Shown here: one piece after another, positions 1-64,000 of the stretch
Numbering within the stretch: position 1 is the first letter of the stretch
How the letters are laid out: the number at the start of each line of letters is the position of its first letter
DNA from: Bacillota bacterium
GTDB lineage: Bacteria; Bacillota; Limnochordia; Limnochordales; DUMU01
Assembly (NCBI GenBank): GCA_012839805.1
Contig: DUMU01000007.1
Span: 78,374-142,373 of the forward strand
Direction: 5' to 3'
DNA length: 64,000 bases
Translations under genes and position numbers: made by a program
Notes under the pieces: generated by a model
Seen by the model: the letters and a program-made list of their open reading frames with translations, nothing else
What the model was told of the DNA's origin: nothing
The model's database searches: none

Positions 1-326
1 GACGATATGACCAAGGGAGTCGAGAGCCCCAGATAAGAGCGATCCAGCACCAGTATCTGCGCCTGATGAACTGCTTTTTCCCCGTTTACCCCCGCGCCTT
101 CGTCTTGCCAGACGATCGTCCGCAAGTGTACGCCCGGGCCTATCGGCTCGAGCTCGTCTTCCAGGGTGGCAGCCTGAAGCCCGGCGTTGATGCCGGTGAA
201 GGCCGTGCCCAGGAAGATGAGGGCGGCCAGGGCAAAGATCAGAGCCGCGTACCGCGGCCGGCGGTGAAGACCAGAAAAGCCACCCAATTCGGAAACCTCC
301 CCGGTAACAGTGGAACGCTTCGACAT
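1..326 (-). CDS. hypothetical membrane-anchored protein, N-terminal part only (gene runs off the left edge)
   Basis: Own minus-strand translation: ATG at 326-324, then an open frame to nt 1 (MSKRSTVTGEVSELGGFSGLHRRPRYAALIFALAALIFLGTAFTGINAG...). One hydrophobic helix. Absent from the ORF track because no stop lies in the window. No family recognised. Confidence 0.4.
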   Translation of the reverse strand, partial: MSKRSTVTGEVSELGGFSGLHRRPRYAALIFALAALIFLGTAFTGINAGLQAATLEDELEPIGPGVHLRTIVWQDEGAGVNGEKAVHQAQILVLDRSYLGLSTPLVIS

Positions 327-428
327 TACTCAGGGCCCGTCCTGCCGGGAGGAGTTCCCGGCTGGGACAGGTGCGGGGCCGGTCTCCACATGGGTACGGG
401 TCACCCGGCTTCGGTATGCTGGCGGACC

Positions 429-1184
429 TTAGGACTGGGAGGGTCTGGCCGCGGTTTCTCCCTCCGGCCGGGAACGATCGTAGTGCAGGCGGTGGAATCG
501 GAGTGCCTCCCGTACGTGCTGGTCCCAGTAATCCCAGGTATGGCCTCCGGGATGTTCACGATAGTCATGTGGCACGCCGCGTTCTTCCAGGAAGGCGTGG
601 AAGCGGCGGTTCTCTTCGATCAGGAAATCGTCCGTTCCGCAGTCGAAAGCGATGGCGGGCAGGCGGTCGGCGCTGGCCCGTTCCGCCCAATGGTAGATGT
701 CGGCGTCAACGGGGTCAAGCGGTGGGCTGCCGAAGCGTTGGGCGAGAACCGATACGGGCCAAAGGGCACTCGAGTGGGCCCAGACCGAACGAAAACGGTC
801 CGGATACTTGAAGGCCAGGCGCAGTGCCCCAAAGCCGCCCATGGACAATCCCCCGATCGCGGCGGGGCCTTGGTCGACGTGGAAAAGGCGAGCCAGGTGG
901 GGGGGAAGGTCGTTTATCAGGAAGTCCTCGTAACGCTCGTGAGCGGAATAGTTAAGCCAGAAGCTGAGGCCGCCGTCGGGCAGCACCACGAGGAAAGGCG
1001 AGGTAGCGGCATAGCGGGCGAGGTTGGAGAAACGCAGCCACCCGGTATGGTCGTCGGAGGCGCCGTGGAGCTGGTAAAGTACAGGGTACGGCCCCGGCCC
1101 GGCCGCCGGGTCGGGCAGCAGGACGGTATAGCGTACGTGACGACCTAAGGAGGGACTGAGGAAAGTAATCTCGGCGTAGTCCAA
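429..1184 (-). CDS. alpha/beta hydrolase, esterase D / putative esterase family (PF00756-like)
   Basis: 251-aa ORF with VLYQLHGASDDHTGW, the nucleophile elbow GLSMGG and C-terminal GGHTWDYW. The 360-aa plus-strand ORF 66..1148 is its antisense shadow. Confidence 0.8.
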   Translation of the reverse strand: MDYAEITFLSPSLGRHVRYTVLLPDPAAGPGPYPVLYQLHGASDDHTGWLRFSNLARYAATSPFLVVLPDGGLSFWLNYSAHERYEDFLINDLPPHLARLFHVDQGPAAIGGLSMGGFGALRLAFKYPDRFRSVWAHSSALWPVSVLAQRFGSPPLDPVDADIYHWAERASADRLPAIAFDCGTDDFLIEENRRFHAFLEERGVPHDYREHPGGHTWDYWDQHVREALRFHRLHYDRSRPEGETAARPSQS

Positions 1185-1392
1185 GGTTTCTCCACTCCTA
1201 GCAAGCCATACTGGACTGCTGTGGTAGCTACTCGCCCGCGTGCCGTTCGACGCCGCTTCCTTGTTTCCTGCCGCGCTTTACGTTCCGGGCGCGGGGAAGG
1301 AGGGTCCCTGCCCATGCAGAGTATACCGGAGCAAAGTCGAGGCGCGATGCCCTGCCTTGTGCCATGGTTGTCCGGACCACCGGGCCGTTGCC

Positions 1393-1421
1393 TTGACAGG
1401 GGCAGGGTGCCGGCTTAGAAT
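1393..1421 (+). promoter_or_regulatory. sigma-70-type promoter for tRNA-Arg
   Basis: TTGACA (1393-1398), 17-nt spacer, TAGAAT (1416-1421), about 30 nt upstream of the tRNA 5' end. Confidence 0.6.
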
Positions 1422-1450
1422 AACAACTAGTTTTGGAGCTAAAAACGGAT

Positions 1451-1527
1451 GCGCCCGTAGCTCAGCTGGACAGAGCGTTTGGCTACGAACCAAAAGGCCG
1501 GGGGTTCGAGTCCCTCCGGGCGCACCA
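1451..1527 (+). tRNA. tRNA-Arg (anticodon ACG), CCA encoded
   Basis: Cloverleaf folded by hand: acceptor gcgcccg/cgggcgc, anticodon stem tttgg/ccaaa with loop cTACGaa, T-loop ggttcgagtcc, 3' ACCA. Confidence 0.93.
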
Positions 1528-1755
1528 TTTACCACGCTTTTACACCTGGGGCCAAGCATCGGAAGGATGTTCGGCGGCCAGGTTTTTTGTTGGCTGAGCC
1601 GGGTATTGCTCTTCTCCTTCGTGGTCATCCTGCTCTATGGAAGACCGGTCGGGCAGTCCCGGGGCCTTGCCGGCCGGGCACAGGCCTGGCCCACGGGCTC
1701 GGACGGCGGCCGGCGCAGACGTCGTAACCATGAGAAGGAGAGGAGAAGGCCGAAA

Positions 1756-2976
1756 ATGGCGGCAACGGATGAGAGGCATGAGGCCTCAGGGACCGAAGGC
1801 GGCATGGCCGGCATGGGTGGCGTGGGCGGTACCGGGGCGGCAGGGGGAAGCGGTCCTGCTCGTGGCGGTGGCGATGGCCGGCGCCGGCTCCTTATCTGGC
1901 TCGAGTGGTTACGGCGGAATCCCCTGGTAACGGTAGTGGTGGTCGTGGCCGCCGTAGCCCTGGGGGCGACCCTGCTGCGCGGCCGTACCTGGATGCAACC
2001 GGTGGGAAGGCCGCGCCAGCCCCAGGTCATTGCTTTCTACCAGAAAGGCTGGACCGACCTGGACCGGGGACTGCCCGCACTGCAGGCCAACTACCGTCAC
2101 ATCGACATTCTCTCGCCGTTCTGGTACACCATCGAAAGCAACGGTGACATCGTGCCGCGAGACATCGAGGACGCGGTGCTGCGCTTTGCCAGGGATAAGA
2201 AGATCCCCCTCCATCCTCTCTTCAACAAAGGGGAGGGAACGGCGATGGTCGCCGACCCGGCAATCCGGGCAAAGGTAGCGAGGGGCATCAACGACATCGT
2301 CGAGAAAGCGGGGTACGCAGGCGTCAATATCGACCTCCAGCCACTTACACCCGGCTTGTCGGATGAGTTTACCGACCTGGTGAGGCAAGTTGCGCGCCTG
2401 CTCCATCCCCAGGGGAAGATGGTCTCGGTTTCGGTCATGCCCCAGGTAGGCGTGCCCGAAACCGTTACGGGAGTGTACGACTACGCGGCCCTGGCCCGCA
2501 CCAGCGATTTCCTGGTCTTGATGGCGTACGACCGGCACTCTGCGCCCGGATCACCACCGGGGGCGGTCGCTCCCCACGGATGGGTAGAGGAAAACGTACG
2601 TTGGGCGCTGAACCATGGTGTGCCCGCTCACAAGCTGGTACTGGGCGTGGCAACTTATGGATATGATTGGCACGACGCGACGCCGCAGGGGAAGACCGTA
2701 GGATTAAAAGCGGCGGTCGAGAAGGCCAGGCTTACTGGGGCCGATATCCGTTTCGACCCCAGCACCCGCTCGCTCTTCTTTAGTTACAGCCCGGGGCAGT
2801 ATACCCCCCGCAATGTATGGTTCGAGGGTGGGGACAGCGCCATGGAAAAAGCCGCCCTCGCCCGCAAGTACCGGCTCTTCGGGGTGGGCGTCTGGCGGGT
2901 CGGCTACGAGACCGAGTACTTCTGGAACAAGCTCGAAGACGCTTTGCAGCGGGGAGGCAAATCACCCGCCCGCTAA
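1756..2976 (+). CDS. glycoside hydrolase family 18 protein, YaaH/YdhD-like (spore peptidoglycan hydrolase family), N-terminal TM anchor
   Basis: C-terminal ~320 aa of ORF 1240..2976 have the GH18 layout (ILSPFWY, GYAGVNIDLQPL, LMAYD, GVATYGYDW). The ORF 5' end overlaps tRNA-Arg. ATG at 1756 is preceded by gagaaggagaggagaagg. ATG at 1567 is an alternative. TM helix LVTVVVVVAAVALGATLL. Confidence 0.8.
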   Translation: MAATDERHEASGTEGGMAGMGGVGGTGAAGGSGPARGGGDGRRRLLIWLEWLRRNPLVTVVVVVAAVALGATLLRGRTWMQPVGRPRQPQVIAFYQKGWTDLDRGLPALQANYRHIDILSPFWYTIESNGDIVPRDIEDAVLRFARDKKIPLHPLFNKGEGTAMVADPAIRAKVARGINDIVEKAGYAGVNIDLQPLTPGLSDEFTDLVRQVARLLHPQGKMVSVSVMPQVGVPETVTGVYDYAALARTSDFLVLMAYDRHSAPGSPPGAVAPHGWVEENVRWALNHGVPAHKLVLGVATYGYDWHDATPQGKTVGLKAAVEKARLTGADIRFDPSTRSLFFSYSPGQYTPRNVWFEGGDSAMEKAALARKYRLFGVGVWRVGYETEYFWNKLEDALQRGGKSPAR

Positions 2977-4407
2977 GGGGGCGGGCCACGCTCCCAGCCG
3001 GAGCCAGTAATCGACCAGCGTGCGCATGCCGGCCCGGAGGTTTTCCAGGTGGAAGTGCTCGTTGGGGGCGTGGAACTTCTCGCCGGGCAAAGCAAACCCG
3101 AGCAGCACCACCGGTGCCTCCAGCCGCTCGGCCAGAGCCGGCACCACCGGGATGGATCCGCCCATGCGGACGAAGACCGGCCGCCGGCCGAAAGCGAACT
3201 CCTCCGCCATCGCCGCGGCCGCGGCTTGCAGGAACGGGTTGCCGGGTGAGGTCACCCACGCCCTCCCTCCTTCCATCCGGGTGAACCGATAGCTAACCCC
3301 CGCGGGCAGCCTCTGGCGTACCGCCGCTTCGATCGAGTCCAGGACCGCACCCGGGTCCTGGTGCGGGACGAGGCGACAGGTTATCTTCGCGTGTGCCGAG
3401 GCCGGGATGATCGTCTTGGTCCCCTCTCCCTGGAAGCCGCCCCAGATGCCGTTCACCTCCAGAGTAGGCCGGCCCCACATCCGTTCCAGGGGCGTATACC
3501 CTTCTTCCCCGGCCAGGGCGCTTACGCCGATCTCCCGGCACAGGCTCGTTTCGTCGAAGGGGAGTGAAGCCCAAGCTTCCCGTTCCGCCGGGGTGAGCGG
3601 CTCGACGGCGTCATAGAAACCGGGTATGGCAATCCGCCCGGCTTCATCGTGGAAGGAGGCGATCAGCCGGGCGAGCACGGTCGCAGGGTTCGCCACTGCT
3701 CCCCCGTACACCCCGGAATGCAAATCGTGATCGGGTCCGTATACGTCAATCTGGCAGGCAGCAATCCCCCGCAGGCCGGTGCAGATGGAGGGGAAGCCGG
3801 GTGCATACATGGGCGTATCGGAAATGACCACCACGTCGGCGGCGAGCATTTCGCGTGCTTCCGGCCGGCGGAGGAATTCATGCAGGTGGGTGCTGGAAGT
3901 CTCTTCTTCGCCTTCCAGGATGAACTTCACGCGTAACGGCCAGCTGCCTGCTGCTTCGCGCAGGGCTTCCAGAGCGGCGAGATGCATCCAGACCTGGCCC
4001 TTGTCATCGCTGGCCCCGCGGCCAAAAACCTTGCCATCTCTGATGACCGGCTCGAAAGGGGGTGAGTCCCACCGGTCGAGCGGGTCGACCGGCTGAACGT
4101 CATAGTGGCCGTAGATCAAGACGGTGGGGGCGGCGGTGGCGGCAGTACCATCCGCCGACCGCGGCCCCGAGTCGGCGTAGACCAGGGGATGGCCGGCGGT
4201 AGTGATGACTTCGACCAACGGAAAGCCCAGCTCTTCCAGCTTTCGGGCCAGGAAGCGGGCGGCAGCTTCCACGTCGCGCCGGTGTTCCGGCAAAGTACTG
4301 ATGCTGGGGATGCGCAGAAACTCCATCAGCCCCGACAGGATGTCGCGTTCCTTTTGCTCGAGATAGGAGAACGCTTGCTTGCGAATTTCCGCCACCGTAG
4401 CGGGCAC
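2962..4407 (-). CDS. M20 family metallopeptidase (dipeptidase / ArgE-DapE-CPG2 family)
   Basis: Motifs FLRIPSIS, YGHYDVQP, GRGASDDKG, EGEEETSS. GTG at 4407 follows aaggggggg with an 8-nt spacer. The longer ORF (to 4740) overlaps the cyclase gene. ATG at 4326 (TGATG overlap with the cyclase stop) would delete the conserved N-terminus. Confidence 0.8.
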   Translation of the reverse strand: MPATVAEIRKQAFSYLEQKERDILSGLMEFLRIPSISTLPEHRRDVEAAARFLARKLEELGFPLVEVITTAGHPLVYADSGPRSADGTAATAAPTVLIYGHYDVQPVDPLDRWDSPPFEPVIRDGKVFGRGASDDKGQVWMHLAALEALREAAGSWPLRVKFILEGEEETSSTHLHEFLRRPEAREMLAADVVVISDTPMYAPGFPSICTGLRGIAACQIDVYGPDHDLHSGVYGGAVANPATVLARLIASFHDEAGRIAIPGFYDAVEPLTPAEREAWASLPFDETSLCREIGVSALAGEEGYTPLERMWGRPTLEVNGIWGGFQGEGTKTIIPASAHAKITCRLVPHQDPGAVLDSIEAAVRQRLPAGVSYRFTRMEGGRAWVTSPGNPFLQAAAAAMAEEFAFGRRPVFVRMGGSIPVVPALAERLEAPVVLLGFALPGEKFHAPNEHFHLENLRAGMRTLVDYWLRLGAWPAPLAGG

Positions 4408-5138
4408 CTCAAAAACCCCCCCTTGTCGAAAACCGCGAAAACGCACGCGGGTGAACCGCTGCCTCCAACCAGTCGTAAGATCCCGATGATCAGGGTGGCC
4501 CCGGTCGCGGGGATCCGATCCAGATTGGTCAGGTTCTCGAGGACGATCCGCGGCTTTTCCAGTACCAGGCGGTTGACGGAAAAGGCCGTGTCGAGACCCG
4601 GGTCGATGCCGGGGGCATCGGTCCCGAGGCCCGCCACCCGGCGTTCGGTCAATAGCCACCGGGCGGCCTCGAGACCAAAGCCCGGGAAATGTAGCCGGCC
4701 CGCCGCGTCCTGGTTCAAGAAGGCCGGCGGATCGTCCCATCGGTCCTGCCAGCCGGTGAGGAGGAGGACGACTACCCCGGCCGGGAACTGCCCGTGGGAG
4801 GACTCCCAGGCTTCCAGGTCACCGAGGGTGACCGCGTAATCCGGTTCAGCTGCGGCCCGGGGGCGGACGTCCACCACCACGGCCGGAACGACGAGCGAAG
4901 AAGCCGGGTAGGTATCGATGGTGGCACCTTCGGGATGGAAGGCAGCCGGCGCATGCAGATGGGTGGCAGTGTGTTCACCCAGGGAAAAGCGGCGAAGGCG
5001 GTAGCCTTCCCGGGCGAAGCTCGCCACCACGGCGAACTCCACCCGGGGGTCGCCGGGCCAACAGGGAATCCCTTCATGGATCGGGTGGCTGAGTTCTACG
5101 ACGTGAGCGAAAGTGAAATCAAAGCCGGGCTTCGACAT
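4326..5138 (-). CDS. cyclase family protein (kynurenine formamidase-like, PF04199-like)
   Basis: 270-aa ORF with HPIHEGIPCWPGDP, GEHTATHLHAP, LLLTGW and GLGTDAPGIDP. The C-terminal ~45 aa tail looks non-homologous and overlaps the M20 start. Confidence 0.75.
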   Translation of the reverse strand: MSKPGFDFTFAHVVELSHPIHEGIPCWPGDPRVEFAVVASFAREGYRLRRFSLGEHTATHLHAPAAFHPEGATIDTYPASSLVVPAVVVDVRPRAAAEPDYAVTLGDLEAWESSHGQFPAGVVVLLLTGWQDRWDDPPAFLNQDAAGRLHFPGFGLEAARWLLTERRVAGLGTDAPGIDPGLDTAFSVNRLVLEKPRIVLENLTNLDRIPATGATLIIGILRLVGGSGSPACVFAVFDKGGFLRCPLRWRKFASKRSPISSKRNATSCRG

Positions 5139-5150
5139 ATCCGTAGCAGG

Positions 5151-5960
5151 TCACAGCTTGAGTTTGGGCCGGGTGGCCTCCCGGAAAGCTTCGGCCAGGA
5201 ACTCTTGACCCCAGTTGATGATGGCGTCGACCTTGCCCGTAGCCGGGTTAACCACCACGACCAGGCCCGGGTAGGCCTCCCACTGCCAGTGCTCGACCGT
5301 GATCGTCTTGTCCTTGTCGGCCTGGTACAGGCGGCCATGTACCCTCGTCTCTGCCGGACCCACCAGCTTCACGGGTTGTACGACGTCCGGTTCGCCCAAA
5401 GAGGCTATGACGTCGCTCTTGGAGGCGCCGATGCCGAAGGCGAGCGGCATAACCTGGTAGAGGTAATTCACCTCCGAAACGCTGCTTTTGACCGTCACCT
5501 GCACCCAGCCGGGCTTGAGGAAGAGGATTTCTCCCGCGGGCGAAACGGTGGCCACCTGCGGGTCGGAGGTGGAAAACTGGAGCAGCTCCTGGCCTGACGG
5601 CCAGGGGATCACGTTGTTGCCCGGCAAAGGACCGGAACCCGTCTCGGTGAGGATGTACCCGCGCACGCCGGCATCCGCAGCCGGTGAAGTGAGGCTTATC
5701 CGGCCGGCACTCGTCGTTGGCGGCAGGTAGACAAGCCAGAAACCAAAGTCGAGCTCAAGATAGCTCCCGTTAGCCACCACCAGGTATAGGGGTGAACCGT
5801 AAGCCGCCAGCGCGTCAGGGTCGACCCCGGCAGCCAGAGCGGCATCTGGGGCCAGGGCGCAGACAACGGCGGAAGCAAAGAAGAGCACAAACAGGCCGGC
5901 AAGCTTGGGGTGGCCCACCGGCGCGATCCGGTAAACCGGCTTGGGCGGCAGGGAGGTCAT
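5151..5960 (-). CDS. hypothetical exported protein
   Basis: 269-aa ORF with an N-terminal hydrophobic signal or anchor (LAGLFVLFFASAVVCALAPDAALAAG). Starts 28 nt after the rnfC stop. No family recognised with confidence; a possible Ig-like segment is VATVSPAGEILFLKPGWVQVTVKS. Confidence 0.55.
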   Translation of the reverse strand: MTSLPPKPVYRIAPVGHPKLAGLFVLFFASAVVCALAPDAALAAGVDPDALAAYGSPLYLVVANGSYLELDFGFWLVYLPPTTSAGRISLTSPAADAGVRGYILTETGSGPLPGNNVIPWPSGQELLQFSTSDPQVATVSPAGEILFLKPGWVQVTVKSSVSEVNYLYQVMPLAFGIGASKSDVIASLGEPDVVQPVKLVGPAETRVHGRLYQADKDKTITVEHWQWEAYPGLVVVVNPATGKVDAIINWGQEFLAEAFREATRPKLKL

Positions 5961-5987
5961 GACTCCGGCGCCTCCTTTCGCCCAGTA

Positions 5988-7493
5988 TTACGCCGCGCCC
6001 TGGGGAATCACCTCCTGCTCCTGGTTCACCGGTTCCGAAGTACCGCGATCCGGCAGGGCGCGTGGTTGCGCGCCAGGTATGCCATTGGACACGGCGCCTA
6101 ACTGGCCGGTGGGCGGGGTGCCGGGTAGGGTGGTTCGCACAGCGGGGCGCGGGTGCTCGCGCCACGCTGCCTTCCCCATACGCAAATACTGAACCAGCGG
6201 CCGGCGGCTCGGGCAACTGTAGGCGCAAGAGCCGCATTCTACGCAGTCCGCCAGCCCCCAGGTGACGGCCTGGTCCAGCCGGCCGGCGGCCACCAGGCGG
6301 GCAAGCTGGAACGGAGCGAGACCTTGCGGGCAGGCGTCGAGGCAGCGCCCGCAACGCAAGCAGGGACCGGCCTCGTCCACGGGCGACGCCCGGGCTGTGA
6401 AGGCCAGTACCCCGCCGCAACCCTTGAGCACGGGGACGTCGAGGTCGGCCACGGCGGTGCCCATCATCGGGCCGCCCAGGATGACCTGTCGCAAAGCGCT
6501 CTCGTCCACCCCGGCTGCCTTGAGCAGTTCCCGAACCGGGAGCCCGATGGGCACCCAGTAGTTGGCGGGCTCGGCGACCGCGTCGCCGTCGACGGTTACG
6601 ATGCGCTGGAGGAGAGGTTCGCCCGTAAGGAGAGCCCGGCCCAGGGCCGAGGCTGTGGCTACGTTATGGACGACGACTCCTACGTCGGCAGGTAGACCCC
6701 GGCGGGGAACGACCCGGCCCGTGATGGTGCGGACCAGGGTGCGTTCAGCGCCCTGGGGGTAAAGGCTGGGAAGGACCCGAACCTCGAACCCGGGCAAACC
6801 TCGTACCATCTGCCGGAGCAGGGCGATGGCATCCGGCTTGTTGTCTTCGATCGCGATCACAACCCGGGAAACGCCAAGAGCCCGCTTCATCGCCCTTGCT
6901 CCCCAGAGCAGGGTGGGGGTTTCTTCGACCATCAAGCGGTGATCGCAGGTGAGATAGGGTTCACACTCGCAACCGTTGAGGATCAGGAAGTCGGGGCGGG
7001 GATCATCCCGGGGAGTCAGCTTGACGTAGCTTGGAAAAAGGCCTCCGCCCATGCCCACGAGCCCGGCTTCTCGAGCCAGCCGGCGGATTCCTTCGGGATT
7101 CATCTCTTCCGGCGAGCCGCCATCGCCGAGAAAGGAGCGGTCAAGGGGAAGGAAGGAGTCTCGACCGTCGTTTTCTATCACTACGGCGGGTATCCACAGG
7201 CCGGAAGGATGTAGACGCGGCTCAACGGCGACCACCCTGCCGCAGATGGGCGCGTGGACGGGGGCGCCAAGGCCGCGCGCTTCCCCGATCTTCTGACCCC
7301 GGATGACCCGGTCACCCTTTTGTACCAGCGGCGAGCACGGCTCCCCGGCGTGTTGCCACAGGGAGACGATCAAGCGCTCGGGCGGTGGCAATCTCTTCAC
7401 TGCTTTCCCGGCGGTGGCTGCCTTCTGCTGGGGAAGCTTCAACCCTGAATGGTGGGGGTTCGTTATTCGTTCCACGAAAGCGGCTGCAAACAC
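5988..7493 (-). CDS. rnfC: electron transport complex subunit RnfC (canonical copy)
   Basis: GTG start. RnfC_N-like QHAGEPCSPLVQKGDRVIRGQKIG...PVHAPICGRVV. NADH/FMN signatures GMGGGLFPS and NGCECEPYLTCDH. Two ferredoxin motifs, CLRCGRCLDACP and CVECGSCAYSCP. Confidence 0.9.
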   Translation of the reverse strand: MFAAAFVERITNPHHSGLKLPQQKAATAGKAVKRLPPPERLIVSLWQHAGEPCSPLVQKGDRVIRGQKIGEARGLGAPVHAPICGRVVAVEPRLHPSGLWIPAVVIENDGRDSFLPLDRSFLGDGGSPEEMNPEGIRRLAREAGLVGMGGGLFPSYVKLTPRDDPRPDFLILNGCECEPYLTCDHRLMVEETPTLLWGARAMKRALGVSRVVIAIEDNKPDAIALLRQMVRGLPGFEVRVLPSLYPQGAERTLVRTITGRVVPRRGLPADVGVVVHNVATASALGRALLTGEPLLQRIVTVDGDAVAEPANYWVPIGLPVRELLKAAGVDESALRQVILGGPMMGTAVADLDVPVLKGCGGVLAFTARASPVDEAGPCLRCGRCLDACPQGLAPFQLARLVAAGRLDQAVTWGLADCVECGSCAYSCPSRRPLVQYLRMGKAAWREHPRPAVRTTLPGTPPTGQLGAVSNGIPGAQPRALPDRGTSEPVNQEQEVIPQGAA

Positions 7494-7502
7494 GGGCGCA
7501 CC

Positions 7503-7537
7503 CTCCTCCGGAGGAGACCGAGATAGTGCGCACTATC
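7503..7537 (-). promoter_or_regulatory. two perfect palindromes in the rnfC leader: CTCCTCCGGAGGAG (covers the SD) and GATAGTGCGCACTATC
   Basis: Read directly: 7503-7516 is a 14-nt perfect palindrome containing GGAGGAG 9 nt upstream of the GTG start. 7522-7537 is a 16-nt perfect palindrome. Confidence 0.45.
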
Positions 7538-7742
7538 ACTAAGGCGGGGAAATAAACACGCGCTCGTGCGCACCACTTGACTCCTTTGCCTCCTGAGCTT
7601 ACCACGCAAGCGGTTCAGCTGCAAGAGATTAGTGGCGAAATTCACGAACTGGTTTCACCAGCTCCAGCCACCGGCCCTGGACCGGCAGCCGCCTCCCGTT
7701 AGCGACCTATAGCTAAAAATACCGGCGGCCGGCTGCGGGGCT

Positions 7743-8813
7743 TCAGCGTGCTACCGCGTCGTAGGGGGCGGCGTTGCTGCCGCGCACGGTTATGACGGTA
7801 CGGTTGGGGACACAGACGATGGACTGGGAGGCATTGGTGATCCAGCCCGTGCGCACGCAGACCTTGTCCGGGCAATCGGACTCGCGCACCCGTATCCGCC
7901 CGGGCTCGACCTCCAGGATCATGCGGCCGCGGGGTGTGTTGAGGGTTAGGAACCGGTTCGTGCGCAAAGGCACGATCATTCGTAACTCACCGGCGACCCG
8001 GACCACTGCCTCGGGGTTGGCAGGAGGCGCGGCAAGACTTCCATGCCACAGCAGGATCAGGAGTGCTGCGAAGGCCAGGACACTGGCTATAGCGCCATCT
8101 CCCACCCGTAGAGAAAGACGGTTACGCCGGGAGAAGAGCGCTTGTGAACGTTCCGCCAGCCCGAGCAGTCGCACGGTCAGCCGGGAAACCTTGGGGGGCG
8201 AGACGTTTCCCCGCGAGGGGGCGGTCTCGGCCGGGAGAGCGCCGGGGTCAGCCACGAGTACCGGCAGGAGATAGGCGGCGATCACGCCTATCAGGGCTCC
8301 GGTAGGCAGGGAAAACCAGAGTAAGTACGGAAGGTAGGCCAAGATGGCCCAGCCGCCGGTGAGGAGGCGGGCGACGAGGAGTTGGGCCACATTGTGGGTG
8401 GCCGCTCCCGCGATGCTCACTCCCGTGGGCGAAAGACGGCCGCGGGCGACGCGAGAGGTGACGGACATAGCTCCGACGCTGGCGATGCCGCCGCCAAGCC
8501 CGAAGAGGAAGGGGGCCGAGAGGAAAGTACCCGTGGCCAGCGACCCGAGGACCTGGCGGGCAACCACGAGCAGCAAAGCCTCCCGCCACCCCCAGATGAG
8601 CACTGCGAGCAAGGAGGCCAGGTTGGCCAGGCCGATCTTGGCGCCGGGCACGGGCAGTGCCGGGAGCAGGCTCTCGAAAACGTAGAGGGTGACGGCGATG
8701 GCGAGGAGAACGCCCAGGTAGGCTGCCTTGCGGGTGCTATTCCCCAGGCCTTTCGTGGCCACGGCCACCGGCGATGCGGTTCCGGTGACGGGCAGGGCAC
8801 GAACCTCGTTCAT
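7743..8813 (-). CDS. fusion protein: Gx transporter (Hpre_diP_synt_I, PF07456-like) N-terminal membrane domain plus NusG domain II (PF07009-like) C-terminal domain
   Basis: N-terminal half is polytopic (LGVLLAIAVTLYVFESLLP...GAKIGLANLASLLAV...ATHNVAQLLVARLL). C-terminal half has a TM helix followed by VVRVAGELRMIVPL...ILEVEPGRIRVRESDCPDKVCVRTGWI...IVCVPNRTVITV. ATG at 8813 overlaps the apbE stop (ATGA). GTG at 8822 is an alternative. Confidence 0.75.
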   Translation of the reverse strand: MNEVRALPVTGTASPVAVATKGLGNSTRKAAYLGVLLAIAVTLYVFESLLPALPVPGAKIGLANLASLLAVLIWGWREALLLVVARQVLGSLATGTFLSAPFLFGLGGGIASVGAMSVTSRVARGRLSPTGVSIAGAATHNVAQLLVARLLTGGWAILAYLPYLLWFSLPTGALIGVIAAYLLPVLVADPGALPAETAPSRGNVSPPKVSRLTVRLLGLAERSQALFSRRNRLSLRVGDGAIASVLAFAALLILLWHGSLAAPPANPEAVVRVAGELRMIVPLRTNRFLTLNTPRGRMILEVEPGRIRVRESDCPDKVCVRTGWITNASQSIVCVPNRTVITVRGSNAAPYDAVAR

Positions 8814-10057
8814 GGGGCCCACCGCCCCCGCCCGGCCAGCTCCACCTTACCCTTCAAGCCGCTCGTGACCTTGACCGAAAAGTCGGGGAGCACGAAGATT
8901 CCTTCCACACCGGGCAAAGACTCGAGTAGCTCCAAACCCTTGACCGGCCCTAACACGAAGGCGGCGGTAGAGAGCGCATCGCCAAGCCCCCCGTCAGGGG
9001 TGATAACCGTCACGCTCAGGACCTGCCCGGCCGGCCACCCGGTGTGAGGATCGAGCAGGTGACTGTAGCGGGTGCCGTCATACTCGAAATACCGCTCGTA
9101 ATCCCCGGAGGTGGCGAGCGCCTCGTCGGCCACCGGGACTATGGCGATCACGCTGCTCGGGTCACGGGGATCCTGTACCCCGGCCCGCCAGGGCTCGCCA
9201 CTATTCTTCTTGCCGAGGGCATAGATGTTTCCGCCGAGGTCTAACAGGGCGCTGGTGACCCCGTGCCGGCGTAAGACTTCGGCGGCCTTGGCTACGGCAT
9301 AACCTTTGGCAATACCGCCCAGGTCCAGGGCCTGGCCCGGCCGCCGGAGCCTCACCTTCCGGCCGGCCTCGTCGATCTCTACGTCCGAGAACGAAACCAG
9401 GGACAGGAGTTTGGCGATGGCATCTTGGGAGGGCGGGCGATGGCCCCGCAGGTGGGTCGGGCCCATGCCCTCGAGGGGCGACTCCGGCGTGCTCGCCTCC
9501 GTGGGAGCAGTCTCCTCGGTCTCGACGAAGCCCCAGAGATCGACCAGGGGCGCGATGGTGGGATCGAACGCGCCGTGGCTCGCCTCATGGACGCGCCGGG
9601 CGGTCAACAGCATGGAGACGAGATCGGGGGATACCCGGATCCACGTCCCGTCGCCCGCGTGCCGGTTGATCTCCGCCACCTGGGTGTCGTCCCGGAACCG
9701 GTCGACTTGCGCGGCCAGCCGGTCGAGTTCGGCCAAGGCGGCCTGCACGGCCTTTTCCGCCTGGGTCCGGGTTGCCGCCGTCGCCCGGATCTGGGCGTAC
9801 GTTCCCATCGTAAAGGAGACTGCCTGGGCCTCTGCCGCCTGGGTCTGGTCGGCAGGGACGGCCGACGGTCCGGCTTGATTCGTGGTCACCGCGCCGGCGG
9901 CGTGCTGGCCCTCGCGACCCTGGCAGCCGGCCACGCCCAGGGCAACGGCGAGGAGCAACAGGCCGGTGAGGGCGGCGCCGGGCCCTCCCCGGCGAGGGCC
10001 GAACGAGATCCCGGCGGAACTGGTCACAAATCCCGGGCGAACCGTTGCTATCACCAC
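8810..10057 (-). CDS. apbE: FAD:protein FMN transferase ApbE, probable lipoprotein
   Basis: 415-aa ORF with lipobox LGVAGC. ApbE-like blocks FTMGTYAQIRA, FDPTIAPLVDLWGF, LDLGGIAKGYAV, LLDLGGNIYALG, ATSGDYERYF, HLLDPHTG. GTG start 22 nt after rnfB; exact start uncertain. Confidence 0.85.
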   Translation of the reverse strand: MVIATVRPGFVTSSAGISFGPRRGGPGAALTGLLLLAVALGVAGCQGREGQHAAGAVTTNQAGPSAVPADQTQAAEAQAVSFTMGTYAQIRATAATRTQAEKAVQAALAELDRLAAQVDRFRDDTQVAEINRHAGDGTWIRVSPDLVSMLLTARRVHEASHGAFDPTIAPLVDLWGFVETEETAPTEASTPESPLEGMGPTHLRGHRPPSQDAIAKLLSLVSFSDVEIDEAGRKVRLRRPGQALDLGGIAKGYAVAKAAEVLRRHGVTSALLDLGGNIYALGKKNSGEPWRAGVQDPRDPSSVIAIVPVADEALATSGDYERYFEYDGTRYSHLLDPHTGWPAGQVLSVTVITPDGGLGDALSTAAFVLGPVKGLELLESLPGVEGIFVLPDFSVKVTSGLKGKVELAGRGRWAP

Positions 10058-10078
10058 CGTCTACGACAACCCAAGAAT

Positions 10079-10939
10079 CTAAGAAGCCGCCTGACCGGCC
10101 CCGGCCGGGAGCGCTTCCCCGGCCTCCTCCTCTCTCCGGCACTCAATGACATGAGTGGGACACTTGGCCGAACACTGGCCGCAAGCGATGCAAAGCTCCG
10201 GCGTGATCGTGGCGAGGTTGCCCAGGACGTGGATGGCATCGTGTTCACAAAGGCGTTCGCAGATGTTGCAGGCGATGCAGCCCGCCTGGCAGACCTGGCG
10301 CACCAGCTTCCCGGGGAGGGGTGACAAGCAGTTGACGAAGGTGCGGCGGCCGGCATCTACCAGCTGGATGACGCCCCGCGGGCAGACCTGGGTGCAGATG
10401 CCACAGCCGGTGCACTTTCTTTCGTCCACCACGGGCAATCCTTCGGGACCCATGGTAAGGGCATCGAAGGGGCAGGCTTCTACGCAGGTGCCAAAGCCGA
10501 GACATCCGTAGGTACAGGCCTTACCTCCCCCGCTCACGAGTTCGGCCGCCCGGCAGTCGGGGAGCCCCCGGTACTCGCCGGTACGTTTGGCGAGGGCTTG
10601 CGTGCCGGCGCAGAAAACGTGGGCCACCTGGCGAGTCACGCCGGCCGGGGCGGCAACGCCCAGGACTTCGGCCACCCGGGCAGCCACGCCCGGGCCACCG
10701 GCCCGGCAGCCATCGGCCGGGGCTTTGCCCTCCACGGCCGCCTTGGCAAAGCCGGAGCAGCCGCTGAAACCACAAGCGCCACAGTTGGCGCCGGGAAGGA
10801 GGTTCGCCAGCAGTTCAACCCGGGGATCTTCCTGAACGGTGAACCGCCGGGAAGCCCACACGAGCAGTACTGCGAAAGCGACGGCCAGCAATCCCATGGA
10901 GAGGGAGGCGGCCAGGATCGAGCTCAGCATGCTTTCCAC
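10079..10939 (-). CDS. rnfB: electron transport complex subunit RnfB
   Basis: N-terminal TM helix, CGACGFSGCSGFA cluster motif, then several CxxCxxCxxxCP ferredoxin repeats. Confidence 0.9.
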   Translation of the reverse strand: MESMLSSILAASLSMGLLAVAFAVLLVWASRRFTVQEDPRVELLANLLPGANCGACGFSGCSGFAKAAVEGKAPADGCRAGGPGVAARVAEVLGVAAPAGVTRQVAHVFCAGTQALAKRTGEYRGLPDCRAAELVSGGGKACTYGCLGFGTCVEACPFDALTMGPEGLPVVDERKCTGCGICTQVCPRGVIQLVDAGRRTFVNCLSPLPGKLVRQVCQAGCIACNICERLCEHDAIHVLGNLATITPELCIACGQCSAKCPTHVIECRREEEAGEALPAGAGQAAS

Positions 10940-11008
10940 CTCATCTCATCACGACACCTTACCTGACGAGCTTTGGGTCGGTAGCCCTTTTGCGTCCCTG
11001 CACGAACC

Positions 11009-11599
11009 TCAAGATGCCGGCACGAGCCCGCTGAACCCCATGAAGGTCAGGCTCATAATGGCGGCGATCAGAAGCGAAAGAGCCGGCCCTTGCAAGCTCA
11101 AGGGCACGTCGGCGAACTCCAGCTCTTCGCGCAAGCCGGCCATCAGCACAATGGCGAGAGTCCAGCCCACCGCGCTACCGACCGAGAACACCAGGGTCTC
11201 GAGCAGCCCGTAATCGCTCCCCGCCACCAGCAAGGCCACCCCGAGGATGGCGCAGTTGGTGGTGATGAGCGGCAGGTAGATTCCGAAAGCCTCGTAGAGC
11301 GAGGGACTGTAACGGCGGATCACCATTTCGAGGAATTGCACCAGCGTGGCGATGACCAGGATGAAGACGACGTACTGAAGGAACGGCAGGTGGAAGGGTA
11401 CGAGGATGTACCGCTGGATCGCCCAACTGACCGCACCGGATATGGTCATGACGAAGGTTACCGCCGCTCCCATTCCCAGGGCGGTCTCGAGGCGCTTGCT
11501 CACGCCGAGGAAGGCACAGATGCCCAGGAACCGGCTGAGGATGAAGTTATTGATCAGGGCCGAACCCACGAAGAGCAGAACCAGTGAACTGAAGCTCAT
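11009..11599 (-). CDS. rnfA: electron transport complex subunit RnfA
   Basis: 196-aa polytopic protein: MSFSSLVLLFVGSALINNFILSRFLGICAFLGVS...ITTNCAILG. Confidence 0.9.
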   Translation of the reverse strand: MSFSSLVLLFVGSALINNFILSRFLGICAFLGVSKRLETALGMGAAVTFVMTISGAVSWAIQRYILVPFHLPFLQYVVFILVIATLVQFLEMVIRRYSPSLYEAFGIYLPLITTNCAILGVALLVAGSDYGLLETLVFSVGSAVGWTLAIVLMAGLREELEFADVPLSLQGPALSLLIAAIMSLTFMGFSGLVPAS

Positions 11600-11615
11600 G
11601 ATGCCCCCTGCCCCC

Positions 11616-12359
11616 TTAGTTACTCAAACTGAGCCCCGCCGTTGAGGCCCCGGCTCCCGTGCCCGTCGTCGCAGCGGTTACGCCGGCCCCGGAGCCACGG
11701 GCGCGTTCGAGGCGACGGGCGGCCCGTTCTTTCGCAAGGCGCGACCCGAGGTTGAAGAGCCCGACGATCGCGCCCATGGTCAGGAAGGCGCCCGGCGGCT
11801 GCAGCATCACCCGCCAGGTGACGAAGCCGGGCGGCATTACCGGATGCCCCAGGAGCGAACCACTGCCTAGCAGCTCACGGACGATCCCGATCATGACCAG
11901 TGAGATGGTATAGCCGATGCCATACCCGAACCCATCGGCCAATGCCCGGTCGACGGGGACGTGGGAAGCCCACGCCTCGGCCCGCCCCAGGATGATGCAG
12001 TTGACTACGATGAGCGGAACGAAAAGCCCGAGGACCTTGTGCACCTGGGGCACGGTGGCGGCGAGTACCAGGTCGGCGATGGTGACGAAGGTGGCAATGA
12101 TGATGGTGTAGACCGGGATGCGGACTTCTCGCGGGACGATCTTGCGGATGGCGGAGACCATCACGTTGGTACCGACCAGCACGAAGATGACCGCCGCGCC
12201 CATGGCGAGGCCGTTCACTACCGCGGTGGTGACGGCCAGGGCAGGGCAGAAAGCGATCATCAGCCGGAAGGGCGAACTCTCCGTCCACACGCCTCGGAGG
12301 AAGTCCGTCCCCAGCGTCCGTAGCTTGCTCGGCTCACGACCGGTGCTCACAGCGCTCAT
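11616..12359 (-). CDS. rnfE: electron transport complex subunit RnfE
   Basis: NPFRLMIAFCPALAVTT... and VVNCIILGRAEA motifs. Has a ~40-aa Ala/Gly/Thr-rich C-terminal tail. Confidence 0.9.
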   Translation of the reverse strand: MSAVSTGREPSKLRTLGTDFLRGVWTESSPFRLMIAFCPALAVTTAVVNGLAMGAAVIFVLVGTNVMVSAIRKIVPREVRIPVYTIIIATFVTIADLVLAATVPQVHKVLGLFVPLIVVNCIILGRAEAWASHVPVDRALADGFGYGIGYTISLVMIGIVRELLGSGSLLGHPVMPPGFVTWRVMLQPPGAFLTMGAIVGLFNLGSRLAKERAARRLERARGSGAGVTAATTGTGAGASTAGLSLSN

Positions 12360-12483
12360 GCGTCAGTCGACACTCCTCTCAAACTCACCCGCTCGGCCCG
12401 GCCGGCGACGACCGCCATCGCCGACGGCCGGGCCGGGCTTACTCACCGGTTGACTCCGCGCGCACGCTCGCGTGCCCGCCCGG

Positions 12484-13581
12484 TCACTCTATCAAGCCGG
12501 ACGCGCGAGCCGCTGCGATCCCGTAGCGAACGGCTTCGGCCACCGCCTGAGAGGAGACGGTAGCCCCGCTGATCGTGTCGAGGTCCTCACCAACCTCCAG
12601 GCGGGCGTCGATGCTCTTCCCGGCGAACTGGCGCTGGAAAGCGGCATCAGTGGCGATCTTGTCTCCCACGTCCGGGGTTTCGCTCTGGTGGTAGACCCGG
12701 ACGTTGATCAGCGTCTTGTCGGCCGGATCGATCACCCCGAGCACCTCCACCGGCCCTTCCATCCCGGCGGCCGCGGCCCGGAAACCGATCGCTCCGGTCT
12801 CTCCGGTGGAAGAAATGCCCTGGAAGATCTCGGGGTCGGTCTTGGCTCCTTCCGCGGGGAAAGTGCCGATGGAGACGAACATGACCACGTCCACCCCCGC
12901 ATCGGGCGGTACCACGGCGAGCAGGGCTTCCGCCGGGTCGCCGGCCAGCTCGGGCAGGGCGTTAGTAGAACCCTCGCTCGTGGTGCTACCGCCCCCGGTG
13001 GCTGCCGGCACCGCTGCTGCCATCACCACGGGCTGGCCCATCCGTTGCATGGCGGCTTGGATACCCGTCCGGACGATATCGACCGCGGCCCGTGACGATA
13101 TGGTGGCGCCGGTGATGCCGTCGATGTCCTGGTTCAGCTGATAGGCATCGGTGAGGGACTTACCGGCAAACTGGTCGGTGAAGGACGGCTCTTGAATGCG
13201 AGAGCCGAGCCCCGGCGTCTCCGAAAGCTGGAGAACGCGGATCCCCACCAGCGACTTGCGGTCGGCACTCAGCCCGATCGCCATCTTGATCGGCCCGCCG
13301 AACCCGTCGCCGCTCGCCTTGAAGGCGTACCCGAGCACGCTTCCGTCCGCGGCGAGTACTCTGTAGACGGCATCGTCGGCCTCGGCCGAGCTGGGCGGTA
13401 CCTCTTCTTCGAAGCTGGCCGCCTCCGGGAACAGCCCCTTGAAGCCCAGCTCGAGGTCGGCTTTCTGCCGGTTGGCTTCGATGATGGGGTTGAGCCAGGT
13501 GTAAAAGCCGGCCAGAGTCCCGCCGGATAGGATGGAAACCAGAGCCAATACCAGGATCATGCGCCAGGTGGAACTACGCAC
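12484..13581 (-). CDS. rnfG: electron transport complex subunit RnfG with two tandem FMN-binding domains
   Basis: N-terminal anchor MILVLALVSILSGG. Two FMN_bind-like modules end in DIDGITGATISSRAAV and DLDTISGATVSSQAVA. 365 aa, against ~200 aa for a usual RnfG. Confidence 0.88.
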   Translation of the reverse strand: MRSSTWRMILVLALVSILSGGTLAGFYTWLNPIIEANRQKADLELGFKGLFPEAASFEEEVPPSSAEADDAVYRVLAADGSVLGYAFKASGDGFGGPIKMAIGLSADRKSLVGIRVLQLSETPGLGSRIQEPSFTDQFAGKSLTDAYQLNQDIDGITGATISSRAAVDIVRTGIQAAMQRMGQPVVMAAAVPAATGGGSTTSEGSTNALPELAGDPAEALLAVVPPDAGVDVVMFVSIGTFPAEGAKTDPEIFQGISSTGETGAIGFRAAAAGMEGPVEVLGVIDPADKTLINVRVYHQSETPDVGDKIATDAAFQRQFAGKSIDARLEVGEDLDTISGATVSSQAVAEAVRYGIAAARASGLIE

Positions 13582-14560
13582 GAACAGAAACCTCCTTTGG
13601 ACGCGGCAGCGTGAGGCGGTTGATCAGCGGTGTGCACATGTTGAAGAAAAGGATGGCAAAGGAGACGCCCTCCGGATAACTGCCCCAGAGCCGGATGACC
13701 ATGGTCATCACGCCGATGCCCAGGGCATATATCCACCGGCCCCATTTGGTAAGCGGGCTCGTCACCCAGTCGGTGGCCATGAAGAACGCTCCCAGCACCA
13801 ATCCACCGGAAAGAACGTGAAGTAGCGGATCTTGCCCGCCGGCCCAGGCGAAAAGGGCCGCCGAGCCCAGCACCCCCGCCGGGATTCGCCAGTCGATGAC
13901 CTGAAAAGCTATGAGTATGAGACCACCGAGCAAGAGAGCCGCTATAGCAGTCTCACCCAGTGAACCGCCATGATAGCCCGCGAGCAGTTCAAGGTAGGAG
14001 GGAACGCCTGCCCCCTTGGCCATCGCGGCCAGGGGGGTAGCGCCGGTTACCGCGTCCACCCCGCGTATCGGGCCGCCGAAATCCGTGAGGATCTGGGGAA
14101 AGGTGACCAGCAGGAAAACCCTCCCGACCAGCGCCGGGTTGAACAGGTTATGACCCAGGCCGCCGAACGCGTGCTTTCCCAGCAGGATGGCGATGGACGC
14201 TCCGATCACCACCGTCCAGAGGGGAACGGAGGGCGGCAGGGTGAGCGCGAGCAAAAGTCCCGTCACGGCCGCACTTCCATCGAGGAGATACCGCCCGGGC
14301 GAACGGCGCCGGGCCCAAACCGCCAGGGCCTCGACCGCCAGTGCGGTCAGGACCGATGCCCCGACCACCCGGAGCACCCGGAGTCCGAAGATGTAGGCCG
14401 CCACTCCCACTACGGGCAAGAGCGTGGCAAGCACCAAGTACATGGCCCGCTGGGCGGTAAGCGGTGAATGGAGGTGGGGAGAGCTAGAGAGAAGCAGAAG
14501 GCGTGTTCCAACGCCTCCGGTCTCCCGTCGCGGCTCAAGCGTTGGCGAAACCGTGTTCAT
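13574..14560 (-). CDS. rnfD: electron transport complex subunit RnfD
   Basis: 328-aa polytopic protein with the flavinylation motif VDAVTGATPL. ATGA overlap with the upstream gene and an 8-nt overlap with rnfG. Confidence 0.9.
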   Translation of the reverse strand: MNTVSPTLEPRRETGGVGTRLLLLSSSPHLHSPLTAQRAMYLVLATLLPVVGVAAYIFGLRVLRVVGASVLTALAVEALAVWARRRSPGRYLLDGSAAVTGLLLALTLPPSVPLWTVVIGASIAILLGKHAFGGLGHNLFNPALVGRVFLLVTFPQILTDFGGPIRGVDAVTGATPLAAMAKGAGVPSYLELLAGYHGGSLGETAIAALLLGGLILIAFQVIDWRIPAGVLGSAALFAWAGGQDPLLHVLSGGLVLGAFFMATDWVTSPLTKWGRWIYALGIGVMTMVIRLWGSYPEGVSFAILFFNMCTPLINRLTLPRPKEVSVRA

Positions 14561-15972
14561 CGGTTACCTAACCTCACTTCTGCGTGACAGCTGGCTACTG
14601 CTACCTGTTGCTCCCGTGGCCGTTTACCGGTCGGGGACGCCTTCCCGTTGGAGGATGAGGCGATGCCGGTTTGACGGCCGTTCTCTTCGGAAGCTTTCTC
14701 CGGCTTACGGCGGGAGAGCTCATGCTGGGCGAGCCTGATCAGCTGAACCAGGGGGAGCCGCGCCGGGCATGCATAGGCGCACAGGCCGCAGGCATAACAC
14801 TTTTCCGCTCCCTGCCGGGCCGCCTCCTCCCAGCGATGGAGACGGGCGAGGCGGCCGAGGACCGCGGGAGCAAGTCCCTCGGGACATATGGCAACGCACC
14901 GGCCACAATGGAGGCAGACGCCCACGCCTGGGGAGGCTTCCAGAAAGGCGTCACCCAGCGCGAGATACCCCAGATCGCCCAGGCTGATGTAAGCATCTTC
15001 CAGGGGGAGAGCTTCACCCGCCAGGTAGCCGCCCCGAACCAGGAGACGAAGACGTGCGTAATCGACCCCCGCGGCTTCGAGGAGGGCGCTAACCGGAGCC
15101 CCGATGGGCACCCGGTAAGTACCGGGCCGGGCGACCGCGTCCCCCCCTATGGAGACGAGGACATCGACGGGAGGCAGAAACGTCTGCAAGCTCCTGCCCA
15201 CGGCCGCCGCGATCTCGACGCCGACAATGGCCGCATTGCTGAACCGGGCGGCCAGCATCTCCGGACGCCCCGCCGGGTAACCGGCCGGAACTAGCAGCAC
15301 TTCGGCGGGGAGGAGGTCGCGCCGTAAAGCGGCAAGTTCAGTGGCGGAAAGGGTCCCTTCAGCTATCGCCAGCCAGCCCTGGCGGTTGCCTGGCGCTCCC
15401 GGGCCGGATAGGATGGCGGTTACTCCGGCGGCGACGTCGGCCCTCCGTTCGTGAAGCAGGGCCCGGCGACCGAAGACTCCCTCGTCGGGGTCGCACCCGT
15501 TGAAAACGATAATGCCCGCGGTGGTGAGGGGCTCAGGGTCTACGCCGGCAAGGCGGCAGGCGTGGCGGAGGCGATCCCCGACGGGGGTTGTGCCTGCCCG
15601 GCGGTTGGTGCCTTGCTTCTCTGCCCCGGCTTCCGCCACCGGCTGGATGGCAACGAACGGAACCAACCCGGACCCACCCGTGTCCGGGGCCGGCCGGAAG
15701 CCGGCGTCCACCACTTTGCCGGCCACCGGGCTGAAAAGGCAACCGTCTTCAGGTGCATCCTGCGGGCCGGCCAGTACTGTACCGGGCCTCACGAGATCAC
15801 CCTTTTTCACTACCGGCACGAGAGCCCGCCCGGTAAGGTCTTGCCCGCGAAAGACCAGAATTGAAGGGGAGGTCAGGACCTGGCTGGGTTGCCAGCCTCC
15901 CTCCCCTCGGGTAAACAGGGACCGCCCCGGTACACGTAGGAGCCGGCCCCGTCCCCGCCTGCGCCACGGCAT
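14557..15972 (-). CDS. RnfC-like subunit lacking the NADH/FMN-binding signatures
   Basis: Has VVKKGDLVRPGTVLAG...FSPVAGKVV, CLHCGRCVAICP and CYACGLCAYACP. The glycine-rich and ECEPY positions read RLAGVDPEPL...FNGCDPDEGVFG. ATG at 15972 is preceded by gggaggg with an 8-nt spacer. The ORF extends to 16059. Confidence 0.8.
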   Translation of the reverse strand: MPWRRRGRGRLLRVPGRSLFTRGEGGWQPSQVLTSPSILVFRGQDLTGRALVPVVKKGDLVRPGTVLAGPQDAPEDGCLFSPVAGKVVDAGFRPAPDTGGSGLVPFVAIQPVAEAGAEKQGTNRRAGTTPVGDRLRHACRLAGVDPEPLTTAGIIVFNGCDPDEGVFGRRALLHERRADVAAGVTAILSGPGAPGNRQGWLAIAEGTLSATELAALRRDLLPAEVLLVPAGYPAGRPEMLAARFSNAAIVGVEIAAAVGRSLQTFLPPVDVLVSIGGDAVARPGTYRVPIGAPVSALLEAAGVDYARLRLLVRGGYLAGEALPLEDAYISLGDLGYLALGDAFLEASPGVGVCLHCGRCVAICPEGLAPAVLGRLARLHRWEEAARQGAEKCYACGLCAYACPARLPLVQLIRLAQHELSRRKPEKASEENGRQTGIASSSNGKASPTGKRPREQQVAVASCHAEVRLGNR

Positions 15973-16068
15973 GATCCAATCCCTCCCGTCGACAATGCAA
16001 TGCATGCCCCAGCGGTGATTTGGGGGCAGGTGCGGACGGCCCCGCCTGCCCCCAAGCAAGCGAACGGT

Positions 16069-16803
16069 TCAGCGCTCGGCGGCCTTCAGGGCGTTGGCTA
16101 CCGCTTCCTTGTATTTGTTGCCGCTGTTGGTCGCGCCGGTAACCACGTCCACTTGCTCGATCTCAGCCACCGAGCTCTTGCCGACGAAACGCTTTTGCAT
16201 TTCGTCCCGGGCGGTGACGGCGACTTTGTACGAGTAGTTCTTCCAATCCTTGAACTTACCGTCGGTGACCTCGTCCAGCCGCACCGCCTTGATCTTGTCG
16301 TTTTCCACCGTCACCCAGGCCACGGCGTAGCCATGGCTGTCCGCCTTGCTCTTGCCAAAGAAAGTACCTTCGAAGTACTTGGCTTTGGATTCAGGAGTCA
16401 CGCGCGCCTTGGCCAGCGCCCGCTCTACCGCCTGAATCCATTTGCGGCTGCTGCTGGTCGCCTTGGCGTAGACATCGACCTGGGGGCCGTTGTTGGCCAC
16501 GAAATCTTTTTCGAGCTTCTCCTTGGCCTCTTTGGCTGCCGGCCAAGGATACTTATCGTAGTCCTTGGGTTCCCCGAACTGGGTTATTTCGCTCAGGGTG
16601 ACGCGTACGATCTTGTCATCCTTGATGACTAGTACGGCCATGCCATAGCCATGGTCGTCTGCGTCTGAGATACCGGTGGTAACCCCATCCTTGTAGATCT
16701 TCCCGGCCGTCCGGCCCGTGAGCGGCAGTGCTACTGCAGTTGCTACCGCGAGGATCCCGACGAGTAAGACGACGCGGCTCCAACCTTTGAGAACGCGATC
16801 CAT
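16069..16803 (-). CDS. extracytoplasmic protein with two FMN-binding (FMN_bind, PF04205-like) domains
   Basis: ATG at 16803 after aggaggg (8-nt spacer). Signal or anchor WSRVVLLVGILAVATAVAL. Two repeats start YKDGVTTG.../FEGTFFGK... and end VDVYAKATSSS and VDVVTGATNSG. Confidence 0.8.
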   Translation of the reverse strand: MDRVLKGWSRVVLLVGILAVATAVALPLTGRTAGKIYKDGVTTGISDADDHGYGMAVLVIKDDKIVRVTLSEITQFGEPKDYDKYPWPAAKEAKEKLEKDFVANNGPQVDVYAKATSSSRKWIQAVERALAKARVTPESKAKYFEGTFFGKSKADSHGYAVAWVTVENDKIKAVRLDEVTDGKFKDWKNYSYKVAVTARDEMQKRFVGKSSVAEIEQVDVVTGATNSGNKYKEAVANALKAAER

Positions 16804-16955
16804 TTCGCAAGCCCTCCTGACTGGTTGAGATTGCGGGTTCACCACGGTAGCCCGGATCACCGGGCTTTCCCAACATTAGTACCTACGTGTTGTCCGTCCC
16901 GAATCCTCCCCCCTTGCTCAACTGGGCCGGCCGCGGGAGCCGGCGGAGCCGAAGG

Positions 16956-16973
16956 TTGTGCCTTTCTTCACAA
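16956..16973. promoter_or_regulatory. Rex-like operator (TTGTGcc-N4-TTCACAA)
   Basis: TTGTGCCTTTCTTCACAA read directly. Matches the 18-bp Rex consensus TTGTGAA-N4-TTCACAA except for two positions. Lies in the divergent region between the rnf cluster and the protease gene. Confidence 0.45.
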
Positions 16974-17186
16974 TGTTGGTCAAACGAAAATGGCCACCCG
17001 GCCAGCCTCATTCCTCGGTTGCCTTGTTCTCCCCGGCTGAACTTTACGCCTCCGGCGCGGGATTGTCAACCGGCCTCTACCGCCCCCTTCGTTTTCGCCT
17101 GCGGCTCAATTACATTAGCAGGAGTTTCCTGGTGAGGATCGAAGAATACTAGGTAGCACTATTTACCGACCGGTGGGAAAGGAGAT

Positions 17187-20100
17187 ATGCAGATGCGGCC
17201 CGCTTTCCGTCGCAAGTTGCCGCTGGCCTGCATTCTGGCGGCTGGGTTGCTTCTTTCGTGCACTGCGCCTCTCTTGTCCGCTGCCGGACCGGCGACGCGG
17301 GCTCCATCAGTATCGCCACAGCCCGGGCTTGACGGGGGGGCGATCGTTCCTCCGCCCTCAGGATCGCCGCGGCAAGAGTTCCTGCCAGGTGAGGTCCTGG
17401 TCAAGCCGAAGATCAAGATCCATCCTGGGGTGGCCATGTCCCAGGCGGTGGCCAGCGCCGAGGTCGGAGTGAAGACTTCCGTCGCCGAGTTGGTGGGGAT
17501 CGAGCCACAGGCGGTCAAGGTCAAGCCCATCTCGATGCCGGATGGAAGTCCCCTGCTGGTGGTAAGCATCCCCGAGGGATCGGAGGAGGAAGTGGCCAGG
17601 GCCCTGAGCGCCCGGCCTGACGTGGAGTACGCCGAGCCGAACTACCTTTGGTACCCGGACGATGCCGTCTTCCCGACGGATCCACGTTTCAGCTTCAACT
17701 ACGACTTGCACAACACCGGCCAGGTTTTCGTGCCGCCCCTCGGCTTGAGCGGAACGCCGGACGCGGACATCGACATGCCCGAGGCCTGGGGCATCCATCA
17801 GGCGAGCGGCAGCATCGTCGTGGCCGTCATCGACACCGGCATCTTTATCGACCATCCCGAGCTCGCGGGGCAGATTTGGACGAACCCGGGCGAAATCCCG
17901 GATAACGGCGTGGACGACGATGGGAACGGATACGTCGACGACGTCCACGGCTGGGACTTCTTCAATAACGATAACACCGTCTTCGATTTGGCCGATGGCG
18001 ATGAACATGGCACACATGTTGCCGGGACGATCGGCGCGCTGATGAATAACGGCATCGGTTCGGCCGGTATCAACGGCAAGATCCAGATCATGCCGTTGAA
18101 GTTCATCGGGCCGAACGGCGGATCGACTGAGGATGCAGTCCGGGCCATCGAATACGCTGCGTCTTTTGGCGTGAAAATCTCCAATAATAGCTGGGGCGGT
18201 GGGGGCTACAGCGACGCACTTCGCGATGCCATAGCTAGCTCCGGCATGCTTTTCGTAGCCGCCGCGGGAAACGATGGTTTGGATAACGACGTCGCTCCGC
18301 ACTACCCGTCCTCTTACGACCTGCCCAATGTGCTGGCCGTGGCCTCCAGCGACTGGAACGACGAGCTCTCCGGCTTTTCCAACTACGGGGCGACCAGTGT
18401 CGACCTGGCCGCGCCCGGGGACTTCATCTTCAGCACCTGGGTTCGGAACGTCAACGGAACGGCACAGCCTGCCTTCGCCTGGGCTTCGGGCACGTCAATG
18501 GCTACACCGCACGTAGCCGGGGTGGCTGCTCTCCTGCTCGACAAGTACCCGGACCTGCCGCTCTATCCGGGAGCGCCGGGAGCGCAGCCGGACTCACCGA
18601 CATTGAAGGACGTACTCATGTACTCCGGGGATTACAAACCGGCCTATCAAGGGCTCATGGTTGCCCCGGTCCGGTTGAACGCGGAGCGTGCTTTGGGCCA
18701 GGTCATCGCTCCTATCATTCAGAATCTCACCGTTAACGGCAGGCCTTTTGGCAACCGCACAACTCCGGGCCAGGCGGTGGCGTTCACTGTAACGGCCGAA
18801 ACCCCGTTCAGCACGGTGGCTTCGATCACCTGGGATTTCGGCGACGGGCAGGAGGCAGCCGGGGCGACCGTTACTCACGTCTATGGTCGGCCCGGAGTAT
18901 ATGAGGTCCGGGTAACGGTAACGGACGACGACGGCGATGCATCAACCGCCTTGGCCACGGTCGAGGTGGTAGAGGACAACAGAACGGTTGTCCTGGTGGA
19001 CGACGACGGCAGTGCTGCCAGCGAGATTCCTTTGATTAACGCTCTAGAAGCAGCAGGGCTTCCCTATGTGGTAGCCGCCCCGCAGGCAATTCTGCGGCTC
19101 AACCCCCAGGACCACCCGAACCCGATCTTCTGGGAGACGGGAACGGAGTTATCTGCACTTAACGTATGGGAACAGGGCTTCATCGCCGCGTTCCTCGATG
19201 CGGGTGGGCGTCTCTTCCTGAGCGGTCAGGATGTCTTGGAGGGACTGGCGGGAAGCGACTTCCTGACCCGGTATCTCCACGTTCAGGCCTTCCGGAGTGA
19301 TACGGGGGCAGACGTGATCGAAGGTATCCCCGGCGATCCGGTCACGGGCGGTATCGGTCGCATTCGCCTCCAATTCCCGGAGGGGATCACGGACCGGGCC
19401 GATGACCTTACTCCCACCGAGGATGCCGACCCGATCTTTACGACCTCCCTCAACACCAGCCCGGCGTTGCGCTATATCTCGTCGGATCAGCAAGGACCGC
19501 GCCTGGTCCTCTCTACCGTTTATTTCGGAGCAATCCCGCTCACTAACCCGGATCCGTCCAATGCCCGCGGGTTCGTGCTCAGCATCTACCATTTCCTGAC
19601 CGGGCAGGATGTCAATCTGCCACCGGTCGTCCTCAAGACCGGCGGCTCGTTCCAGATCGGCGACGCTCCTCTCACTGTTCAGGTCAACGCGACGGTAGAG
19701 GACCCCGTTCCCCAACCACTGGCGGTGGCGTACGCCTACTGGGACTTCGGCGATGGTTCACCGGTGGTAGGGGCGAAACCGCAAGAGAACTTCGCGGCCA
19801 GCCATACGTACCAGGCTCCCGGCTTTTACCGGGCGACGCTGCGGGTAGTTGATGACCAGGGTGAGGACACCATCGCCTATCGCAACTTCCTCGTACTCCC
19901 GCCAGGCACGAAGATGATCGCGGTGGACGACGGCGACAATCCCGGGACGTTCGGCCTGATCACCGGGGTTCTCGATCAGCTGGGGGTCCGGTATGTAGCC
20001 GTAACCCCGGACCTGCTGGTGGACGAGACCGGCATTCTCGACGGGGCCTGGCAGTACCCGCTCTTGTGGACCACCGGCGAGATCGGCTATACCGACCACT

Positions 20101-22259
20101 CGGAAGTGGCGGCCCTCGAAGAGTTCATGGACCAGGGCGGGCATCTCATCCTCTCCGGACAAGATGAGCTCTTCAACATCTGGGAAGCCGACCCGCAACT
20201 GATGGAGTTCGCTACGGACTATCTCAAGGTTGCCGACGTGGCCCATGACGTAGGGGCTCCGCACATCCTTGGGCAGCCGGGCGACCCGATTAGCGACGGC
20301 GTGGAGATCTACCCGCAGTTCCCCTTCGCCGACTGGAGCGACATCATCTTACCGGCTCAAGAAGCGTCACCGCTCTTCTGGCGGGACATGGCGGACTACG
20401 GCTACCCTGACTACTACCTCCCGAATGCTTTACGCTACGATGGTAGTTACCACTTGCTCTTCCTTGCCTTCCCGCTTGAAGCAGTACCGTACCAGTATCG
20501 GTTGTCGGCGTCACCCACGTCAGCTGCCGGTCCGGGAGGGGCGGTGGCCGTGCCTCTGGCTGGTGAAAGCAGCGCCAGTACGGGCACAGCGCAGGTGCTC
20601 AAGAGCCAGCGAAAAGCCGGTGCTGCCAAAGGCATGCAGCTTGAGCAACTGAAGAGTCTTGCCTGGCGGCCAACCGGCGAAGTGGGCCCCTTCGTACCCG
20701 GTACCTTGCCCTTGCTCCTTGGCCGAGCCTTGAGTGCCTCCGACGCCGGTATTGCGCCGCCGCTTGCCCCCCTGGTGCTTGCTGTGAGCGCGGACCAGGG
20801 CCCGGTCGAGCCGGGCGTGGCCGTGACTTTGCAGGCGCTGGCCGAAGACGTAGACGGAACGATCGTGGAGGCCTGGGTGGAGACCGGCGATGGAGCGCGG
20901 ATCGATGTACTGGCGGGCGATTCACGGGTGATAGCGGACGTGACGCACACCTATAGCGAGCCCGGCGTCTACGATGTCACTTACTACTTTAAGGACGACG
21001 CGGGTAACGAAGCGGTCGGCAGCAGCCGGGTGACCGTAGCCTACCTGCCGCAGGCTAGCCTTGAACCGGCGGCGGTGGAGGTGAGCCTCTCCCCCGCGAT
21101 CCAGGCGGAACGGTCACTTACTCTCCACAACTCCGACGAGCAAGCCGAGCTGCACTTTACTGCGGAAGTAGCAGAAGCTCCCGCATGGCTCACCGTCGAG
21201 CCCGCCGCGGGAACTGTGTCCCCGGCGAGTTCGGCCAGCCTCCGCTTGCTGTTCAATACCGACGGCCTGGAAGCCGGTCAGGACTATACCGCAACGGTGG
21301 TCGTCCAGACCGACGATCCCGACCGGCCGCGGTTCGACGTGCTGGTTACGCTCCACATCGTCACTCCGGCGGCTGCGGTCAACCCGGGTGAGCTCAGCTT
21401 CATGCTAAACCCGGACGAGCAGGCGACCCGGGCGATCACGGTCTCGAACGAGGCGTCGGGGGAGGGAGCCGTTCTGGCCTTCACCGCCAGCGTAGACGGC
21501 GAGACGGGATGGCTCAGTGTCAGCCCGGCCCAGGGAGAAGTCGCTCCGGAGGGTACGGCGGAACTAACCGTTACGGTCGATACCACGGCGCTGGTCGCCG
21601 GTGACTACCAGGGGAAGATCGTGATCGCAACTAACGACCCGGAGAAGCCGGAAATCCAGATACCGGTCACCCTGCAGGTGCGACCCATCAACCTTCAGGT
21701 ACTGAGCCCGCAAGCAGGCGACGTCTGGACGGGAGTGAAGGAGATCCGCTGGCAGGCGGAGGACCCTGAAAGCCAGCAAGAGACGGAAGCCCTCAAGATC
21801 ACGCTGGAGTACAGCCCCGATGGAGGCACGACCTGGAAGAGTATCGCCACCGATGAAGCCAACGATGGGCGTTACAGTTGGGATACCCGTTCGGTGGAGA
21901 AAGGCGGCAACCGCTTCGTCGTGCGGGTGACAGCGACTGACCCCGAGGGGCACGCGGCGACGGCCACGAGCGGGGTATTTACCGTGGCGGTAGTTCGGAA
22001 CATGGTCACCCACGGTCCGAACCCGGCCAGGGAGTACGTCACCTTCTACTACAACCTGAGCGAACCGGCGAAGCTCTACGTCTATGACATCAGCGGTCAC
22101 CTGGTGCTGGCTCAGGATCTCGCGCCTGCCGCCAACCACTATCGGTGGGACCTGACGGACGCAGCGGGTCGACCACTGGCCAGCGGGCTGTACCTTTACA
22201 CGGTAGTGACCGAATCGGGCCAGGCCTCGCCGGTCGAACGCCTGGTAATCAAGCGGTGA
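17187..22259 (+). CDS. secreted multidomain subtilisin-like (S8) peptidase with PKD repeats and a T9SS-type/FlgD-Ig-like C-terminal domain
   Basis: Signal peptide and an I9-like propeptide. Catalytic triad contexts VAVIDTGI, HGTHVAGTIG, SGTSMATPHVAG. Three PKD-like WDFGDG.../THTY...Y repeats, two ~100-aa Ig-like repeats, and a C-terminus GPNPAREYVTFYYNL...LYVYDISGHLV...WDLTDAAGRPLASGLYLYTV. The second ATG (17193) has better SD spacing. Confidence 0.88.
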   Translation: MQMRPAFRRKLPLACILAAGLLLSCTAPLLSAAGPATRAPSVSPQPGLDGGAIVPPPSGSPRQEFLPGEVLVKPKIKIHPGVAMSQAVASAEVGVKTSVAELVGIEPQAVKVKPISMPDGSPLLVVSIPEGSEEEVARALSARPDVEYAEPNYLWYPDDAVFPTDPRFSFNYDLHNTGQVFVPPLGLSGTPDADIDMPEAWGIHQASGSIVVAVIDTGIFIDHPELAGQIWTNPGEIPDNGVDDDGNGYVDDVHGWDFFNNDNTVFDLADGDEHGTHVAGTIGALMNNGIGSAGINGKIQIMPLKFIGPNGGSTEDAVRAIEYAASFGVKISNNSWGGGGYSDALRDAIASSGMLFVAAAGNDGLDNDVAPHYPSSYDLPNVLAVASSDWNDELSGFSNYGATSVDLAAPGDFIFSTWVRNVNGTAQPAFAWASGTSMATPHVAGVAALLLDKYPDLPLYPGAPGAQPDSPTLKDVLMYSGDYKPAYQGLMVAPVRLNAERALGQVIAPIIQNLTVNGRPFGNRTTPGQAVAFTVTAETPFSTVASITWDFGDGQEAAGATVTHVYGRPGVYEVRVTVTDDDGDASTALATVEVVEDNRTVVLVDDDGSAASEIPLINALEAAGLPYVVAAPQAILRLNPQDHPNPIFWETGTELSALNVWEQGFIAAFLDAGGRLFLSGQDVLEGLAGSDFLTRYLHVQAFRSDTGADVIEGIPGDPVTGGIGRIRLQFPEGITDRADDLTPTEDADPIFTTSLNTSPALRYISSDQQGPRLVLSTVYFGAIPLTNPDPSNARGFVLSIYHFLTGQDVNLPPVVLKTGGSFQIGDAPLTVQVNATVEDPVPQPLAVAYAYWDFGDGSPVVGAKPQENFAASHTYQAPGFYRATLRVVDDQGEDTIAYRNFLVLPPGTKMIAVDDGDNPGTFGLITGVLDQLGVRYVAVTPDLLVDETGILDGAWQYPLLWTTGEIGYTDHSEVAALEEFMDQGGHLILSGQDELFNIWEADPQLMEFATDYLKVADVAHDVGAPHILGQPGDPISDGVEIYPQFPFADWSDIILPAQEASPLFWRDMADYGYPDYYLPNALRYDGSYHLLFLAFPLEAVPYQYRLSASPTSAAGPGGAVAVPLAGESSASTGTAQVLKSQRKAGAAKGMQLEQLKSLAWRPTGEVGPFVPGTLPLLLGRALSASDAGIAPPLAPLVLAVSADQGPVEPGVAVTLQALAEDVDGTIVEAWVETGDGARIDVLAGDSRVIADVTHTYSEPGVYDVTYYFKDDAGNEAVGSSRVTVAYLPQASLEPAAVEVSLSPAIQAERSLTLHNSDEQAELHFTAEVAEAPAWLTVEPAAGTVSPASSASLRLLFNTDGLEAGQDYTATVVVQTDDPDRPRFDVLVTLHIVTPAAAVNPGELSFMLNPDEQATRAITVSNEASGEGAVLAFTASVDGETGWLSVSPAQGEVAPEGTAELTVTVDTTALVAGDYQGKIVIATNDPEKPEIQIPVTLQVRPINLQVLSPQAGDVWTGVKEIRWQAEDPESQQETEALKITLEYSPDGGTTWKSIATDEANDGRYSWDTRSVEKGGNRFVVRVTATDPEGHAATATSGVFTVAVVRNMVTHGPNPAREYVTFYYNLSEPAKLYVYDISGHLVLAQDLAPAANHYRWDLTDAAGRPLASGLYLYTVVTESGQASPVERLVIKR

Positions 22260-22274
22260 GAGGAGCGGTGGAGC

Positions 22275-23174
22275 ATGAAGAGAGTTCAGTTGGCACGCAT
22301 TGTGTCCGGGGTGGTTGGTGGCGTCCTCCTCATCGGTCTGCTGCTCCTCGTGTCGGCAAGCATGAGCGCGCTGGCCGCGGCCGGTCCGCCGGACTATAGC
22401 CGTACCGGGGCAATGCTGGACATCGGCATGAGCGCGAGGGCAATGGCCCTGGGTGGGGCGTACGCGGCAGTGGTCGAGGACGCTACGGCGCTCTACTACA
22501 ACCCGGCCGGACTCCTGCGGGTGCAGGGGATACAGGCAAACTCACTCTATCTGGATCAACACGGAGCGGCCAGTTACATGGCTCTGGGAATAGCGTCCCG
22601 GGGCCTGGGAATTGGGCTGCTCCACCTGGGCTCGGCCGGCAACCCCTACCGGGACGAATTCGGTAACGATCTCGGCGACAACTTCGACCTGGGCGAAACC
22701 GCATGGATGCTGGGAGGAGCCCGGTCCGTTGGTGAACTGAAGCTCGGCGTTACCGGCAAGTACTACCGTCAAGTCATTGCCGACGAGGTAAGCTCTGGAT
22801 GGACGGTGGATGCAGGGGTGCTGCTGGAAAAGGGAAAGCTTACCCTGGCGCTGGTAGGGCGGAACCTGGCCGGGGAACTCTCGGGTTCACAGGGCCGGGA
22901 TCCGTTTGACGCCAGCTATGTGCTGGGTGTGGGCTACCGCTCCGGACCGCTGCTCTTGCTGGCCGACCTCGGCTTGGGTCAGGTGGTGCGGACGGGCGTG
23001 GAGTACCAGTTGGCCGGGGTTGCCCTGCGGGGCGGTCTCTGGAGTGAACAGGGAAATCAAGCGCTGACGGCAGGGCTGGGGACAAAGGTCGGGAACCTTA
23101 CGATCGACTACGCTCTACAGGTTCCCTCCCATCTCCCGGTTGAGCACCGTTTGGCGGTAGGAGTGCAGTTCTGA
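22275..23174 (+). CDS. PorV/PorQ-like outer-membrane beta-barrel protein (family assignment tentative)
   Basis: Signal peptide, then the N-terminal signature GMSARAMALGGAYAAVVEDATALYYNPAGL. Alternating beta-strand pattern and a C-terminal aromatic residue (...LAVGVQF). Starts 15 nt after the protease stop, with a gaggag SD. Confidence 0.65.
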   Translation: MKRVQLARIVSGVVGGVLLIGLLLLVSASMSALAAAGPPDYSRTGAMLDIGMSARAMALGGAYAAVVEDATALYYNPAGLLRVQGIQANSLYLDQHGAASYMALGIASRGLGIGLLHLGSAGNPYRDEFGNDLGDNFDLGETAWMLGGARSVGELKLGVTGKYYRQVIADEVSSGWTVDAGVLLEKGKLTLALVGRNLAGELSGSQGRDPFDASYVLGVGYRSGPLLLLADLGLGQVVRTGVEYQLAGVALRGGLWSEQGNQALTAGLGTKVGNLTIDYALQVPSHLPVEHRLAVGVQF

Positions 23175-23194
23175 GTCATCCTCGCCCGCACGCT

Positions 23195-23234
23195 AACGGG
23201 CCGGTGCCCCGCCCGCGGGGCTCCCGGCCCGTTT
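23195..23234 (+). terminator. GC-rich hairpin terminator after the protease/barrel operon
   Basis: AACGGGCCGG-tGCCCCGCccGCGGGGCt-CCGGCCCGTT followed by TT(T)CG. The U-tract is weak. Confidence 0.5.
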
Positions 23235-23487
23235 CGCGCGCATATCCATATGCGACACGTGAGTGCACATGGAGCGGGGAGCGGTAGCCAGGAGGCCGGG
23301 GGCCGGGGTGTTTCGCGGCGCTTCCGGGGGGTGGGGGAGCAGAATAGGAGCGTGAAGCGGATAAGACGGCAGGAGACCGGTGCCGGGAAGAAGAATGAAG
23401 AGCGAGCGCGGGCCGCCCGCTGTACACCCCGGGACACCGGCCGCCCGCGCCAGTCCGCAAACGCGTCAATCGAGGTGTCAAGCCAGT

Positions 23488-25869
<2,382 letters not shown>

Positions 25870-25981
25870 TCGGGCAGCCCCGGCCGCGCTGGTGAACTGC
25901 CTGCCTGGCGGTCCGGGGATGCCCGGGGTCGCCTGGATCTGGATCCGGTTAGCGAAAGATTGGCGAAAGAGCCAAAAAAGA

Positions 25982-26016
25982 ACGAGGGATGGCTGATCGC
26001 CATCCCTCGTTTTATT
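25982..26016. terminator. bidirectional rho-independent terminator (hppA / ssrA)
   Basis: acgagggatgg-ctgatcg-ccatccctcgt, flanked by aaaaaag on the left and tttatt on the right. Confidence 0.75.
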
Positions 26017-26035
26017 GGAAAAACTGGCCAAAAAC

Positions 26036-26386
26036 TGGTGGAGGTGAGCGGAGTTGCACCGCTGTCCACGAGAGGGACCACACCCGCATCTACGAGCGTA
26101 GCTCTCGCTTTCTTCTCGTCCCGGCCGGCCCTCGAGAGCCAGGTCCGTCCGGCACCAGCCTGTATGAGTCCTCCGACCTACCAGGCACTCGGCCGGAGCC
26201 ATCCCGCTTCATGACACCTGGTTCCGGTTAGCGGGCGTCACCGGGCAGGCGTAGCAGCTGCTTACGCAGCGACTGCTAGAGCAGTGTTGTTGTTGGCACT
26301 TATTGGGTTTCCCCGGATTAACGAGTCAGGGAAGCTCGGCTCGCCGCGAATGCCACCCCATCCCGTGTCGAACCTGATTCACCCCC
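26036..26386 (-). ncRNA. ssrA: tmRNA (SsrA), tag peptide (A)ANNNTALAVAA
   Basis: 5' GGGGGTGAATCAGGTTCGACACGGG. Tag ORF GCC AAC AAC AAC ACT GCT CTA GCA GTC GCT GCG TAA at 26297-26262. 3' tRNA-like end GGTGCAACTCCGCTCACCTCCACCA with a G3:U pair in the acceptor stem. Confidence 0.92.
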
Positions 26387-26397
26387 GTGCGTTTTAT

Positions 26398-26426
26398 AGT
26401 ATACCGTCGCCGCACCGCGCTGTCGA
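26398..26426 (-). promoter_or_regulatory. sigma-70-type promoter for ssrA
   Basis: TCGACA, 17-nt spacer, TATACT. The -10 element ends 11 nt before the mature tmRNA 5' G. Confidence 0.6.
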
Positions 26427-26774
26427 TACTTCCTGAACGACAAGCCGCCGCACCTTTTCGCCACTCCGGGCGCGGCGGCGCCGGGCTCGTGACACCGGTC
26501 CGGCGGCAGCCAAGCACAGGCGGGCCTGTGCCCGGATAATATCCCTGCCGTTGGTTCCGGATGCCGCCGTCGTTTTACGGGAGCCCCTGCCAGCCGGGGA
26601 ATCGAGCTCTCGGGCGGTCCGTTGCTACCAGAATTCCACGTCAGGCATAGCGCCTGGTTTGCCGAATAGCGATCACCAACGAGCCCAGGGACTGCCGAAA
26701 ACTCCTGCAACTACTGAAGGGGATCTGGGGACGGGTGGCGAATGAGACGTCGCTCAGGCTTCGGGCCTCGGGCC

Positions 26775-27251
26775 TCAAGCCTTACCGAGCTCGCGTTCTT
26801 TGACAATGCGCCGGATCTGGCGATCGGTTTCGGCTCGGGAGATGGACTCCCGCTTGTCGTAAAGCTTCTTGCCGCGGGCCAAAGCGAGCTCTACCTTGAC
26901 GTGGCCGCCACGCAGGTAGACAGCCAAGGGGATGAGGGTATAACCCTTTTCCTTGATCCGGCTGGCCAGGCGCAGGATCTCGCGGCGATGGAGCAGGAGC
27001 TTGCGAACCCGCAGGGGGTCGGGGTTGAAACGGTTGCCGTGCTCGTAGGGGGAGATGTGAACATTTCGGAGAAAAACTTCGCCCTTCTCGATGGTAGCGT
27101 AGCCGTCCCGCAGGTTGATCCGGCCGAGGCGGATCGACTTCACCTCGGTTCCGGTGAGTACGATCCCGGCTTCGATGGTTTCCTCGATGAAGAAGTCGTG
27201 CCGGGCCTTGCGGTTTTCGGCGATGGTGCGGATCGCGTCGCGGCTCGTCAT
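26775..27251 (-). CDS. smpB: SsrA-binding protein SmpB
   Basis: [32 protein letters not shown]...[11 protein letters not shown] at 27251 gives a typical 158 aa. The TTG at 27287 used by the ORF track is part of a TTGACA box. Confidence 0.9.
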
Positions 27252-27257
27252 GCGGAT

Positions 27258-27287
27258 ATGGTAAGAAGTTTCTCGGATATGTGTCAA
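27258..27287 (-). promoter_or_regulatory. promoter placing the smpB transcription start at or next to its ATG (leaderless candidate)
   Basis: TTGACA (27287-27282), 18-nt spacer, TACCAT (27263-27258), then 6 nt to the ATG at 27251. No SD is visible. Confidence 0.5.
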
Positions 27288-27312
27288 GAGTCGGAAATGG
27301 GGGGTTGCAGGA

Positions 27313-28284
27313 ATGATCGAAATCAGGGGGTTGACGAAGCGGTTCGGTCAGCTGACCGCCGTGGATAACCTCAACCTGCGGGTGGAAAAAGGAGAGATCT
27401 TTGGTTTCCTGGGGCCTAACGGTGCTGGAAAGACCACTACTATCATGATGATCCTGGGTTTGATCCGGCCAACGTCAGGATCGGTTCGCATCTTCGGGAA
27501 AGAGCTCTCTGAAGATTACTTCGGGATCAAGAAGCGTCTGGGAGTGCTTTCTGAATACCAGTACATGTACGATGAGATGACGGCACGGGAATACCTGACG
27601 TTCTTTGCCCGGCTTTACCAGGTAGAACAAGGAGAGAAACGGGTCCAGGAGGTCCTGGAAAGGGTGCGGCTCCGGGACCGCCAGGATGAGCTGGTGGGCG
27701 GATACTCTAAAGGAATGAAACAGAAACTCGGGTTAGCCCGGGTGCTCCTGCACGACCCGGAGATTCTGATCCTCGACGAGCCGACCAGCTCCCTCGACCC
27801 TTACGGGGTGCGGGAGGTGCGGGATATCTTGCTCGAGGAGCACGAGCGAGGCCGGACCCTCCTGATATCTTCGCACCTGCTATCCGAGATCGAGCGGATC
27901 TCCACGCGGGTCGGGATCATGAACAAAGGCCGGCTGCTGGCCGAGAACACCATGGACGAGCTGCGCCGGCGGCTGACCCAAGAGGTAACCATAACCGTGG
28001 ACCTGGAGAGTATCCCCGACGGCGTAGTGGACAAGCTCCGGGAGCTGCCGAACGTGGTGTCGGTGGAGACGGTCCCGGTCAGCCGGGACGGTGCGGGTGC
28101 CGGGATGAGCCTGGTCATCAAGACCAAGCCGGGGGCCGAACGGCGGGCCGAAATCGCCCGGGTGCTCAGTAGCGCGGGAGCTATCATCCTCGGCATGCGC
28201 ACCAGCGAAATGAACCTGGAAGAGGTCTTCATCACCATCACGGAAAACAACATCTCACTCCTGGCTGAGGAGGGCGTGGCATGA
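27313..28284 (+). CDS. ABC transporter ATP-binding protein (ABC-2 exporter type)
   Basis: Walker [10 protein letters not shown], signature [12 protein letters not shown], Walker [13 protein letters not shown], plus a C-terminal accessory domain. Confidence 0.9.
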
Positions 28285-29111
28285 GTGCTACCTCGTACCG
28301 GCTGCACGCCACCCGCTTGATCGCGGGGCGTGAACTGCGTTCAACCGTCTTCGGCATCGGCATCTACATAGTCATGACGATCGCGTTCGTTTTGGCGTCC
28401 TACGGCGTCAACAGCTTCTTGTACAACATCTCTCAAAACGGCGCTCTGGCCATGCCATCGCCGTTGCTTCTGCCCCTATTTGTGGCCGTGTTTCTGAGCT
28501 CGCTCTATCTCGGGCTGCTCTCGTCGTTGACCATCTCCCGGGAACGAGATCAAGGCACGCTGGAAGTACTTTTCTACGGGCCGGTGGACTCATTCAGCTA
28601 TGTGATGGGCAAGTTCATCGAACAGATGCTCGTCTTCGGCGTTTTCATCCTGTTCAACCTGGTCTTCTTTGCCTTCGTTGCGCTGATTACTAACTTCGGC
28701 TTCAGCTTGGACATAATCTGGCTTCTCCTGATCTCCTTCTTCGTGGCTGCCTCAGTGGTCGCTTTCGGGATTTTCCTCTCATCGATCACCAAGAGCAGCC
28801 GGGCGTCGGTGTTCCTCTTCATCCTTTTCATGGCTTTCTTCATCGGCTTCTTCTGGGGGTACTCGACGCTGATGGGGATTCCCGACAAGGAGCTTTCGGC
28901 CGGCATGATCTACTTGCGGCAGGCCCTGGACTACCTGCGGCGGGTGATCGAGTGGGTCTCACCGCTCGAGTATCTCAACCGTGGGGCGCTGGCGGTCGCT
29001 TCCAGCAGCGTGAGCGGTTTCTTCGCCGCGGTGGGCGAATCCCTGGCCTATGGTGTGGTGCTGCTTGCCGCCTCGATCTTCTTCTTCAATCGTAAGGGGG
29101 TCAAGAAGTGA
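28281..29111 (+). CDS. ABC-2 family permease (NosY/GldF-like)
   Basis: Six predicted TM segments with ISRERDQGTLEVLFYGPV after TM2. 4-nt overlap with the ATPase gene. Confidence 0.8.
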   Translation: MSATSYRLHATRLIAGRELRSTVFGIGIYIVMTIAFVLASYGVNSFLYNISQNGALAMPSPLLLPLFVAVFLSSLYLGLLSSLTISRERDQGTLEVLFYGPVDSFSYVMGKFIEQMLVFGVFILFNLVFFAFVALITNFGFSLDIIWLLLISFFVAASVVAFGIFLSSITKSSRASVFLFILFMAFFIGFFWGYSTLMGIPDKELSAGMIYLRQALDYLRRVIEWVSPLEYLNRGALAVASSSVSGFFAAVGESLAYGVVLLAASIFFFNRKGVKK

Positions 29112-30703
29112 TGGTGATGAGGACGGAAGGTAAGGTGATGGTTCGCCGGCTGCTCCTGGGATTGCTGCTCGCAGGCACGGTGGCAGGAGCGCAGCTGGTG
29201 GTAGCCCCGGGCCAGAGCGGGGCCGCGACCGGGGCGGCCGATCAAGCCACCGTGGCCGGCGATACCCAGTCGCCCGCCGAGGGCACCCAGTCCTCAAGCA
29301 ACGGAACCCAGCCCGCGGGCAATGGTAACGCCAGCAGCGGCAGCGAAAGCAACAAGAGTGCGAGCGGCAGTACTCTCGCCCCCTGGGAGAAGGACATGCC
29401 CCAGCCCACCGAGGAGGAACTCAAAGGAGAGGGTGTGCCGGAGAAGGAAAAGCAGCTGGTCTACTCCCTCAGCCCCTGGACCGCTACGGAAAAGGAGCCG
29501 TACGGCGGCACGTTCGTTCCGAAAAGCGAGAGTACCTTCTTCCTATTGGCGGACCATCCCAGTCTGGTGAACCCGGTTCGTACCGAGGTGTACTACTGGC
29601 CGATCACCAAGGAATACATGGCGGACTGGTTCGGCTTCCGGGAGGACGTGCCGGGGAAGCTGGAGATCTTGCAGAACGGCAAGGTCATAAAGACCCTGGA
29701 GAAAGTGAAGTACACCTACAAGTACGGTGGCGAGGACTGGTCGCAGGCGCCTACGCTCATCGTCGGTGAAGAAGCGGTCAAGGAATACCAGGCGTACAAC
29801 GACGCGATGGATGCATACTACAAAGCCATGACCAAGTACTATGAGGACTACGACGCCTGGAACAAGTACATGGAGAAGCTCATTAAGCGAGTACAGCAGA
29901 CCGGCAAGCCCGCCAAACCGGAAGAGATCCCGGAGGCGCCCAAGCAGCCGGAGCCACCCAAGATCTACGTGACTGAACCAACCGAAGCCTTCCTCGTGAA
30001 TTTGCCGGCCGGCGAGTACGAGATCCGGACGGTAAAGGATGGGAAGGTCGTTCCCGATAGCGAGAAGAAGCTGGTAGTAGTCGCGCCCCGCCGGCAGGGG
30101 ATCGGTTACGTAGTCGTCCCCGAAAGCAAGTGGACCCGACCGTTCACCAGCGATGACCGAAGCCAACTTCTGTACACCTGGGGTTCGCGCACACTGTACA
30201 TCGGTGTGTTCGACTCTTTGGAGTACAACCGGTATGCCTACACTCGCTTGACGCAGGTCCACGTTCCTTTGGCAGGAAAGGGAACGGAAACGCAATGGCA
30301 ATGGGTGCAGACGAAGGAACGGACCGACGTGCGCCTGCAGCTGGTCAAAAACGGCGACGTGATCCAGGAGATTGTGCGGCAGCCCTTCTACGTCAAGCAG
30401 ACACCCGGTTACGCCCTGGGCTACCAGATCGTGCCTTTTGATGAAAAAGACCCGGAGATGCAGGGTCAAAAGCCTACCCTGTGGGGATTCCGGGTCGTGG
30501 TACCCGAAGGCGAGGGCTATCAAATCCGGGTAGTGGACGCCAAGGGTAATGTGCTGCCCGAAAGCGTCAGGGACATCCGTTCCGTAGCCCAGCAAGGACC
30601 ATGGGCGTTGTACGCAGTATCGGCCTTCCCGCTGGTGGTCGGCGGGCTGATCTATGGCTTGCGCCGGACACGAGTCCCGCGGCGCAAGCCTCTGCCGGTA
30701 TGA
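29108..30703 (+). CDS. uncharacterised exported protein with C-terminal TM anchor, Lys/Glu/Tyr-rich
   Basis: Signal peptide LLLGLLLAGTVAGA, Ser/Gly/Asn/Gln-rich linker, Tyr-rich helical segment YQAYNDAMDAYYKAMTKYYEDYDAWNKYMEKL. Two CarboxypepD_reg-like strands (LPAGEYEIRTVKDGKVV, PEGEGYQIRVVDAKGNVL). C-terminal helix ALYAVSAFPLVVGGLIYGL followed by RRTRVPRRK. Overlaps the permease stop. ATG at 29138 is an alternative start. Confidence 0.7.
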   Translation: MMVMRTEGKVMVRRLLLGLLLAGTVAGAQLVVAPGQSGAATGAADQATVAGDTQSPAEGTQSSSNGTQPAGNGNASSGSESNKSASGSTLAPWEKDMPQPTEEELKGEGVPEKEKQLVYSLSPWTATEKEPYGGTFVPKSESTFFLLADHPSLVNPVRTEVYYWPITKEYMADWFGFREDVPGKLEILQNGKVIKTLEKVKYTYKYGGEDWSQAPTLIVGEEAVKEYQAYNDAMDAYYKAMTKYYEDYDAWNKYMEKLIKRVQQTGKPAKPEEIPEAPKQPEPPKIYVTEPTEAFLVNLPAGEYEIRTVKDGKVVPDSEKKLVVVAPRRQGIGYVVVPESKWTRPFTSDDRSQLLYTWGSRTLYIGVFDSLEYNRYAYTRLTQVHVPLAGKGTETQWQWVQTKERTDVRLQLVKNGDVIQEIVRQPFYVKQTPGYALGYQIVPFDEKDPEMQGQKPTLWGFRVVVPEGEGYQIRVVDAKGNVLPESVRDIRSVAQQGPWALYAVSAFPLVVGGLIYGLRRTRVPRRKPLPV

Positions 30704-30767
30704 CGGCCGGCTCTTGATCCCAGACGGACGGCACCGTTTTTCGCCTGAACTCAAAACACTTGAGAAC

Positions 30768-30798
30768 GGGGGCGCCGAAGAGGCGTCCCTTTATTCTT
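30768..30798 (+). terminator. rho-independent terminator of the ABC-2 operon
   Basis: GGGGCGCC-gaaga-GGCGTCCC followed by TTTATTCTT. Confidence 0.65.
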
Positions 30799-30961
30799 GA
30801 TTTCACTGTTTCTCGGATTTCCTCGGCCGAAACAGGAATCGGACTCCTTTTCGAGAATGTGGGAAAGGAGGTTGTCCATTCCCCTTCTCGGGGATTCAAA
30901 ACCCGAGTTTCTCCGTCGCCGGGGGCCGGGGCGGGGTCTGGTGAAGTCGAGGTGAACGGTT

Positions 30962-33616
30962 TTGCGAGGGTGCGGGGTAGGGGAACAGCCGATAGCACGT
31001 TCCGCCCTCATCCTGTTCGCCACCGTCCTGCTCCTGCCGGCTTCGGGGGGGCCGGGCGTCACCGCCGCCGGCCCGGCCCCAGGTCGCCCCGAAGTCCAGG
31101 CGGGGGCGGATGCCATCCTCTGGATAGCCGGCCGGCCGGCGCCCGCCGAGGCTGCGCCCCGGCTGGTCGACGGCTACCTGTTTGTTGCGGCCCGTCCCGC
31201 CTTCTCTACCTTGGGGGTCACCGTGGAGCCGCTTCCGCCTTCTTCCCGGGGAGAAGCCCCCCGGTGTCGCCTGGTGCGAGAAGATCGGGAGCTGATCCTC
31301 ACCGCCGGGAGCGCCTCGGCGCGCCTCAACGGGCAGGAGTTCGACCTGCGGGTCGCACCCTGGGTGGAGAAGGAAGAATGGTTGGTGCCGCTCAGCCGGG
31401 TGGCGATCGCCCTCCGGCTCTCGCTCACCTGGGATAAAGAGCTCGGCCGGCTGGTTTTGACCGGTGGGGCGGGGGAGCCGGGGGAGAAAGCCGGGAAGAG
31501 TTCGGGGAGCGAGGCCGGCAGCACGGCCGGGGCTTTACCGTCTTCGCTGCCGGCCCGGCTTTGGGTCAGCCTGCAGCAGGACGGCGACCGGGTCGGGCTA
31601 CGACTGGAGGCCGGGGTGCCCTTCCGGGTGCAGGTACGGGACGCGGCTGGGGAAAAGCAGGCCGAGATCGACGTGGACGGGCTTCCTGCCGGTGTAAAGG
31701 TGGCCCTACCCGCCATACTGCGAGGATCGTGGCCCTCTCCGCTCATGGAGGTGGCGTTGATCCCGGTGGCGGTTCCCGCTCCGGGAGCGAGCGACCGGGC
31801 CACCGGAACCGTGAAGCTGCAAGTACGGTTTACCACGGCGGCGCGCCTTGAGCCCGTGCGTTCCGAAGCGAAGCCGGTGACCGATGCCACCCCGGCGCCG
31901 GCGGGAAAGGCCGCGACCACCGCCGGGCCGCGATACCGGGCGGATCTTTGGGTCGCGCCTGCGTCGCTCGCTGTACCCGTGGCGTCCCCCGTGAGCTCCG
32001 CGCTTTCCGCGTCTTCGGTGCTCCCACCGTCCGGCCTGCCGCCGTCCCTAAGCCTTCTCGCCGCCGCCGGGCAATCCTCACCGAGAACCCTGACCCGCGT
32101 CGAGTGGCAGCGGGAGGCGGGTTCGAGTGGCAGGCTAATCCTCCGGTCGACGGCGGCAGTGCCTGCCTCTTTGGCACCCTCTTCGGCGGCGGGCGGAACA
32201 GGTGCAGAAGAACCGGCATCGTTTCGTTCCGCGGTATGGCAGGACCCCCTCCGCCTGGTGATCGACCTGCCCGGGGTGACCTGGGAGGGCGAGAAGAGAA
32301 CGATCACGCTGAATGATCCCGATTTTGCCCGCCTGACCGTGGAGCGAACCCCCTCCGGTGAAGCCCGCCTCGTTCTGGAGGCGGCTCATCCCGGATTGCC
32401 CCTGGTTCGAAGGGACGGCAAGACGGGTGAGCTTCTGGCCGACGTGCTACGGGTAGTCCCGGCAGTAGAGGTGGACGGACCAACAGGAACGGTTACCATC
32501 CGGAGCTCCGGGCCGGTTGAGGCCAGGGTCTTCGTCTTACCCGACCCCGAACGCCTGGTGGTGGACCTGCTGGGGGCGGCGATTGTGGGCTCGGGGCCTC
32601 GTATCAACCATGACCCTGGCGCCGCCGGTAACCCGGTCTCGCGGGTACGGGTCGCTCAATTCGACCCCCGCACGGTCCGGGTGGTACTGGAATTGGTCAA
32701 GCCATTCGAGGTAAAAGTAAGTCAGAGCGAAGACGGTTCCCGGTTGGACTTGGCGTTCAGGGATGGGCCGGACGTTTGGGCAGCGTTCCCCGGGGGGCGA
32801 GCGAGCCGGGAGGCCGGGGAAGCCCGGGATACGCCGCCCGCCCAGGGAAGCGGAGCGAGCCGAACCGGGACCACGGTCAGCTGGGTTCAGCGCTGGCAGC
32901 CGCCCTCAGGACCCGCGGGTGTCAAGCCGGGCGAGGCGGTGATCGAAGCGCCGCCACGCCCGGAAGGGACGAAGATGCTCGCGCCGGCTATGCCGGTGAT
33001 GCCGGTGATGCCGGCCGTGCCGGTCATTGCGGGCGGCGGCGCGGCCGTGGAGGAGACTTTGACCCATCTGGCAGGCCGCTTCATAGTCCTGGACCCGGGG
33101 CACGGAGGTAGCGACCCGGGGGCCATCGGGGTGAACGGGGCTCGGGAAAAGGACCTGACCCTGGCCATAGCGCTGGACCTGGCGGCCAGGCTACGCGCGG
33201 CCGGAGCCCGGGTGGAGCTCACCCGGGAAAGTGACACGCTTCCGGCCTGGCCCCAGCGGGTAGCCCCGGCCAACCTGGGATCGGCCGATGCGCTGCTCAG
33301 CATCCACCTCAACTCGTTCCCCGGGCCGGAGGCACGGGGAATCGAGGTATACTACGCGGCCTCGCGGCCGGGGGCGGAGGAACTCGCCCGTACGCTCCTG
33401 CGTTCCTTGGCCCAGAGGCTAGGGACGCCCGGGCGCTGGGCCCGTGCCAGGGATGACCTTTATGTTTTGCGGGAGAGTCTGGTTCCTGCCGTTTTGCTCG
33501 AACTTGGATACCTGAGTCACCCCGAAGAGGCAGCCAAGCTCGTCGAACGGCAGTACCAGGAGGAGATTGCCCGGGCGATCGCGGTCGGTCTGGATCAGTA
33601 CTTCGCCGGCAGGTGA
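30962..33616 (+). CDS. N-acetylmuramoyl-L-alanine amidase (Amidase_3) with copper-amine-oxidase-N-like and AMIN-like domains
   Basis: C-terminus has VLDPGHGGSDPGA...KDLTLAIAL...LSIHLNS...GIEVYY...PAVLLELGYLSHPEE. N-terminus has LNGQEFDL...WLVPLSRVAIALRLSLTWD. Central LRLVIDLPGV / ERLVVDLLGA / VRVVLEL repeats. TTG start after gaggtg. Confidence 0.85.
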   Translation: MRGCGVGEQPIARSALILFATVLLLPASGGPGVTAAGPAPGRPEVQAGADAILWIAGRPAPAEAAPRLVDGYLFVAARPAFSTLGVTVEPLPPSSRGEAPRCRLVREDRELILTAGSASARLNGQEFDLRVAPWVEKEEWLVPLSRVAIALRLSLTWDKELGRLVLTGGAGEPGEKAGKSSGSEAGSTAGALPSSLPARLWVSLQQDGDRVGLRLEAGVPFRVQVRDAAGEKQAEIDVDGLPAGVKVALPAILRGSWPSPLMEVALIPVAVPAPGASDRATGTVKLQVRFTTAARLEPVRSEAKPVTDATPAPAGKAATTAGPRYRADLWVAPASLAVPVASPVSSALSASSVLPPSGLPPSLSLLAAAGQSSPRTLTRVEWQREAGSSGRLILRSTAAVPASLAPSSAAGGTGAEEPASFRSAVWQDPLRLVIDLPGVTWEGEKRTITLNDPDFARLTVERTPSGEARLVLEAAHPGLPLVRRDGKTGELLADVLRVVPAVEVDGPTGTVTIRSSGPVEARVFVLPDPERLVVDLLGAAIVGSGPRINHDPGAAGNPVSRVRVAQFDPRTVRVVLELVKPFEVKVSQSEDGSRLDLAFRDGPDVWAAFPGGRASREAGEARDTPPAQGSGASRTGTTVSWVQRWQPPSGPAGVKPGEAVIEAPPRPEGTKMLAPAMPVMPVMPAVPVIAGGGAAVEETLTHLAGRFIVLDPGHGGSDPGAIGVNGAREKDLTLAIALDLAARLRAAGARVELTRESDTLPAWPQRVAPANLGSADALLSIHLNSFPGPEARGIEVYYAASRPGAEELARTLLRSLAQRLGTPGRWARARDDLYVLRESLVPAVLLELGYLSHPEEAAKLVERQYQEEIARAIAVGLDQYFAGR

Positions 33617-33658
33617 CGGAGGCTTCGCGAGCGGGGATCGAGCAGTGTAGATTATCGA

Positions 33659-34351
33659 GTGGGTGATCGAGCAGTGAACTGGTGGGGCCGATGCCTGCGC
33701 TACGCAGTAGTGGTAGGGCTCCTTGCCTTCCTGGGATGGGCGGGCTGGGGGGAAGAGAGTAAGGGAGCCATCTTGCACCTGCGAGCTCTGCCCGTCGGCG
33801 AGGGCCGCTCTTTACTCGCAGATAAGACCACGCCGGCCGGAGAGGCCCGCCCGCGCCCGGGACCGGGGGCGAGCAGCGAGTCCCTCCCGCGGGGGCCGGT
33901 CAACCGGGCTACCGTAACGGTAGCCTTTTACTATCCTTCTCGCGACGGCAGCTTCCTCGTGCCGGAGGTGCGGTCGGTTCCGCAAGCAGAGAGTTCACCA
34001 GGGCGAATCATTGAAGAACTGCTGCGAGGACCTACCCTGAACCAGACATTGATTAGCCCCTTCCCTGCCGGTACGCGCCTTTTGGACTGGAGACTTGCCA
34101 CCGACGGCACGCTGGTGGCCGATTTCTCCCGGGAGCTGGTCACCCGGCATTGGGGAGGCACCTCTGGTGAACTGGCTACCGTGTACTCGCTGGTGAACAC
34201 GGTGACCCGTTTGCCGGGTGTGCGGAGGGTCCGGTTCGAGGTGGAAGGCGAGCCGGTCGAAACCCTGGCCGGACACGTCGATTTGCGTGAACCGCTGACT
34301 TTTGATGCCACGCTGGTTTGGAGCGGGGACGGAGGGAATCAGGAGCCTTGA
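33659..34351 (+). CDS. gerM: GerM/Germane domain protein (sporulation/germination)
   Basis: N-terminal TM helix, then VTVAFYYPSRDGSFLVPEVRSV...IIEELLRGP...VYSLVNTVTRLPGVRRVRFEVEGEPVETLAGHVDL. GTG start. Confidence 0.75.
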   Translation: MGDRAVNWWGRCLRYAVVVGLLAFLGWAGWGEESKGAILHLRALPVGEGRSLLADKTTPAGEARPRPGPGASSESLPRGPVNRATVTVAFYYPSRDGSFLVPEVRSVPQAESSPGRIIEELLRGPTLNQTLISPFPAGTRLLDWRLATDGTLVADFSRELVTRHWGGTSGELATVYSLVNTVTRLPGVRRVRFEVEGEPVETLAGHVDLREPLTFDATLVWSGDGGNQEP

Positions 34352-35778
34352 CGAATTGGCAGGGCCGCCGGGTGGCGGTAGTGGGGCTGGGCACGAGTAA
34401 TCTGGCGGTGATCCGGTATCTCCTGCAACGAGGGGCACAAGTAGAAGGCCGGGATCAAAAAAACCTGGCCGAGCTGGGCGACGTAGGAGCCGAACTTGCC
34501 CGGTTGCCGGTCAAGCTCCGGCTCGGGCCCGGTTATCTCGAAGGTTTGACGGAATACGACGCGGTTTTCGTGACTCCGGGCATCTCCCGTCACAAACCCG
34601 AGCTGGTAGAGCTCAAAACTAGCGGCGTTCCCATCTTAAGCGAGATCGGGGTGGTCCTGGAAGAGTGCCGGGCAACGGTGCTGGGGATCACGGGGACGAG
34701 CGGTAAGACCACGACGACCACCCTTGTGGGCAAGATCATGGAGGCCGCGGGACGCCAAACTTTCGTGGGGGGCAATATCGGCCAGCCCCTGATCGAGGTG
34801 GCTGCCTCCATCCCGCCCGAGGCGATGGTAGTGCTGGAACTTTCCAGTTTCCAGCTGGAGATGCTGGACCGGAGCCCGCAAGGGGCGCTGGTGACCAACG
34901 TAACCCCCAACCATCTCGACATGCATGCCGACATGGCGGAGTACGTGGCAGCCAAGGAAAGGATTTTCCGTTTCCAGGGACCCCGGGATGTGGCCGTCTT
35001 CAACCTGGATAACGAGTACACCCGGAAGATGGCGGAGGAGGCACCCTCCCGCCGGCTGTGGTTCAGCCTGGAGGAGGAACCGGGGGCCGGCGCCTGGCTG
35101 GCCGGGGAAGCGATTTACTGGCGAGGCCGGGAAAACCAGGGGGCAGAGAAAGTAGTTCAGCGGGAAGAGATACTCTTGCCCGGTATGCACAATGTGGCCA
35201 ATGTGGCGGCGGCCTGTGCACTTACCGGGGCGTTCGGGGCTCCGGTGAGCGCGATGGCGCAGGTGGCCAGGACTTTTCGGGGGGTGCCCCATCGCCTGCA
35301 GGTGGTGGGGGAAGGAACGGTACGGGGGAAGGCGAATGTGACCTTCATCAACGATTCCATCGCCACCACCCCCTCCCGCACCGTGGCCGCGATCCGGGCC
35401 ATGACCCGGCCCACCGTGCTGCTCCTGGGGGGCTACGACAAGCACCTCCCCTTCGACGAGCTGGCAGAGGAGTTGATGCAGCCCGAGTCGCCGGTGACGG
35501 CCGTGGTGCTGCTGGGGGCGACGGCGGAGAAGATCGGGGCGGCGATGGCGGCGGCCAAGGAGCGCGGCGGGCGGGCACTCGAGCGGGCGCGGCCTTTGCA
35601 GGTGCTTAGGGCTGCTTCGTTCGCGCAGGCGGTGCAGATGGCGGCCGAGGTGGTGCCGCCCGGAGGGGTGGTGCTCCTGTCACCGGCCTGCGCGAGCTAC
35701 GATATGTTCCGCAATTTCGAGGAGCGGGCGCACGTTTTCGAGCAACTGGCGCAGGAGCTTCTGAGAGAGGGAGCGTGA
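34348..35778 (+). CDS. murD: UDP-N-acetylmuramoylalanine--D-glutamate ligase MurD
   Basis: [42 protein letters not shown] at 34348 overlaps the gerM stop. TTG at 34318 is an alternative. Confidence 0.88.
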
Positions 35779-36578
35779 CCGGATTGCCAAGGATTGACGG
35801 CCGGAGGCCAGATGAACTGCGGCCGGTGAAGATCGTTCGCAACTACACCAAGTGGGCGGAAGGATCGGTACTCATACAGAGTGGGGATACCTGGGTGGTA
35901 TGTACCGCGTCGGTGGAGGACCGGGTGCCGCCGTTCTTGCGCGGTACGGGACAGGGCTGGATAACGGCCGAGTACGGAATGCTTCCCCGTTCGACCAGTA
36001 CCCGCACCCAGCGGGACGTATCGCGTGGAAAGGTCGCCGGGCGGACCAGTGAGATCCAGCGTTTGATCGGGCGGGCGCTGCGGTCGGTGGTGGATCTGCA
36101 CGCGTTGGGGGAGCGCACGTTGTGGATCGACTGCGACGTGTTGCAGGCGGACGGGGGTACCCGCACGGCGTCCATCACGGGCGGGTTCGTGGCTATGGTG
36201 GAAGCACTGGGGCGAATGGCGGCCCAGGAGGGCTGGGACGCGCTGCCGGTATACGATTACGTAGCCGCCGTGAGTGTGGGTATGGTGGATTCGGAACCCC
36301 TTCTCGATCTTTGCTTCGAGGAGGATTCGCATGCCGGAGTAGACATGAACCTGGTCATGACCGGCACCGGTGAGTTCGTGGAGATTCAAGGAACCGCAGA
36401 GGGTGCCCCGTTCGGAGCCCGTGACCTCGACGCCCTGCTGCGGTTGGGGCGGGAAGGTATAGCACGGCTGATTGCGCTGCAAAAGGAAGTATTGGCGCCG
36501 GACCTCGCCGGACGGGTAGGGACGCGGCCGCGTCCAATTACGACCGGGCCGGCGGTGCCTTCGGGGCCTGAAGATTGA
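35775..36578 (+). CDS. rph: ribonuclease PH
   Basis: [13 protein letters not shown]...[19 protein letters not shown]...[14 protein letters not shown]...[22 protein letters not shown] overlap with murD. ~25-aa Pro-rich C-terminal tail. Confidence 0.92.
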
Positions 36579-36603
36579 GCAGGATCGAGGTCGGCTGAGA
36601 GGG

Positions 36604-37248
36604 ATGGGGCAGGTATTGCCGCGGCTGGTTCTGGCTACACACAATGACGACAAGGTGCGAGAGCTCCGGGAACTGTTACAGGAGCTGGTGCCCGCGCTCG
36701 GGCCGGTCGTGAGCGTAGGAGAGCTCCTCCGGCAGGGCCTGGGCGATCCGCCTGAAATAGTAGAGGATCAACCCACCCTGGAGGGGAACGCTGTCAAGAA
36801 GGCACGGGCGGTGGCAGCCTGGAGCGGGGTGCCGGCGCTCGCCGATGATACGGGGCTGGAAGTGTTCGCCCTGGGAGGACGTCCCGGGGTATGCAGCGCG
36901 CGCTATGCGGGCCCCGGGGCTACCTACGCCGATAACCGCCGCAAACTGCTGGGGGAGCTGGCCAACGTGGCGGACGAGGCGCGGGCGGCGAGATTTCGCA
37001 CCGTGGTGGCAGTGGCTTATGACCCCGAGCACGTCGAAACGGCCGAAGGGGAGCTCCGGGGGAGAATCACCCGGGAGGAACGGGGTCGAGCCGGCTTCGG
37101 CTATGATCCGATCTTCGAAATCCCGGAGTTGGGAAAGACCCTGGCTGAACTGACTCTCGAAGAGAAGAACCGCTTGAGCCATCGGGGCCGGGCCTTGCGG
37201 GCGGCGGTGCCCCTGCTCGAACGACTGGTTACGGGACCGGCCCGGTGA
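36604..37248 (+). CDS. rdgB: dITP/XTP pyrophosphatase (RdgB/HAM1 family)
   Basis: LVLATHNDDKVRE..., ADDTGLEVFALGGRPGV.SARY, GFGYDPIF and SHRG motifs. Confidence 0.9.
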   Translation: MGQVLPRLVLATHNDDKVRELRELLQELVPALGPVVSVGELLRQGLGDPPEIVEDQPTLEGNAVKKARAVAAWSGVPALADDTGLEVFALGGRPGVCSARYAGPGATYADNRRKLLGELANVADEARAARFRTVVAVAYDPEHVETAEGELRGRITREERGRAGFGYDPIFEIPELGKTLAELTLEEKNRLSHRGRALRAAVPLLERLVTGPAR

Positions 37249-37363
37249 CCGGAACGAGGGCGGGGCCGTTCACGCCCCGGGCCGCGAAGAAGGCTGCCGA
37301 GGCCCGCGCGGGACGGCGGGGATCGCGGCAGAGGTGCAGGTGTGCAGGTGCGGCGCTGCTGCC

Positions 37364-37393
37364 TTGACAGGGCATGGGATCTGGTGTTACGAT
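37364..37393 (+). promoter_or_regulatory. sigma-70-type promoter for the tRNA Pro-Gly-Arg-His cluster
   Basis: TTGACA (37364-37369), 18-nt spacer, TACGAT (37388-37393). Confidence 0.55.
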
Positions 37394-37423
37394 TCGCGGG
37401 CGAGGCGGGCACGAAAACGAATG

Positions 37424-37500
37424 CGGGGTGTGGCGCAGGTTGGTAGCGCGTCTGCTTTGGGAGCAGAAGGCCCGCGGTTCAAGTCCGCGCACCCCGACCA
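37424..37500 (+). tRNA. tRNA-Pro (anticodon TGG), CCA encoded
   Basis: Acceptor cggggtg/caccccg, anticodon loop ttTGGga, T-loop ggttcaagtcc. Confidence 0.92.
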
Positions 37501-37510
37501 TGATTTTATT

Positions 37511-37584
37511 GCGGGTGTAGCTCAATGGTAGAGCATCGGCCTTCCAAGCCGAGTACGGGGGTTCGATTCCCCTCACCCGCTCCA
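37511..37584 (+). tRNA. tRNA-Gly (anticodon TCC), CCA encoded
   Basis: Acceptor gcgggtg/cacccgc, anticodon stem tcggc/gccga with loop ctTCCaa, T-loop ggttcgattcc. Confidence 0.92.
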
Positions 37585-37607
37585 GTTTTTGCGCTTATTG
37601 CGTTATT

Positions 37608-37686
37608 GCGCCTGTAGCTCAGGTGGAGAGAGCGGGGGCCTTCTAAGCCCTGTCTTGCGGGGGTTCGAGTCCTCCCAGGCGCACCA
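37608..37686 (+). tRNA. tRNA-Arg (anticodon TCT), CCA encoded
   Basis: Acceptor gcgcctg/caggcgc, anticodon loop ctTCTaa, T-loop ggttcgagtcc. The variable region looks slightly long in my hand fold. Confidence 0.85.
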
Positions 37687-37699
37687 GCCAAAAGTTTGT

Positions 37700-37777
37700 G
37701 GTGAGCGTAGCTCAGATGGTTAGAGCGCCAGGTTGTGGCCCTGGAGGTCGTGGGTTCGAGTCCCGTCGCTCACCCCA
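37700..37777 (+). tRNA. tRNA-His (anticodon GTG) with encoded G-1, CCA encoded
   Basis: g-gtgagcg/cgctcac-c acceptor with G-1:C73, anticodon loop ttGTGgc, T-loop ggttcgagtcc. Confidence 0.92.
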
Positions 37778-37964
37778 TTTTGTGCCGCCGGAACCCAGTT
37801 GGTCCGGCGGCCTTGTTCTATGTCTTGGGCGAGTTTTCCCGGGAGAGACAGTTGACGACGCTTTCTCAGGCAGGGAAAATCGACGTAGAGACGGAATTCA
37901 CAAGCTAGCAGCTATTGGGCGCACAAGTTCATCCATTCATCCATCCAGGGTAGGGGGACGGCGG

Positions 37965-39413
37965 ATGTCGGATTTTCGCACGGCGTGGCATGAGCGGCTG
38001 AAGAAAGTAGTCCAACAGGGGATCCGGGCTCGCACGTTTGCGGCCTTCAATGCCAACGTGGACGTCATCGTCCACCTGGACGACGGCGTAGTCCAGCGGC
38101 TGCTACGAGATTCCGGAGTGTCGCTTTCCAGGGTCCGAGCCCGTTCGGCCGAAGCGCTGGAGCGTATCGTCAACCCGGAGGACTTCTTTACCGTGTTGAG
38201 GGACCGGCTCATCGCCGGCAAATCGTTTCATATCACGGTGGACAGCTCCGATCTCTTTACTTGGCTGGACGACCATTTCCAGAACGAGAAGGAGACGATG
38301 GGTGGGCAGGCTGGTATCATCGCCAACCAAATGGCGGAACTGGGGGCGCCGGCGTTGGTCTACACACCGGTACTATCGCCCAAGCAAGCCCGGCTGTTCC
38401 ACCCCGACGTCCGGACTCCTGTAATCTCTGATACTGGAGAACTAGAACTGGTACCGGCTGCAGCAGCCGCTCGAGCCGGCATCGGCACGAAAATCAACTG
38501 GATCCTGGAGTACGGGAAGGGCCTGGTTTTCCATTTCGGCGAGGAGACGGTGACTACGCCTCGAGCCAACCGGGTGATCCTCGCCAGCCGGCCGCGCGAG
38601 GCGGTGATGGGCTTTCCGCCCCAGCTTCGCCCCTTCCTGACCGACCTTGCTGCCTGCATGGACGTGGCGTTCATGGCGGGATACCACTATGCGAGCCACG
38701 AGTTGCCGGATGGACGTTCCTTCGCGGAATACCTGGCCGATAGCGTCGCCGACCTGCGAGCCCTGAAAGCAGGCAACCCCCAGCTCAGGATTCATCTGGA
38801 GTACGTTCCCATGCAGGATCCGGAACTCGAACGCAAAATGCTACTCGGGGTGGGCCGGGAGATCTCGAGCTTTGGCATCAATGAAAACGAGATCCGGCGG
38901 GTGCTGCGGGAGTTCGGGTACGAGGAGGAGGCGCGCCGGGTCGAGGAGGCCGAGTCGGCCTACACCCTGTACCGGGGAGCTCTCGCCCTCGCCGGTGAAT
39001 TGGGACTCGACAGAATCCAAGTTCACAACCTGGGCTACTACGTACTGGTCCTGCGCAAGCCCTATCCTGTGCCGGCCGAAGAGGTACGGAATGCTTGTCT
39101 ATACGGTTCCTGCGTCAACGCGCTGAAGGCCCGGGACGGGGGTTACGTCCGGGGCGATTGTGTCTACCAGGCGGCCGAGATCCCGCTCTCCGATATAGGC
39201 TTTACCAACCTGGAGACGCTGGCCCGGGATCTCGGGCTCTCCGGGCAGGCCCAGGAGGCTTTCCTTGCCCAAGGCATCCTGGAAGAGGAAGACCATATAT
39301 TGGTAGCCGTTCCTGCCCACGTGGTACCCAATCCGGTGAGCACGGTCGGCATGGGCGATACCATCTCCTCGTCCTCATACGCCCGGGAGCTTCAGCCGCT
39401 CCCCGTGTGCTAA
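37965..39413 (+). CDS. ADP-dependent sugar kinase (ADP-dependent phosphofructokinase/glucokinase family, PF04587-like)
   Basis: AAFNANVDVIVHL, MGGQAGIIANQMA and C-terminal PNPVSTVGMGDTISSSSYA closely resemble archaeal ADP-PFK/ADP-GK signatures. ATG at 37965. The ORF-track start (37698) lies inside tRNA-His. Confidence 0.8.
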   Translation: MSDFRTAWHERLKKVVQQGIRARTFAAFNANVDVIVHLDDGVVQRLLRDSGVSLSRVRARSAEALERIVNPEDFFTVLRDRLIAGKSFHITVDSSDLFTWLDDHFQNEKETMGGQAGIIANQMAELGAPALVYTPVLSPKQARLFHPDVRTPVISDTGELELVPAAAAARAGIGTKINWILEYGKGLVFHFGEETVTTPRANRVILASRPREAVMGFPPQLRPFLTDLAACMDVAFMAGYHYASHELPDGRSFAEYLADSVADLRALKAGNPQLRIHLEYVPMQDPELERKMLLGVGREISSFGINENEIRRVLREFGYEEEARRVEEAESAYTLYRGALALAGELGLDRIQVHNLGYYVLVLRKPYPVPAEEVRNACLYGSCVNALKARDGGYVRGDCVYQAAEIPLSDIGFTNLETLARDLGLSGQAQEAFLAQGILEEEDHILVAVPAHVVPNPVSTVGMGDTISSSSYARELQPLPVC

Positions 39414-39491
39414 CCCGACCCGAGCTCCGGTAGAGGGCCGGATAAAGCTGCTCGCCTAGCCGCAGACTAAGCGTCGATCGCCGTCGCCGTC

Positions 39492-39525
39492 CCTGGCGCC
39501 GGCCGGTCCACCGGCCGGCGCCAGG
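39492..39525. other. perfect 15-bp GC-rich hairpin (CCTGGCGCCGGCCGG-tcca-CCGGCCGGCGCCAGG)
   Basis: Read directly. Lies 79 nt after the kinase stop. No U-tract. Confidence 0.6.
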
Positions 39526-39628
39526 CGGTCAGGGTAAACCGGCGGCGATGACGAGCAGGGCGATCCGCTGGTACCGGCCCGGCCGGCCGCCGGCGGTATG
39601 CAGGGACGCCCGGTGGGGAGGAACGAGC

Positions 39629-41125
39629 ATGCCTACCGGCCAGGAGTTCGACGAAACCTACAAAATACTGGTGGTGGCCGCGGAGGCGACACCGTTCGCC
39701 AAGACCGGGGGACTGGGCGATGTGGCGGGGTCGCTGCCGAAGGCGCTTTCCACTTGGGGAAACGACGTCCGGCTGGTGATTCCCCGCTACCGGGGCATCG
39801 ATGATTGGAAGGTGTTGGGGGACTTCCCCGTCTGGGTGAACGGCCGGCGAGAAACGGCGGTGCTGCGCCAGTCCCACCTCCGAGCGCGGCTTGACGACGT
39901 CGAGCGTCTCGTCCCGGTTTACTTCGTTGACAACTATCACTATTTCGACCGCGATCGCTTCTACAACTATGCGGACGATGCCGAACGGTGGGCTTTTTTC
40001 TGCCGGGCGGTATTGGAGATGATCCGGTTTCTCGAATGGCGGCCGGACATCATTCACGGTCATGACTGGCAAACCGGGCCGGTACCGCTCCTACTCAAAA
40101 CCCATTACGTTCACGATCCGTTCTACAGCTCGATCGCCACGGTGTTTACGGTTCACAATCTGAAATACCAGGGTAACTTCGGGCGTGAAGCCCTGGGCTT
40201 CCTGGGCCTGGGAGACGAGTTCTTCACCCCCGAACGGGTCGAATTCTACGGCAAGGTGAGTTACCTCAAGGCGGGTCTCGTCTTTGCCGATCTACTCAGC
40301 ACCGTGAGCCGGCGCTACGCCCGGGAGATCCAGGAATCCGGCAAGGGCTTCGGCCTCGAGGGGGTGCTGGCCCAAAGAGGACAGGAGCTCTTCGGTATTC
40401 CCCACGGTCTGAACTACCACGAGTTCAACCCTGCTACCGATCCGCGTCTTCACCACAATTACACCTTAGCCAATGCCATCCAGGGGAAACGGGCCGGCAA
40501 GCAGGCCCTGCAAAAGGAGTTGGGGTTGCCCATCGTGGAGCTGCCCGTGGTGGGGATGGTCACCCGTTTCGAGAGTGACAAGGGGATCGAGCTGCTCCAG
40601 GGGGCGGAGGAACTTCTCCGTGAGGACATCCAGCTCGTCCTGCTTGGGCTAGGCGAACAGCGCTACGAGGCTTGGGCCCGGGACCTGGCCCGGCGGTACC
40701 CCGAACGGGTGGGGCTGCAGATCGGGTTCAACACCGTGCTCGCCCAGCGCATCTATGCGGGAGCGGACATCATGCTCTTCCTCAGCCGGCTCGAGCCGGA
40801 TGGGATGGGGCAGCTGATCGCGCTCCGCTACGGAGCGATTCCCGTCGCTCATGCCACGGGAGGCTTCGCCGACACCATCATGGATTACGACGGTCAGGCC
40901 GGCACGGGTACGGGATTCCTTTTCTCTCCTTATGAACCGGCGGCCCTGCTCCAGGCGGTCCGGCGGGCGCTGGGGGTCTACCACAACGCCGAACGCTGGC
41001 GGCTCCTGGTGGAGGCGGCCATGCGGAGTGATTTTTCGTGGAACCGGGTGGCCGGAGAATACATGGGGCTCTACCACCTTGCCGAGCAGAAGATGCGCCA
41101 GCGGGAGCTGGTCGCGGTGGTTTGA
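39629..41125 (+). CDS. glgA: glycogen synthase GlgA (ADP-glucose type)
   Basis: ILVVAAEATPFAKTGGLGDVAGSLPKAL, HGHDWQTG, PSRLEPDGMGQL-type block (LSRLEPDGMGQLIALRYG). ATG at 39629 after ggggaggaa. Confidence 0.9.
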   Translation: MPTGQEFDETYKILVVAAEATPFAKTGGLGDVAGSLPKALSTWGNDVRLVIPRYRGIDDWKVLGDFPVWVNGRRETAVLRQSHLRARLDDVERLVPVYFVDNYHYFDRDRFYNYADDAERWAFFCRAVLEMIRFLEWRPDIIHGHDWQTGPVPLLLKTHYVHDPFYSSIATVFTVHNLKYQGNFGREALGFLGLGDEFFTPERVEFYGKVSYLKAGLVFADLLSTVSRRYAREIQESGKGFGLEGVLAQRGQELFGIPHGLNYHEFNPATDPRLHHNYTLANAIQGKRAGKQALQKELGLPIVELPVVGMVTRFESDKGIELLQGAEELLREDIQLVLLGLGEQRYEAWARDLARRYPERVGLQIGFNTVLAQRIYAGADIMLFLSRLEPDGMGQLIALRYGAIPVAHATGGFADTIMDYDGQAGTGTGFLFSPYEPAALLQAVRRALGVYHNAERWRLLVEAAMRSDFSWNRVAGEYMGLYHLAEQKMRQRELVAVV

Positions 41126-41151
41126 CGGTCCGGCGGGTGCTGTGCTATATT
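41122..41151 (+). promoter_or_regulatory. sigma-70-type promoter for tRNA-Lys/tRNA-Leu
   Basis: TTGACG (41122-41127), 18-nt spacer, TATATT (41146-41151), 14 nt before the tRNA-Lys 5' end. The -35 element overlaps the glgA stop. Confidence 0.55.
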
Positions 41152-41165
41152 TACAAAGGACTTGA

Positions 41166-41241
41166 GAGCCGGTAGCTCAGCAGGTAGAGCAGCGGACTTT
41201 TAATCCGCGGGTCGAGGGTTCGAGTCCCTCTCGGCTCACCA
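41166..41241 (+). tRNA. tRNA-Lys (anticodon TTT), CCA encoded
   Basis: Acceptor gagccgg/tcggctc, anticodon stem gcgga/tccgc with loop ctTTTaa, T-loop ggttcgagtcc. Confidence 0.92.
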
Positions 41242-41290
41242 TTTTCTTCTGTTGCCTCAGTGTAGTGTCTGGTTTTTCGACCGGCTTGAC

Positions 41291-41375
41291 GCGAGAGTGA
41301 TGGAACTGGTAGACATCGGCGACTTAGGATCGTCGGCCTTACGGCGTGGGGGTTCGAGTCCCCCCTCTCGCACCA
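41291..41375 (+). tRNA. tRNA-Leu (anticodon TAG), long variable arm, CCA encoded
   Basis: Acceptor gcgagag/ctctcgc, anticodon stem ggcga/tcgtc with loop ctTAGga, variable arm ggccttacggcgt, T-loop ggttcgagtcc. Confidence 0.92.
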
Positions 41376-41386
41376 GGAAATGGGAA

Positions 41387-41415
41387 GGGCAGCCATCCCC
41401 GGCGGATGACTGCCC
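41387..41415 (+). terminator. hairpin after the tRNA pair (possible terminator)
   Basis: GGGCAGCCATCC-ccggc-GGATGACTGCCC (one mismatch), followed by CTTATGCGCTTTAT. Confidence 0.4.
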
Positions 41416-41529
41416 CTTATGCGCTTTATCTATGCCGGTCTGGCTTTCTCTACGCCGGCCGGCCGGATAAGCACGAGAGCGGGCGGCACGGAGAGCCGGG
41501 ACGGCGAGCAGGGAGGAGAAATACGGGGA

Positions 41530-42945
41530 ATGAAGGCATCGGTCGAGAAGCGGGATAAGAACGTAGTAGCGTTGACGGTGGAGGTTCCGGCCGAAGAGGT
41601 CGAGCAGGCCGTAGAGCGAGCTTACCGGCGGCTCCTTCCCAGGCTCAGGATCCCTGGTTTCCGTCCCGGCAAGGCACCGCGCTCGGTAGTAGAGGCGCGT
41701 CTCGGTCGCGAGTACCTCCTGAACGAAGCGGTGGAAGACATGGTTCCCCGGGCGTACGAGTCGGCGGTCAGGGAATACGCCCTCGAGCCCGTGGAACGGC
41801 CCCGGATCAAGCTGACCCAGGCCGAGCCCGGAAAACCCTTGATCTTCGAGGCTCAAGTGACCGTTACTCCCGAAGTGGAACTGGGGGAGTACCGCGGTCT
41901 GGAGGTGGAGCGGCCGGTCAGGGCGGTGACCGAGGCCGACGTCGAGCGGGTGCTGGACTCCCTGCAGGAACGGGCAGCCCAGCTGGTGGTGGTGGAGCGG
42001 CCGGTGCAAGCAGGCGATTTCGCCACCATCGACTTTGCCGGGCTCCTTGAGGGCAAGCCCTTCCGGGGAGGGGCGGCCAGCGATTACGTACTGGAGGTGG
42101 GCAGGGGGGCCTTTCCGGCGGACTTCGAGAATGCCTTGATCGGGATGAAGGCGGGGGAGACCAGGACGGTCCCGGTTCGCTTCCCCGACCAGTACAGCAA
42201 CCCCGAGCTGGCCGGGAAGGAAGTGCAGTTCACCGTGACGGTGAAGGCGGTTCGGGAAAAGCGAGTGCCTCCCCGGGATGATGAGTTGGCCCGGACGGTG
42301 GGGGAGTTCGAAACTTTAGAACAACTTCGCCAGGATATCCGTCAGAGGTTGGAGCAGCAGGCGGAGGCAGAGGCGGAAGAGAAAGTGAGGGAAGCTCTTG
42401 TCCGTCGCGTTACCTCTGAAGCCCGGGTGGAGATTCCCCAGGTCATGATCGACCGGGGCATCGACCGTATGTTGCGCCGCTTCGAGGAAAGCCTGGCCTA
42501 CCGCGGGATGACCCTGGAACGATATCTGGACGTGGCCGGCAAGACTCTGGAACAGCTGCGATCCGAGCTTGCCCCCAGCGCGACCGAGATGGTCAAAAGC
42601 GAGCTTTGCCTGGCTGCCATCGCCCGGCGGGAGGGGTTGACCGCTACCGAGGAAGAGGTCAGGGAAGAAGTGGAAAGGCGGGTCGGCCTGGCCCGGGATG
42701 AGAAAGAAGCGAAGGAGTTGCGGGAGCTCTGGGAAGGAGAAGCGGGCAAGGAGTTGATCCGGGAAACGATAGAAGAGCGGAAGGCGATAAGGTTTCTGCG
42801 AGACCAGGCCCGGGTCAATACGGTCATCGTGGCCGAACCGGAGCCGGCCGCCGAACCGGGCAAGGAGGGTGAAGAGGCTCCTCGCGCCCCCCAAGCCGGG
42901 TCACCTGCGAGGGAGGCCTCCGGTGAGCAGGACGCCTCCGGGTGA
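41530..42945 (+). CDS. tig: trigger factor
   Basis: MKASVEKRDKNVVALTVEVPAEEV..., LRIPGFRPGKAPRSVVE, FKBP-like middle domain. Acidic/Pro-rich C-terminal tail. ATG at 41530 after gggaggag. Confidence 0.92.
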   Translation: MKASVEKRDKNVVALTVEVPAEEVEQAVERAYRRLLPRLRIPGFRPGKAPRSVVEARLGREYLLNEAVEDMVPRAYESAVREYALEPVERPRIKLTQAEPGKPLIFEAQVTVTPEVELGEYRGLEVERPVRAVTEADVERVLDSLQERAAQLVVVERPVQAGDFATIDFAGLLEGKPFRGGAASDYVLEVGRGAFPADFENALIGMKAGETRTVPVRFPDQYSNPELAGKEVQFTVTVKAVREKRVPPRDDELARTVGEFETLEQLRQDIRQRLEQQAEAEAEEKVREALVRRVTSEARVEIPQVMIDRGIDRMLRRFEESLAYRGMTLERYLDVAGKTLEQLRSELAPSATEMVKSELCLAAIARREGLTATEEEVREEVERRVGLARDEKEAKELRELWEGEAGKELIRETIEERKAIRFLRDQARVNTVIVAEPEPAAEPGKEGEEAPRAPQAGSPAREASGEQDASG

Positions 42946-43016
42946 TCGAGTAAGGTACGAAACAGTGGCAGGCCAGCTGGCAGCGCTCATATTCTGCAGG
43001 GAAGGCGGGATTTTGG

Positions 43017-43622
43017 GTGAGCATCTACGTTCCAATGGTAGTGGAGCAGTCGGCCCGGGGGGAGCGGGCGTACGACATTTATTCTCGTCTCCTCAAAGAC
43101 CGTATCGTTTTTATCGGCGGTCCCATCGACGACCATGTGGCCAATCTGGTCATTGCCCAGCTGCTTTTCCTGGAGTCGGAGGATCCGGACAAGGACATCA
43201 ACCTGTATATCAACAGCCCGGGCGGAGAAGTCTATTCAGGACTCGCGATCTACGACACGATCCAGTACATCCGCCCGGACGTATCGACCATCTGTGTGGG
43301 TCTCGCGGCCAGCATGGGCGCCCTGCTCCTCGCCGCGGGGGCCAAGGGGAAACGGTATGCTCTTCCCTATAGCCGCATCATGATCCACCAACCACTGGGA
43401 GGTGTGCGGGGACAGGCGACCGAGATCGAGATCGAGGCCCGGGAGATCCTAAGGGTGAAGAACACTCTCAACGAGATCCTGGTCAAGCATACCGGGCAGC
43501 CCCTGGAGAAGGTGGAGCGGGACACCGACCGCAATTTCTATATGTCGGCGCAGGAGGCGTTGGAGTACCGGTTGATCGATGACATACTGACACCCGGTTC
43601 CCGGAAACAGGAGGGGAAGTAG
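43017..43622 (+). CDS. clpP: ATP-dependent Clp protease proteolytic subunit ClpP
   Basis: [36 protein letters not shown] (Ser), MIHQP (His). GTG start. Confidence 0.95.
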
Positions 43623-44905
43623 TGTTCAAATTCGGCGACGAAAAGTCCACTCAGCTCAAGTGCTCTTTCTGCGGCAAGCCCCAAGAGCAGGTCAAGAAGC
43701 TCATCGCCGGTCCAGGGGTGTTCATCTGTGACGAGTGCATCGAGCTTTGCAACGAAATCATCGAGGAGGAGCTGAGCGACGAGACCGAGGTAGACCTGGG
43801 GAGCCTGCCCAAGCCCCAGGAGATCAAGGCGATACTGGATCAGTATGTCATTGGCCAGGAGCAGGCCAAGAAGGTCCTCTCCGTCGCCGTCTACAATCAC
43901 TACAAGCGCATCAACTCCGGGAATCGCATAGATGACGTGGAACTCCAAAAGAGCAACATCCTTCTGCTCGGGCCGACCGGTTCGGGGAAGACCCTGCTTG
44001 CCCAAACCCTGGCCAAGATCCTGAATGTTCCGTTCGCCATCGCGGATGCGACTTCTTTGACGGAAGCGGGGTACGTCGGCGAAGACGTAGAGAATATCCT
44101 CTTGCGTCTGATCCAAAACGCGGATTACGACGTGGAGAAGGCCGAACGGGGCATCGTCTACATCGACGAGATCGACAAGATCGCCCGCAAAAGCGAGAAC
44201 CCGTCGATTACCCGGGACGTATCGGGGGAGGGCGTGCAGCAAGCCCTGCTCAAGATCCTGGAGGGCACGATAGCCAGCGTCCCGCCCCAGGGCGGACGCA
44301 AGCACCCCCACCAGGAGTTCATCCAGATCGATACCACCAACATCCTCTTCATCTGTGGCGGCGCTTTCGAAGGGCTCGACAAGATCATCGAAAACCGGGT
44401 GAGCCAGAAAGCCATCGGTTTCGGAGCCGACATCCGTCCCCGGGCCGAACGGCAGGTGGGCGAATTGCTCCGCCAGGTGATGCCGCAGGATCTCCTCAAG
44501 TTCGGGATGATTCCCGAGTTTGTAGGGCGGGTCCCGATCGTGGTGGCCCTCGACGCCCTGGACGAGGACGCGCTGGTTCGCATCCTGATCGAGCCCAAGA
44601 ATGCCCTGGTTCGCCAGTACCAGAAGCTCCTCCAGCTGGACAACGTGGAGCTCGAGGTGACGGAGGATGCCCTCCGGGCCATTGCCCGCAAGGCGCTGGC
44701 GCGCCGGACGGGGGCCCGGGGACTGCGCGCCATCCTGGAAGAAGTGATGCTCGACGTGATGTTCGAGGTCCCTTCGAGCAAGGATGTAAAAAAGTGCGTC
44801 ATCACTCCCGAGTGTATCGAAGGCCTCGAGCCACCGCGGCTGATCAAGGTGGAGGACCGCAAGCGGGAGCCCACTCCGTCCCGAGAACAGCCGGCCACCG
44901 CCTGA
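43622..44905 (+). CDS. clpX: ATP-dependent Clp protease ATP-binding subunit ClpX
   Basis: Zinc ribbon CSFCGK...CDECIELC, Walker [21 protein letters not shown] overlaps the clpP stop. Confidence 0.95.
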
Positions 44906-44922
44906 GCCTCGATTCCGGGTAT

Positions 44923-44972
44923 GCGCCTCCTCGGCCGCAGGAAAAGCTACGGTCGAGGAGGCGCTTTTCTTT
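44923..44972 (+). terminator. rho-independent terminator after clpX
   Basis: GCGCCTCCTCG...CGAGGAGGCGC stem followed by TTTTCTTT. Confidence 0.75.
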
Positions 44973-45072
44973 GGCGGCGAAAACGGAAGTTGGGGTCTCC
45001 GCCCCTTCGGAGGCCGAAATCGGCAGATACCTTCGACCGGCAGGGCTCAAGTTCAGCGGCTTTTTGGCCCTC

Positions 45073-45717
45073 ATGGGCTGGGTCCTGGTGGCCGTAGCCA
45101 CGGCCCTTCATCCTCGGGAGGCCGCTTTTGGCAGCGGCACGCAGGCACTGCGCGACATCACAGGAAACCCGCGCTGGATCCCCATCCACCTTCTGCTCGC
45201 CCTGGGGTTTACCTTGCTCGTCCCGGCGTTCAGCCATTTCGAAAGCCGGTTGGCTTACCCGGGTACTCCTGCTCGCACCCACGCCTTGTCCCGGCTCGGT
45301 GCCCAGCTGTTTCGAGCCTCGCTCCCCCTTTGGTTGATGGTCGCGAGCTGGGAGATCGCCATCCTCACCGCCATGGCGAGCGCGCCCGGAACGGTCATCG
45401 ACGTCTCCCCGCTGTGGGTGGCCCTGGTTCGCGGCCTGCGGAATTTCTCGCTCCTGCTCGGGTACGTGGCGGCCTTCCTCATGTGGGGTACCCTCGTCTC
45501 GTGGGGCGTGGCCGGGAGAATCACGGGGAGCTTGTCGCGCCCCTTCTCCATCTGGGCGGTGGTGGGCGGAATCCTGGGCTGGGTGGGCTTGCCGGTCGGA
45601 GCCCTGGTTTCCGCACGCTGGGGTATATGGGCGCTGGCGGCAACGAGCGTGGTGGGAGCCATCTGGATCCCGGTGGCGGCCTGGAGCATGTTCGTGGGGG
45701 AGAGTGAACCGTCGTGA
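45073..45717 (+). CDS. hypothetical polytopic membrane protein
   Basis: Downstream part of ORF 44794..45717, whose 5' part overlaps clpX and the terminator. Several hydrophobic helices. Start unclear (ATG at 45073, TTG at 45064 or 44971) and no clear SD. Stop overlaps the lonB GTG. Confidence 0.45.
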   Translation: MGWVLVAVATALHPREAAFGSGTQALRDITGNPRWIPIHLLLALGFTLLVPAFSHFESRLAYPGTPARTHALSRLGAQLFRASLPLWLMVASWEIAILTAMASAPGTVIDVSPLWVALVRGLRNFSLLLGYVAAFLMWGTLVSWGVAGRITGSLSRPFSIWAVVGGILGWVGLPVGALVSARWGIWALAATSVVGAIWIPVAAWSMFVGESEPS

Positions 45718-47357
45718 GCCCGGCGGGCCTCCTTACGCTGCTCAACCTCATCTTCATGCTGGTGGTGGGCAGTTACTTTTGGAGCATGATGCGTACCCAG
45801 CAAACCAACCGCAGTGTCATCGAGCGGGAGTCCCGCAAAGAGCTGGAAAAGCTCAAGCGGATGCGGGCCATATCCCTGACCGAACCCCTTTCGGAACGGG
45901 CCCGTCCCCGGGATCTCGGCGAACTGATCGGCCAGGAGGAAGGGCTCAAGGCCCTCCGGGCGGCCCTGTGCGGGCCCAACCCCCAGCACGTGATCATCTA
46001 CGGTCCTCCCGGGGTAGGGAAGACGGCCGCGGCCCGGATCATCCTGGAGGAGGCCAAGAAGCACCCCCTTTCGCCTTTCCGCCCGTCCGCGGTCTTCGTG
46101 GAGATGGACGGGGCGACGGCCCGTTTCGACGACCGCGGCATCGCCGACCCTCTCATCGGCTCGGTCCACGACCCCATCTACCAGGGCGCGGGAGCACTGG
46201 GGGTGGCCGGGATTCCCCAACCCAAGCCGGGCGCGGTCACCAAAGCCCACGGGGGTATTCTCTTCATCGACGAGATTGGGGAGTTACATCCCATTCAGAT
46301 GAATAAGCTCCTCAAAGTCCTGGAAGACCGGAAAGTGCTGCTCGAAAGCGCTTATTACAGTTCGGAAGATCCTAACATTCCCCCCCACATCCATGACATC
46401 TTCCAAAATGGCCTCCCGGCCGATTTCCGCCTGGTGGGAGCAACCACCCGGCTGCCGGAGGAGATACCGGCGGCTATTCGTTCACGATGTGTAGAGGTGT
46501 TCTTCCGGGCGCTCACGCCGGAGGAGGTGGAGACCATCGCCCGGCAGGCCGCTACCCGGGTTGGTCTAAAGCTGCAGGAGGAGGCGGCCGGGGTAATACG
46601 TGCTCACGCGCAAAACGGCCGGGATGCGGTGAACATGGTTCAGCTGGCCGGAGGGCTGGCGGCGGTGGAAAAGCGTAGCGAGATAACCCGGGCCGACGTG
46701 GAATGGGTGGTGGAAAGCGGCCAGTACACGCGCCGGGTGGACGCCCGTCTTACCGGTGAACCGAGAGTCGGGCTCGCCTACGGGTTGGGGGTGGCCGGTC
46801 CCGGGATCGGGCTGGTCATGGAAATCGAGGCGGTGGCGAGCCGCTCCGAGAAGCCCGGGGCGGGGCGCCTGCGCCTGACCGGCGTCGTCGAGGAAGAAGA
46901 GGTTAACGGCCTCGGCAAGACGGTACGCCGCAAGTCGCTGGTACGGGGATCGGTGGACAACGTGCTCGCCGTGCTCCGTCATCATCTCGGGCTTCCTGTC
47001 TATGACTACGACATCGACATCAACTTCCCGGGCGGGGCGGCCGTGGATGGACCCTCGGCCGGGGTGACCCTGGCCACGGCGGTGGCCAGCGCGATTCTGG
47101 GCCGGGCCGTGGCGGGGGATATCGCTATGACCGGCGAGGTGTCGCTGCTCGGGGACGTGCGCCCCGTGGGAGGCATCATCCCCAAGATCGAAGCGGCAGT
47201 ACGGGCCGGTGCTCGCCGGATCGTGGTTCCCGAAGGGAACTGGCACGAGCGGCTGCGCGATCGGAAGGAAACCCAGGTGATACCCGTGCGACGACTGGGG
47301 GAAGTACTCGAGCTAGCGCTAGAACCGGTGGTAGCCGGGCGGTCTTGGCACGGGTAG
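45714..47357 (+). CDS. lonB: LonB-type ATP-dependent protease (sporulation protease LonB-like), N-terminal TM helix
   Basis: TM LLTLLNLIFMLVVGSYFW, Walker [14 protein letters not shown], Lon protease domain DGPSAGVTLATAV...GEVSLLGDVRPVGG. Position between clpX and lon as in Bacillus. Confidence 0.85.
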   Translation: MSPAGLLTLLNLIFMLVVGSYFWSMMRTQQTNRSVIERESRKELEKLKRMRAISLTEPLSERARPRDLGELIGQEEGLKALRAALCGPNPQHVIIYGPPGVGKTAAARIILEEAKKHPLSPFRPSAVFVEMDGATARFDDRGIADPLIGSVHDPIYQGAGALGVAGIPQPKPGAVTKAHGGILFIDEIGELHPIQMNKLLKVLEDRKVLLESAYYSSEDPNIPPHIHDIFQNGLPADFRLVGATTRLPEEIPAAIRSRCVEVFFRALTPEEVETIARQAATRVGLKLQEEAAGVIRAHAQNGRDAVNMVQLAGGLAAVEKRSEITRADVEWVVESGQYTRRVDARLTGEPRVGLAYGLGVAGPGIGLVMEIEAVASRSEKPGAGRLRLTGVVEEEEVNGLGKTVRRKSLVRGSVDNVLAVLRHHLGLPVYDYDIDINFPGGAAVDGPSAGVTLATAVASAILGRAVAGDIAMTGEVSLLGDVRPVGGIIPKIEAAVRAGARRIVVPEGNWHERLRDRKETQVIPVRRLGEVLELALEPVVAGRSWHG

Positions 47358-47389
47358 CGCCGGCAAGTCATCTTCTGCTCAAGGGCGGC

Positions 47390-47418
47390 TTGACTTCCAT
47401 CTCCGGCCGGCCTAAGCT
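47390..47418 (+). promoter_or_regulatory. candidate promoter for lon
   Basis: TTGACT, 17-nt spacer, TAAGCT. Would give a ~140-nt leader. Confidence 0.35.
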
Positions 47419-47564
47419 TGAGTTCAGTTTGGCACACGCGAACGACCTTTAGTCCTTTTCCCGGTTCTATCTTAACCTGCCTGCACTTACCGAGAGGAGA
47501 AAACCCAGCTCCTGCGAATAGGCCTTTTATCCGCGTGTGGCGAGAAACAGAAGGAGCAGTGGTC

Positions 47565-50237
47565 ATGCCTGAGCCCGAGCCCCTCGATGGTGTCCGCCGC
47601 ACCCTGCGCCGGCGGGGTGGAGTGCAGCGCACGCTGCCTCTCTTGCCGCTACGCAGCATGGTCATCTTTCCCGGCCAGGTGGTGAGCCTGGACGTGGGGA
47701 GGCCCCGGTCGGTCGCGGCCATCCGCGAAGCACTCCGTCACGACGGGCTGATGGTGGTGGCCGCCCAGCGCCACGCCGACCAGTTGGAGCCCGACCGGGA
47801 GGGGATTTACGATTACGGGACGATGGTCCGCCTGCTACCACCGGCCGGGTTGCTACCGATGGTGAGTGTTCCGTCCCGCTCCGGCCGTTCGCCGGCGAGC
47901 GACGTTCCGGCGGGTGGTGCTCGGGCGGATGGCGCTCTGGTGGGCGGCGCCACGGCGGGCGGGATTGCTACGGAGTTTGAGGCTTTCCGGGTGAGCGTCC
48001 GGGGGCTGGATAGGGTCAGGTTGGTCAGGGTATGGAAGACACCCTTCTACCGCGCCACGGTTCGGGTGGTACCGGACAGCCAAGGGACGGCTGGCGGCGA
48101 CGAGATGGCGGCGGCGCTCTTGGCCTTGCAGCGCCGGTTGAAGGAGTATGCCGAGGTGGGCCGGCCGCCGCTTTTCGAGACCCCGGAAGTCCCGGAAGAG
48201 CTGCTTGCTCACCCCGGCTGGTTGGCGGACCTGCTCGCGGCCCGGCTACCGCTGGGAGTCAACGAAAAGCAAGAGATCCTGGAGGAACTCGACCCGTTGG
48301 TGCGGCTCGAACGGGTTTACGAGCGCCTGAACCGGGAGATCGCGGTGGCCCGGCTCGACCAGCGCATCCAGGAGCGGGTGCGGGAGCAGATGGAGCGGGC
48401 CCAGAAGGAGTATTACCTCCGGGAGCAGTTGCGGGCCATCCAGCGGGAGCTTGGTGAGGCAGACGGGCTCTCGGTCGCCGACGCCGAAGGCGACGGGTAT
48501 CGCCAGCGAATAGAGCAGGCGGGAATGCCCGAAGAAGCAAAGCACAAGGCCTTGCAGGAACTGGAGCGACTGGGACGGATGCCCTCCATCTCTCCGGAGG
48601 CCGCGGTGATCCGGACGTACCTTGACTGGTTGCTCGCGATTCCCTGGCAGAAGACGAGCGAGGACCGCCTCGACCTGGCCTCCGCCAGGGAGGTGCTGGA
48701 GGCCGACCATTACGGCCTGGAAGAGGCCAAACGGCGCATCCTCGAGTTCCTGGCCGTAAGACGCCTGGCCGGGACGGGAGTGAGCAAAGGGCCCATTCTC
48801 TGCCTGGTCGGGCCTCCTGGCGTGGGCAAGACCTCCCTCGCCCGGTCGGTGGCCCGGGCCCTGGGCCGTCGCTTCGTCCGTTTTTCCCTGGGGGGGCTCC
48901 GGGACGAAGCGGAAATCCGCGGTCACCGGCGCACCTACGTGGGCGCGCTTCCCGGTCGGATCATCCAGGCGTTGAAGCAGGCCGGCACGAGGAATCCGGT
49001 CATCCTGCTCGATGAGGTCGACAAGATGGGCATGGACTTCCGGGGGGATCCTGCGTCGGCTCTGCTCGAAGTCCTCGATCCCGAACAAAACAAGGCCTTT
49101 TCCGACCATTACCTTGAAGTCCCGGTAGACCTGAGCGAAGTGCTTTTCATCACCACGGCCAACTATCTCGGGGCTATCCCCAGGCCACTCCTCGACCGGA
49201 TGGAGACCATCGAGATCCCCGGCTACACCGAAGCGGAGAAATTCCAGATCGGCAAGCGGTATCTCTGGCCGAAGCAGCTACGGGAGAACGGCCTGACGCC
49301 GGAGGCAGTTCAGCTGAGTGAGGGAGCGTTGCGGGACATCATCCGGCGCTATACGCGGGAGGCCGGGGTGAGACAGCTCGAACGGCAGCTGGGGAAGCTT
49401 TGCCGGCGAGTGGCCCTTCATATCGTCGAACGGCGCGAAAGCCTCGCTCCCGGAGAGCGCGAGAGCGAGCCCTGCGATGCACTCCACCTGCGCATCACCC
49501 GGCGAGGGCTGAAAGAGTACTTGGGGGCGCCGCTTAACCGGTTCGGGGAGGCTGAACTCCAGGACCGGGTAGGAGTGGCGACCGGCCTGGCGTACACGGA
49601 GGCCGGGGGAGACATCCTCGCGATCGAAGTCCTGGTGGCCCCGGGGATGGGGCGTTTCGTGCTCACCGGTAAACTGGGCGAGGTGATGCGGGAATCGGCC
49701 CAGGCGGCCCTGAGCTTCATCCGTTCCCGCCGGCAAGCGCTGGGCATTGGCCAGGACTTTCCCGACCGGTTGGACATTCACATGCACATCCCGGAAGGAG
49801 CGATTCCCAAAGACGGGCCGTCGGCCGGGATAACCATCGCCACCGCCCTGGCTTCGGCTCTGACCGGTCGCCCGGTCCGGCACGACGTGGCCATGACCGG
49901 CGAGATAACCTTGCGGGGCAGGATACTCCCCGTGGGCGGGCTCCGGGAGAAGCTCCTCGCGGCGGTCAGATCCGGGATTGGTACGGTGCTCGTTCCGGCA
50001 GAGAATGAAAAGGATCTGGCCGAGATGCCCGCCGAGGTGAAGCGCCGGCTGGATATCCGGCTCGTCCGGGAGATGGACGAGGTCCTGGCCCAAGCGCTGC
50101 TACCACCACCGGAAAGCGAGAAGGCCGGTGATGATGAGGCGAGGGGCGAAGCTAAAGAGGAATCGACGGCGGCACAGAATCCCGAGGCCCGGCCCTCGGG
50201 CAAGGGGGCCGGAGAGAAAGCGGCCAGGGCGGGATGA
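47565..50237 (+). CDS. lon: ATP-dependent endopeptidase Lon (LonA)
   Basis: [23 protein letters not shown], Walker [23 protein letters not shown]...[17 protein letters not shown] at 47565 after aaggag (8-nt spacer). Confidence 0.93.
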
Positions 50238-50266
50238 CTCCGGCCGGGGAGACGGAGGGCGGCAAT

Positions 50267-51259
50267 ATGGACCGAATAGGGCACTGGCACGAGATCATGG
50301 AGGAAGAAGCCATCCGCGGCCTGGCAGGTCGCGACTTCCTTTCCCTTGCGGACTTCGAACCCGGGGAGATCCGGGCCCTCATCCGGCTGGCTCGGGCGCT
50401 GAAAGCGGCCCGGCGGCAGGGAGAGCCCCATCGGCTGCTGGAGGGCCGCGCGCTGGCCATGATCTTCCGCAAACCTTCCACTCGTACCCGGGTGGCCTTC
50501 GAGGTAGGGATGGTAGAACTAGGCGGTTATCCCCTCTACCTTTCCGGCAGTGAGATCCAGCTCAGCCGCGGCGAAAGCCTGGCAGATACGGCCCGGGTGT
50601 TGTCGCGCATGGTTCACGGTATCATGATCCGGACTTTTGCCCAGGAGGAAGTAGAGGAGCTCGCCCGTCATGCTTCGGTTCCAGTGATCAACGGCCTGAC
50701 CGACCTGCTCCACCCGACGCAGGTGCTGGCCGACCTCGTCACGCTGTCGGAAAAATGGGGTGAGTTGAGCGGGCATCGTCTTGCCTATGTGGGCGACGGG
50801 AACAACATGAGCCATTCCCTGGCTTTGGGCGGGGGGCTGATGGGGATGGAGATCGTGCTGGCGACCCCGCCGGAGTATGCTCCCGATCAGGAGGTCCTTG
50901 CCAAGGCCCGGCGACTCGCGGGCGCGCAGGGGGGCCGGGTCGAATGGACCGATGACCCGCGAGCCGCGGTACGCGGGGCGCACGCCATTTACACCGATAC
51001 ATGGGTCAGTATGGGGCAGCAGACGAGCGGGGAAGCCAGAGAAGCCAAAATAGCGCGCCTTTTACCCTATCAGGTGAACCGGGAGCTGCTCGAGCTGGCC
51101 GCTCCCGGCGCCCTGGTGATGCATTGCCTGCCTGCGCACCGGGGCGAAGAAGCGACCGGAGAAGTTCTCGATGGGCCTGCTTCGATTATCTTCGATCAGG
51201 CCGAGAACCGGCTGCATGCTCACAAAGCCATTTTGGCGGCCTTGTTACGCGGGGTTTGA
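50267..51259 (+). CDS. argF: ornithine carbamoyltransferase
   Basis: [35 protein letters not shown] at 50267 after ggaggg (7-nt spacer). Confidence 0.9.
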
Positions 51260-51958
51260 ACTTCCGGCGGGAGGAAAAGTGAGGGCGCGGGACCGGATCA
51301 CACAAGCATCCGTGCCCAGAGAGCGGACCTGGGCCGCCGGAACGATCAGGGCCGGTTGCAGGCGCAGATAGCTCCAGAGGGTGCTTTCCCGCACGACCAG
51401 GGCATCCAACCTTCCCGACCTGGTTTCCACGACGAGGTCCTGCAGGATCCCGATCCTTTCACCTTCCTCTGTGATGACGGGCAGGCCCCCCAGGCGCGGG
51501 GGCGGGCTGGTTCCCGGGGGGTGCGAATGGCCGGTACCGGGGTGAGCTGCGGCGCACACTTCCGGCGGAGGTCCGGCCGCGGGCCTCGTTCCCGGAGACC
51601 AGAAAGCGCGGTGCCACGGCCGGGGTTGCCGCTGCACCCTCGCCCAGTCGATCAGCGCCGCCAGGGCGGGCCGGTTACCCGGTGTGGCCAGGGCGGCAGC
51701 CGAGGGTATGGTTACTGCGTGAGGTCCGATGGCGATCACCTCGGTTAGGGCGAGAAGCCGGTAGACGCCGGAAGAGGGGTTGGTTTCGGCTTCCCGGGCG
51801 GCCAAGCCTGGGTCGAGAACACAAAGGAGCCCTTCCAGGTTGAACGAGCGGGGATGGAAGAGACCTTGTTCCACCGTGGCCAACCGGCGACCGGAGTCGA
51901 TGGCCAGCACCGGGCGGCCCTGAAGATCGCCGAGACGCACCGTGGTGGTGGCAGGCAT
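51245..51958 (-). CDS. PRC-barrel domain protein (two PRC-like modules joined by a Pro-rich linker)
   Basis: LGDLQGRPVLAIDSGRRLATVEQGLF and LPVITEEGERIGILQDLVVETRSGRLDALVV. ATG at 51958 after gggaggaa. 3' end overlaps argF by 15 nt (convergent). Confidence 0.6.
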   Translation of the reverse strand: MPATTTVRLGDLQGRPVLAIDSGRRLATVEQGLFHPRSFNLEGLLCVLDPGLAAREAETNPSSGVYRLLALTEVIAIGPHAVTIPSAAALATPGNRPALAALIDWARVQRQPRPWHRAFWSPGTRPAAGPPPEVCAAAHPGTGHSHPPGTSPPPRLGGLPVITEEGERIGILQDLVVETRSGRLDALVVRESTLWSYLRLQPALIVPAAQVRSLGTDACVIRSRALTFPPAGSSNPA

Positions 51959-52170
51959 GGCCGGCTGTTCCTCCCGTCCTTTCCCTTGACCCAATCGTGA
52001 TTGTGCCGGCAGTGAACGCCCGTCGCGACCTGAGGCGAGGGCGATCCTGGCGATCGAAAGCGCACGGGTACGAAACCTCACGTTGGCGACAGTCCAGTCT
52101 ATGAGGATGGGTAAAGGGTTATGACGATCGGCCGGCTTCCGGCCGCGTGAGTTGACCGGTCGGCGCGAAT

Positions 52171-52200
52171 CGAGGGGGCGCGGGTAACGTCGCCCCCTCG
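52171..52200. other. perfect 10-bp GC hairpin downstream of doxX (possible terminator)
   Basis: CGAGGGGGCG-cgggtaacgt-CGCCCCCTCG read directly. Confidence 0.4.
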
Positions 52201-52243
52201 TTGCCTCGTTGGCCCGGTGTTGGGCAGCTTATTGAGTCATCTG

Positions 52244-52807
52244 CTACCGGCCGGCCTGCCGGGCGGTTTCCCGGGCTTTGGCGATTCCCGCCAGCCCCCC
52301 GCTTCCAGACAGGCGCAGAGCCTGGAGGAATCTCTGCCAGTAGGGTCGGACGTATGGAAGCAGGAAATGGTCGAGACCATAGGCACCGGCGGTTGCTCCG
52401 GCCGCAATGATTACAATCTCCAGCGTATAGAGAATCGGGTTGGTGCTCGTCGTGCCCGCCAGCATGAAGTTGAGGTTCATGAAAGCGCCCATGACGGCGG
52501 CAAAGGTGGTGAACGCACCCAGGATCAGAGCGAGTCCCACCAGCGTCTCACCGATGGGGATCAGATAGGTGAAGAAACCGGAGGACGGTATGGCGATCTC
52601 TTTCAGGAACCAGGCGTACCAGCTCTGTACGGCAGGATGTTCACCCGTCGCTTTGGCGAGAGCGCCCTGGAAGAAACCGTTAATGGCCACTCCGGCCTTC
52701 TCTCCCACCCATACCGGACTGTGGAGCTTCTCCCAGCCGGCCTCGAGCCACTGGGAACCCACATACAAGCGGATGAGAAGGAGCAGTGCCCGCTTGAACG
52801 TCGACAT
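52244..52807 (-). CDS. DoxX family membrane protein
   Basis: LLLLIRLYVGSQWLEAGWEKL... with four TM helices. ATG at 52807 after ggaggggagg. Confidence 0.8.
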   Translation of the reverse strand: MSTFKRALLLLIRLYVGSQWLEAGWEKLHSPVWVGEKAGVAINGFFQGALAKATGEHPAVQSWYAWFLKEIAIPSSGFFTYLIPIGETLVGLALILGAFTTFAAVMGAFMNLNFMLAGTTSTNPILYTLEIVIIAAGATAGAYGLDHFLLPYVRPYWQRFLQALRLSGSGGLAGIAKARETARQAGR

Positions 52808-53038
52808 GTGTCTTACCTCCCCTCCAATGAACATGTTACGGTGTTCACAGTATCAAAGGTAGATGCCGGGTGGCGTTTACGGGACATATGTCCTATAGAT
52901 GTTCAGACAAACGTCTCGGACGGGAGGGGTGGGCGGCCCGACTCGGGAAGGAGAGGGTCAAGGCCCCTACCCGCGAGGAGTCAGGGGTGGCGGGGAAGTA
53001 GCGTTCGGGTGTAAAAAACATTGGAGGTGGATGTCCCA

Positions 53039-54490
53039 GTGGGGCCAGAAAAAAGGCTGTTGTCGCTGCCGCCTTCGGTGCCGGCAGAGATCTTCCGTGA
53101 ATATGACCTGCGGGGTTTGACCGCGTCCCAGCTTACCCCCGAGGTCATGGGGCTTTTGGGGAGAGTGCTCGCCCGCTACTACCAGGACGCGGGCGAGAAG
53201 CGGGTGCTGGTAGGTCGTGATAACCGCCTGAGCTCTCCGGACCTGCGCGACGCACTGGTAGAAAACCTGCTCGCGAACGGCATGGACGTGGTCGATCTCG
53301 GCGTGGTCACTACCCCGCTTTTCTACTACGCCCGCGTTCATCTGGGACTGAATGCCGGTCTGATGATCACTGCGAGCCATAACCCCCCGCAATACAATGG
53401 CCTCAAAGTCGCTCTCGGCTTCGCGACGATCTACGGCGAGGAGATCCAGCGCCTGCGCGCCCTGGCCGACCGGCTGCTCCGCGAAGAACACGCCCGGGGG
53501 AAACCTGCGACCGCGACGGCGCCCGGCAAACTCGAACTGGTGAACGAGGGGAACTCCTATATCAACATGCTGGTAGAGAAAATCCGCCTGGGGCCGAGAA
53601 GGCTGAAGGTGGCCGTTGACTGCGGCAACGGAACGGCCAGCCTCTTTGCCGTGGAGTTCCTTGAGCGTCTCGGCTGCCAGGTGATTCCGCTTTATTGCGA
53701 GCCGGACGGGCATTTTCCCCATCATGAACCCGACCCCACCGTCAGTGCTAATCTTCGCGACCTCCAGCAGGCGGTGGTGGAGAACGGCGCGGACGTCGGT
53801 ATCGGGTTCGACGGCGACGCAGACCGGATCGGGGTGGTAGACGATCACGGCCAGATCGTGTGGGGCGATGAACTGATGATCCTATACTGGCGCGAGATCC
53901 TCCCCCGGTACCCGGGCGCGGTGGCCATTACCGAGGTCAAGTGCTCGCAAGCGCTGGTCGAGGAGATCGAGCGACTGGGAGGCAAACCGTTGTGGTACAA
54001 GACCGGCCACTCGCTCATCAAAGCGAAGATGAAGGAACTGGGTGCGGTCTTCACCGGTGAGATGTCCGGCCATATGTTCTTTGCCGACGAGTATTACGGC
54101 TTCGACGACGCGTTCTACGCCGCCGGCCGGCTCCTGCGCATACTCTCCCATGCTGATGAACCGCTTTCGAAGCTTCGCTCCGCCATCCCTCATTACCCCA
54201 GTACGGCCGAGACGCGGGTGCCTTGTACCGAGGAGGGTAAATTCCGGGTGGTGGCTGCGTTGCGGGAGGAGTTCCGGAGGAGGGACGGGGTGCTCGAAGT
54301 CATCACGGTGGACGGAGCTCGAGTAGTCTTCCCGGACGGATGGGGATTGGTCAGGGCCTCCAATACGCAGCCGGTCATCGTGGCCCGCTGTGAGGGGAGA
54401 ACGCCGGAAGCGCTCGCGAGGATCACTCAGACCATGAAAGAGGCGCTGCTGCGCCACCCCGAGGTTCGCGAGTTCGAGTGGGCCTATTGA
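53039..54490 (+). CDS. phosphomannomutase/phosphoglucomutase (alpha-D-phosphohexomutase family)
   Basis: Active-site TASHNPPQYNGLKV, Mg site GFDGDADRIGVVD, sugar loop GEMSGHMFF. GTG at 53039 after ggaggtgg. The ORF opens at TTG 53021. Confidence 0.88.
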   Translation: MGPEKRLLSLPPSVPAEIFREYDLRGLTASQLTPEVMGLLGRVLARYYQDAGEKRVLVGRDNRLSSPDLRDALVENLLANGMDVVDLGVVTTPLFYYARVHLGLNAGLMITASHNPPQYNGLKVALGFATIYGEEIQRLRALADRLLREEHARGKPATATAPGKLELVNEGNSYINMLVEKIRLGPRRLKVAVDCGNGTASLFAVEFLERLGCQVIPLYCEPDGHFPHHEPDPTVSANLRDLQQAVVENGADVGIGFDGDADRIGVVDDHGQIVWGDELMILYWREILPRYPGAVAITEVKCSQALVEEIERLGGKPLWYKTGHSLIKAKMKELGAVFTGEMSGHMFFADEYYGFDDAFYAAGRLLRILSHADEPLSKLRSAIPHYPSTAETRVPCTEEGKFRVVAALREEFRRRDGVLEVITVDGARVVFPDGWGLVRASNTQPVIVARCEGRTPEALARITQTMKEALLRHPEVREFEWAY

Positions 54491-54514
54491 GGGAGACGCC
54501 GGGGGGGCGGCCGC

Positions 54515-55204
54515 TTGCAGTTCAAAAGGTTACTCGAGCTTTTCCTGATTTTCTTCAAGATCGGGGCTTTCACGTTTGGGGGGGGATACGCCATGATCCC
54601 GCTGATCCGGCGCGAGATCTCGGAGCGGCGGGAGTGGCTGTCCCCCGGGGATTTCGCCGATGTCCTCGCCATCGTCCAAAGTGCTCCCGGGGCGATTGCC
54701 GTCAATACCGCCGCCTTCGTGGGATGGCGGCTGGGAGGATTTCCCGGGCTGGTCCTGGCCGTCCTGGGAGCCACCCTGCCGTCACTGCTCACGATCCTCA
54801 TCGTCGCGGCCGTCTTCCTCACGTTCCAGCAGAACGAGTTCGTAAACGCCGTATTCGCGGGTTTGCGCCCGGCGGTGTTCGCCCTGATCGTCTCGGCTGT
54901 GTTCACTGTTGGTAGGGATGTGTTGGGCCGCCGCGCGCCGGCCGGGGAAGCGAACGGGCCGGCCGCCGGGGAGGCGAACCGGAGTACGGCGGCACGGGAG
55001 TCGAGCCGGGCCGATCGCCGCTTTGGCGTCGCCGAGATCGTCATCGGGGTGTTGCTCCTCACCCTGGTGCGACTCCACCCCATCCTGGTGATCTTGCTGG
55101 CCGGGGCGGCGGGCATCGTGCGGGGCAGGGTGATCGCGGCGCGGGGGCTGAGGGCTCGAACTCGATCTCCAGCCGGACCCATCGGAACCACGCACGAGGA
55201 GTGA
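54515..55204 (+). CDS. chromate transporter family protein (short CHR, first half of pair)
   Basis: FLIFFKIGAFTFGGGYAMIPLIRREI...SAPGAIAVNTAAFVG. TTG start. Contains a ~45-aa insert including the tandem AGEANGPA/AGEANRST. Confidence 0.8.
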   Translation: MQFKRLLELFLIFFKIGAFTFGGGYAMIPLIRREISERREWLSPGDFADVLAIVQSAPGAIAVNTAAFVGWRLGGFPGLVLAVLGATLPSLLTILIVAAVFLTFQQNEFVNAVFAGLRPAVFALIVSAVFTVGRDVLGRRAPAGEANGPAAGEANRSTAARESSRADRRFGVAEIVIGVLLLTLVRLHPILVILLAGAAGIVRGRVIAARGLRARTRSPAGPIGTTHEE

Positions 55205-55213
55205 AAGCAACCC

Positions 55214-55753
55214 GTGGCGTCGTTCTTATCGTCTCTCATCAGCCTGTTCTGGAGCTTCTTCAAAATCGGGGCTTTCAGCTTCGGTGGCGGTTACGCGATG
55301 ATTCCCCTCATCGAGCGGGAAATCATCGAGCGCCATGGATGGCTGACCATGGCGCAGTTCATCGATATCATCGCCATTTCGCAGGCGACACCCGGCCCGG
55401 TCGCGGTCAACTCGGCCACCTTCGTCGGCTACCGGGTGGCCGGGGTGACGGGCGGGGTGGTGGCGACCCTGGGGGTGGTTACGCCCTCCGTCCTGGTGAT
55501 CCTCCTGCTTGCCTGGCTCTTTTTCCGCTACCGGTCCCTTGCGGTGGTGCAAGACCTTCTGGCCGGCATCCGGCCCATTCTAGTGGCGTTGATCATTGTA
55601 TCTGCCATCTCGGTCTTCCGCGAGTCGGTGACGGGAGCGACGACTCTGGCCATCGCCTTGGGAGCCCTGGCGGTTCTTACCTGGACCAAGATCGACCCGG
55701 TACTGGTTTTGCTAGGGGGGGCGCTAGCCGGCCTGGTGATCCATTTCCTATGA
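55214..55753 (+). CDS. chromate transporter family protein (short CHR, second half of pair)
   Basis: FWSFFKIGAFSFGGGYAMIPLIEREI...ATPGPVAVNSATFVGY. GTG start. Confidence 0.85.
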   Translation: MASFLSSLISLFWSFFKIGAFSFGGGYAMIPLIEREIIERHGWLTMAQFIDIIAISQATPGPVAVNSATFVGYRVAGVTGGVVATLGVVTPSVLVILLLAWLFFRYRSLAVVQDLLAGIRPILVALIIVSAISVFRESVTGATTLAIALGALAVLTWTKIDPVLVLLGGALAGLVIHFL

Positions 55754-55824
55754 CCTCACCTCGCTCTTCGGGGGAAGGAGGTTGTCTTCCCGCGGAGAAT
55801 GGACAGCCGGAAGGAGGTCCGATT

Positions 55825-56874
55825 ATGAGACTGAGTCTCCATCGGCTAGTTGTCTTGGCAGTGATCGTTCCGGTAGTGTTGGGCGCTCTGGCTCCGGCGT
55901 CGCCGGCCCTGGCGGCCCAAGCGCTGCGGGTCGGTATGGTCACCGACATGGGCGGGATTGACGACAAGAGCTTCAATGCTACCAGCTGGGCAGGGGTGGC
56001 ACGGGCCATCCGGGAGCTGAAGATCGAGGGGCGGTACCTCGAGTCCCAGCAGCAGGCGGATTACGCGAAGAACATTCAGGAGTTCATCAGCCAGAAATAC
56101 GATATGATCATCACCGTCGGCTTCCTGCTGGGTGACGCGACGAAAGAGTTCGCACTGAAAAACCCGGGCACCAAGTTTGCCATCGTCGACTTTGCCTACG
56201 ATCCGGTCATACCCAACGTTCTCGGGCTGACTTTCGCCACGGATGAGGCGGCTTTCCTCGCCGGGTACCTGGCGGCCGGAATGACGAAGACCAAGATCGT
56301 TGCCACCTTTGGCGGCATCCCCATCCCACCGGTCACCATCTTCATGGACGGCTTCGAGGCCGGAGTGAAGTACTATAACCAGGTCCACAAGACGAACGTC
56401 CGGGTGCTCGGCTGGAACGCGAAGACCGGCAAGGGCAGCTTCGTAGGCAACTTCGAGAGCACCGACGACGGGCGGCGCACCGCCGAAGCGCTCTTCGACG
56501 AGGGGGCCGACATCATCATGCCGGTGGCCGGGCCGGTGGGCCTGGGAGCGGCGGCAGCGGCCAAGGCTCGCAACAAGATGTTCATCGGCGTCGACACCGA
56601 CTGGTACGTGAGCGCTCCGGAGTTCAAGGAGATCTACCTCACCAGCGTGATGAAGAACATGGATAACGCCGTCTTTGACGCCATTAAGCTCGCCCAGGAG
56701 GGGAAGTTCAAGGGCGGCGTGTATGTGGGGACGCTGGCCAACGGCGGCGTCGGCATCGCTCCCTTCCATGAGTACGACAATAAAGTCCCTGCTTGGCTCA
56801 AGCGGGAGCTGGACGAGGTCAAGCAGAAGCTGATCCGGGGCGAAATCAACATCAACGCCATCCTGGGCAAATGA
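55825..56874 (+). CDS. BMP family (PnrA/Med-like) ABC transporter substrate-binding protein
   Basis: ATG at 55825 after ggaaggagg. Signal peptide, then LRVGMVTDMGGIDDKSFN...TFGGIPIPPV...GVDTDW. The upstream part of ORF 55201.. overlaps chrA. Confidence 0.88.
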   Translation: MRLSLHRLVVLAVIVPVVLGALAPASPALAAQALRVGMVTDMGGIDDKSFNATSWAGVARAIRELKIEGRYLESQQQADYAKNIQEFISQKYDMIITVGFLLGDATKEFALKNPGTKFAIVDFAYDPVIPNVLGLTFATDEAAFLAGYLAAGMTKTKIVATFGGIPIPPVTIFMDGFEAGVKYYNQVHKTNVRVLGWNAKTGKGSFVGNFESTDDGRRTAEALFDEGADIIMPVAGPVGLGAAAAAKARNKMFIGVDTDWYVSAPEFKEIYLTSVMKNMDNAVFDAIKLAQEGKFKGGVYVGTLANGGVGIAPFHEYDNKVPAWLKRELDEVKQKLIRGEININAILGK

Positions 56875-56926
56875 GGGTAAGTGAGCCGGGTAACCAGGAA
56901 GCAGAGCACTGGAGATCGGTAGCCGG

Positions 56927-58534
56927 ATGGGAGCGCGATCGATGGACGACGTAGAGAAGGCCGGTGTAGGGCGTAACCAAGCTCCAGGTGAAGGGCAGGA
57001 TCGATCGCGGCCGGTGCTCGAACTCCGGGGAATCGTCAAACGGTTCCCCGGAGTCCTTGCGAACGACCATATCAGCCTGAAACTGTACCCGGGCGAAATC
57101 CTGGCCCTCCTTGGTGAGAACGGAGCCGGCAAGACCACTTTGATGAACATCCTCTACGGGTTGCTACCGCCGGACGAGGGGACGGTGATGGTCCGGGGGG
57201 AGCCCGTCCGCTTCAGCAGCCCGGCGGACGCCATCGAAAAGGGGATCGGAATGGTGCACCAGCATTTCATGCTGGTGCCGGTGATGACGGTGGCCGAGAA
57301 CGTGATGCTGGGTGAGGAGAAAGTCCATCATCGTTTCTTTCTGGATCGGGCGGGAGTGAGCGAGGCGATCCGGAAGATTTCCGAACGTTACGGGCTGGCG
57401 GTCGATCCCCAGGCATACGTTCAGGACCTGCCCGTGGGGATCCAGCAGCGCGTCGAGATCATCAAGCTCCTCTACCGGCAGGCAGACATCCTGATTCTGG
57501 ATGAACCGACGGCCGCGCTCACCCCGCAGGAAGTTCACGAGCTTTTCGGTATCTTGAAGGGGCTGGCCGCGGCCGGCCATTCCCTGATCTTCATCACCCA
57601 CAAACTCAAAGAAGCTCTGGAACTCGCCGACCGTATCGTGGTGCTCCGCCGGGGGCAGGTGGTGGGCGAGACCGAGGCCGCCCGGGCAGATGAGGCGACC
57701 CTCGCCCGCATGATGGTGGGACGGGACGTGGAGCTGGTGGTTCAAAAGCCGGTGGCCAGGCCCGGAGAGCCCGTGCTTACGGTGGAGGACCTGTGGGTAG
57801 AGGGCGAACACGGCGAGCCCGCGGTGAGGGGCGTCTCTCTCGAAGTGCGCTCGGGGGAGATCGTCGGCATCGCGGGAGTGCAGGGAAATGGACAGACCGA
57901 GTTCATGGAAGCGCTGGTGGGGCTGCGACCCTCCCGGGCGGGACGGGTGATGCTGCTCGGACGCCCGGTGACGGGTCTTTCCCCCCGGCAGGTACTCGAG
58001 GCGGGGGTGGGCTACATTCCCGAAGATCGGCAGCGGGACGGCTTGATCCTGCCTTTCGCCATTGAGGATAACCTGGTGCTGGATACCTATTACCATCCCC
58101 CGCTCTCCCGCCGGGGCTGGCTCGACCGGAGGGCGATCCGGCAAAGAGCGGAGAAACTCGCGCAGGCGTTTGACATCCGGACGGCTTCGCTCGGGCTACC
58201 GGTTCGCACCCTCTCCGGGGGCAACCAGCAAAAAGTGATCGTGGCCCGGGAACTCTCCCGTTCGATCCGGCTCATCCTGGCCCTGCAGCCGACCCGGGGC
58301 CTGGACGTGGGTTCCATCGAGTATATCCACCAGCGGATCGTGGAAGCCCGGGAGGCGGGGGCAGGGGTGCTCTTCGTCTCCACGGAACTTGACGAGATCC
58401 TGGCGCTCTCCGACCGCATCGTGGTCTTCTACCGCGGGCGGATAGTGGGCACGCTGGAGGCGGCCGCGGCCGATCGAGAGCAGCTGGGATTACTGATGGC
58501 GGGTGCGACCGGAACCGGGGGGGTGGCCGCATGA
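56927..58534 (+). CDS. ABC transporter ATP-binding protein, duplicated ATPase (sugar/nucleoside uptake type)
   Basis: Walker A GENGAGKTT and GVQGNGQTE, signature LSGGNQQKV, Walker [10 protein letters not shown]. Confidence 0.9.
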   Translation: MGARSMDDVEKAGVGRNQAPGEGQDRSRPVLELRGIVKRFPGVLANDHISLKLYPGEILALLGENGAGKTTLMNILYGLLPPDEGTVMVRGEPVRFSSPADAIEKGIGMVHQHFMLVPVMTVAENVMLGEEKVHHRFFLDRAGVSEAIRKISERYGLAVDPQAYVQDLPVGIQQRVEIIKLLYRQADILILDEPTAALTPQEVHELFGILKGLAAAGHSLIFITHKLKEALELADRIVVLRRGQVVGETEAARADEATLARMMVGRDVELVVQKPVARPGEPVLTVEDLWVEGEHGEPAVRGVSLEVRSGEIVGIAGVQGNGQTEFMEALVGLRPSRAGRVMLLGRPVTGLSPRQVLEAGVGYIPEDRQRDGLILPFAIEDNLVLDTYYHPPLSRRGWLDRRAIRQRAEKLAQAFDIRTASLGLPVRTLSGGNQQKVIVARELSRSIRLILALQPTRGLDVGSIEYIHQRIVEAREAGAGVLFVSTELDEILALSDRIVVFYRGRIVGTLEAAAADREQLGLLMAGATGTGGVAA

Positions 58535-59745
58535 CCGGGGAGCCAGAGCCGGGGGCGAGGGCTGGCGGAAGCGGGACCGGGGACGGGGGCAGGGTTGGGG
58601 TCGGGTGGCTCGCGACGGCAACGACGCGCGGTGCGGTACCGGTGCTCGCGGTTCTAACCGGGCTCGTCCTGGGTGCCGTCATCATCATCGTTACCGACCA
58701 GGACGTCATCGAAGCCTGGGGGAAGATCGGGTCGCAGCCGCTCGCACTGCCGGCCGCGGCCTGGGCAAGCGTTCGGGATGCCTACCGGGCCCTGTTCGCG
58801 GGCGCGCTGGGAAGCCCGTACGCCCTGTCGGAGAGCCTGGTGACGGCTACTCCCTACATCTTCGCGGGGCTGGCCGTAGGCCTCGGCTTCCGGGCCGGGC
58901 TCTTCAACATCGGGGCCGAAGGGCAACTTTTCATCGGCGCCCTGGCTTCGGTCTGGGTTGGATATGCCATTACCGGGCTGCCCGTCTGCGTTCACCTGCC
59001 CCTCGCGGTCCTGGCCGGGGCGCTGGCGGGTGCCGTGTGGGCGGCCATTCCCGGGTATCTTAAGGCGCGGACCGGGGCGCATGAGGTGGTCAACACCATC
59101 ATGCTCAACTACGTCGCGTTCCGCCTGAGTGACTGGCTGATCAACGGGCCGATGAAGCGGCCGGGGTGGGTGCCCATCACGCCGGAGGTTCAGCCGACGG
59201 CCTACCTTCCCCGTCTCTTCGGCGATCCCCTCAGGCTGCACGCGGGCTTCCTCCTCGCGCTGGCGATGGCGGTCGCGGTCTATTGGTTGCTTTTCCGATC
59301 CGTGCTGGGCTTCGAGCTTCGTTCGGTGGGCGCCAACCCCCGGGCCGCGCGGGTAGCCGGTATTAACGTGGGGCGGACCATGGTGGTGGCGATGGCCATG
59401 AGCGGTGCTTTGGCGGGCCTAGCCGGGACCAGCCAGGTGCTGGGGGTGGACCACTGGCTGGGACAGGGGTTTTCGGCCGGGTACGGGTTCGACAGCATCG
59501 CCCTCGCCCTGCTGGGCAAAAGCCACCCGGCCGGGGTGGTGGCGGCGGCGCTCCTCTTTGGCGTGCTCCGCAGCGGCGCCACCCGGATGCAGTCGGCCGC
59601 CGGGATTCCCATCGACATCATTACCATCATCCAGGCTCTGGTCATCGCTTTCGTGGCGGCAGACGCGTTGATACGCGGTCTTTTCCGGCTGCGCCGCGAG
59701 GAGCAAGTACCGGCCGAGATGTTTACGAGGGGGTGGGGCGGTTGA
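58531..59745 (+). CDS. ABC transporter permease (BMP/nucleoside system, YufP-like)
   Basis: Polytopic protein with FNIGAEGQLFIGAL and GFDSIALALLG. 4-nt overlap with the ATPase gene. Gly-rich N-terminal ~35 aa. Confidence 0.85.
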   Translation: MTGEPEPGARAGGSGTGDGGRVGVGWLATATTRGAVPVLAVLTGLVLGAVIIIVTDQDVIEAWGKIGSQPLALPAAAWASVRDAYRALFAGALGSPYALSESLVTATPYIFAGLAVGLGFRAGLFNIGAEGQLFIGALASVWVGYAITGLPVCVHLPLAVLAGALAGAVWAAIPGYLKARTGAHEVVNTIMLNYVAFRLSDWLINGPMKRPGWVPITPEVQPTAYLPRLFGDPLRLHAGFLLALAMAVAVYWLLFRSVLGFELRSVGANPRAARVAGINVGRTMVVAMAMSGALAGLAGTSQVLGVDHWLGQGFSAGYGFDSIALALLGKSHPAGVVAAALLFGVLRSGATRMQSAAGIPIDIITIIQALVIAFVAADALIRGLFRLRREEQVPAEMFTRGWGG

Positions 59746-61037
59746 GCTTACCGGCTTGGGCGGATCAAGGGGAACGGGTGGAGCCACGCCCCTTCGCGCG
59801 GGCGCCAACCCGGGGGAGCCGGCCGCCGGCACCGGTCGTCGTCTCGTTCCTCGTCATCCTGGTCATCGTTCTGGGCTTCCTGCGGACCTCTCCGGGCGGC
59901 GAGGCCCTCTTCGGACTGGCAGGAAGCGGCGGGGCCGAGCTGGTGGTACTCGGGCCTCTCAGCGTGCCGGTCAATCCGGCCTTGTATGGCTTCTTCCTGC
60001 TGACCGCGGTGATGGGGCTGGCTTATGCGGGCGGGCGTCTCGAGGCGGGCGGGCTCGTTTTGGGGGTGGCGTTCCTTTCCCTGGTCGGGGCGTTTCTGGT
60101 CTGGGCGACCGCCGGCCAGTCGCTCAACCTAATGGGTATGCTCCAGGCTACGCTGGTACGGGCGGTACCCATCCTGCTCGCAGCGCTGAGCGGCGTGATG
60201 TGCGAGCGCTCGGGCGTGGTCAACATCGCGATCGAGGGGATGATGCTGGGGGCGGCTTTCACCGGGGTGGTAGCCGCTTCGGCCACCGGCAACCTTCTCG
60301 TGGGCCTGGTAGGGGCGGTAGCAACGGGGGCACTCCTGGCTTTGGTGCATGCCGTGCTTTCCATCGGCTACCGGGTGGACCAGATCGTAAGCGGTACGGT
60401 GATCAACATCTTCGCCACCGGGGTCACCAGTTACTTGAGCGCCCGTTTCCTTCAGCACATGGCCTGGCTCAACGCCTCCGGCACTTTCCCGGATGTCGTC
60501 GTGCCCGGGCTCTCACGGCTTCCGCTGATCGGACCGCTACTTTTCCGGGGGAACTTCTTTTTCTACCTGGCGATCGCGCTGGTCGCCGGCCTGCATGTAC
60601 TCCTCTTCCGGACCCGGTTCGGTTTGCGGGTGCGGGCGGTGGGCGAGCATCCCCGGGCCGCCGATACTTTGGGAGTAAACGTTTGGCGGATCAGGTACGT
60701 CAGTGTAATACTGGGAGGAATGATCGCCGGCCTGGGCGGCGCCTATTTCACCCTGGGATCGGTGGGGCGGTTCGATGAACTGATGACCGCCGGGCGCGGC
60801 TTCATCGGCCTGGCTGCCATGATCTTCGGGAAGTGGACGCCGGCGGGTGCTTTCGGGGCATCGCTACTCTTTGGGTTTGCCGACTCGCTCCAAACCAAGC
60901 TCCAGATCCTGGGAACGCCGATCCCGCCGGAGTTCCTCTTGATGGCTCCTTACGTGGCAACCATCATCGTGGTCTCCGGGATCGTGGGCCGGGCCACTCC
61001 GCCGGCGGCCGACGGGCAGCCTTACGAGAAAGGATGA
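59733..61037 (+). CDS. ABC transporter permease (BMP/nucleoside system, YufQ-like)
   Basis: VNIAIEGMMLGAAF...GFIGLAAMIFGKW. GTG at 59733 overlaps the upstream gene. The true start may be later. Confidence 0.85.
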   Translation: MGRLSLPAWADQGERVEPRPFARAPTRGSRPPAPVVVSFLVILVIVLGFLRTSPGGEALFGLAGSGGAELVVLGPLSVPVNPALYGFFLLTAVMGLAYAGGRLEAGGLVLGVAFLSLVGAFLVWATAGQSLNLMGMLQATLVRAVPILLAALSGVMCERSGVVNIAIEGMMLGAAFTGVVAASATGNLLVGLVGAVATGALLALVHAVLSIGYRVDQIVSGTVINIFATGVTSYLSARFLQHMAWLNASGTFPDVVVPGLSRLPLIGPLLFRGNFFFYLAIALVAGLHVLLFRTRFGLRVRAVGEHPRAADTLGVNVWRIRYVSVILGGMIAGLGGAYFTLGSVGRFDELMTAGRGFIGLAAMIFGKWTPAGAFGASLLFGFADSLQTKLQILGTPIPPEFLLMAPYVATIIVVSGIVGRATPPAADGQPYEKG

Positions 61038-61056
61038 CCCAGGGAGGAAGCCGATC

Positions 61057-62130
61057 ATGGGCCGCGAGATAACGCTGATTTTCTTCTTCGGGATGCTGGT
61101 CCTGATCGGTTCGCTGCTGGCCAGCCAGGTAGCCGCGCCCCCGCCGCAGCCCCCGGGTGGACCCGGTGGTGCTGATTACCCGCATGCGAGGGTGAGGCAG
61201 TCGTCGTTCGGGAACGGTAGCGAGCTCTATTGGCTCTTCGAGCCGGCTGATCCCATGCCTGCCGACGCCCCGGTCATTCTTTTCCTGCACGGCTGGGGAG
61301 CACTCGACCCCGAGCCCTACCGGCGGTGGATAGACCATCTGGCCCGGCGAGGTAACGTGGTCATCTACCCGAAGTATCAGGAAGGCCTCAACACTGAACC
61401 GCAGACCATGACGGAAGCCGCTCTGGCGGCGGCGGTCGACGCGTGGCGCAGGCTCCAAGGAGAGCCACCGTCCACGCCCTCGACGGGCGCGGGCGCTCCG
61501 CCCGGGCATGTCCGTCCGAGGGGTGAGCGGATGATCATCGTGGGTCACTCCCTCGGGGCGGTCATCGGTGCGAACCTGGCCGGGCGGGTGGCCATGGGCG
61601 AGGCGCCATTACCGGCCATCCCGGCGCTCATGCTGATCGAGCCGGGGGATTCGCAAGGACGATATGCAGGGCGGGACTATCCCAGCATCCTGGAAACCTC
61701 CCGGTATCAGGCCCTCCCTTCTGACACCTTGCTCCTCATGGTCGTGGGTGACCGTCCGGACCGGCTCGTAACGGGGACCATCGAGCGCATGTGGCCGGCG
61801 CTGGAACACCTGCCGGTCGACAACCGGGACTTCATCGTAGTGCAAAGCGACGATCACGGCCGGCCGGCGCTGGTGGCCGACCACTTTTCCCCTTGCGCGG
61901 CCGGTCCGGGTTTTCCCGCGCTCCTCGACGCGGCCCTCGGCAGCCTGGAGACGGATGCGCTCGACTACTACGGGTACTGGAAGCTGCTCGACGGTTTGAT
62001 CGGCGCGGTCTACTACGGCCGGGATCGCGAGTATGCTCTGGGGAACACGGAAAAACAGCGGTTCATGGGAAAGTGGTCCGACGGGACGCCGGTTCGGCCC
62101 CTGTTGGTGAGCGACCGCCCCCTGATTTAG
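61057..62130 (+). CDS. alpha/beta hydrolase, exported or membrane-anchored
   Basis: N-terminal hydrophobic helix, VILFLHGWG and the nucleophile elbow VGHSLGA. Confidence 0.7.
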   Translation: MGREITLIFFFGMLVLIGSLLASQVAAPPPQPPGGPGGADYPHARVRQSSFGNGSELYWLFEPADPMPADAPVILFLHGWGALDPEPYRRWIDHLARRGNVVIYPKYQEGLNTEPQTMTEAALAAAVDAWRRLQGEPPSTPSTGAGAPPGHVRPRGERMIIVGHSLGAVIGANLAGRVAMGEAPLPAIPALMLIEPGDSQGRYAGRDYPSILETSRYQALPSDTLLLMVVGDRPDRLVTGTIERMWPALEHLPVDNRDFIVVQSDDHGRPALVADHFSPCAAGPGFPALLDAALGSLETDALDYYGYWKLLDGLIGAVYYGRDREYALGNTEKQRFMGKWSDGTPVRPLLVSDRPLI

Positions 62131-63587
62131 CCCGTCCCGCATGCCTCCCGCAGCGCGATGGAGAGTTCGACCCGCTTTTTCTGCAGTTCACAAAAGAGAG
62201 GAACGGTACCCAGCATGTCTCCGCCCAGCAGGTCGGCGTTGGCGTGGCAGCCGCCTCCGCAATAGAGCCGGGCCCAGCAGTTCCGGCACTCCGGCTTGCC
62301 CAGGGCGTGGGCCCGGCGGAAACGTTCACTGAGTAGATGCCCGCAGGATCCGTCTCCGGTCGGGGTCGGGCTCAGCGATTGCTCGATGCCCGGGTCGAAG
62401 ATGGAGCCCATGCGGTAGGCCTCTCGTCCCACGAATTGATGACACGGATACAGGTCCCCCTCCGGGGTGACCGCGAGGTACTGGTATCCGGCGCCGCACC
62501 CGCTAATCCGCCGGGCCACACAAGGACCCGAGGGTGGGGCGAGCCGGAAATGGAAGAACTCGAAGGGGTCACCCTCCCTGGCCTTTCGCAGGTAGAGTTC
62601 GGCCAACCGGTCGTACTCCGAAAGCAGCCGGGGCAAATCCTCATCCCGCAGTGCCCAGGGGGCATCCGGGCCGGGAACGGCTACCACCGGCTCAAGCGAG
62701 ATGCGCCGGAACCCCTGATCGAGCAGGTACTCCACGTCCGCCGTGAAGTCGAGGTTCTCCCGGGTGAAAGTGCCGCGTATCCAGTAATCTCCATCCACCA
62801 GCTGTTGAACGGCTTGCCGGACGTTGCGCAATACGGCCGCGTGACTCATCTGGCCACCCAGCCGCCGCCGGAAGCGGTCGTGGATCTCGGGACGGCCGTC
62901 CAGGCTGAAGATCACCTGGAAATGGTAGAAGTTGAGGAAGGAGGCGATCTCTTCGTTCCAGAGCAGACCGTTGGTGGTCAGCGTGAAGTTGATCCGCTTG
63001 CCGGCTGCTGCCGCGCGGCTGGCGGCATACCCGGTAACATCGGTGACAACCTCCCAGTTGAGGGTGGGTTCGCCGCCGAAAAAGTCGATCTGCAGGGCGG
63101 ATGACCTGCCCGACGCTTCCATGAGCAGATCGATCGCCCGCCGGGCCACCTCTTGGCTCATGCGCCGTTCCCCGTGGCGCTGCCAGTCGGGCGCGGCGAA
63201 GCAGTACCGGCAGGCCAGGTTGCATTCCATGGCGACCAGGAGGCAAAGGGCCTTGAGTGGTGTGCCGATCCGAAACCCGGCGGAGGCGGCAGGTCCCAAA
63301 GTGATGGGCGGGGAGTCCGAGCCCGGGGAGGGGTGGCGGCGCGAGCAAGACCGGGTGCGGAGCGCCAACACTTCCCGCCAAGCCGTGGCGGCCTCCTTCC
63401 GGCCGAACCGCTCGACTAACGCCAGCGGCGGGGAAGGGGACGCCGGCCCCTCCGCCATCTGCCAGGCTGCTGCCGCCGCCTCGTCCAGGGAGTACACTAC
63501 CCCTGTTTCGCCGTCCACCAGATAGTGGAGATGACGAAACTGGAAATGATGCCAGAGACTAGGCGAGGGGAATAGCCCGGCGGCCAC
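62127..63587 (-). CDS. scfB: SCIFF radical SAM/SPASM peptide maturase (ScfB-like)
   Basis: CNLACRYCF radical-SAM motif. C-terminal SPASM cysteines (CGAGYQYLAVTPEGDLYPCHQF, CRNCWARLYCGGGCHA). Directly downstream of a SCIFF-type peptide. GTG at 63587 after ggagag (8-nt spacer). Confidence 0.88.
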   Translation of the reverse strand: MAAGLFPSPSLWHHFQFRHLHYLVDGETGVVYSLDEAAAAAWQMAEGPASPSPPLALVERFGRKEAATAWREVLALRTRSCSRRHPSPGSDSPPITLGPAASAGFRIGTPLKALCLLVAMECNLACRYCFAAPDWQRHGERRMSQEVARRAIDLLMEASGRSSALQIDFFGGEPTLNWEVVTDVTGYAASRAAAAGKRINFTLTTNGLLWNEEIASFLNFYHFQVIFSLDGRPEIHDRFRRRLGGQMSHAAVLRNVRQAVQQLVDGDYWIRGTFTRENLDFTADVEYLLDQGFRRISLEPVVAVPGPDAPWALRDEDLPRLLSEYDRLAELYLRKAREGDPFEFFHFRLAPPSGPCVARRISGCGAGYQYLAVTPEGDLYPCHQFVGREAYRMGSIFDPGIEQSLSPTPTGDGSCGHLLSERFRRAHALGKPECRNCWARLYCGGGCHANADLLGGDMLGTVPLFCELQKKRVELSIALREACGTG

Positions 63588-63807
63588 GGCGGAAGCTCTC
63601 CGAACGGCGGCGGTCCGCGGCAGACACCAGCGAGCTTGCCGGACTGGCTTTCACGCAGATCTGGCTCGCCACGGTGCAAGAGGTCTTGCAGGCCGACTGG
63701 CAGGAGGTGTTGCACTCATCGCAGTTCACATCCGTGGGATCATCCCGCAGAATGCTCCAGGCGAGCAACCGTATGTGTTTTCTGGGGGTTATCGAGGCAG
63801 AGGTCAC
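63559..63807 (-). CDS. scfA: SCIFF (six-cysteine) ranthipeptide precursor with an unusual 31-aa C-terminal extension
   Basis: GTG at 63807 preceded by aaggagg (7-nt spacer). Core KHIRLL...DVNCDECNTSCQSACKTSCTVASQIC matches the SCIFF consensus (GGCGECQTSCQSACKTSC.V.NQ.C). The frame then stays open for 31 more codons into scfB. Confidence 0.85.
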   Translation of the reverse strand: MTSASITPRKHIRLLAWSILRDDPTDVNCDECNTSCQSACKTSCTVASQICVKASPASSLVSAADRRRSESFRRGRRAIPLA

Positions 63808-63865
63808 AGCCGTTCCTCCTTAGCTTTGCCGGCAGGCAGATATGGTCCGCCAAGATGATATGCTG

Positions 63866-64000
63866 CCGGCCGCCGGTTAGACAAGGGCGGTCGCCGGGCC
63901 GGAGCCGGAACGATCCGGAATCGGGCTTGAGCAGGAAAGTCCGGGCGGCAGGGAGAACCAGTATCCGGTAGGTTAGTGGATTCCACGGCCGAGACGATCC
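63866..64000 (+). ncRNA. rnpB: RNase P RNA (bacterial), 5' portion only; continues past the window end
   Basis: The universally conserved P4 segment AGGAAAGTCCGGGC lies at 63933-63946. It is preceded by AGACAAGGGCGGTCGCCGGGC and a P3-like hairpin CCGGAacgaTCCGG, parallel to E. coli M1 RNA (AGACAGUCGCCGC...GAGGAAAGUCCGGGC). The 5' end is estimated, not determined. Confidence 0.7.

What the first reader, a model, noticed from the sequence alone, without database searches (positions are those of the whole stretch)
5988..16973. Rnf operon expanded into an 11-kb flavin-rich cluster: candidate Rnf-coupled extracytoplasmic electron-transfer system
Gene order on the minus strand:
- two-domain FMN-binding exported protein
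- RnfC-like protein without NADH/FMN motifs
- RnfD
- RnfG with two FMN-binding domains
- RnfE, RnfA, RnfB
- ApbE lipoprotein
- Gx-transporter/NusG-II fusion
- canonical RnfC

Coupling is tight. There are ATGA overlaps at 14557-14560 and 8810-8813 and an 8-nt rnfD/rnfG overlap. Only two gaps exceed 25 nt (12360-12483 and 7494-7742).

The flavinylation-type motifs ([ST]GAT[ST]-like) read: RnfD TGATP, RnfG TGATIS and SGATVS, extra protein TGATNS plus a degenerate AKATSS. That gives four or five potential covalent-FMN sites, against two in a textbook Rnf.

My inference is that a chain of covalently bound flavins on the outer face of the membrane, loaded by the co-encoded ApbE, links Rnf to an extracytoplasmic donor or acceptor. 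The logic resembles flavin-based extracellular electron transfer (PplA/FmnB type), but here it is wired into Rnf. I do not know this exact architecture as a described system.
Basis: partly seen in the sequence, partly recalled or inferred. Interest (0 to 1): 0.8.

Follow-up and report, generated by a model that had tools for sequence, protein, structure and literature searches.

The report
Rnf operon with extra periplasmic flavins
This is a real Rnf respiratory operon with its flavin-loading genes, in a rare variant from biogas-reactor Limnochordia-like bacteria that adds three outward-facing flavin domains and a second RnfC subunit without an NADH site, so it may pass electrons to a periplasmic partner as well as to NAD+.

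Summary
Ten co-oriented minus-strand genes (5988-16803) encode a two-domain FMN-binding exported protein ("FMNb2"), an RnfC paralogue without the NADH/FMN loops ("RnfC'"), RnfD, a two-domain RnfG, RnfE, RnfA, RnfB, an ApbE lipoprotein, a PF07456+NusG_II fusion and a canonical RnfC. All five flavinylation motifs are present.

Minor errors:
- There are more than two gaps over 25 nt.
- "AKAT" is a conserved motif variant, not a degenerate one.

- RNF clusters with multi-flavinylated RnfG were proposed to feed extracytosolic acceptors (Meheust 2021).
- PF07456/NusG_II are EetB/EetA of the FAD exporter, which sits next to Rnf in 572 Clostridia genomes (Rivera-Lugo 2023).

What I could not find described is the strict pairing of FMNb2 with RnfC', together with a separately promoted canonical rnfC that carries the same operator-like box.
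- RnfC' is very rare: 3 clusters among 1.84 billion representatives.
- It keeps all eight Fe-S cysteines and the RnfC fold, and it is under purifying selection.
- It is not a recent copy of the neighbouring rnfC.

Limnochordia have two membranes, so the flavin chain is periplasmic, not extracellular. No acceptor is encoded. Verdict: new variant of a known kind, moderate interest.

The parts
17041..17069 (-). Promoter-like site TTGACA-17-TAAAGT upstream of the cluster
   Evidence: It is the only sigma-70-like site found in 4800-17400. The TTGACA and a TATAGT/TAAAGT box are conserved in L001, L004 and L011. Function is inferred.
16991..17004 (-). Short G+C hairpin followed by a T-run in the 5' leader
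   Evidence: Found. The sequence GCCGGGGTGGCCATTTTGGTTTG is conserved in L001, L004 and L011. Its role is unknown; attenuator-like is a guess.
16956..16973 (.). Operator-like inverted repeat TTGTGAAGAAAGGCACAA in the leader
   Evidence: The pattern has 6 hits in the window against 0.47 expected. TTGTGA...GCACAA is invariant in 5 loci. It resembles Rex or CRP/FNR boxes; this comparison is from my own knowledge and the regulator was not identified.
16069..16803 (-). FMNb2: exported protein with two FMN_bind domains. Sites are T116 (DVYAKAT) and T225 (DVVTGAT).
   Evidence: - Pfam PF04205 gives 51 bits in 2 stretches.
- Similarity to PplA is weak: 41 bits against a cut-off of 325.
- The ATG has an AGGAGGG Shine-Dalgarno sequence.
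- There is one N-terminal hydrophobic segment and no lipobox Cys.
- It is 57-68% identical in L001, L004, L011 and L013 and always sits directly upstream of RnfC'.
14557..15972 (-). RnfC': an RnfC paralogue that keeps 2x[4Fe-4S] but lacks the NADH/FMN loops
   Evidence: - No PF01512 hit.
- The G-rich loop GxGGxxFP...KL is deleted and CECEPY is replaced by CDPDxG, while all 8 Cys are invariant.
- The AF2 model has pLDDT 83 and matches solved RnfC chains at TM 0.70-0.75.
- dN/dS is 0.16-0.26.
- Only 3 clusters were found among 1.84 billion representatives.
13574..14560 (-). RnfD with flavinylation site T175 (DAVTGAT)
   Evidence: PF03116 gives 355 bits. TIGR01946 gives 298 bits, above its cut-off of 207. 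Motif found. ATGA overlap with RnfC'.
12484..13581 (-). RnfG with a duplicated FMN domain. Sites are T160 and T341.
   Evidence: - TIGR01947 gives 161 bits, above its cut-off of 102.
- Domain 2 is 35% identical to domain 1.
- The AF2 model has pLDDT 92.9. It shows one N-terminal helix, two globular domains and a disordered linker at 195-206.
- The best PDB match is RnfG chain 7ZC6_G.
- Both motifs are conserved in orthologues.
12360..12483 (-). rnfG-rnfE spacer with a strong G+C hairpin and no U-tract
   Evidence: The 136-nt stretch 12355-12490 that spans this spacer folds at -73 kcal/mol, z = -3.5. G+C palindromes of different sequence sit at the same place in L004 and L011. Role unknown.
11616..12359 (-). 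RnfE
   Evidence: PF02508 gives 188 bits. NF009070 gives 223 bits, above its cut-off of 184. Both Cys align with Cys of 7ZC6_E.
11009..11599 (-). RnfA
   Evidence: TIGR01943 gives 256 bits, above its cut-off of 229. Both Cys align with Cys of 7ZC6_A.
10079..10930 (-). RnfB, long clostridial/methanogen type with several [4Fe-4S] motifs and an N-terminal TM helix
   Evidence: PF04060 and Fer4 hits. TIGR01944 gives 116 bits, above its cut-off of 69. The start ATG at 10930 has a GAGGTGG Shine-Dalgarno sequence.
8810..10057 (-). ApbE flavin transferase, lipoprotein
   Evidence: PF02424 gives 294 bits. The lipobox LGVAGC follows one hydrophobic segment.
7743..8813 (-). EetB-EetA fusion. EetB is an ECF-S-like FAD-export subunit. 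It is followed by a TM helix and an outward NusG_II domain.
   Evidence: PF07456 gives 135 bits and PF07009 gives 87 bits. The names come from Data Set S1 of PMC9973259. The same fusion follows apbE in L001, L004, L014 and L015.
7494..7742 (-). 249-nt spacer holding a terminator-like hairpin (7721-7733), a conserved promoter-like CTTGCAG...GGTAAGCT and two operator-like boxes (7630-7647, 7524-7541)
   Evidence: A spacer of about 200 nt with the same conserved blocks is present in L001 and L004. The inference is that canonical rnfC is a separate but co-regulated transcription unit.
5988..7493 (-). Canonical RnfC with NADH/FMN domain and 2x[4Fe-4S]
   Evidence: TIGR01945 gives 495 bits, above its cut-off of 246. 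Complex1_51K gives 158 bits and RnfC_N 102 bits. GMGGGLFP and CECEPYL are intact. It is 67-68% identical in L001 and L004 at the same position.
5151..5960 (-). orf269: exported protein of unknown function, 27 nt downstream of rnfC. Whether it belongs to the system is uncertain.
   Evidence: No Pfam hit. It has an N-terminal signal-like segment. It is about 60% identical and syntenic in L001 and L004, but the downstream synteny continues into unrelated genes. No flavinylation or haem motif.

Best explanation
This is an ion-translocating Rnf complex (RnfC/D/G/E/A/B) encoded together with its flavin-maturation kit. The kit is an ApbE lipoprotein, which attaches FMN to Thr, and an EetB-EetA fusion, which supplies FAD to the outer face of the membrane.

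Shown here:
- The core has everything needed for the normal ferredoxin-to-NAD+ path. RnfB carries its Fe-S motifs. The four Cys of the RnfA/E [2Fe-2S] site are present. RnfG and RnfD have their flavinylation sites. The canonical RnfC is intact.

Inferred:
1. In this lineage the periplasmic end of the path has been lengthened. RnfG carries a second, tethered FMN domain. The first gene of the operon encodes a small exported protein with two more FMN domains.
2. I read these three extra covalent flavins as a side branch. It would take electrons from, or give them to, the mobile RnfG flavin and pass them to a periplasmic partner that is not encoded here. This would be a flavin counterpart of the cytochrome MmcA encoded as the first gene of the Methanosarcina rnf operon.
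3. RnfC' sits in the operon's C position and is translationally coupled to rnfD. It keeps the RnfC fold and both [4Fe-4S] clusters but has lost the FMN/NADH loops. I infer that it occupies the RnfD docking site and closes the NAD+ exit, half-way towards the cofactor-less NqrA. Ferredoxin electrons would then leave through the flavin branch.
4. The canonical RnfC is transcribed from its own promoter under the same operator-like box. It would give the NAD+-linked form.
For: Parts and maturation module:
- All parts are identified by HMMs above curated cut-offs.
- The RnfA/E Cys are conserved against 7ZC6.
- ApbE and EetB/EetA are a known maturation module next to Rnf.

Extra flavin domains:
- There are five D-x-x-[STA]-[GK]-A-T sites. 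The two in RnfG are conserved in its orthologues and both FMNb2 sites keep the Ala-Thr.
- Each of RnfG and FMNb2 has a single N-terminal hydrophobic segment.
- The AF2 model of RnfG (pLDDT 92.9) shows the second hydrophobic stretch is part of globular domain 2, so all extra domains face outward.

Conservation of the layout:
- The whole 11-gene order is conserved in L001 and L004.
- The FMNb2-RnfC'-RnfD-RnfG head is also present in L011, L012 and L013, and the FMNb2-RnfC' pair in L017 and L018.
- FMNb2 is upstream of RnfC' in every locus that has enough upstream sequence.
- Sister-type clusters L014 and L015 (rnfCDG-multiFMN-EAB-apbE-eetBA) have neither FMNb2 nor a second rnfC.

RnfC':
- The loops are deleted and the 8 Cys are invariant.
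- It has the RnfC fold at TM 0.70-0.75, against 0.57-0.66 normalised by query length for full-length NqrA chains.
- dN/dS is 0.16-0.26 and the gene is intact in 5 lineages.

Precedents and regulation:
- NqrA is a cofactor-less RnfC homologue.
- mmcA is the first gene of the methanogen rnf operon.
- Meheust 2021 made a published hypothesis for multi-flavinylated RnfG.
- Conserved promoter-like and operator-like blocks stand before both units.
Against: - There is no experimental datum for any member.
- No acceptor or donor is encoded nearby.
- More distant FMNb2 homologues are orphan genes away from rnf. The adjacency could be lineage history among fairly close relatives, whose downstream synteny extends into unrelated genes.
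- The G-to-K change in the AKAT site has not been tested. G-to-A halves flavinylation in one model substrate.
- RnfC' evolves about twice as fast as canonical RnfC, which also fits a relaxed structural role.
- Whether RnfC' and RnfC compete for RnfD was not modelled.
- Cultured Limnochordia did not use Fe-NTA.
- The promoter, terminator and operator are consensus matches only.
Confidence: 0.5

Rival explanations
1. This is an ordinary ferredoxin:NAD+ Rnf with lineage-specific decoration. The second RnfG domain and FMNb2 do not form an exit path; they could be a redox buffer, assembly aids or unrelated ApbE substrates placed nearby. RnfC' would be a slowly decaying or purely structural paralogue. 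Only canonical RnfC matters for catalysis.
For: - The complete canonical subunit set is present.
- ApbE and EetB/EetA are generic Rnf neighbours.
- FMNb2 homologues elsewhere are unlinked to rnf.
- RnfC' is the fastest-evolving gene of the cluster.
- No acceptor is encoded.
Against: - RnfC' keeps all 8 Fe-S Cys and an intact reading frame in 5 lineages, with dN/dS of about 0.2.
- It holds the translationally coupled C position.
- FMNb2 and RnfC' co-occur without exception.
- Both flavinylation Thr of the added domains are conserved.
Confidence: 0.2
2. RnfC' is the only resident C subunit, so the complex never touches NAD+. The neighbouring canonical RnfC would work in a different enzyme, as RnfC2 does in the Acetobacterium methylene-THF reductase.
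For: - RnfC paralogues outside Rnf are documented (the window's canonical RnfC also gives a sub-threshold match to the PrdC model, 169 bits against a cut-off of 490).
- Canonical rnfC has its own promoter-like region after a terminator-like hairpin.
- In the NJ tree RnfC' is not sister to it (0 of 100 bootstraps).
- L014 and L015 have only a divergent RnfC in the operon.
Against: - Canonical rnfC is kept at the same place in all three long loci and shares the operator-like box with the main operon.
- No partner enzyme gene is adjacent. The next genes are an unknown exported protein, a cyclase and an M20 peptidase.
Confidence: 0.12
3. The flavin chain works inwards. A periplasmic donor reduces FMNb2 and RnfG, and the ion gradient drives electrons uphill to ferredoxin. 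This would be reverse Rnf as in nitrogen fixers, but fed from outside the cell.
For: Rnf is reversible. The anatomy is symmetric with respect to direction. Some Limnochordia oxidise H2, CO and formate.
Against: No periplasmic dehydrogenase or hydrogenase is encoded nearby. Nothing in the sequence sets the direction.
Confidence: 0.08

Closest known systems
Canonical Rnf complex (Acetobacterium woodii 9ERI, Clostridium tetanomorphum 7ZC6, Azotobacter vinelandii 8AHX)
   Same: All six subunits are present with their cofactor motifs. RnfA and RnfE match the 7ZC6 chains with E-values of 6e-63 and 1.4e-52 and keep all four Cys. Gene order is C-D-G-E-A-B.
   Different: RnfG has a second FMN domain. 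The C position holds a paralogue without the FMN/NADH site. The canonical RnfC is moved to the end behind its own promoter-like region. An extra two-FMN exported protein is the first gene.
RNF clusters with multi-flavinylated RnfG (Meheust et al. 2021, eLife, PMC8238504)
   Same: RnfG has more than one FMN_bind domain inside an RNF cluster. The published hypothesis is the same: a second path to extracytosolic acceptors.
   Different: That paper does not mention RnfC in its main text (0 occurrences). I found no description of the degenerate plus canonical RnfC pair or of the upstream two-FMN protein. Limnochordia did not appear in the parts of the supplements that are held.
Listeria flavin-based extracellular electron transfer locus (PplA, FmnB, EetA, EetB, FmnA, Ndh2, DmkA/B)
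   Same: Both have an exported two-FMN-domain protein, an ApbE-type transferase and EetB/EetA for FAD supply.
   Different: - The electron source here is Rnf, not Ndh2 with demethylmenaquinone.
- There are no ndh2, dmk or fmnA genes in the cluster.
- FMNb2 scores 41 bits against a cut-off of 325 on the PplA model and has no lipobox.
- The host is diderm, so the chain ends in the periplasm.
Methanosarcina acetivorans MmcA-Rnf, and the cytochrome-c-preceded rnf operon seen in L002
   Same: An extracytoplasmic multi-cofactor redox protein is encoded as the first gene of the rnf operon. It is thought to draw electrons from Rnf to a non-NAD acceptor.
   Different: The cofactors here are covalent flavins, not haems; there is no CxxCH motif. 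The M. acetivorans RnfC is reported to keep its cofactor sites.
NqrA of Na+-NQR
   Same: It is an RnfC homologue that has lost catalytic cofactors yet stays bound to the D/B-type membrane subunit. The RnfC' model also matches NqrA at TM 0.57-0.66, normalised by query or target length.
   Different: RnfC' keeps both [4Fe-4S] motifs and is closer to RnfC (TM 0.70-0.75). NQR has no second, intact C-type subunit.
Two-subunit Nqr/Rnf-like complexes (Meheust 2021; Huang 2024, PMC11334425)
   Same: They are proposed to move electrons one way from the cytosol to an outward flavinylated subunit.
   Different: Those have only an NqrB/RnfD-NAD-binding fusion and an NqrC/RnfG-like subunit. Here the full six-subunit machine is present.

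Membership tests
Rnf complex (RnfABCDGE) | All six subunit families present and co-oriented | tested here: met
   NCBIfam scores against cut-offs: RnfC 495/246, RnfD 298/207, RnfG 161/102, RnfA 256/229, RnfB 116/69 and RnfE (NF009070) 223/184. All are on the minus strand, 5988-14560.
Rnf complex (RnfABCDGE) | Covalent-FMN threonines in RnfD and RnfG, and four Cys for the RnfA/E [2Fe-2S] cluster | tested here: met
   Motifs DAVTGAT (RnfD) and DGITGAT (RnfG). The Cys align with Cys of 7ZC6_A and 7ZC6_E. Actual cofactor loading cannot be tested here.
Rnf complex (RnfABCDGE) | Ferredoxin:NAD+ oxidoreductase activity coupled to ion translocation | not testable with these tools
   Needs membranes or purified enzyme.
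RnfC (TIGR01945), applied to the paralogue at 14557-15972 | Nuo51-type FMN/NADH domain with the G-rich loop and ECEP motif, and a score above the family cut-off | tested here: not met
   Score is 127 bits against a cut-off of 246, with no PF01512 hit. The loop is deleted and the motif replaced. The fold and the 2x[4Fe-4S] are retained.
Multi-flavinylated RnfG class (Meheust 2021) | RnfG with more than one FMN_bind domain inside an RNF gene cluster, predicted extracytosolic | tested here: met
   Two PF04205 stretches. Two intact motifs. One N-terminal TM helix and two globular domains in the AF2 model.
PplA (NF041941, Listeria extracellular electron transfer flavoprotein) | Score above the model cut-off; lipoprotein signal | tested here: not met
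   Score is 41 bits against a cut-off of 325. There is no Cys after the hydrophobic segment, whereas orphan homologues have a lipobox Cys. Only the two-FMN-domain architecture is shared.
Listeria-type flavin-based EET locus | Ndh2, DmkA/DmkB and FmnA together with PplA, FmnB and EetA/B | tested here: not met
   None of the cluster or flanking products matches these families. The rest of the genome was not searched.
ApbE flavin transferase | ApbE domain and extracytoplasmic location | tested here: met
   PF02424 gives 294 bits over the full profile. Lipobox VAGC follows a hydrophobic segment. Activity was not tested.
EetB/EetA FAD-export module | PF07456 (EetB) and PF07009 (EetA) domains next to apbE | tested here: met
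   Scores are 135 and 87 bits. The family-to-name mapping comes from PMC9973259 Data Set S1. ECF-T and ECF-A partners are not in the cluster and were not searched genome-wide.

The most novel reading that the evidence does not exclude
The Rnf membrane core has two exchangeable cytoplasmic heads. With canonical RnfC it is the usual ferredoxin:NAD+ pump. With RnfC' (Fe-S only, blind to NAD) it becomes a ferredoxin-driven pump that discharges into a periplasmic chain of three extra covalent flavins. This would be an all-flavin analogue of the MmcA-Rnf of methanogens. Both forms would be controlled by one redox-sensing (Rex-like) operator. RnfC' would also be a living intermediate on the road from RnfC to the cofactor-less NqrA.
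Probability: 0.2. Interest if true: 0.7.

Novelty: new variant of a known kind. Interest (0 to 1): 0.45.

Why it matters
Rnf is a central energy-coupling enzyme of anaerobes, and how it connects to partners other than NAD+ is known only for the cytochrome-bearing methanogen enzyme.

This cluster offers a compact, all-flavin test case for the published but untested idea that multi-flavinylated RnfG opens a second electron exit.

It also supplies a natural RnfC that has lost only the NADH/FMN site. That is useful for asking what RnfC and NqrA contribute structurally, and how NQR evolved from Rnf.

The organisms are common in thermophilic biogas reactors and composts, where electron disposal routes shape the process.

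If the extra parts turn out to be inert, the finding is simply a well-annotated Rnf operon.

Tried and rejected
- **Riboswitch or other known RNA in the leader or spacers.** There were no Rfam matches at E <= 1 in 4000-18000.
- **A second TM helix in RnfG at residues 220-238.** This would put domain 2 in the cytoplasm. I rejected it because the segment contains two Asp and the AF2 model (pLDDT 92.9) shows a helix and a strand of the globular domain.
- **A Tat signal in the Arg-rich N-terminus of RnfC'.** No hydrophobic region follows, and the AF2 model shows residues 1-24 disordered.
- **Haem-based partners.** There is no CxxCH motif in any product.
- **RnfC' as a recent duplicate of the adjacent rnfC.** I rejected this: 0 of 100 NJ bootstraps support it. 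A split of RnfC' plus the divergent RnfCs of L014, L015 and L002 from all canonical RnfCs has 99 of 100, with a long-branch caveat.
- **"Degenerate RnfC always goes with multi-FMN RnfG".** Not general. L020 has a two-domain RnfG with a fully canonical RnfC.
- **FMNb2 as a general Rnf partner.** Homologues at 40-52% identity (Fermentithermobacillus-like, Halothermothrix, Alkaliphilus) are orphan lipoprotein genes.
- **A Rex or CRP gene in the window.** Two other operator-pattern hits (2616, 37886) lie inside ORFs and are probably chance.
- **Limnochordia entries in the supplements of the two Light-lab papers.** None were found in the truncated files that are held.

Full report

Yes. On the minus strand between 5988 and 16803 there are ten co-oriented genes. 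Profile searches identify them with scores far above chance.

| Coordinates | Product | Key evidence |
|---|---|---|
| 16069-16803 | Exported protein with two FMN_bind stretches ("FMNb2") | PF04205, 51 bits |
| 14557-15972 | RnfC-like protein ("RnfC'") | SLBB and two [4Fe-4S] motifs; no Complex1_51K match; TIGR01945 127 bits vs cut-off 246 |
| 13574-14560 | RnfD | 355 bits |
| 12484-13581 | RnfG with two FMN_bind stretches | 365 aa |
| 11616-12359 | RnfE | PF02508, 188 bits |
| 11009-11599 | RnfA | TIGR01943, 256 bits |
| 10079-10930 | RnfB | long, multi-cluster type |
| 8810-10057 | ApbE | 294 bits; lipobox VAGC |
| 7743-8813 | PF07456 + NusG_II fusion | 135 and 87 bits |
| 5988-7493 | Canonical RnfC | TIGR01945 495 bits; Complex1_51K 158 bits |

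The two ATGA overlaps and the 8-nt rnfD/rnfG overlap are as stated. The five motifs are DAVTGAT (RnfD), DGITGAT and DTISGAT (RnfG), and DVVTGAT and DVYAKAT (FMNb2).

Three details need correction.
- The rnfA-rnfB gap is 69-78 nt. With the Shine-Dalgarno-supported ATG, the gap before RnfC' is 96 nt. So "only two gaps exceed 25 nt" is wrong.
- Coordinate 16973 is in the 5' leader, not in a gene.
- AKAT is a conserved variant, not a degenerate motif (see section 4).

**2. Which parts are ordinary?**

The core is a complete, apparently functional Rnf.
- Window RnfA and RnfE match the C. tetanomorphum chains with E-values of 6e-63 and 1.4e-52, and all four cysteines of the intramembrane [2Fe-2S] site are in place.
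- The ApbE gene and the "Gx transporter/NusG-II" gene are the known flavin-maturation module.
- Rivera-Lugo et al. 2023 showed that PF07456 is EetB, an FAD-binding ECF-S-like subunit required for FAD export to ApbE. Their Data Set S1 labels NusG_II as EetA.
- They found eetB next to Rnf in 572 Clostridia genomes and EetA-EetB fusions in 14 genomes.
- The same rnfCDGEAB-apbE-eetBA layout, with a multi-domain RnfG, occurs in other Bacillota contigs (L014, L015).
- Multi-domain RnfG is itself common among the homologues retrieved. Meheust et al. 2021 described it and proposed [quoted passage not shown].

Two of its supporting items, ApbE and the fusion protein, do not bear on electron export.

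**3. Which parts are unusual?**

Two features set this cluster apart, and they travel together.

(a) RnfC'.
- Aligned with solved RnfC chains it is collinear from end to end. The glycine-rich loop (GLGGATFPTHVKL in A. woodii) is removed by a deletion of about 11 residues, and NG(A/C)ECEPYLT is replaced by NGCDPDxGV. All eight Fe-S cysteines are invariant.
- Its AlphaFold model (pLDDT 83, pTM 0.82) matches RnfC of three solved complexes at TM 0.70-0.75 and NqrA at 0.57-0.66.
- It is intact in five lineages. dN/dS is 0.16-0.26 and dN is about twice that of the canonical RnfC. It is therefore a fast-evolving but functional protein.
- It is very rare. An exhaustive HMM search of 1.84 billion representative proteins gives three clusters (828, 676 and 333 bits) before scores fall to 203 bits and below.
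- A scan of 185,579 species genomes gives two loci. A scan of 241 million metagenome records gives three short contigs.

(b) FMNb2.
- It lies directly upstream of RnfC' in every locus with enough sequence: the window, L001/L005, L004, L011/L012, L013, L017, L018 and L021.
- L014 and L015, which lack RnfC' proper, have no FMNb2 within 10 kb and no second rnfC.

In the three long loci a canonical rnfC follows the eetBA gene after a spacer of about 200-250 nt.

A neighbour-joining tree never places RnfC' as sister of that canonical copy (0 of 100 bootstraps). It groups RnfC' with the divergent RnfCs of L014, L015 and L002 against all canonical RnfCs (99 of 100). Long-branch attraction cannot be excluded.

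PF01512 scores form a gradient:

| RnfC type | PF01512 bits |
|---|---|
| Canonical | 158-168 |
| L014 | 73 |
| L001 RnfC' (P0004) | 34 |
| L015 | 30 |
| L011 RnfC' | 21 |
| Window, L013 and L002 | no hit |

**4. Where are the extra flavins?**

- FMNb2 and RnfG each have one N-terminal hydrophobic segment.
- A second hydrophobic stretch in RnfG (220-238) is, in a confident model (pLDDT 92.9), part of the second globular domain. That domain follows a disordered Ala/Gly/Ser/Thr linker at 195-206. Both RnfG domains are therefore outside.
- Domain 2 is an internal duplication, 35% identical to domain 1. The model's best structural matches are RnfG and NqrC.
- In the wider FMNb2 family the Ala-Thr of both sites is invariant.
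- The Rnf-linked subgroup has AKAT in domain 1, and in L001 and L011 in both domains. Orphan homologues mostly have [ST]GAT, with SKAT in one Halothermothrix domain, and most of them carry a lipobox cysteine that the Rnf-linked subgroup has lost.
- The published motif is D-x-x-[S/T]-G-A-[S/T]. G-to-A halves flavinylation in one substrate, and G-to-K is untested.
- The nearest named relatives are Limnochordales. Limnochordia have an outer membrane, and two cultured species did not use Fe-NTA. The chain is therefore periplasmic rather than extracellular.
- The organism occurs in biogas-fermenter metagenomes.

**5. Transcription signals (consensus-level evidence only)**

- A TTGACA-17-TAAAGT site at 17069-17041, a hairpin with a T-run, and an inverted repeat TTGTGAAGAAAGGCACAA (16956-16973) precede the first gene. 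All three are conserved in orthologous leaders.
- The 249-nt spacer before canonical rnfC starts with a terminator-like hairpin. It contains a conserved promoter-like block and two copies of the same box.
- The box pattern has 6 hits in the window against 0.47 expected.
- I infer two transcription units under one regulator. The box resembles Rex and CRP/FNR operators; this comparison is from my own knowledge. No such regulator gene is in the window, and no Rfam family matches.

**6. Mechanism**

Established knowledge, from the review PMC12174285: electrons run ferredoxin -> RnfB -> [2Fe-2S] of RnfA/E -> FMN of RnfG (outside, mobile) -> FMN and riboflavin of RnfD -> [4Fe-4S] of RnfC -> FMN -> NAD+. 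NqrA is an RnfC homologue without cofactors.

Inference for this cluster:
- The tethered second RnfG flavin and the two FMNb2 flavins form a branch at the RnfG step, leading to or from a periplasmic partner.
- RnfC' occupies the RnfD site and closes the NAD+ exit while keeping two clusters. Canonical RnfC gives the NAD+-linked form.
- The analogy is mmcA, the first gene of the methanogen rnf operon, and the cytochrome-c-first rnf locus L002, whose RnfC also lacks the Nuo51 domain.
- None of this is demonstrated. The partner is unknown and direction is not set by sequence.

Rival readings are given separately: inert decoration; RnfC' as the sole C subunit with canonical RnfC serving another enzyme, as RnfC2 does; and inward electron flow.

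**7. Verdict**

What remains is a rare, coherent variant, FMNb2 plus RnfC' plus a separately promoted canonical RnfC, that I could not find described. It is a new variant of a known kind, of moderate interest.

Noticed in passing
window 16956-16973, 7630-7647, 7524-7541: A conserved inverted repeat TTGTGA-N6/7-(G/T)CAC(A/T)A stands in the leader of the operon and twice before canonical rnfC. It has 6 hits against 0.47 expected and is conserved in four other loci. It looks like a Rex or CRP/FNR-type operator. No regulator gene was found in the window.
   Followed up: partly
window 16991-17004: A small G+C hairpin followed by a T-run lies about 40 nt downstream of the promoter-like site and about 190 nt before the first start codon. 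It is conserved in L001, L004 and L011. It could be an attenuator, but no Rfam family matches.
   Followed up: partly
window 12360-12483: The rnfG-rnfE spacer holds a very stable G+C hairpin (-73 kcal/mol for the 136-nt stretch 12355-12490, z = -3.5) without a U-tract. Orthologous spacers in L004 and L011 hold different G+C palindromes. It may be an intra-operon RNA processing or stability element.
   Followed up: partly
L002 8981-15991 (JGI 3300009431) and L003: This is another Rnf variant. A multihaem cytochrome c gene is followed by a 384-aa RnfC without the Nuo51 domain, RnfDGEA and an RnfB fused to a GltD-like pyridine-nucleotide oxidoreductase. NuoF-like and formate-dehydrogenase-like genes are next to it.
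   Followed up: no
L004 (JBLNBY010000318.1): The contig is filed under a Bacteroidota MAG but carries a Limnochordia-type cluster. It is 98-99% identical in protein to Logan contigs L011 and L012 and 60-90% identical to the window. This is probably a binning error.
   Followed up: partly
L014 7937-15256 and L015 5922-14014: Related Bacillota clusters (rnfCDG-multiFMN-EAB-apbE-eetBA) have a single RnfC. It also lacks the GxGGxxFP and CECEPY motifs (PF01512 at 73 and 30 bits, matching only from profile position 23 onward). Rnf enzymes that do not use NAD may therefore exist without any canonical RnfC nearby.
   Followed up: partly
window 17187-22259 (+): A divergently transcribed 1690-aa S8 subtilase carries PKD, BACON-like, FlgD-Ig and Por_Secre_tail-like domains. 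It is not syntenic in L001, where an H+-pyrophosphatase sits upstream instead.
   Followed up: no
window 5151-5960 (-): An exported 269-aa protein without any Pfam match lies 27 nt downstream of rnfC. It is conserved at about 60% identity at the same position in L001 and L004. It has no redox motif, and whether it belongs to the system is open.
   Followed up: partly
Alignment A3 (P0054, P0057, P0059, P0061, P0063, P0070, P0075): Orphan homologues of FMNb2 in other Firmicutes carry a lipobox cysteine, like PplA. The Rnf-linked subgroup has lost it and has an AxA-like site ([AG]-[VI]-A before [LMI]-P) instead. This suggests a change from a lipid-anchored to a soluble or TM-anchored periplasmic protein.
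   Followed up: no

Follow-up and report, generated by a model that had tools for sequence, protein, structure and literature searches.

A probable FAD-supply cassette, ApbE and an EetB-EetA fusion, in the Rnf operon of a Limnochordia-like bacterium

Introduction

For RnfG, RnfD and related extracytosolic flavoproteins to be covalently flavinylated, FAD must be present outside the membrane, and to our knowledge the route by which FAD crosses the membrane has been solved only recently and solely in Listeria. Here we ask how this cofactor might be supplied in the Rnf operon of an uncultured Limnochordia-like bacterium from a biogas fermenter, where two overlapping genes lie between rnfB and an rnfC gene: one encodes an ApbE homologue, and the other joins two membrane-associated domains, PF07456 (Hpre_diP_synt_I) and PF07009 (NusG_II), in a single chain. 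The whole stretch of DNA that we analysed, 64 kb in length, is referred to below as the window.

An earlier, sequence-only reading of this DNA held that neither module of the fused chain has an established biochemical function, and named flavin import as one possible role. The first statement is outdated and the second runs opposite to the published direction: PF07456 has been shown to be EetB, which acts as the ECF-S-like subunit in an exporter of FAD to extracytosolic ApbE/FmnB (Rivera-Lugo et al. 2023, PMC9973259), and the labels in Data Set S1 of that paper give PF07009 as EetA. There, EetB is defined operationally by a PF07456 score that exceeds the gathering threshold. Listeria genetics show that EetB is required for FAD export and PplA flavinylation, the latter being abolished in ΔeetB; ΔeetA has no EET phenotype (PMC9973259), so that any role of the EetA half is at most putative. 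Of 4,214 genomes in the same survey, 3,328 have eetB by eetA and 2,169 have it by apbE; 572 Clostridia genomes pair it with Rnf, and 14 genomes encode EetA and EetB as a single chain (PMC9973259). The association with apbE and Rnf, as well as the existence of such single chains, is thus previously published and not new. What we add is the conservation of the fusion with a fixed B-A order, a triple chain of EetB, EetA and ApbE, the presence of ECF-T and ATPase genes beside the fusion in relatives but not in the window, and the recognition that the unusual element of this operon is its second, intact rnfC and not apbE-eet.

Results

The Rnf operon and its two rnfC genes

The features of the locus are collected in Table 1. 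All six Rnf subunits are encoded, with D, G, E, A and B in canonical order and an intact RnfC of the NADH/FMN-binding type at the 3' end (TIGR01945, 495 bits; PF01512, 158 bits). The RnfC-like gene at the 5' end gives no Complex1_51K (PF01512) match, scores 127 bits against a TIGR01945 cutoff of 246, and is 32% identical to the intact RnfC, whose Gly-rich and ECEP motifs are exchanged for other residues in it. The PplA-like protein has one canonical VTGAT and one degenerate AKAT motif, and scores 41 bits against the NCBIfam PplA cutoff of 325.

Table 1. Features of the locus, in the direction of transcription; L102 is a 99%-identical biogas-fermenter contig
Feature	Residues	Position	Strand	Basis and remarks
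PplA-like membrane-anchored protein, two FMN_bind domains		16860-16069	-	PF04205 in two stretches
RnfC-like paralogue		16059-14557	-	without Nuo51 FMN/NADH-binding domain; both 4Fe-4S motifs kept
RnfD		14560-13574	-	ORF; VTGAT flavinylation motif at aa 171-175; PF03116 on L102
RnfG, two FMN_bind domains		13581-12484	-	TIGR01947, 161 bits; PF04205 in two stretches
RnfE		12359-11616	-	ORF; syntenic loci; contig L102
RnfA		11599-11009	-	ORF; 58-90% identical orthologues in syntenic loci; PF02508 on L102
RnfB		10939-10079	-	NCBIfam rnfB models; Pfam FeS/Fer4
ApbE-family FAD:protein FMN transferase, predicted lipoprotein	415 aa	10057-8810	-	PF02424; lipobox VAGC, Cys45
EetB-EetA fusion, single ORF	356 aa	8813-7743	-	start ATG overlaps ApbE stop as ATGA
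EetB domain	23-187	8747-8253	-	PF07456; six predicted helices, ECF S-component fold
Linker	188-236	8252-8106	-	poorly conserved, variable length, 9 K+R; predicted cytoplasmic
Seventh TM helix, EetA membrane anchor	237-257	8105-8043	-	hydropathy, AF2
EetA β-barrel, predicted extracytosolic	258-356	8042-7746	-	PF07009; Cys314, Cys319, Cys334-x-Pro
Intergenic gap		7742-7494	-	conserved promoter-like element and palindrome
Intact RnfC, downstream of fusion		7493-5988	-	RnfC_N, Complex1_51K, SLBB, 2x4Fe-4S

The sequence-only reading described apbE and the fusion as inserted between rnfB and rnfC. The order rnfB-apbE-fusion-rnfC is correct, but these two genes are not an insertion: relatives and many Clostridia normally end their rnfCDGEAB operons, at the 3' side, with apbE and the eet genes, and it is the downstream rnfC that is the added element in this sub-lineage. 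This intact rnfC has a conserved promoter-like element of its own, TTGCAG at 7624-7619 and TAAGCT at 7601-7596 separated by 17 nt, which is conserved in four members (the window and L001-L003; alignment A3). The gap between fusion and rnfC also holds a perfect 16-nt palindrome, GATAGTGCGCACTATC, at 7537-7522. Compared with a Rex box (TTGTGAA-N4-TTCACAA) it has more than three mismatches, and we therefore describe it as just a conserved palindrome. Neither the 250-nt gap nor positions 5000-18000 give a match to a riboswitch or other Rfam RNA at E≤1. The combination of an NADH-blind RnfC paralogue with an intact RnfC behind a promoter-like element of its own is a side question, possibly of greater interest.

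ApbE and the architecture of the fusion

The ApbE homologue matches the PF02424 profile over its full length (positions 1-266 of 266; E=2e-87, 293 bits). It scores 147 bits against the NCBIfam ApbE equivalog (E. coli-type), below the cutoff of 498, and we therefore treat it as a member of the ApbE family and not as the E. coli-type orthologue. A hydrophobic stretch is followed by LGVAGC, in which a regular-expression search places the lipobox VAGC at residues 42-45; on this basis the protein is predicted to be extracytosolic and lipid-anchored, in agreement with the sequence-only reading that it acts outside the membrane. All eight relatives checked likewise have a lipobox or an N-terminal membrane anchor on ApbE. 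The operon encodes four or more sites with the acceptor motif [S/T]GAT: VTGAT in RnfD, ITGAT (aa 156-160) and ISGAT (aa 337-341) in RnfG, and VTGAT in the PplA-like protein.

The start ATG of the fusion gene at 8813 lies in CCATGAAC and shares the ATGA at 8813-8810 with the TGA of apbE, so the proposed overlap of the two genes is borne out. Both domain assignments hold by wide margins when the profiles are run: PF07456 covers aa 39-185 with 135.2 bits (cutoff 30; all 147 profile positions), and PF07009 covers aa 248-349 with 87 bits (cutoff 29.6); the motif DCPDKVCV lies at aa 313-320.

AF2 places the helices of the EetB half at residues 23-49, 63-73, 76-94, 100-123, 129-152 and 155-187, with pLDDT mostly 85-95. 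The top membrane-protein structure matches found by Foldseek are TmRibU (5KBW/5KC0, TMt 0.65-0.68), followed by RibU (3P5N), ThiT and FolT. This half is predicted to have the six-helix ECF S-component fold with both termini cytoplasmic, an orientation supported by the many Lys and Arg residues at the N-terminus, in loop 124-128 and in the linker. The linker columns vary in alignments A1 and A2, and pLDDT falls below 50 in the linker and where the anchor helix starts. Hydropathy peaks (2.27) at aa 237-255, within an AF2 helix (237-257) immediately ahead of the barrel. Since six helices and one anchor helix precede the barrel, the EetA half is predicted to lie outside. It resembles the solved DUF1312 structures 4ESN, 4OBI (EF3258) and 3LD7 (TMt 0.78-0.83), and its profile matches in the PDB are 4ESN (3e-15), 4OBI and 2KPP. 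C319, C334 and P336 do not vary among 39 fused proteins, and conservation of C314 is 90% or more. A metal or Fe-S site at this cysteine triad was considered and judged unlikely for a domain predicted to be Sec-inserted and extracytosolic, with two of the cysteines missing in Lin0431 and one in EF3258.

Which function fits the fusion

On balance we think it likely that the two genes form a cassette within the Rnf operon that supplies the cofactor, composed of the lipoprotein ApbE and an EetB-EetA FAD-export chain. An unlikely alternative, after the original flavin-based EET models, is that the fusion is an electron-transfer component, an extra redox partner that supplies extracytosolic flavoproteins with electrons drawn from the membrane or from Rnf. 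For L. plantarum, EetA has been placed in the electron path, and a ΔeetA/B mutant can no longer reduce iron or an anode in a flavin-dependent way (Tolar et al. 2022, PMC9888254); the three strongly conserved cysteines of the EetA half, and the extra FMN domains of the operon, which require an electron source, would suit such a role. However, the mutant lacks both eetA and eetB and could not be complemented with either gene alone (PMC9888254), so that its phenotype fits a loss of flavinylation equally well, and ΔeetB removes PplA flavinylation itself (PMC9973259). The fused proteins share no conserved pattern of haem or Fe-S ligands, and the cysteines are unevenly kept in EetA proteins, with one of the three retained in Lin0431 and two in EF3258. 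Moreover, the EetB half is predicted to fold like a vitamin-binding S-component, and relatives have ECF-T and ATPase genes next to the fusion.

We regard it as quite improbable that the fusion is instead a RibU-like S-component for import or salvage of riboflavin, FMN or FAD. The nearest solved folds are indeed those of riboflavin-import S-components, ECF transporters are classically importers, and import was the direction suggested by the sequence-only reading. Yet Listeria imports through RibU, whereas EetB is needed for extracytosolic flavinylation (PMC9973259). The fusion gene studied here is translationally coupled to that of the extracytosolic, FAD-consuming ApbE, and in L103 a gene for DHBP synthase (riboflavin biosynthesis) adjoins the operon, which suggests an endogenous flavin supply.

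Where the energising module is encoded

Export by an EetB-EetA chain raises the question of its energising module. No ECF-T or ECF-type ATPase is found in the window by a Walker A/LSGGQ scan, by Pfam searches of ORFs with at least three hydrophobic segments and of ABC proteins, or by tblastn with the CbiQ and EcfA of relatives; the only ABC systems that emerge are an ABC-2 exporter and a PnrA-type nucleoside ABC system. The flanks of the closest relatives (L001-L003 and L102, partial sequence) likewise contain neither. Fused loci outside this sub-lineage differ: an ECF-T (CbiQ) gene lies on the opposite strand less than about 1 kb downstream of the fusion in L004, L005, L006, L008, L021 and L104/105, and within about 5 kb of it in L007 and L103, followed in L004, L006, L007, L008, L103 and L104 by either a pair of ABC ATPase genes or one double ATPase.

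It is tempting to read this contrast, nothing within 64 kb or the flanks of the sub-lineage and at most 5 kb in all other fused loci examined, as a sign that the chain is an ECF-independent facilitator in which the tethered EetA replaces the energising module. We give this little credence. Group-II ECF modules are normally shared and encoded away from the S-component gene, and the genome sequence of the organism is only partial. Among published eetB loci, an ECF-T gene stands beside eetB in just 291 of 4,214 genomes (PMC9973259).

Conservation of the fusion

The reading frame is free of stops from 8813 to 7743, and the search for a frameshift or missed stop between the halves is negative in the window, L102 and L001-L007; the protein is a genuine fusion, as first proposed, and not two genes. 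Seven of eight related genome loci (L001-L007) have the frame continuous, the other (L008, a long-read MAG) being frameshifted within the EetB half, and independent gene calls on L102 likewise give proteins of 415 aa and 356 aa. The two-domain order recurs in 40 database proteins, at identities down to 25%, with EetB-linker-TM-EetA as the common layout. The fusion is conserved in Limnochordia-like relatives, invariably with EetB before EetA, and this is the sole topologically coherent order for it. Two chains with EetA first (P0038, P0067) were considered as a second architecture and rejected as topologically incoherent and probable read-through of overlapping genes. That the fusion itself is an assembly or gene-calling artefact merging two neighbouring genes is extremely improbable: such rare database chains and the L008 frameshift would point that way, but the frame is unbroken in the window, the independent contig and L001-L007, the layout recurs in the 40 proteins, and the fused order is the inverse of unfused eetA-eetB, so that read-through could not produce it.

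One metagenomic protein of 682 aa joins EetB, EetA and ApbE, with no TM segment past the EetA anchor; its gene (L101) stands at a contig end, where the genomic context is uninformative. When 100 loci are surveyed for the neighbourhood of the two domains, EetA adjoins EetB in 78, and ApbE or Rnf is present in 48 of the 59 with at least 4 kb of upstream sequence; all nine fused loci read rnf..B-apbE-eetBA. Together with the EetB and EetA identities, this neighbourhood supports the core idea of the sequence-only reading, which assigns the fusion a role in Rnf flavin handling.

Discussion

The locus is a real case of an already-described kind of Rnf maturation cassette, in which a Listeria-type FAD supply line appears to be wired into an Rnf operon. 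We picture its operation as follows, with FAD binding, transport and direction of the fusion assigned by homology throughout. The EetB half would bind cytosolic FAD and present it at the outer membrane face, presumably driven by an ECF-T/EcfA-A' module encoded beyond the window. The linker would remain cytoplasmic and, in the predicted topology, helix seven would bring the EetA barrel to the outer face beside the EetB pocket. There the barrel most likely holds FAD, passes it on to ApbE at its lipid anchor, or serves as a docking site for ApbE. By homology with established ApbE biochemistry, ApbE would then move the FMN moiety of FAD onto the [S/T]GAT threonines of RnfD, of both RnfG FMN domains and of the PplA-like protein encoded upstream. 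The fusion may hard-wire a pair that is usually encoded as neighbouring eetA and eetB.

The fixed B-A order and the triple fusion offer a concrete, testable hypothesis for EetA, which we put forward tentatively: EetA may be an extracytosolic hand-off or docking adaptor linking EetB to ApbE, the EetB-EetA and EetB-EetA-ApbE chains being snapshots of a three-part flavinylation assembly line that in this sub-lineage may not need a dedicated ECF-T/A module nearby. The assignments also correct two annotations that mislead, 'heptaprenyl diphosphate synthase component I' and 'NusG domain II'.

The closest functional precedent is the Listeria monocytogenes system of EetB-FmnA/EcfA/EcfA' and FmnB (PMC9973259), which shares PF07456, the predicted S-component fold, an extracytosolic ApbE partner, [S/T]GAT proteins and, in relatives of our locus, ECF-T and ATPase genes by the fused gene. 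It differs in that EetB is here fused to EetA, the client would be Rnf and not an Ndh2/PplA EET chain, and the window has no ECF-T/A genes. The RibU proteins of T. maritima (5KBW/5KC0) and S. aureus (3P5N) are the best structural match of the EetB half, as six-helix bundles of about 170 residues, but they belong to another Pfam family, import riboflavin and are 15-17% identical, so that the likeness is one of fold.

For the EetA half, the relevant DUF1312 proteins are EF3258 (4OBI), RUMGNA_02503 of R. gnavus (4ESN) and Lin0431 of L. innocua (3LD7/2KPP); from locus-tag order and PMC7074142 we infer that E. faecalis EF3258 is the EetA of an EET locus. They share PF07009, an anchor with a small β-barrel, and an eetB partner, whereas the anchor helix is here preceded by a whole EetB domain and is not N-terminal. 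All three cysteines of the pattern C-x4-C ... C-x-P are present here and in 4ESN, Lin0431 having the last only and EF3258 the first and last. Finally, the Clostridial clusters rnfCDGEAB-(apbE)-eetA-eetB (L085, L088, L022 and L052; 572 Clostridia genomes in PMC9973259) carry the same gene set at the 3' end of rnf, or at the 5' end in Oscillospiraceae. There eetA and then eetB are separate genes, whereas here they are fused in the order B-A, with an intact rnfC after them and a degenerate rnfC-like gene in the 5' slot.

Architecture of the operon and its fusion gene

We find that the gene following apbE in this rnf operon encodes a single chain of 356 aa in which an EetB domain (PF07456, aa 39-185, 135 bits against a cutoff of 30) precedes an EetA domain (PF07009, aa 248-349, 87 bits against 29.6). 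The sequence-only reading had proposed both halves and the motif DCPDKVCV (aa 313-320), and Pfam searches of the product bear it out, with neither a missed stop nor a frameshift between the halves. It was also right that the ATG of the fusion overlaps the TGA of apbE (8813-8810) and that ApbE has a lipobox, LGVAGC (regular-expression match VAGC, Cys45), which ends an N-terminal hydrophobic stretch; in relatives, ApbE always has a lipobox or, failing that, a membrane anchor at its N-terminus. The closest named relative carries the annotation 'Gx transporter family protein [Limnochordales bacterium]', so the organism probably belongs to Limnochordia (Bacillota), in keeping with a G+C content of ~65%.

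The operon, delineated by ORF calls and Pfam/NCBIfam assignments, comprises ten genes in the same direction (~16860 to 5988) with one internal gap of ~250 nt. Its canonical [S/T]GAT acceptor sites number at least four: RnfG has two, and RnfD and the PplA-like protein have one each. The PplA-like protein has no lipobox; of its two acceptor motifs, one is canonical (VTGAT) and the other degenerate (YAKAT). Seen with the two FMN domains of RnfG, this first gene is a hint of an Rnf variant sending electrons outward.

Features of the operon and its flanks (window positions)
Feature	Position	Strand	Basis or remark
Secreted protein, 1,690 aa	17187-22259	+	divergent from the operon
Promoter-like TTGACA-17-TAAAGT	17069-17041		upstream of the operon's first gene
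Rex-box-like site	16956-16973	-	2 mismatches to TTGTGAA-N4-TTCACAA
Membrane-anchored protein, two FMN_bind domains	16860-16069	-	PplA-like; PplA model 41 bits vs cutoff 325
RnfC-like protein without Nuo51 FMN/NADH domain	16059-14557	-	Pfam/NCBIfam
RnfD	14560-13574	-	ORF call; PF03116 on L102
RnfG, two FMN_bind domains	13581-12484	-	Pfam/NCBIfam
RnfE	12359-11616	-	ORF call; synteny
RnfA	11599-11009	-	ORF call; 58-90% identical orthologues in syntenic loci; PF02508 on L102
RnfB	10939-10079	-	Pfam/NCBIfam
ApbE	10057-8810	-	PF02424, E=2e-87
Two-domain fusion	8813-7743	-	PF07456 + PF07009
Gap, ~250 nt	7742-7494	-	
Weak terminator-like hairpin	7733-7721		in gap
Promoter-like TTGCAG, 17 nt, TAAGCT	7624-7619, 7601-7596		in gap
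Weak terminator-like hairpin	7573-7558		in gap
Palindrome, candidate operator	7537-7522		in gap
Intact RnfC	7493-5988	-	TIGR01945, 495 bits

The Rex-box-like site TTGTGAAGAAAGGCACAA sits downstream of the promoter-like element at 17069-17041 and ahead of the operon's first gene. Because 7 of 100 shuffles give as many such matches as the window does, the site is only suggestive of NADH/NAD+-responsive control. The divergent secreted protein, whose translation was read by eye, shows putative subtilisin-like motifs and repeated domains.

Predicted structure and topology

Prediction with AF2 on the basis of 12 fused homologues (mean pLDDT 72.8, pTM 0.62, both domains mostly 85-95) places six helices in the EetB half (23-49, 63-73, 76-94, 100-123, 129-152 and 155-187), followed by a low-confidence linker (188-236), a further helix (237-257) and a beta-barrel (265-346). 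In Foldseek searches of the PDB the barrel matches the DUF1312 structures 4ESN, 4OBI (E. faecalis EF3258) and 3LD7 (TMt 0.78-0.83), and the helical half best matches the riboflavin ECF S-component TmRibU (5KBW/5KC0, TMt 0.65-0.68), then RibU 3P5N, ThiT and FolT; a profile search of PDB sequences is concordant. Since Arg and Lys abound at the N-terminus, in the 124-128 loop and in the linker (9 K+R), the positive-inside rule applied to the predicted helices would put both ends of the EetB part in the cytoplasm. The seventh helix would then carry the EetA barrel to the outside, as expected for stand-alone EetA, which has a single N-terminal anchor. Such a topology would explain why genuine fusions always run EetB then EetA.

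Recurrence of the fusion and its neighbourhoods

When 1.84 billion cluster representatives were scanned in full with HMMER, 9,993 matched at E<=1e-3. In a sample of 162 proteins (the best 150 of the 9,993 plus the hits of the first search) we find 40 EetB-EetA chains, and the 39 that were aligned share 25-61% identity with the query; the fusion is therefore both recurrent and diverse. The EetB half has four residues invariant across these 39 (E47, G61, Q144, G172); the EetA half has three (C319, C334, P336), and its C314 is at least 90% conserved. EetB precedes EetA in 40 of the 42 two-domain proteins sampled. We reject the two reverse-order proteins as a true architecture: they are topologically incoherent and resemble read-through of overlapping genes, one of them (P0038) having a truncated EetA C-terminus and a retained EetB start Met.

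One protein extends the series. P0056, from a JGI metagenome (3300042609; locus L101, 5709-7757, at a contig end), is a single chain of 682 aa reading PF07456-PF07009-PF02424, that is, EetB-EetA-ApbE. No hydrophobic segment follows the EetA anchor, which argues that EetA and ApbE share the outer side of the membrane. The HMMER scan also returned P0108 (361 aa), in which EetB is joined to a Maf-like nucleotide pyrophosphatase domain (PF02545); such a partner is not one to expect for a subunit proposed to bind FAD.

Neighbourhoods were surveyed at 100 loci (20 GTDB genomes, 80 metagenomes), a sample biased to relatives of the query that reproduces the published association rather than estimating it independently: EetA adjoins EetB in 78, and among the 59 loci with at least 4 kb upstream, 35 have ApbE, 30 at least two Rnf subunits and 48 either. 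Separate genes in the order (rnfCDGEAB)-(apbE)-eetA-eetB are commonest, Oscillospiraceae have eetA-eetB-rnfCDGEAB, and all nine fused loci read rnf...B-apbE-eetB::eetA. The apbE and eet genes are the usual 3' end of the operon in relatives and in many Clostridia, not an insertion between rnfB and rnfC as had been supposed.

All fused loci outside the sub-lineage formed by the window, L001-L003 and L102 have an ECF-T (CbiQ) gene close downstream on the opposite, convergent strand, within ~1 kb of the fusion (L004, L005, L006, L008, L021, L104/105) or within ~5 kb (L007, L103). In L004, L006, L007, L008, L103 and L104, ABC ATPases come next, encoded by two genes or as one double ATPase. In L103 the rnf-apbE-eetBA operon has a DHBP synthase (riboflavin biosynthesis) gene (1305-2387, minus strand) immediately upstream, which would fit a neighbourhood for local flavin supply. 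Among the genome-collection loci (L001-L020), the operon most like the window's is that of L001 (JBLNBY010000318.1; fusion 63% identical, gene order the same). This contig was deposited as a 'Bacteroidota bacterium' MAG; the other relatives are all Limnochordia or Bacillota, and the assignment probably reflects an error in binning or labelling.

A second rnfC

An rnfC placed after the fusion, across a gap of ~170-250 nt, is peculiar to the sub-lineage; other relatives with fused eetBA have a single normal 5' rnfC, and ECF-T/A genes occupy the position after the fusion. In the window, the 5' RnfC-like gene fails the rnfC model: its product keeps both 4Fe-4S motifs and has lost the Gly-rich and ECEP motifs of the FMN/NADH domain (GMGGGLFPS to GTTPVGDRL, NGCECEPYLT to NGCDPDEGVF). 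The two copies might allow Rnf to assemble in two alternative forms, NADH-blind with one copy and NADH-linked with the other. The promoter-like element in the gap is kept in the window and L001-L003 (4/4). The gap, which has no Rfam match, also holds weak terminator-like hairpins and a perfect 16-nt palindrome, GATAGTGCGCACTATC, a candidate operator; the equivalent site in L001 and L002 resembles a Rex box.

Proposed role in flavin export

The first view, that both modules lack an established function, is now out of date. Rivera-Lugo et al. (2023, mBio, PMC9973259) equate Listeria EetB with PF07456 and identify it as the ECF-S-like substrate subunit that had been missing from a FAD exporter, with the ECF-T protein FmnA and EcfA/A' as partners. 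Without eetB, Listeria shows negligible EET activity and unflavinylated PplA, and deletion of eetA gives no EET phenotype; Data Set S1 labels NusG_II (PF07009) proteins as EetA (PMC9973259). In that study's survey of 31,910 genomes, eetB occurs in 4,214, adjoining eetA in 3,328, apbE in 2,169 and Rnf genes in 572 Clostridia genomes, and EetA and EetB form a single chain in 14 (PMC9973259).

By homology with the Listeria genetics, the EetB half would bind FAD and expose it outside, in a cycle probably driven by an ECF-T/A module encoded elsewhere, as synteny in relatives supports. The order of the domains, the topology and the three-domain chain P0056 suggest that the tethered EetA barrel, beside the EetB pocket, may retain FAD, pass it on or dock ApbE. 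RnfD, RnfG and the PplA-like protein would then receive FMN on the Thr of their [S/T]GAT motifs from lipid-anchored ApbE, a transfer whose biochemistry is established elsewhere (summarised in PMC9973259). For the window protein we infer FAD binding, transport direction and any role of the EetA domain; the exporter model gains new support from P0056, the ECF-T synteny, the anchored ApbE and the acceptor sites.

An electron conduit, as modelled by Tolar et al. (2022, PMC9888254), draws on a delta-eetA/B double mutant that neither gene alone complements; set beside the unflavinylated PplA of the eetB deletion, we think it unlikely here. Flavin import, the direction first suggested, runs against the published export role of EetB and is very unlikely, even though flavin handling for Rnf was right in spirit. 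An ECF-independent facilitator would suit the window, where a search of all 64 kb, like that of the L001-L003 and L102 DNA examined, turns up neither an ECF-T gene nor an ATPase of ECF type. Yet such modules are often shared and lie elsewhere, and ECF-T adjoins eetB in only 291 of the 4,214 genomes (PMC9973259); this absence is therefore weak evidence, and we regard such a facilitator as very doubtful. That the fusion is an artefact is hardly credible, as the same 415-aa and 356-aa genes with a 4-nt overlap were called independently on a 99%-identical biogas-fermenter contig (ENA ERZ925060), and the frame is continuous in 7 of 8 related genome loci, the exception being an apparent frameshift inside the EetB half of L008, a long-read MAG.

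Earlier work had already described eetA and eetB as a pair, their link to ApbE and Rnf, and indeed their fusion, so the novelty first claimed does not stand. What remains of interest is the fusion architectures as a handle on EetA function and the RnfC duplication next door, in a system that is an uncharacterised new example of a published kind.

Follow-up and report, generated by a model that had tools for sequence, protein, structure and literature searches.

An Rnf gene cluster of Limnochordales encoding both a canonical RnfC and an RnfC paralogue without FMN/NADH motifs

Introduction

Rnf is the main ion-motive enzyme in many anaerobes, and where rnfC is present the complex is annotated by routine as a ferredoxin:NAD+ oxidoreductase. 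In the solved Rnf structures there is one RnfC per complex, gripped by two arms of RnfD, one N-terminal and one C-terminal, and the electrons pass from the riboflavin of RnfD through clusters C2 and C1 to FMN and NAD+ (PMC9588780, PMC11889175). NqrA is a homologue of RnfC which has lost the NAD(H)/FMN chemistry and is still docked on the RnfD/NqrB homologue (PMC12174285, PMC4014512). For A. woodii it was hypothesised that a second paralogue, RnfC2 of the type III methylene-THF reductase, can replace RnfC at the docking site of Rnf (PMC8760232). The Rnf of M. acetivorans (MmcA-RnfCDGEAB) works without NAD(P); two [4Fe-4S] clusters are the only cofactors ascribed to its RnfC, and the electrons are proposed to leave at the outer face via RnfG (PMC4023990). 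A second, extracytosolic electron exit was also proposed for clusters with multi-flavinylated RnfG by Meheust et al. (2021, PMC8238504), a study that mentions RnfC zero times and describes no pairing of a degenerate with an intact RnfC gene.

Here we analyse an Rnf gene cluster located in a window, i.e., the whole analysed stretch of 64,000 nucleotides, in which two rnfC paralogues occur: rnfC', directly upstream of rnfD, and a canonical rnfC at the tail of the cluster.

Results

Organisation of the cluster and related loci

The features of the cluster are collected in Table 1. All genes lie on one strand in the order FMN_bind gene, rnfC', rnfD, rnfG, rnfE, rnfA, rnfB, apbE, Hpre/NusG_II gene and, after a spacer of about 200–250 bp which carries its own promoter-like site, canonical rnfC. 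The gene rnfC' thus adjoins rnfD and then G, E, A and B, as in an rnfCDGEAB operon. Its start was placed at ATG 15972, with a GGGAGGG Shine-Dalgarno sequence 8 nt upstream and an MPW N-terminus common to the orthologues. The coordinates and quoted peptides of both paralogues in an earlier sequence-only reading of this DNA were correct.

Table 1. Positions in the window of the genes, promoter-like sites and palindromes of the Rnf cluster
Feature	Position	Strand	Description
rnfC'	14557..15972	-	RnfC paralogue, 471 aa; RnfC fold and two [4Fe-4S] motifs, without FMN/NADH motifs
rnfC	5988..7493	-	canonical RnfC, 501 aa; last redox gene of the cluster
rnfD	13574..14560	-	PF03116 5e-106; TGAT flavinylation motif
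rnfG	12484..13581	-	365 aa; two FMN_bind domains (PF04205, two stretches); TGAT at 157, SGAT at 338
rnfE	11616..12359	-	PF02508 2e-55
rnfA	11009..11599	-	PF02508 5e-58
rnfB	10079..10939	-	FeS domain and polyferredoxin; PF04060 and Fer4 families
apbE flavin transferase	8810..10057	-	PF02424 2e-87
membrane protein, Hpre_diP_synt_I and NusG_II domains	7743..8822	-	PF07456 2e-39, PF07009 1e-24
membrane-anchored FMN_bind protein	16069..16803	-	two FMN_bind domains, PF04205 2e-13 (two stretches); directly upstream of rnfC'
promoter-like TTGACA-17-TAAAGT	17041..17069	-	upstream of the whole cluster
promoter-like TTGCAG-17-TAAGCT	7596..7624	-	spacer upstream of canonical rnfC; conserved in L001, L004
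degenerate TGTGA-N6-TCACA-type palindrome TAGTGATAGTGCGCACTA	7524..7541	.	between the rnfC promoter-like site and rnfC
palindrome TTGTGCCTTTCTTCACAA, Rex/CRP type, 2 mismatches	16956..16973	.	5' of the FMN_bind gene, after the upstream promoter-like site

The product of the FMN_bind gene is weakly PplA-like (NF041941 PplA 41 bits, under the cut-off), and its likely start, ATG 16803, is preceded by an AGGAGGG site. The gene is kept upstream of the first C gene in the related loci L001, L011 and L016, and in L004 by ORF position only. Because it precedes rnfC', the latter probably comes second in its transcription unit, and not first as had been read from the sequence. The Hpre_diP_synt_I/NusG_II gene is the 3' neighbour of apbE in all these clusters. 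Together with the tandem-FMN RnfG and apbE, the extra FMN_bind protein makes the locus similar to the RNF clusters of Meheust et al. (2021). According to the Pfam analysis the cluster contains RnfB (PF04060 and Fer4) and no NqrF/NAD_binding_1 gene. Within the window, both C copies are without additional N-terminal domains, and no metVF genes lie beside them.

The same 11-gene order was found in four genomes, i.e., the window, L001, L004 and L011, so that both C genes occur together in the three relatives as they do in the window. The identities among these genomes are 41–59% for RnfC' and 53–80% for the tail RnfC copies. The intact copy had been described as a distal one, encoded about 7 kb away; the distance holds, whereas the idea of a separate locus does not, as it is the conserved last gene of the same cluster, on the same strand, in all four genomes.

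The closest outgroup, L016 (RnfD 55–56% identical), and L021 carry a canonical rnfC in the first position and no tail copy. L016 has a 345-aa tandem-FMN RnfG and the upstream FMN_bind protein, yet its RnfC is canonical, which refutes a strict rule that tandem-FMN RnfG implies a degenerate RnfC; therefore, the extracytoplasmic flavin chain alone does not imply loss of the NAD site. A scan of genomes for further loci gave two true ones, one of which was L001 again, and a scan of metagenomes gave only contigs of 2–3 kb. The pattern matches L006 and L007 turned out to be ordinary or unrelated Rnf clusters and were rejected as rnfC' loci. In the similarity ranking RnfC' is nearest to the sequences P0050, P0051 and P0052 and to the tail copies, and its branch is very long. 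This ranking fits a duplication specific to the clade as well as an older paralogy as the origin of RnfC'.

Sequence analysis of the two RnfC paralogues

The family models separated the two copies clearly. The canonical copy matched PF01512 (2e-46, 158 bits) and RnfC_N (1e-29), exceeded the cut-offs of TIGR01945 (495 bits; cut-off 246 bits) and NF003454 (459 bits), and aligned full-length with solved RnfC chains (7zc6_C, 2e-108). The product of rnfC' gave no PF01512 match at E<=0.01 and only 127 bits with TIGR01945, below the cut-off, and it matched the solved chains at 1e-24 only, chiefly via its C-terminal half. Among the Pfam domains, it keeps the Fer4 dicluster; it also matches SLBB with 29 bits and, weakly, RnfC_N with 19 bits, which agrees with the suggestion that the N-terminal barrel-sandwich and SLBB-like parts were retained. 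The RnfC' orthologues reach 21–34 bits with PF01512 (intact copies 158–171 bits), and only at profile positions 27–127; therefore, the glycine-loop segment is absent from them.

The motifs of the RnfC' family were compared with 43 canonical RnfCs (48 aligned sequences in all). The segment GMGGAxFPxxVKL, conserved in at least 90% of canonical RnfCs, is replaced in RnfC' by AGVDxxxF with a six-residue deletion; NGxECEPYLT becomes NGCDPDxGV[F/Y], YPQGAEK becomes YPAGRPE, and NVxT becomes GVE, with the Asn and Thr gone. Both CxxCxxCxxxCP motifs, which serve the [4Fe-4S] clusters C1 and C2, are complete (CLHCGRCVAICP and CYACGLCAYACP), and the eight cluster cysteines are invariant in all 48 sequences. 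The conserved segment just past the second cluster motif (P407/L408, PLVQLI) is also kept. All four full-length orthologues in the alignment carry these substitutions without variation, and other members of the family have them as well; therefore, they are neither a chance nor a sequencing effect. Compared with the characterised RnfCs of A. woodii (9eri_C), C. tetanomorphum (7zc6_C) and A. vinelandii (8ahx_C), RnfC' shares the four-domain fold, the two [4Fe-4S] motifs, the segment after the second cluster and the gene position directly upstream of rnfD. Unlike them, it is without the glycine loop, ECEPYLT, YPQGAEK and NVxT, the window copy fails TIGR01945 and PF01512, and a second, canonical RnfC is encoded besides it.

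The glycine-rich loop is the FMN-phosphate binder in NuoF-type sites. The results support the view that RnfC' is without the sequence features needed for the binding of FMN and NAD(H), and they agree with the proposal that the C subunit encoded in the operon probably cannot use NAD(H). It is improbable, in our judgement, that RnfC' is a divergent but catalytically competent RnfC whose remodelled site still takes a flavin or NAD(H). For this speak the retained and constrained NuoF-like alpha/beta domain, the persistence of two acidic residues (ECE to DPD) and of the Tyr, Pro and Gly of YPxG, and the L001 orthologue, which lies barely over the PF01512 gathering score (33.7 vs 31.2 bits). However, all orthologues have a deletion, and not a substitution, at the FMN-phosphate loop, NVxT has lost its Asn and Thr, and neither a regular expression (G.GG..[FY]) nor the alignment revealed an offset glycine loop anywhere in RnfC'; moreover, the retained canonical copy would be redundant. 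The conservation of the pocket (NGCDPD, YPAGRPE, GVE) could mean that RnfC' binds another ligand or partner instead of nothing.

Fold of RnfC'

The AF2 model of RnfC', built without ligands, has a pLDDT of 83.3 and a pTM of 0.82. The Foldseek search gave TM values of 0.76–0.78 over 425–444 columns to the solved RnfC chains 9eri_C, 8rbm_C and 7zc6_C, and the next-best match was NqrA (TM 0.60–0.65). The four domains of RnfC (barrel-sandwich, NuoF-like alpha/beta, SLBB-like and ferredoxin domain) are all predicted to be present. Residues ~424–471 form a disordered 48-aa tail in the window copy only, missing in the orthologues. The model, the Pfam and TIGRFAM results and the motif table confirm the earlier claim that this copy has lost the NADH/FMN signatures while keeping both Fe-S motifs.

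Selection on rnfC'

Six intact rnfC' ORFs, with identities of 41–99%, show no frame disruption. For RnfC', omega was 0.16–0.29 in all pairs with measurable divergence; it was 0.12–0.28 for the tail RnfC and 0.09–0.16 for RnfD. In the L001–L004 pair the dN values of the RnfC' domains were similar: 0.25 for the NuoF-like domain, 0.23 for SLBB and 0.19 for the ferredoxin domain. About 120 alignment columns do not vary, among them those of the eight cluster cysteines and of the new motifs. The gene rnfC' is under purifying selection and is not decaying. A decaying duplicate without function, the objection raised in the earlier reading, is very improbable and is refuted as far as sequence data allow: although the dN of RnfC' is roughly double the value for the tail copy and the window copy has the disordered tail, the intact ORFs, the low omega and the invariant columns speak against it, and in the window the rnfC' stop codon overlaps the rnfD start by 4 nt (13–50 nt lie between the two genes in the orthologous loci).

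Promoter-like sites and palindromes

Both transcription units are preceded by a promoter-like site and a palindrome of the same type. The counterparts of the palindrome in front of canonical rnfC found in L001, L004 and L011 are better matches than the window copy, and boxes orthologous to the palindrome upstream of the FMN_bind gene likewise occur in related loci. CRP/FNR-type regulators recognise the same core. The tblastn search of the window for a rex gene, with an approximate B. subtilis Rex sequence as the query, returned nothing convincing (E 0.3). A weak terminator-like hairpin (7733–7721) lies 5' of the tail rnfC. At the gathering thresholds of Rfam, no riboswitch or known RNA was found in the 250-bp spacer before this gene, and the window yielded only tmRNA and tRNAs.

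Discussion

We hold, with moderate confidence, that RnfC' is a functional, selectively maintained RnfC paralogue which acts as an electron-relay or structural C subunit, the NAD(H) site being supplied by the canonical RnfC. RnfC' would fold like RnfC and keep the two [4Fe-4S] clusters that wire the riboflavin of RnfD to the cytoplasmic face; with the FMN site lost, as the alignment and the model indicate, it would not exchange hydride with NAD(H). It would be made together with RnfD and may by default fill the C site on that subunit. With RnfC' bound, the electrons of ferredoxin would enter through RnfB and then RnfA/E, and two exits could be open to them: one on the periplasmic side, by way of RnfG with its tandem FMN domains and of the PplA-like flavoprotein, the other from the RnfC' clusters to some further partner. 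The canonical RnfC, presumably transcribed separately, would bring the NAD(H) site, most simply at the same docking site of RnfD. The occurrence of the same palindrome type in front of both transcription units makes a different regulation of the two less evident. A duplication of rnfC in a Limnochordales subclade may have freed the first-position copy for a relay or scaffold role. The presence of two C-subunit versions in one cluster suggests that the pump may run without NAD or swap its output module.

A different arrangement, which we regard as unlikely, is that the two subunits work in series: RnfC' would stay permanently on RnfD and the canonical RnfC would dock onto it as an add-on NADH module, e.g., in the cleft close to cluster C1 which FMN and NAD have vacated, giving an extended Fe-S wire. 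It would agree with the strict co-conservation of rnfC' and rnfC in four genomes, with the remodelled yet conserved pocket of RnfC' and with another lineage in which a Fer4_11 polyferredoxin occupies the tail slot, as if it encoded the plug-in of the degenerate C. However, the three solved Rnf complexes show no known RnfC–RnfC contact (PMC9588780, PMC11889175), and the tail copy retains all RnfC features for docking on RnfD, including RnfC_N and the C-terminal helix.

PrdC is the NADH module for proline reductase, and the tail copy gives a sub-threshold PrdC match (169 bits). The tail RnfC might then be a soluble NADH-oxidising module of another enzyme, with the Rnf itself simply NAD-independent. 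Its own promoter-like site behind the weak terminator-like hairpin would suit such a role, and there are precedents both for recruited RnfC paralogues (RnfC2 for MetVF of A. woodii, PMC8760232) and for a NAD-independent Rnf (M. acetivorans, PMC4023990). We nevertheless give this possibility only a small probability, as no metVF, prd or pdu partner genes adjoin the tail rnfC, the copy clears the RsxC/RnfC equivalog cut-offs and carries RnfC_N, and it has remained the last gene of the cluster over deep divergence.

Among the known systems, A. woodii is similar in having a second RnfC paralogue in one genome, to which the same idea of a subunit swap applies. In A. woodii, however, the additional paralogue has an intact NADH-binding site and a fused MetV domain, and its gene is found with metVF, whereas here the operon copy is degenerate and the additional one is a plain RnfC. 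RnfC' has none of the features of an RnfC2-type protein (intact site, MetV-like domain, metVF adjacency). The M. acetivorans Rnf, compared by its description, differs in that its exit is a multihaem cytochrome, not flavoproteins, and that it has no second RnfC. The homology search seeded with the cytochrome-associated sequence P0012 returned no methanogen sequences. Like NqrA, its second-best structural match, RnfC' appears to be without the NAD(H)/FMN site; in NqrA, however, the two Fe-S clusters are gone as well, and its partners are NqrF and quinone, while RnfC' keeps the eight cysteines and its cluster has RnfB and no NqrF. RnfC' looks like an intermediate on the path from RnfC to NqrA and may stand midway between RnfC and an NqrA that has no cofactors.

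By pattern matching, 64 of the 196 RnfC-like sequences gathered are without at least one of two of the FMN/NADH motifs; such proteins are common elsewhere. Where the contig was long enough, each of the other examined lineages with a degenerate RnfC co-encodes a different redox module and not a second RnfC: cytochrome c, an NqrF-like protein, a GltD-fused RnfB or a polyferredoxin (Fer4_11). Overall, the comparison between lineages speaks for a module relocation of some kind. A more speculative and rather doubtful generalisation is that in this Limnochordales clade one membrane core takes an exchangeable C subunit, either the Fe-S-only RnfC' (NAD-independent, with a periplasmic flavin wire) or the canonical RnfC (Fd:NAD+ or NADH-fed), the choice being set by a redox-responsive TGTGA-N6-TCACA operator; loss of the FMN/NADH site would then recur whenever another terminal redox module, a second RnfC included, is recruited, and such proteins would be living intermediates between RnfC and NqrA.

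If NAD(H) is out of reach for the C subunit in first position, the electron acceptor is mis-assigned in the reconstructions of Limnochordia from biogas reactors, and the same would apply to many other lineages whose "RnfC" is without the FMN/NADH motifs. A single cluster that holds an RnfC with and an RnfC without the NAD site is a natural experiment, and the paired genes make two long-standing questions testable, on the role of NqrA-like, cofactor-poor subunits and on the exchange of C subunits, an idea that comes from RnfC2 of A. woodii.

Organisation of the rnf cluster

Gene and domain calls in the window placed rnfC', which encodes the degenerate RnfC paralogue, and the canonical tail rnfC in one compact minus-strand cluster (table below). 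The sequence-only reading had described the intact copy as a distal one, 7 kb away; this needs correcting, as it lies on the same strand and is the final redox gene of this very cluster, not an unlinked paralogue. The start of rnfC' at 15972 is right, being preceded by a GGGAGGG site and giving an MPW N-terminus common to the orthologues.

Features of the two-RnfC cluster and its surroundings. L001, L004 and L011 carry a two-RnfC cluster like that of the window; L021 and L016 carry outgroup clusters.
Feature	Locus	Position	Strand	Remark
tmRNA gene	window	26036-26386	-	beyond S8 peptidase
Membrane H+-pyrophosphatase	window	23380-25869	+	beyond S8 peptidase
Secreted S8 peptidase	window	17187-22259	+	1,690 aa
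Promoter-like TTGACA-17-TAAAGT	window	17069-17041		upstream of whole cluster
Palindrome	window	16956-16973		2 mismatches
Membrane-anchored protein, two FMN_bind domains	window	16803-16069	-	first gene, precedes rnfC'
rnfC'	window	15972-14557	-	471 aa
rnfD	window	14560-13574	-	start overlaps rnfC' stop by 4 nt
rnfG, two FMN_bind domains	window	13581-12484	-	
rnfE, rnfA, rnfB	window		-	between rnfG and apbE
apbE	window	10057-8810	-	
Membrane protein, Hpre_diP_synt_I + NusG_II domains	window	8822-7743	-	
Spacer, 249 bp	window			between Hpre/NusG_II gene and tail rnfC
Weak terminator-like hairpin	window	7733-7721		in spacer
Promoter-like TTGCAG-17-TAAGCT	window	7624-7596		in spacer
Palindrome	window	7524-7541		degenerate
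Canonical rnfC (tail copy)	window	7493-5988	-	last redox gene
~270-aa protein	window	5151-5960	-	before M20 peptidase
Palindromes	L001	8686-8703; 18236-18253		
Palindromes	L004	2744-2761; 12259-12276		
Palindromes	L011	6097-6114; 15372-15389		second with 1 mismatch
RnfD-RnfG fusion	L021	10347-12080		577 aa
ECF-type CbiQ + ABC ATPase genes	L016	17784-20316		
ECF-type CbiQ + ABC ATPase genes	L021	16459-18697		

Both FMN_bind domains of the window RnfG carry [ST]GAT flavinylation motifs, and the first domain of the PplA-like two-domain FMN_bind protein reads AKAT, not the usual [ST]GA[ST]. Residues ~424-471 of the window RnfC' (14557-14700) make up a C-terminal tail of 48 aa, low in complexity and pLDDT, that extends into the start of rnfD, unlike the orthologues, all of which stop directly after the last helix (…LELVK). 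The ~270-aa protein, found downstream of tail rnfC in the window, L001, L004 and L011, has an N-terminal hydrophobic segment and no match in Pfam or NCBIfam. An S8 peptidase similar to that adjoining the window cluster, with PKD repeats, also adjoins that of L011, and another membrane H+-pyrophosphatase lies near the L001 cluster.

Loss of the flavin site in RnfC'

The two RnfCs share 31% identity over about 446 residues. The tail copy matched PF01512 (2e-46) and RnfC_N (1e-29), passed both NCBIfam RnfC models and aligned with solved RnfC chains along their full length (7zc6_C 2e-108, 9eri_C 1e-104 and 8ahx_C 7e-103). The window RnfC' gave no PF01512 match in the Pfam search, scored 127 bits with TIGR01945 (cut-off 246) and reached no better than 1e-24 against the solved RnfCs, chiefly via its SLBB and ferredoxin parts. 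Alignment with 43 canonical RnfCs showed that four motifs, each at least 80-90% conserved in the latter, are changed in RnfC': GMGGAxFPxxVKL is deleted, with AGVDxxxF in its place, NGxECEPYLT is replaced by NGCDPDxGV[F/Y], YPQGAEK by YPAGRPE and NVxT by GVE. Both CxxCxxCxxxCP motifs are complete, which bears out the earlier description of a protein without FMN/NADH signatures that keeps both Fe-S motifs. A glycine loop was also sought in RnfC' at an offset position, and none was found. The RnfC' orthologues gave a weak PF01512 match confined to profile positions 27-127; judged from these profiles, the domain persists and its first segment, with the FMN-phosphate loop, is missing.

The AlphaFold2 model of RnfC', built on a 48-sequence alignment, was confident (pLDDT 83.3, pTM 0.82), with disorder confined to a short linker and the two ends (the first ~24 and last ~30 residues). 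Its top Foldseek matches in the PDB were three solved RnfCs (425-444 aligned columns, TM 0.76-0.78), followed by NqrA (0.60-0.65), with NuoF-type subunits far behind. Just 12 residues separate helix 131-141 from strand 154-158, at the place where canonical RnfCs have the glycine loop and FPxxVKL. From the motifs we infer that FMN binding was lost; the rival reading is that the site was remodelled yet still binds flavin. Loss of NAD(H)/FMN capacity with retention of the Fe-S relay, as originally proposed, is well supported at the sequence level.

Maintenance of rnfC'

The RnfC' family is small, with three representatives at 50% clustering (828, 676 and 333 bits), after which scores fall to about 200 bits. 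Intact genes are present in the window, L001 (a Limnochordales MAG), L004, L011 and the short contigs L008 and L009, as well as for the database proteins P0002 and P0003; the source is a biogas-reactor Firmicute of Limnochordia type. The Nei-Gojobori dN/dS (omega) of RnfC', for pairs with measurable divergence, was 0.16-0.29, and the same genome pairs gave 0.12-0.28 for tail RnfC and 0.09-0.16 for RnfD. RnfC' shows roughly double the dN of the tail copy, its NuoF-like domain has not evolved faster than either the SLBB or the ferredoxin domain, and the replacement motifs are invariant in all four full-length orthologues aligned. The intact genes in relatives, this omega range and the invariant motifs rule out a pseudogene. 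Neither an offset loop nor decay in relatives, the two weaknesses foreseen by the sequence-only reading, was found.

Synteny and origin of the pair

The full order (FMN_bind protein, rnfC', D, G, E, A, B, apbE, Hpre/NusG_II, spacer, rnfC, ~270-aa protein, M20 peptidase) is kept in all four long loci (window, L001, L004 and L011), among which RnfC' identity is only 41-59%. L004 is a 15-kb contig (JBLNBY010000318.1) in a MAG labelled Bacteroidota; because it holds a complete Limnochordales-type cluster and its RnfD is 77-80% identical to those of the window and L001, it was probably mis-binned.

Ranked by RnfD identity, the nearest outgroup cluster is that of L016 (55-56%). It shares the FMN_bind gene at its upstream end and also has a 345-aa RnfG, apbE and Hpre/NusG_II, with a canonical RnfC first and the tail copy absent; L021, from another Limnochordia MAG, resembles this arrangement and encodes an RnfD-RnfG fusion. 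In both outgroups, ECF-type CbiQ and ABC ATPase genes follow the Hpre_diP_synt_I/NusG_II gene, which hints that its product may be a transporter component, perhaps supplying flavin to ApbE.

The tail copy shares 45-49% identity with the first-position RnfC of L016 and 43-51% with other top database relatives, and is therefore an ordinary RnfC; a rival explanation would have it serve another enzyme. Most simply, rnfC would have been duplicated within this subclade and the first-position copy would then have diverged at an accelerated rate, a history with which the similarity rankings are compatible, though they fall short of proof.

Putative transcription signals

The promoter-like site ahead of tail rnfC aligns with TTGCAG/TTGCAA-17-TAAAGT in L001 and L004. 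Moreover, in each of the four two-RnfC genomes the main rnf unit and tail rnfC are both preceded by a TGTGA-N6-(T/G)CACA-type palindrome, placed after the respective promoter-like site; outgroup L016 has no TGTGA-N6-TCACA-type palindrome. Its core fits Rex and CRP/FNR-type operators alike, and tblastn with an approximate B. subtilis Rex query detected no rex gene within the 64-kb window. These signals suggest two putative transcription units under one redox-type regulator, which does not imply differential expression.

Degenerate RnfCs in other lineages

Loss of the FMN/NADH motifs is frequent among RnfC-like proteins elsewhere. Among 196 RnfC-like sequences gathered, a set biased towards similarity to RnfC', 64 fail the glycine-loop or ECEP-type pattern, a handful being canonical proteins with one substitution (e.g., P0089); all 64 keep the two cluster motifs. 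Another redox module is encoded at each readable locus whose RnfC lacks the FMN/NADH motifs, in a small sample with no matched control from which L012 (P0050) was left out as too short to judge. Cytochrome c is encoded upstream at L020 (P0081) and the P0213 locus, while at L002/L003 (P0012) the upstream cytochrome c is multihaem, RnfB is fused to a Pyr_redox_2 domain and NuoE/F-like genes lie downstream. At L019 (P0063) a PFOR fusion is encoded upstream and an NAD_binding_1 (NqrF-like) protein downstream, and L013/L014 (P0052) have a 548-aa RnfG and a Fer4_11 protein at the position held by rnfC in the window. This small sample fits the view that RnfC can lose its FMN/NADH site yet stay in the complex when the terminal redox site has moved elsewhere, which is how NqrA has been proposed to have arisen (PMC4014512).

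Proposed function of the paired RnfCs

Solved complexes contain one RnfC, which the terminal arms of RnfD clamp in place on RnfD, and electrons pass from riboflavin(D) through the RnfC [4Fe-4S] clusters C2 and then C1 to FMN and NAD+ (PMC9588780, PMC11889175). RnfC' keeps the components up to C1 without the last step, so we read it as a putative Fe-S-only C subunit, which would be co-produced with RnfD. A complex carrying RnfC' would not reduce NAD+; ferredoxin electrons would exit at RnfG via its second FMN domain and the PplA-like flavoprotein, a second exit of the kind proposed for multi-flavinylated RnfGs (PMC8238504), or alternatively via C1 of RnfC' to some other partner. Canonical RnfC would restore the NAD(H) site, most simply at the same RnfD position; a comparable C-subunit exchange was once hypothesised for RnfC2, the second RnfC of A. 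woodii (PMC8760232). A rival arrangement would place RnfC' and RnfC in series.

No description of a paired degenerate and intact rnfC was found in the literature searched. The arrangement is a variant of the known Rnf system, and it would gain wider significance should the broader Fe-S-only RnfC pattern be borne out.
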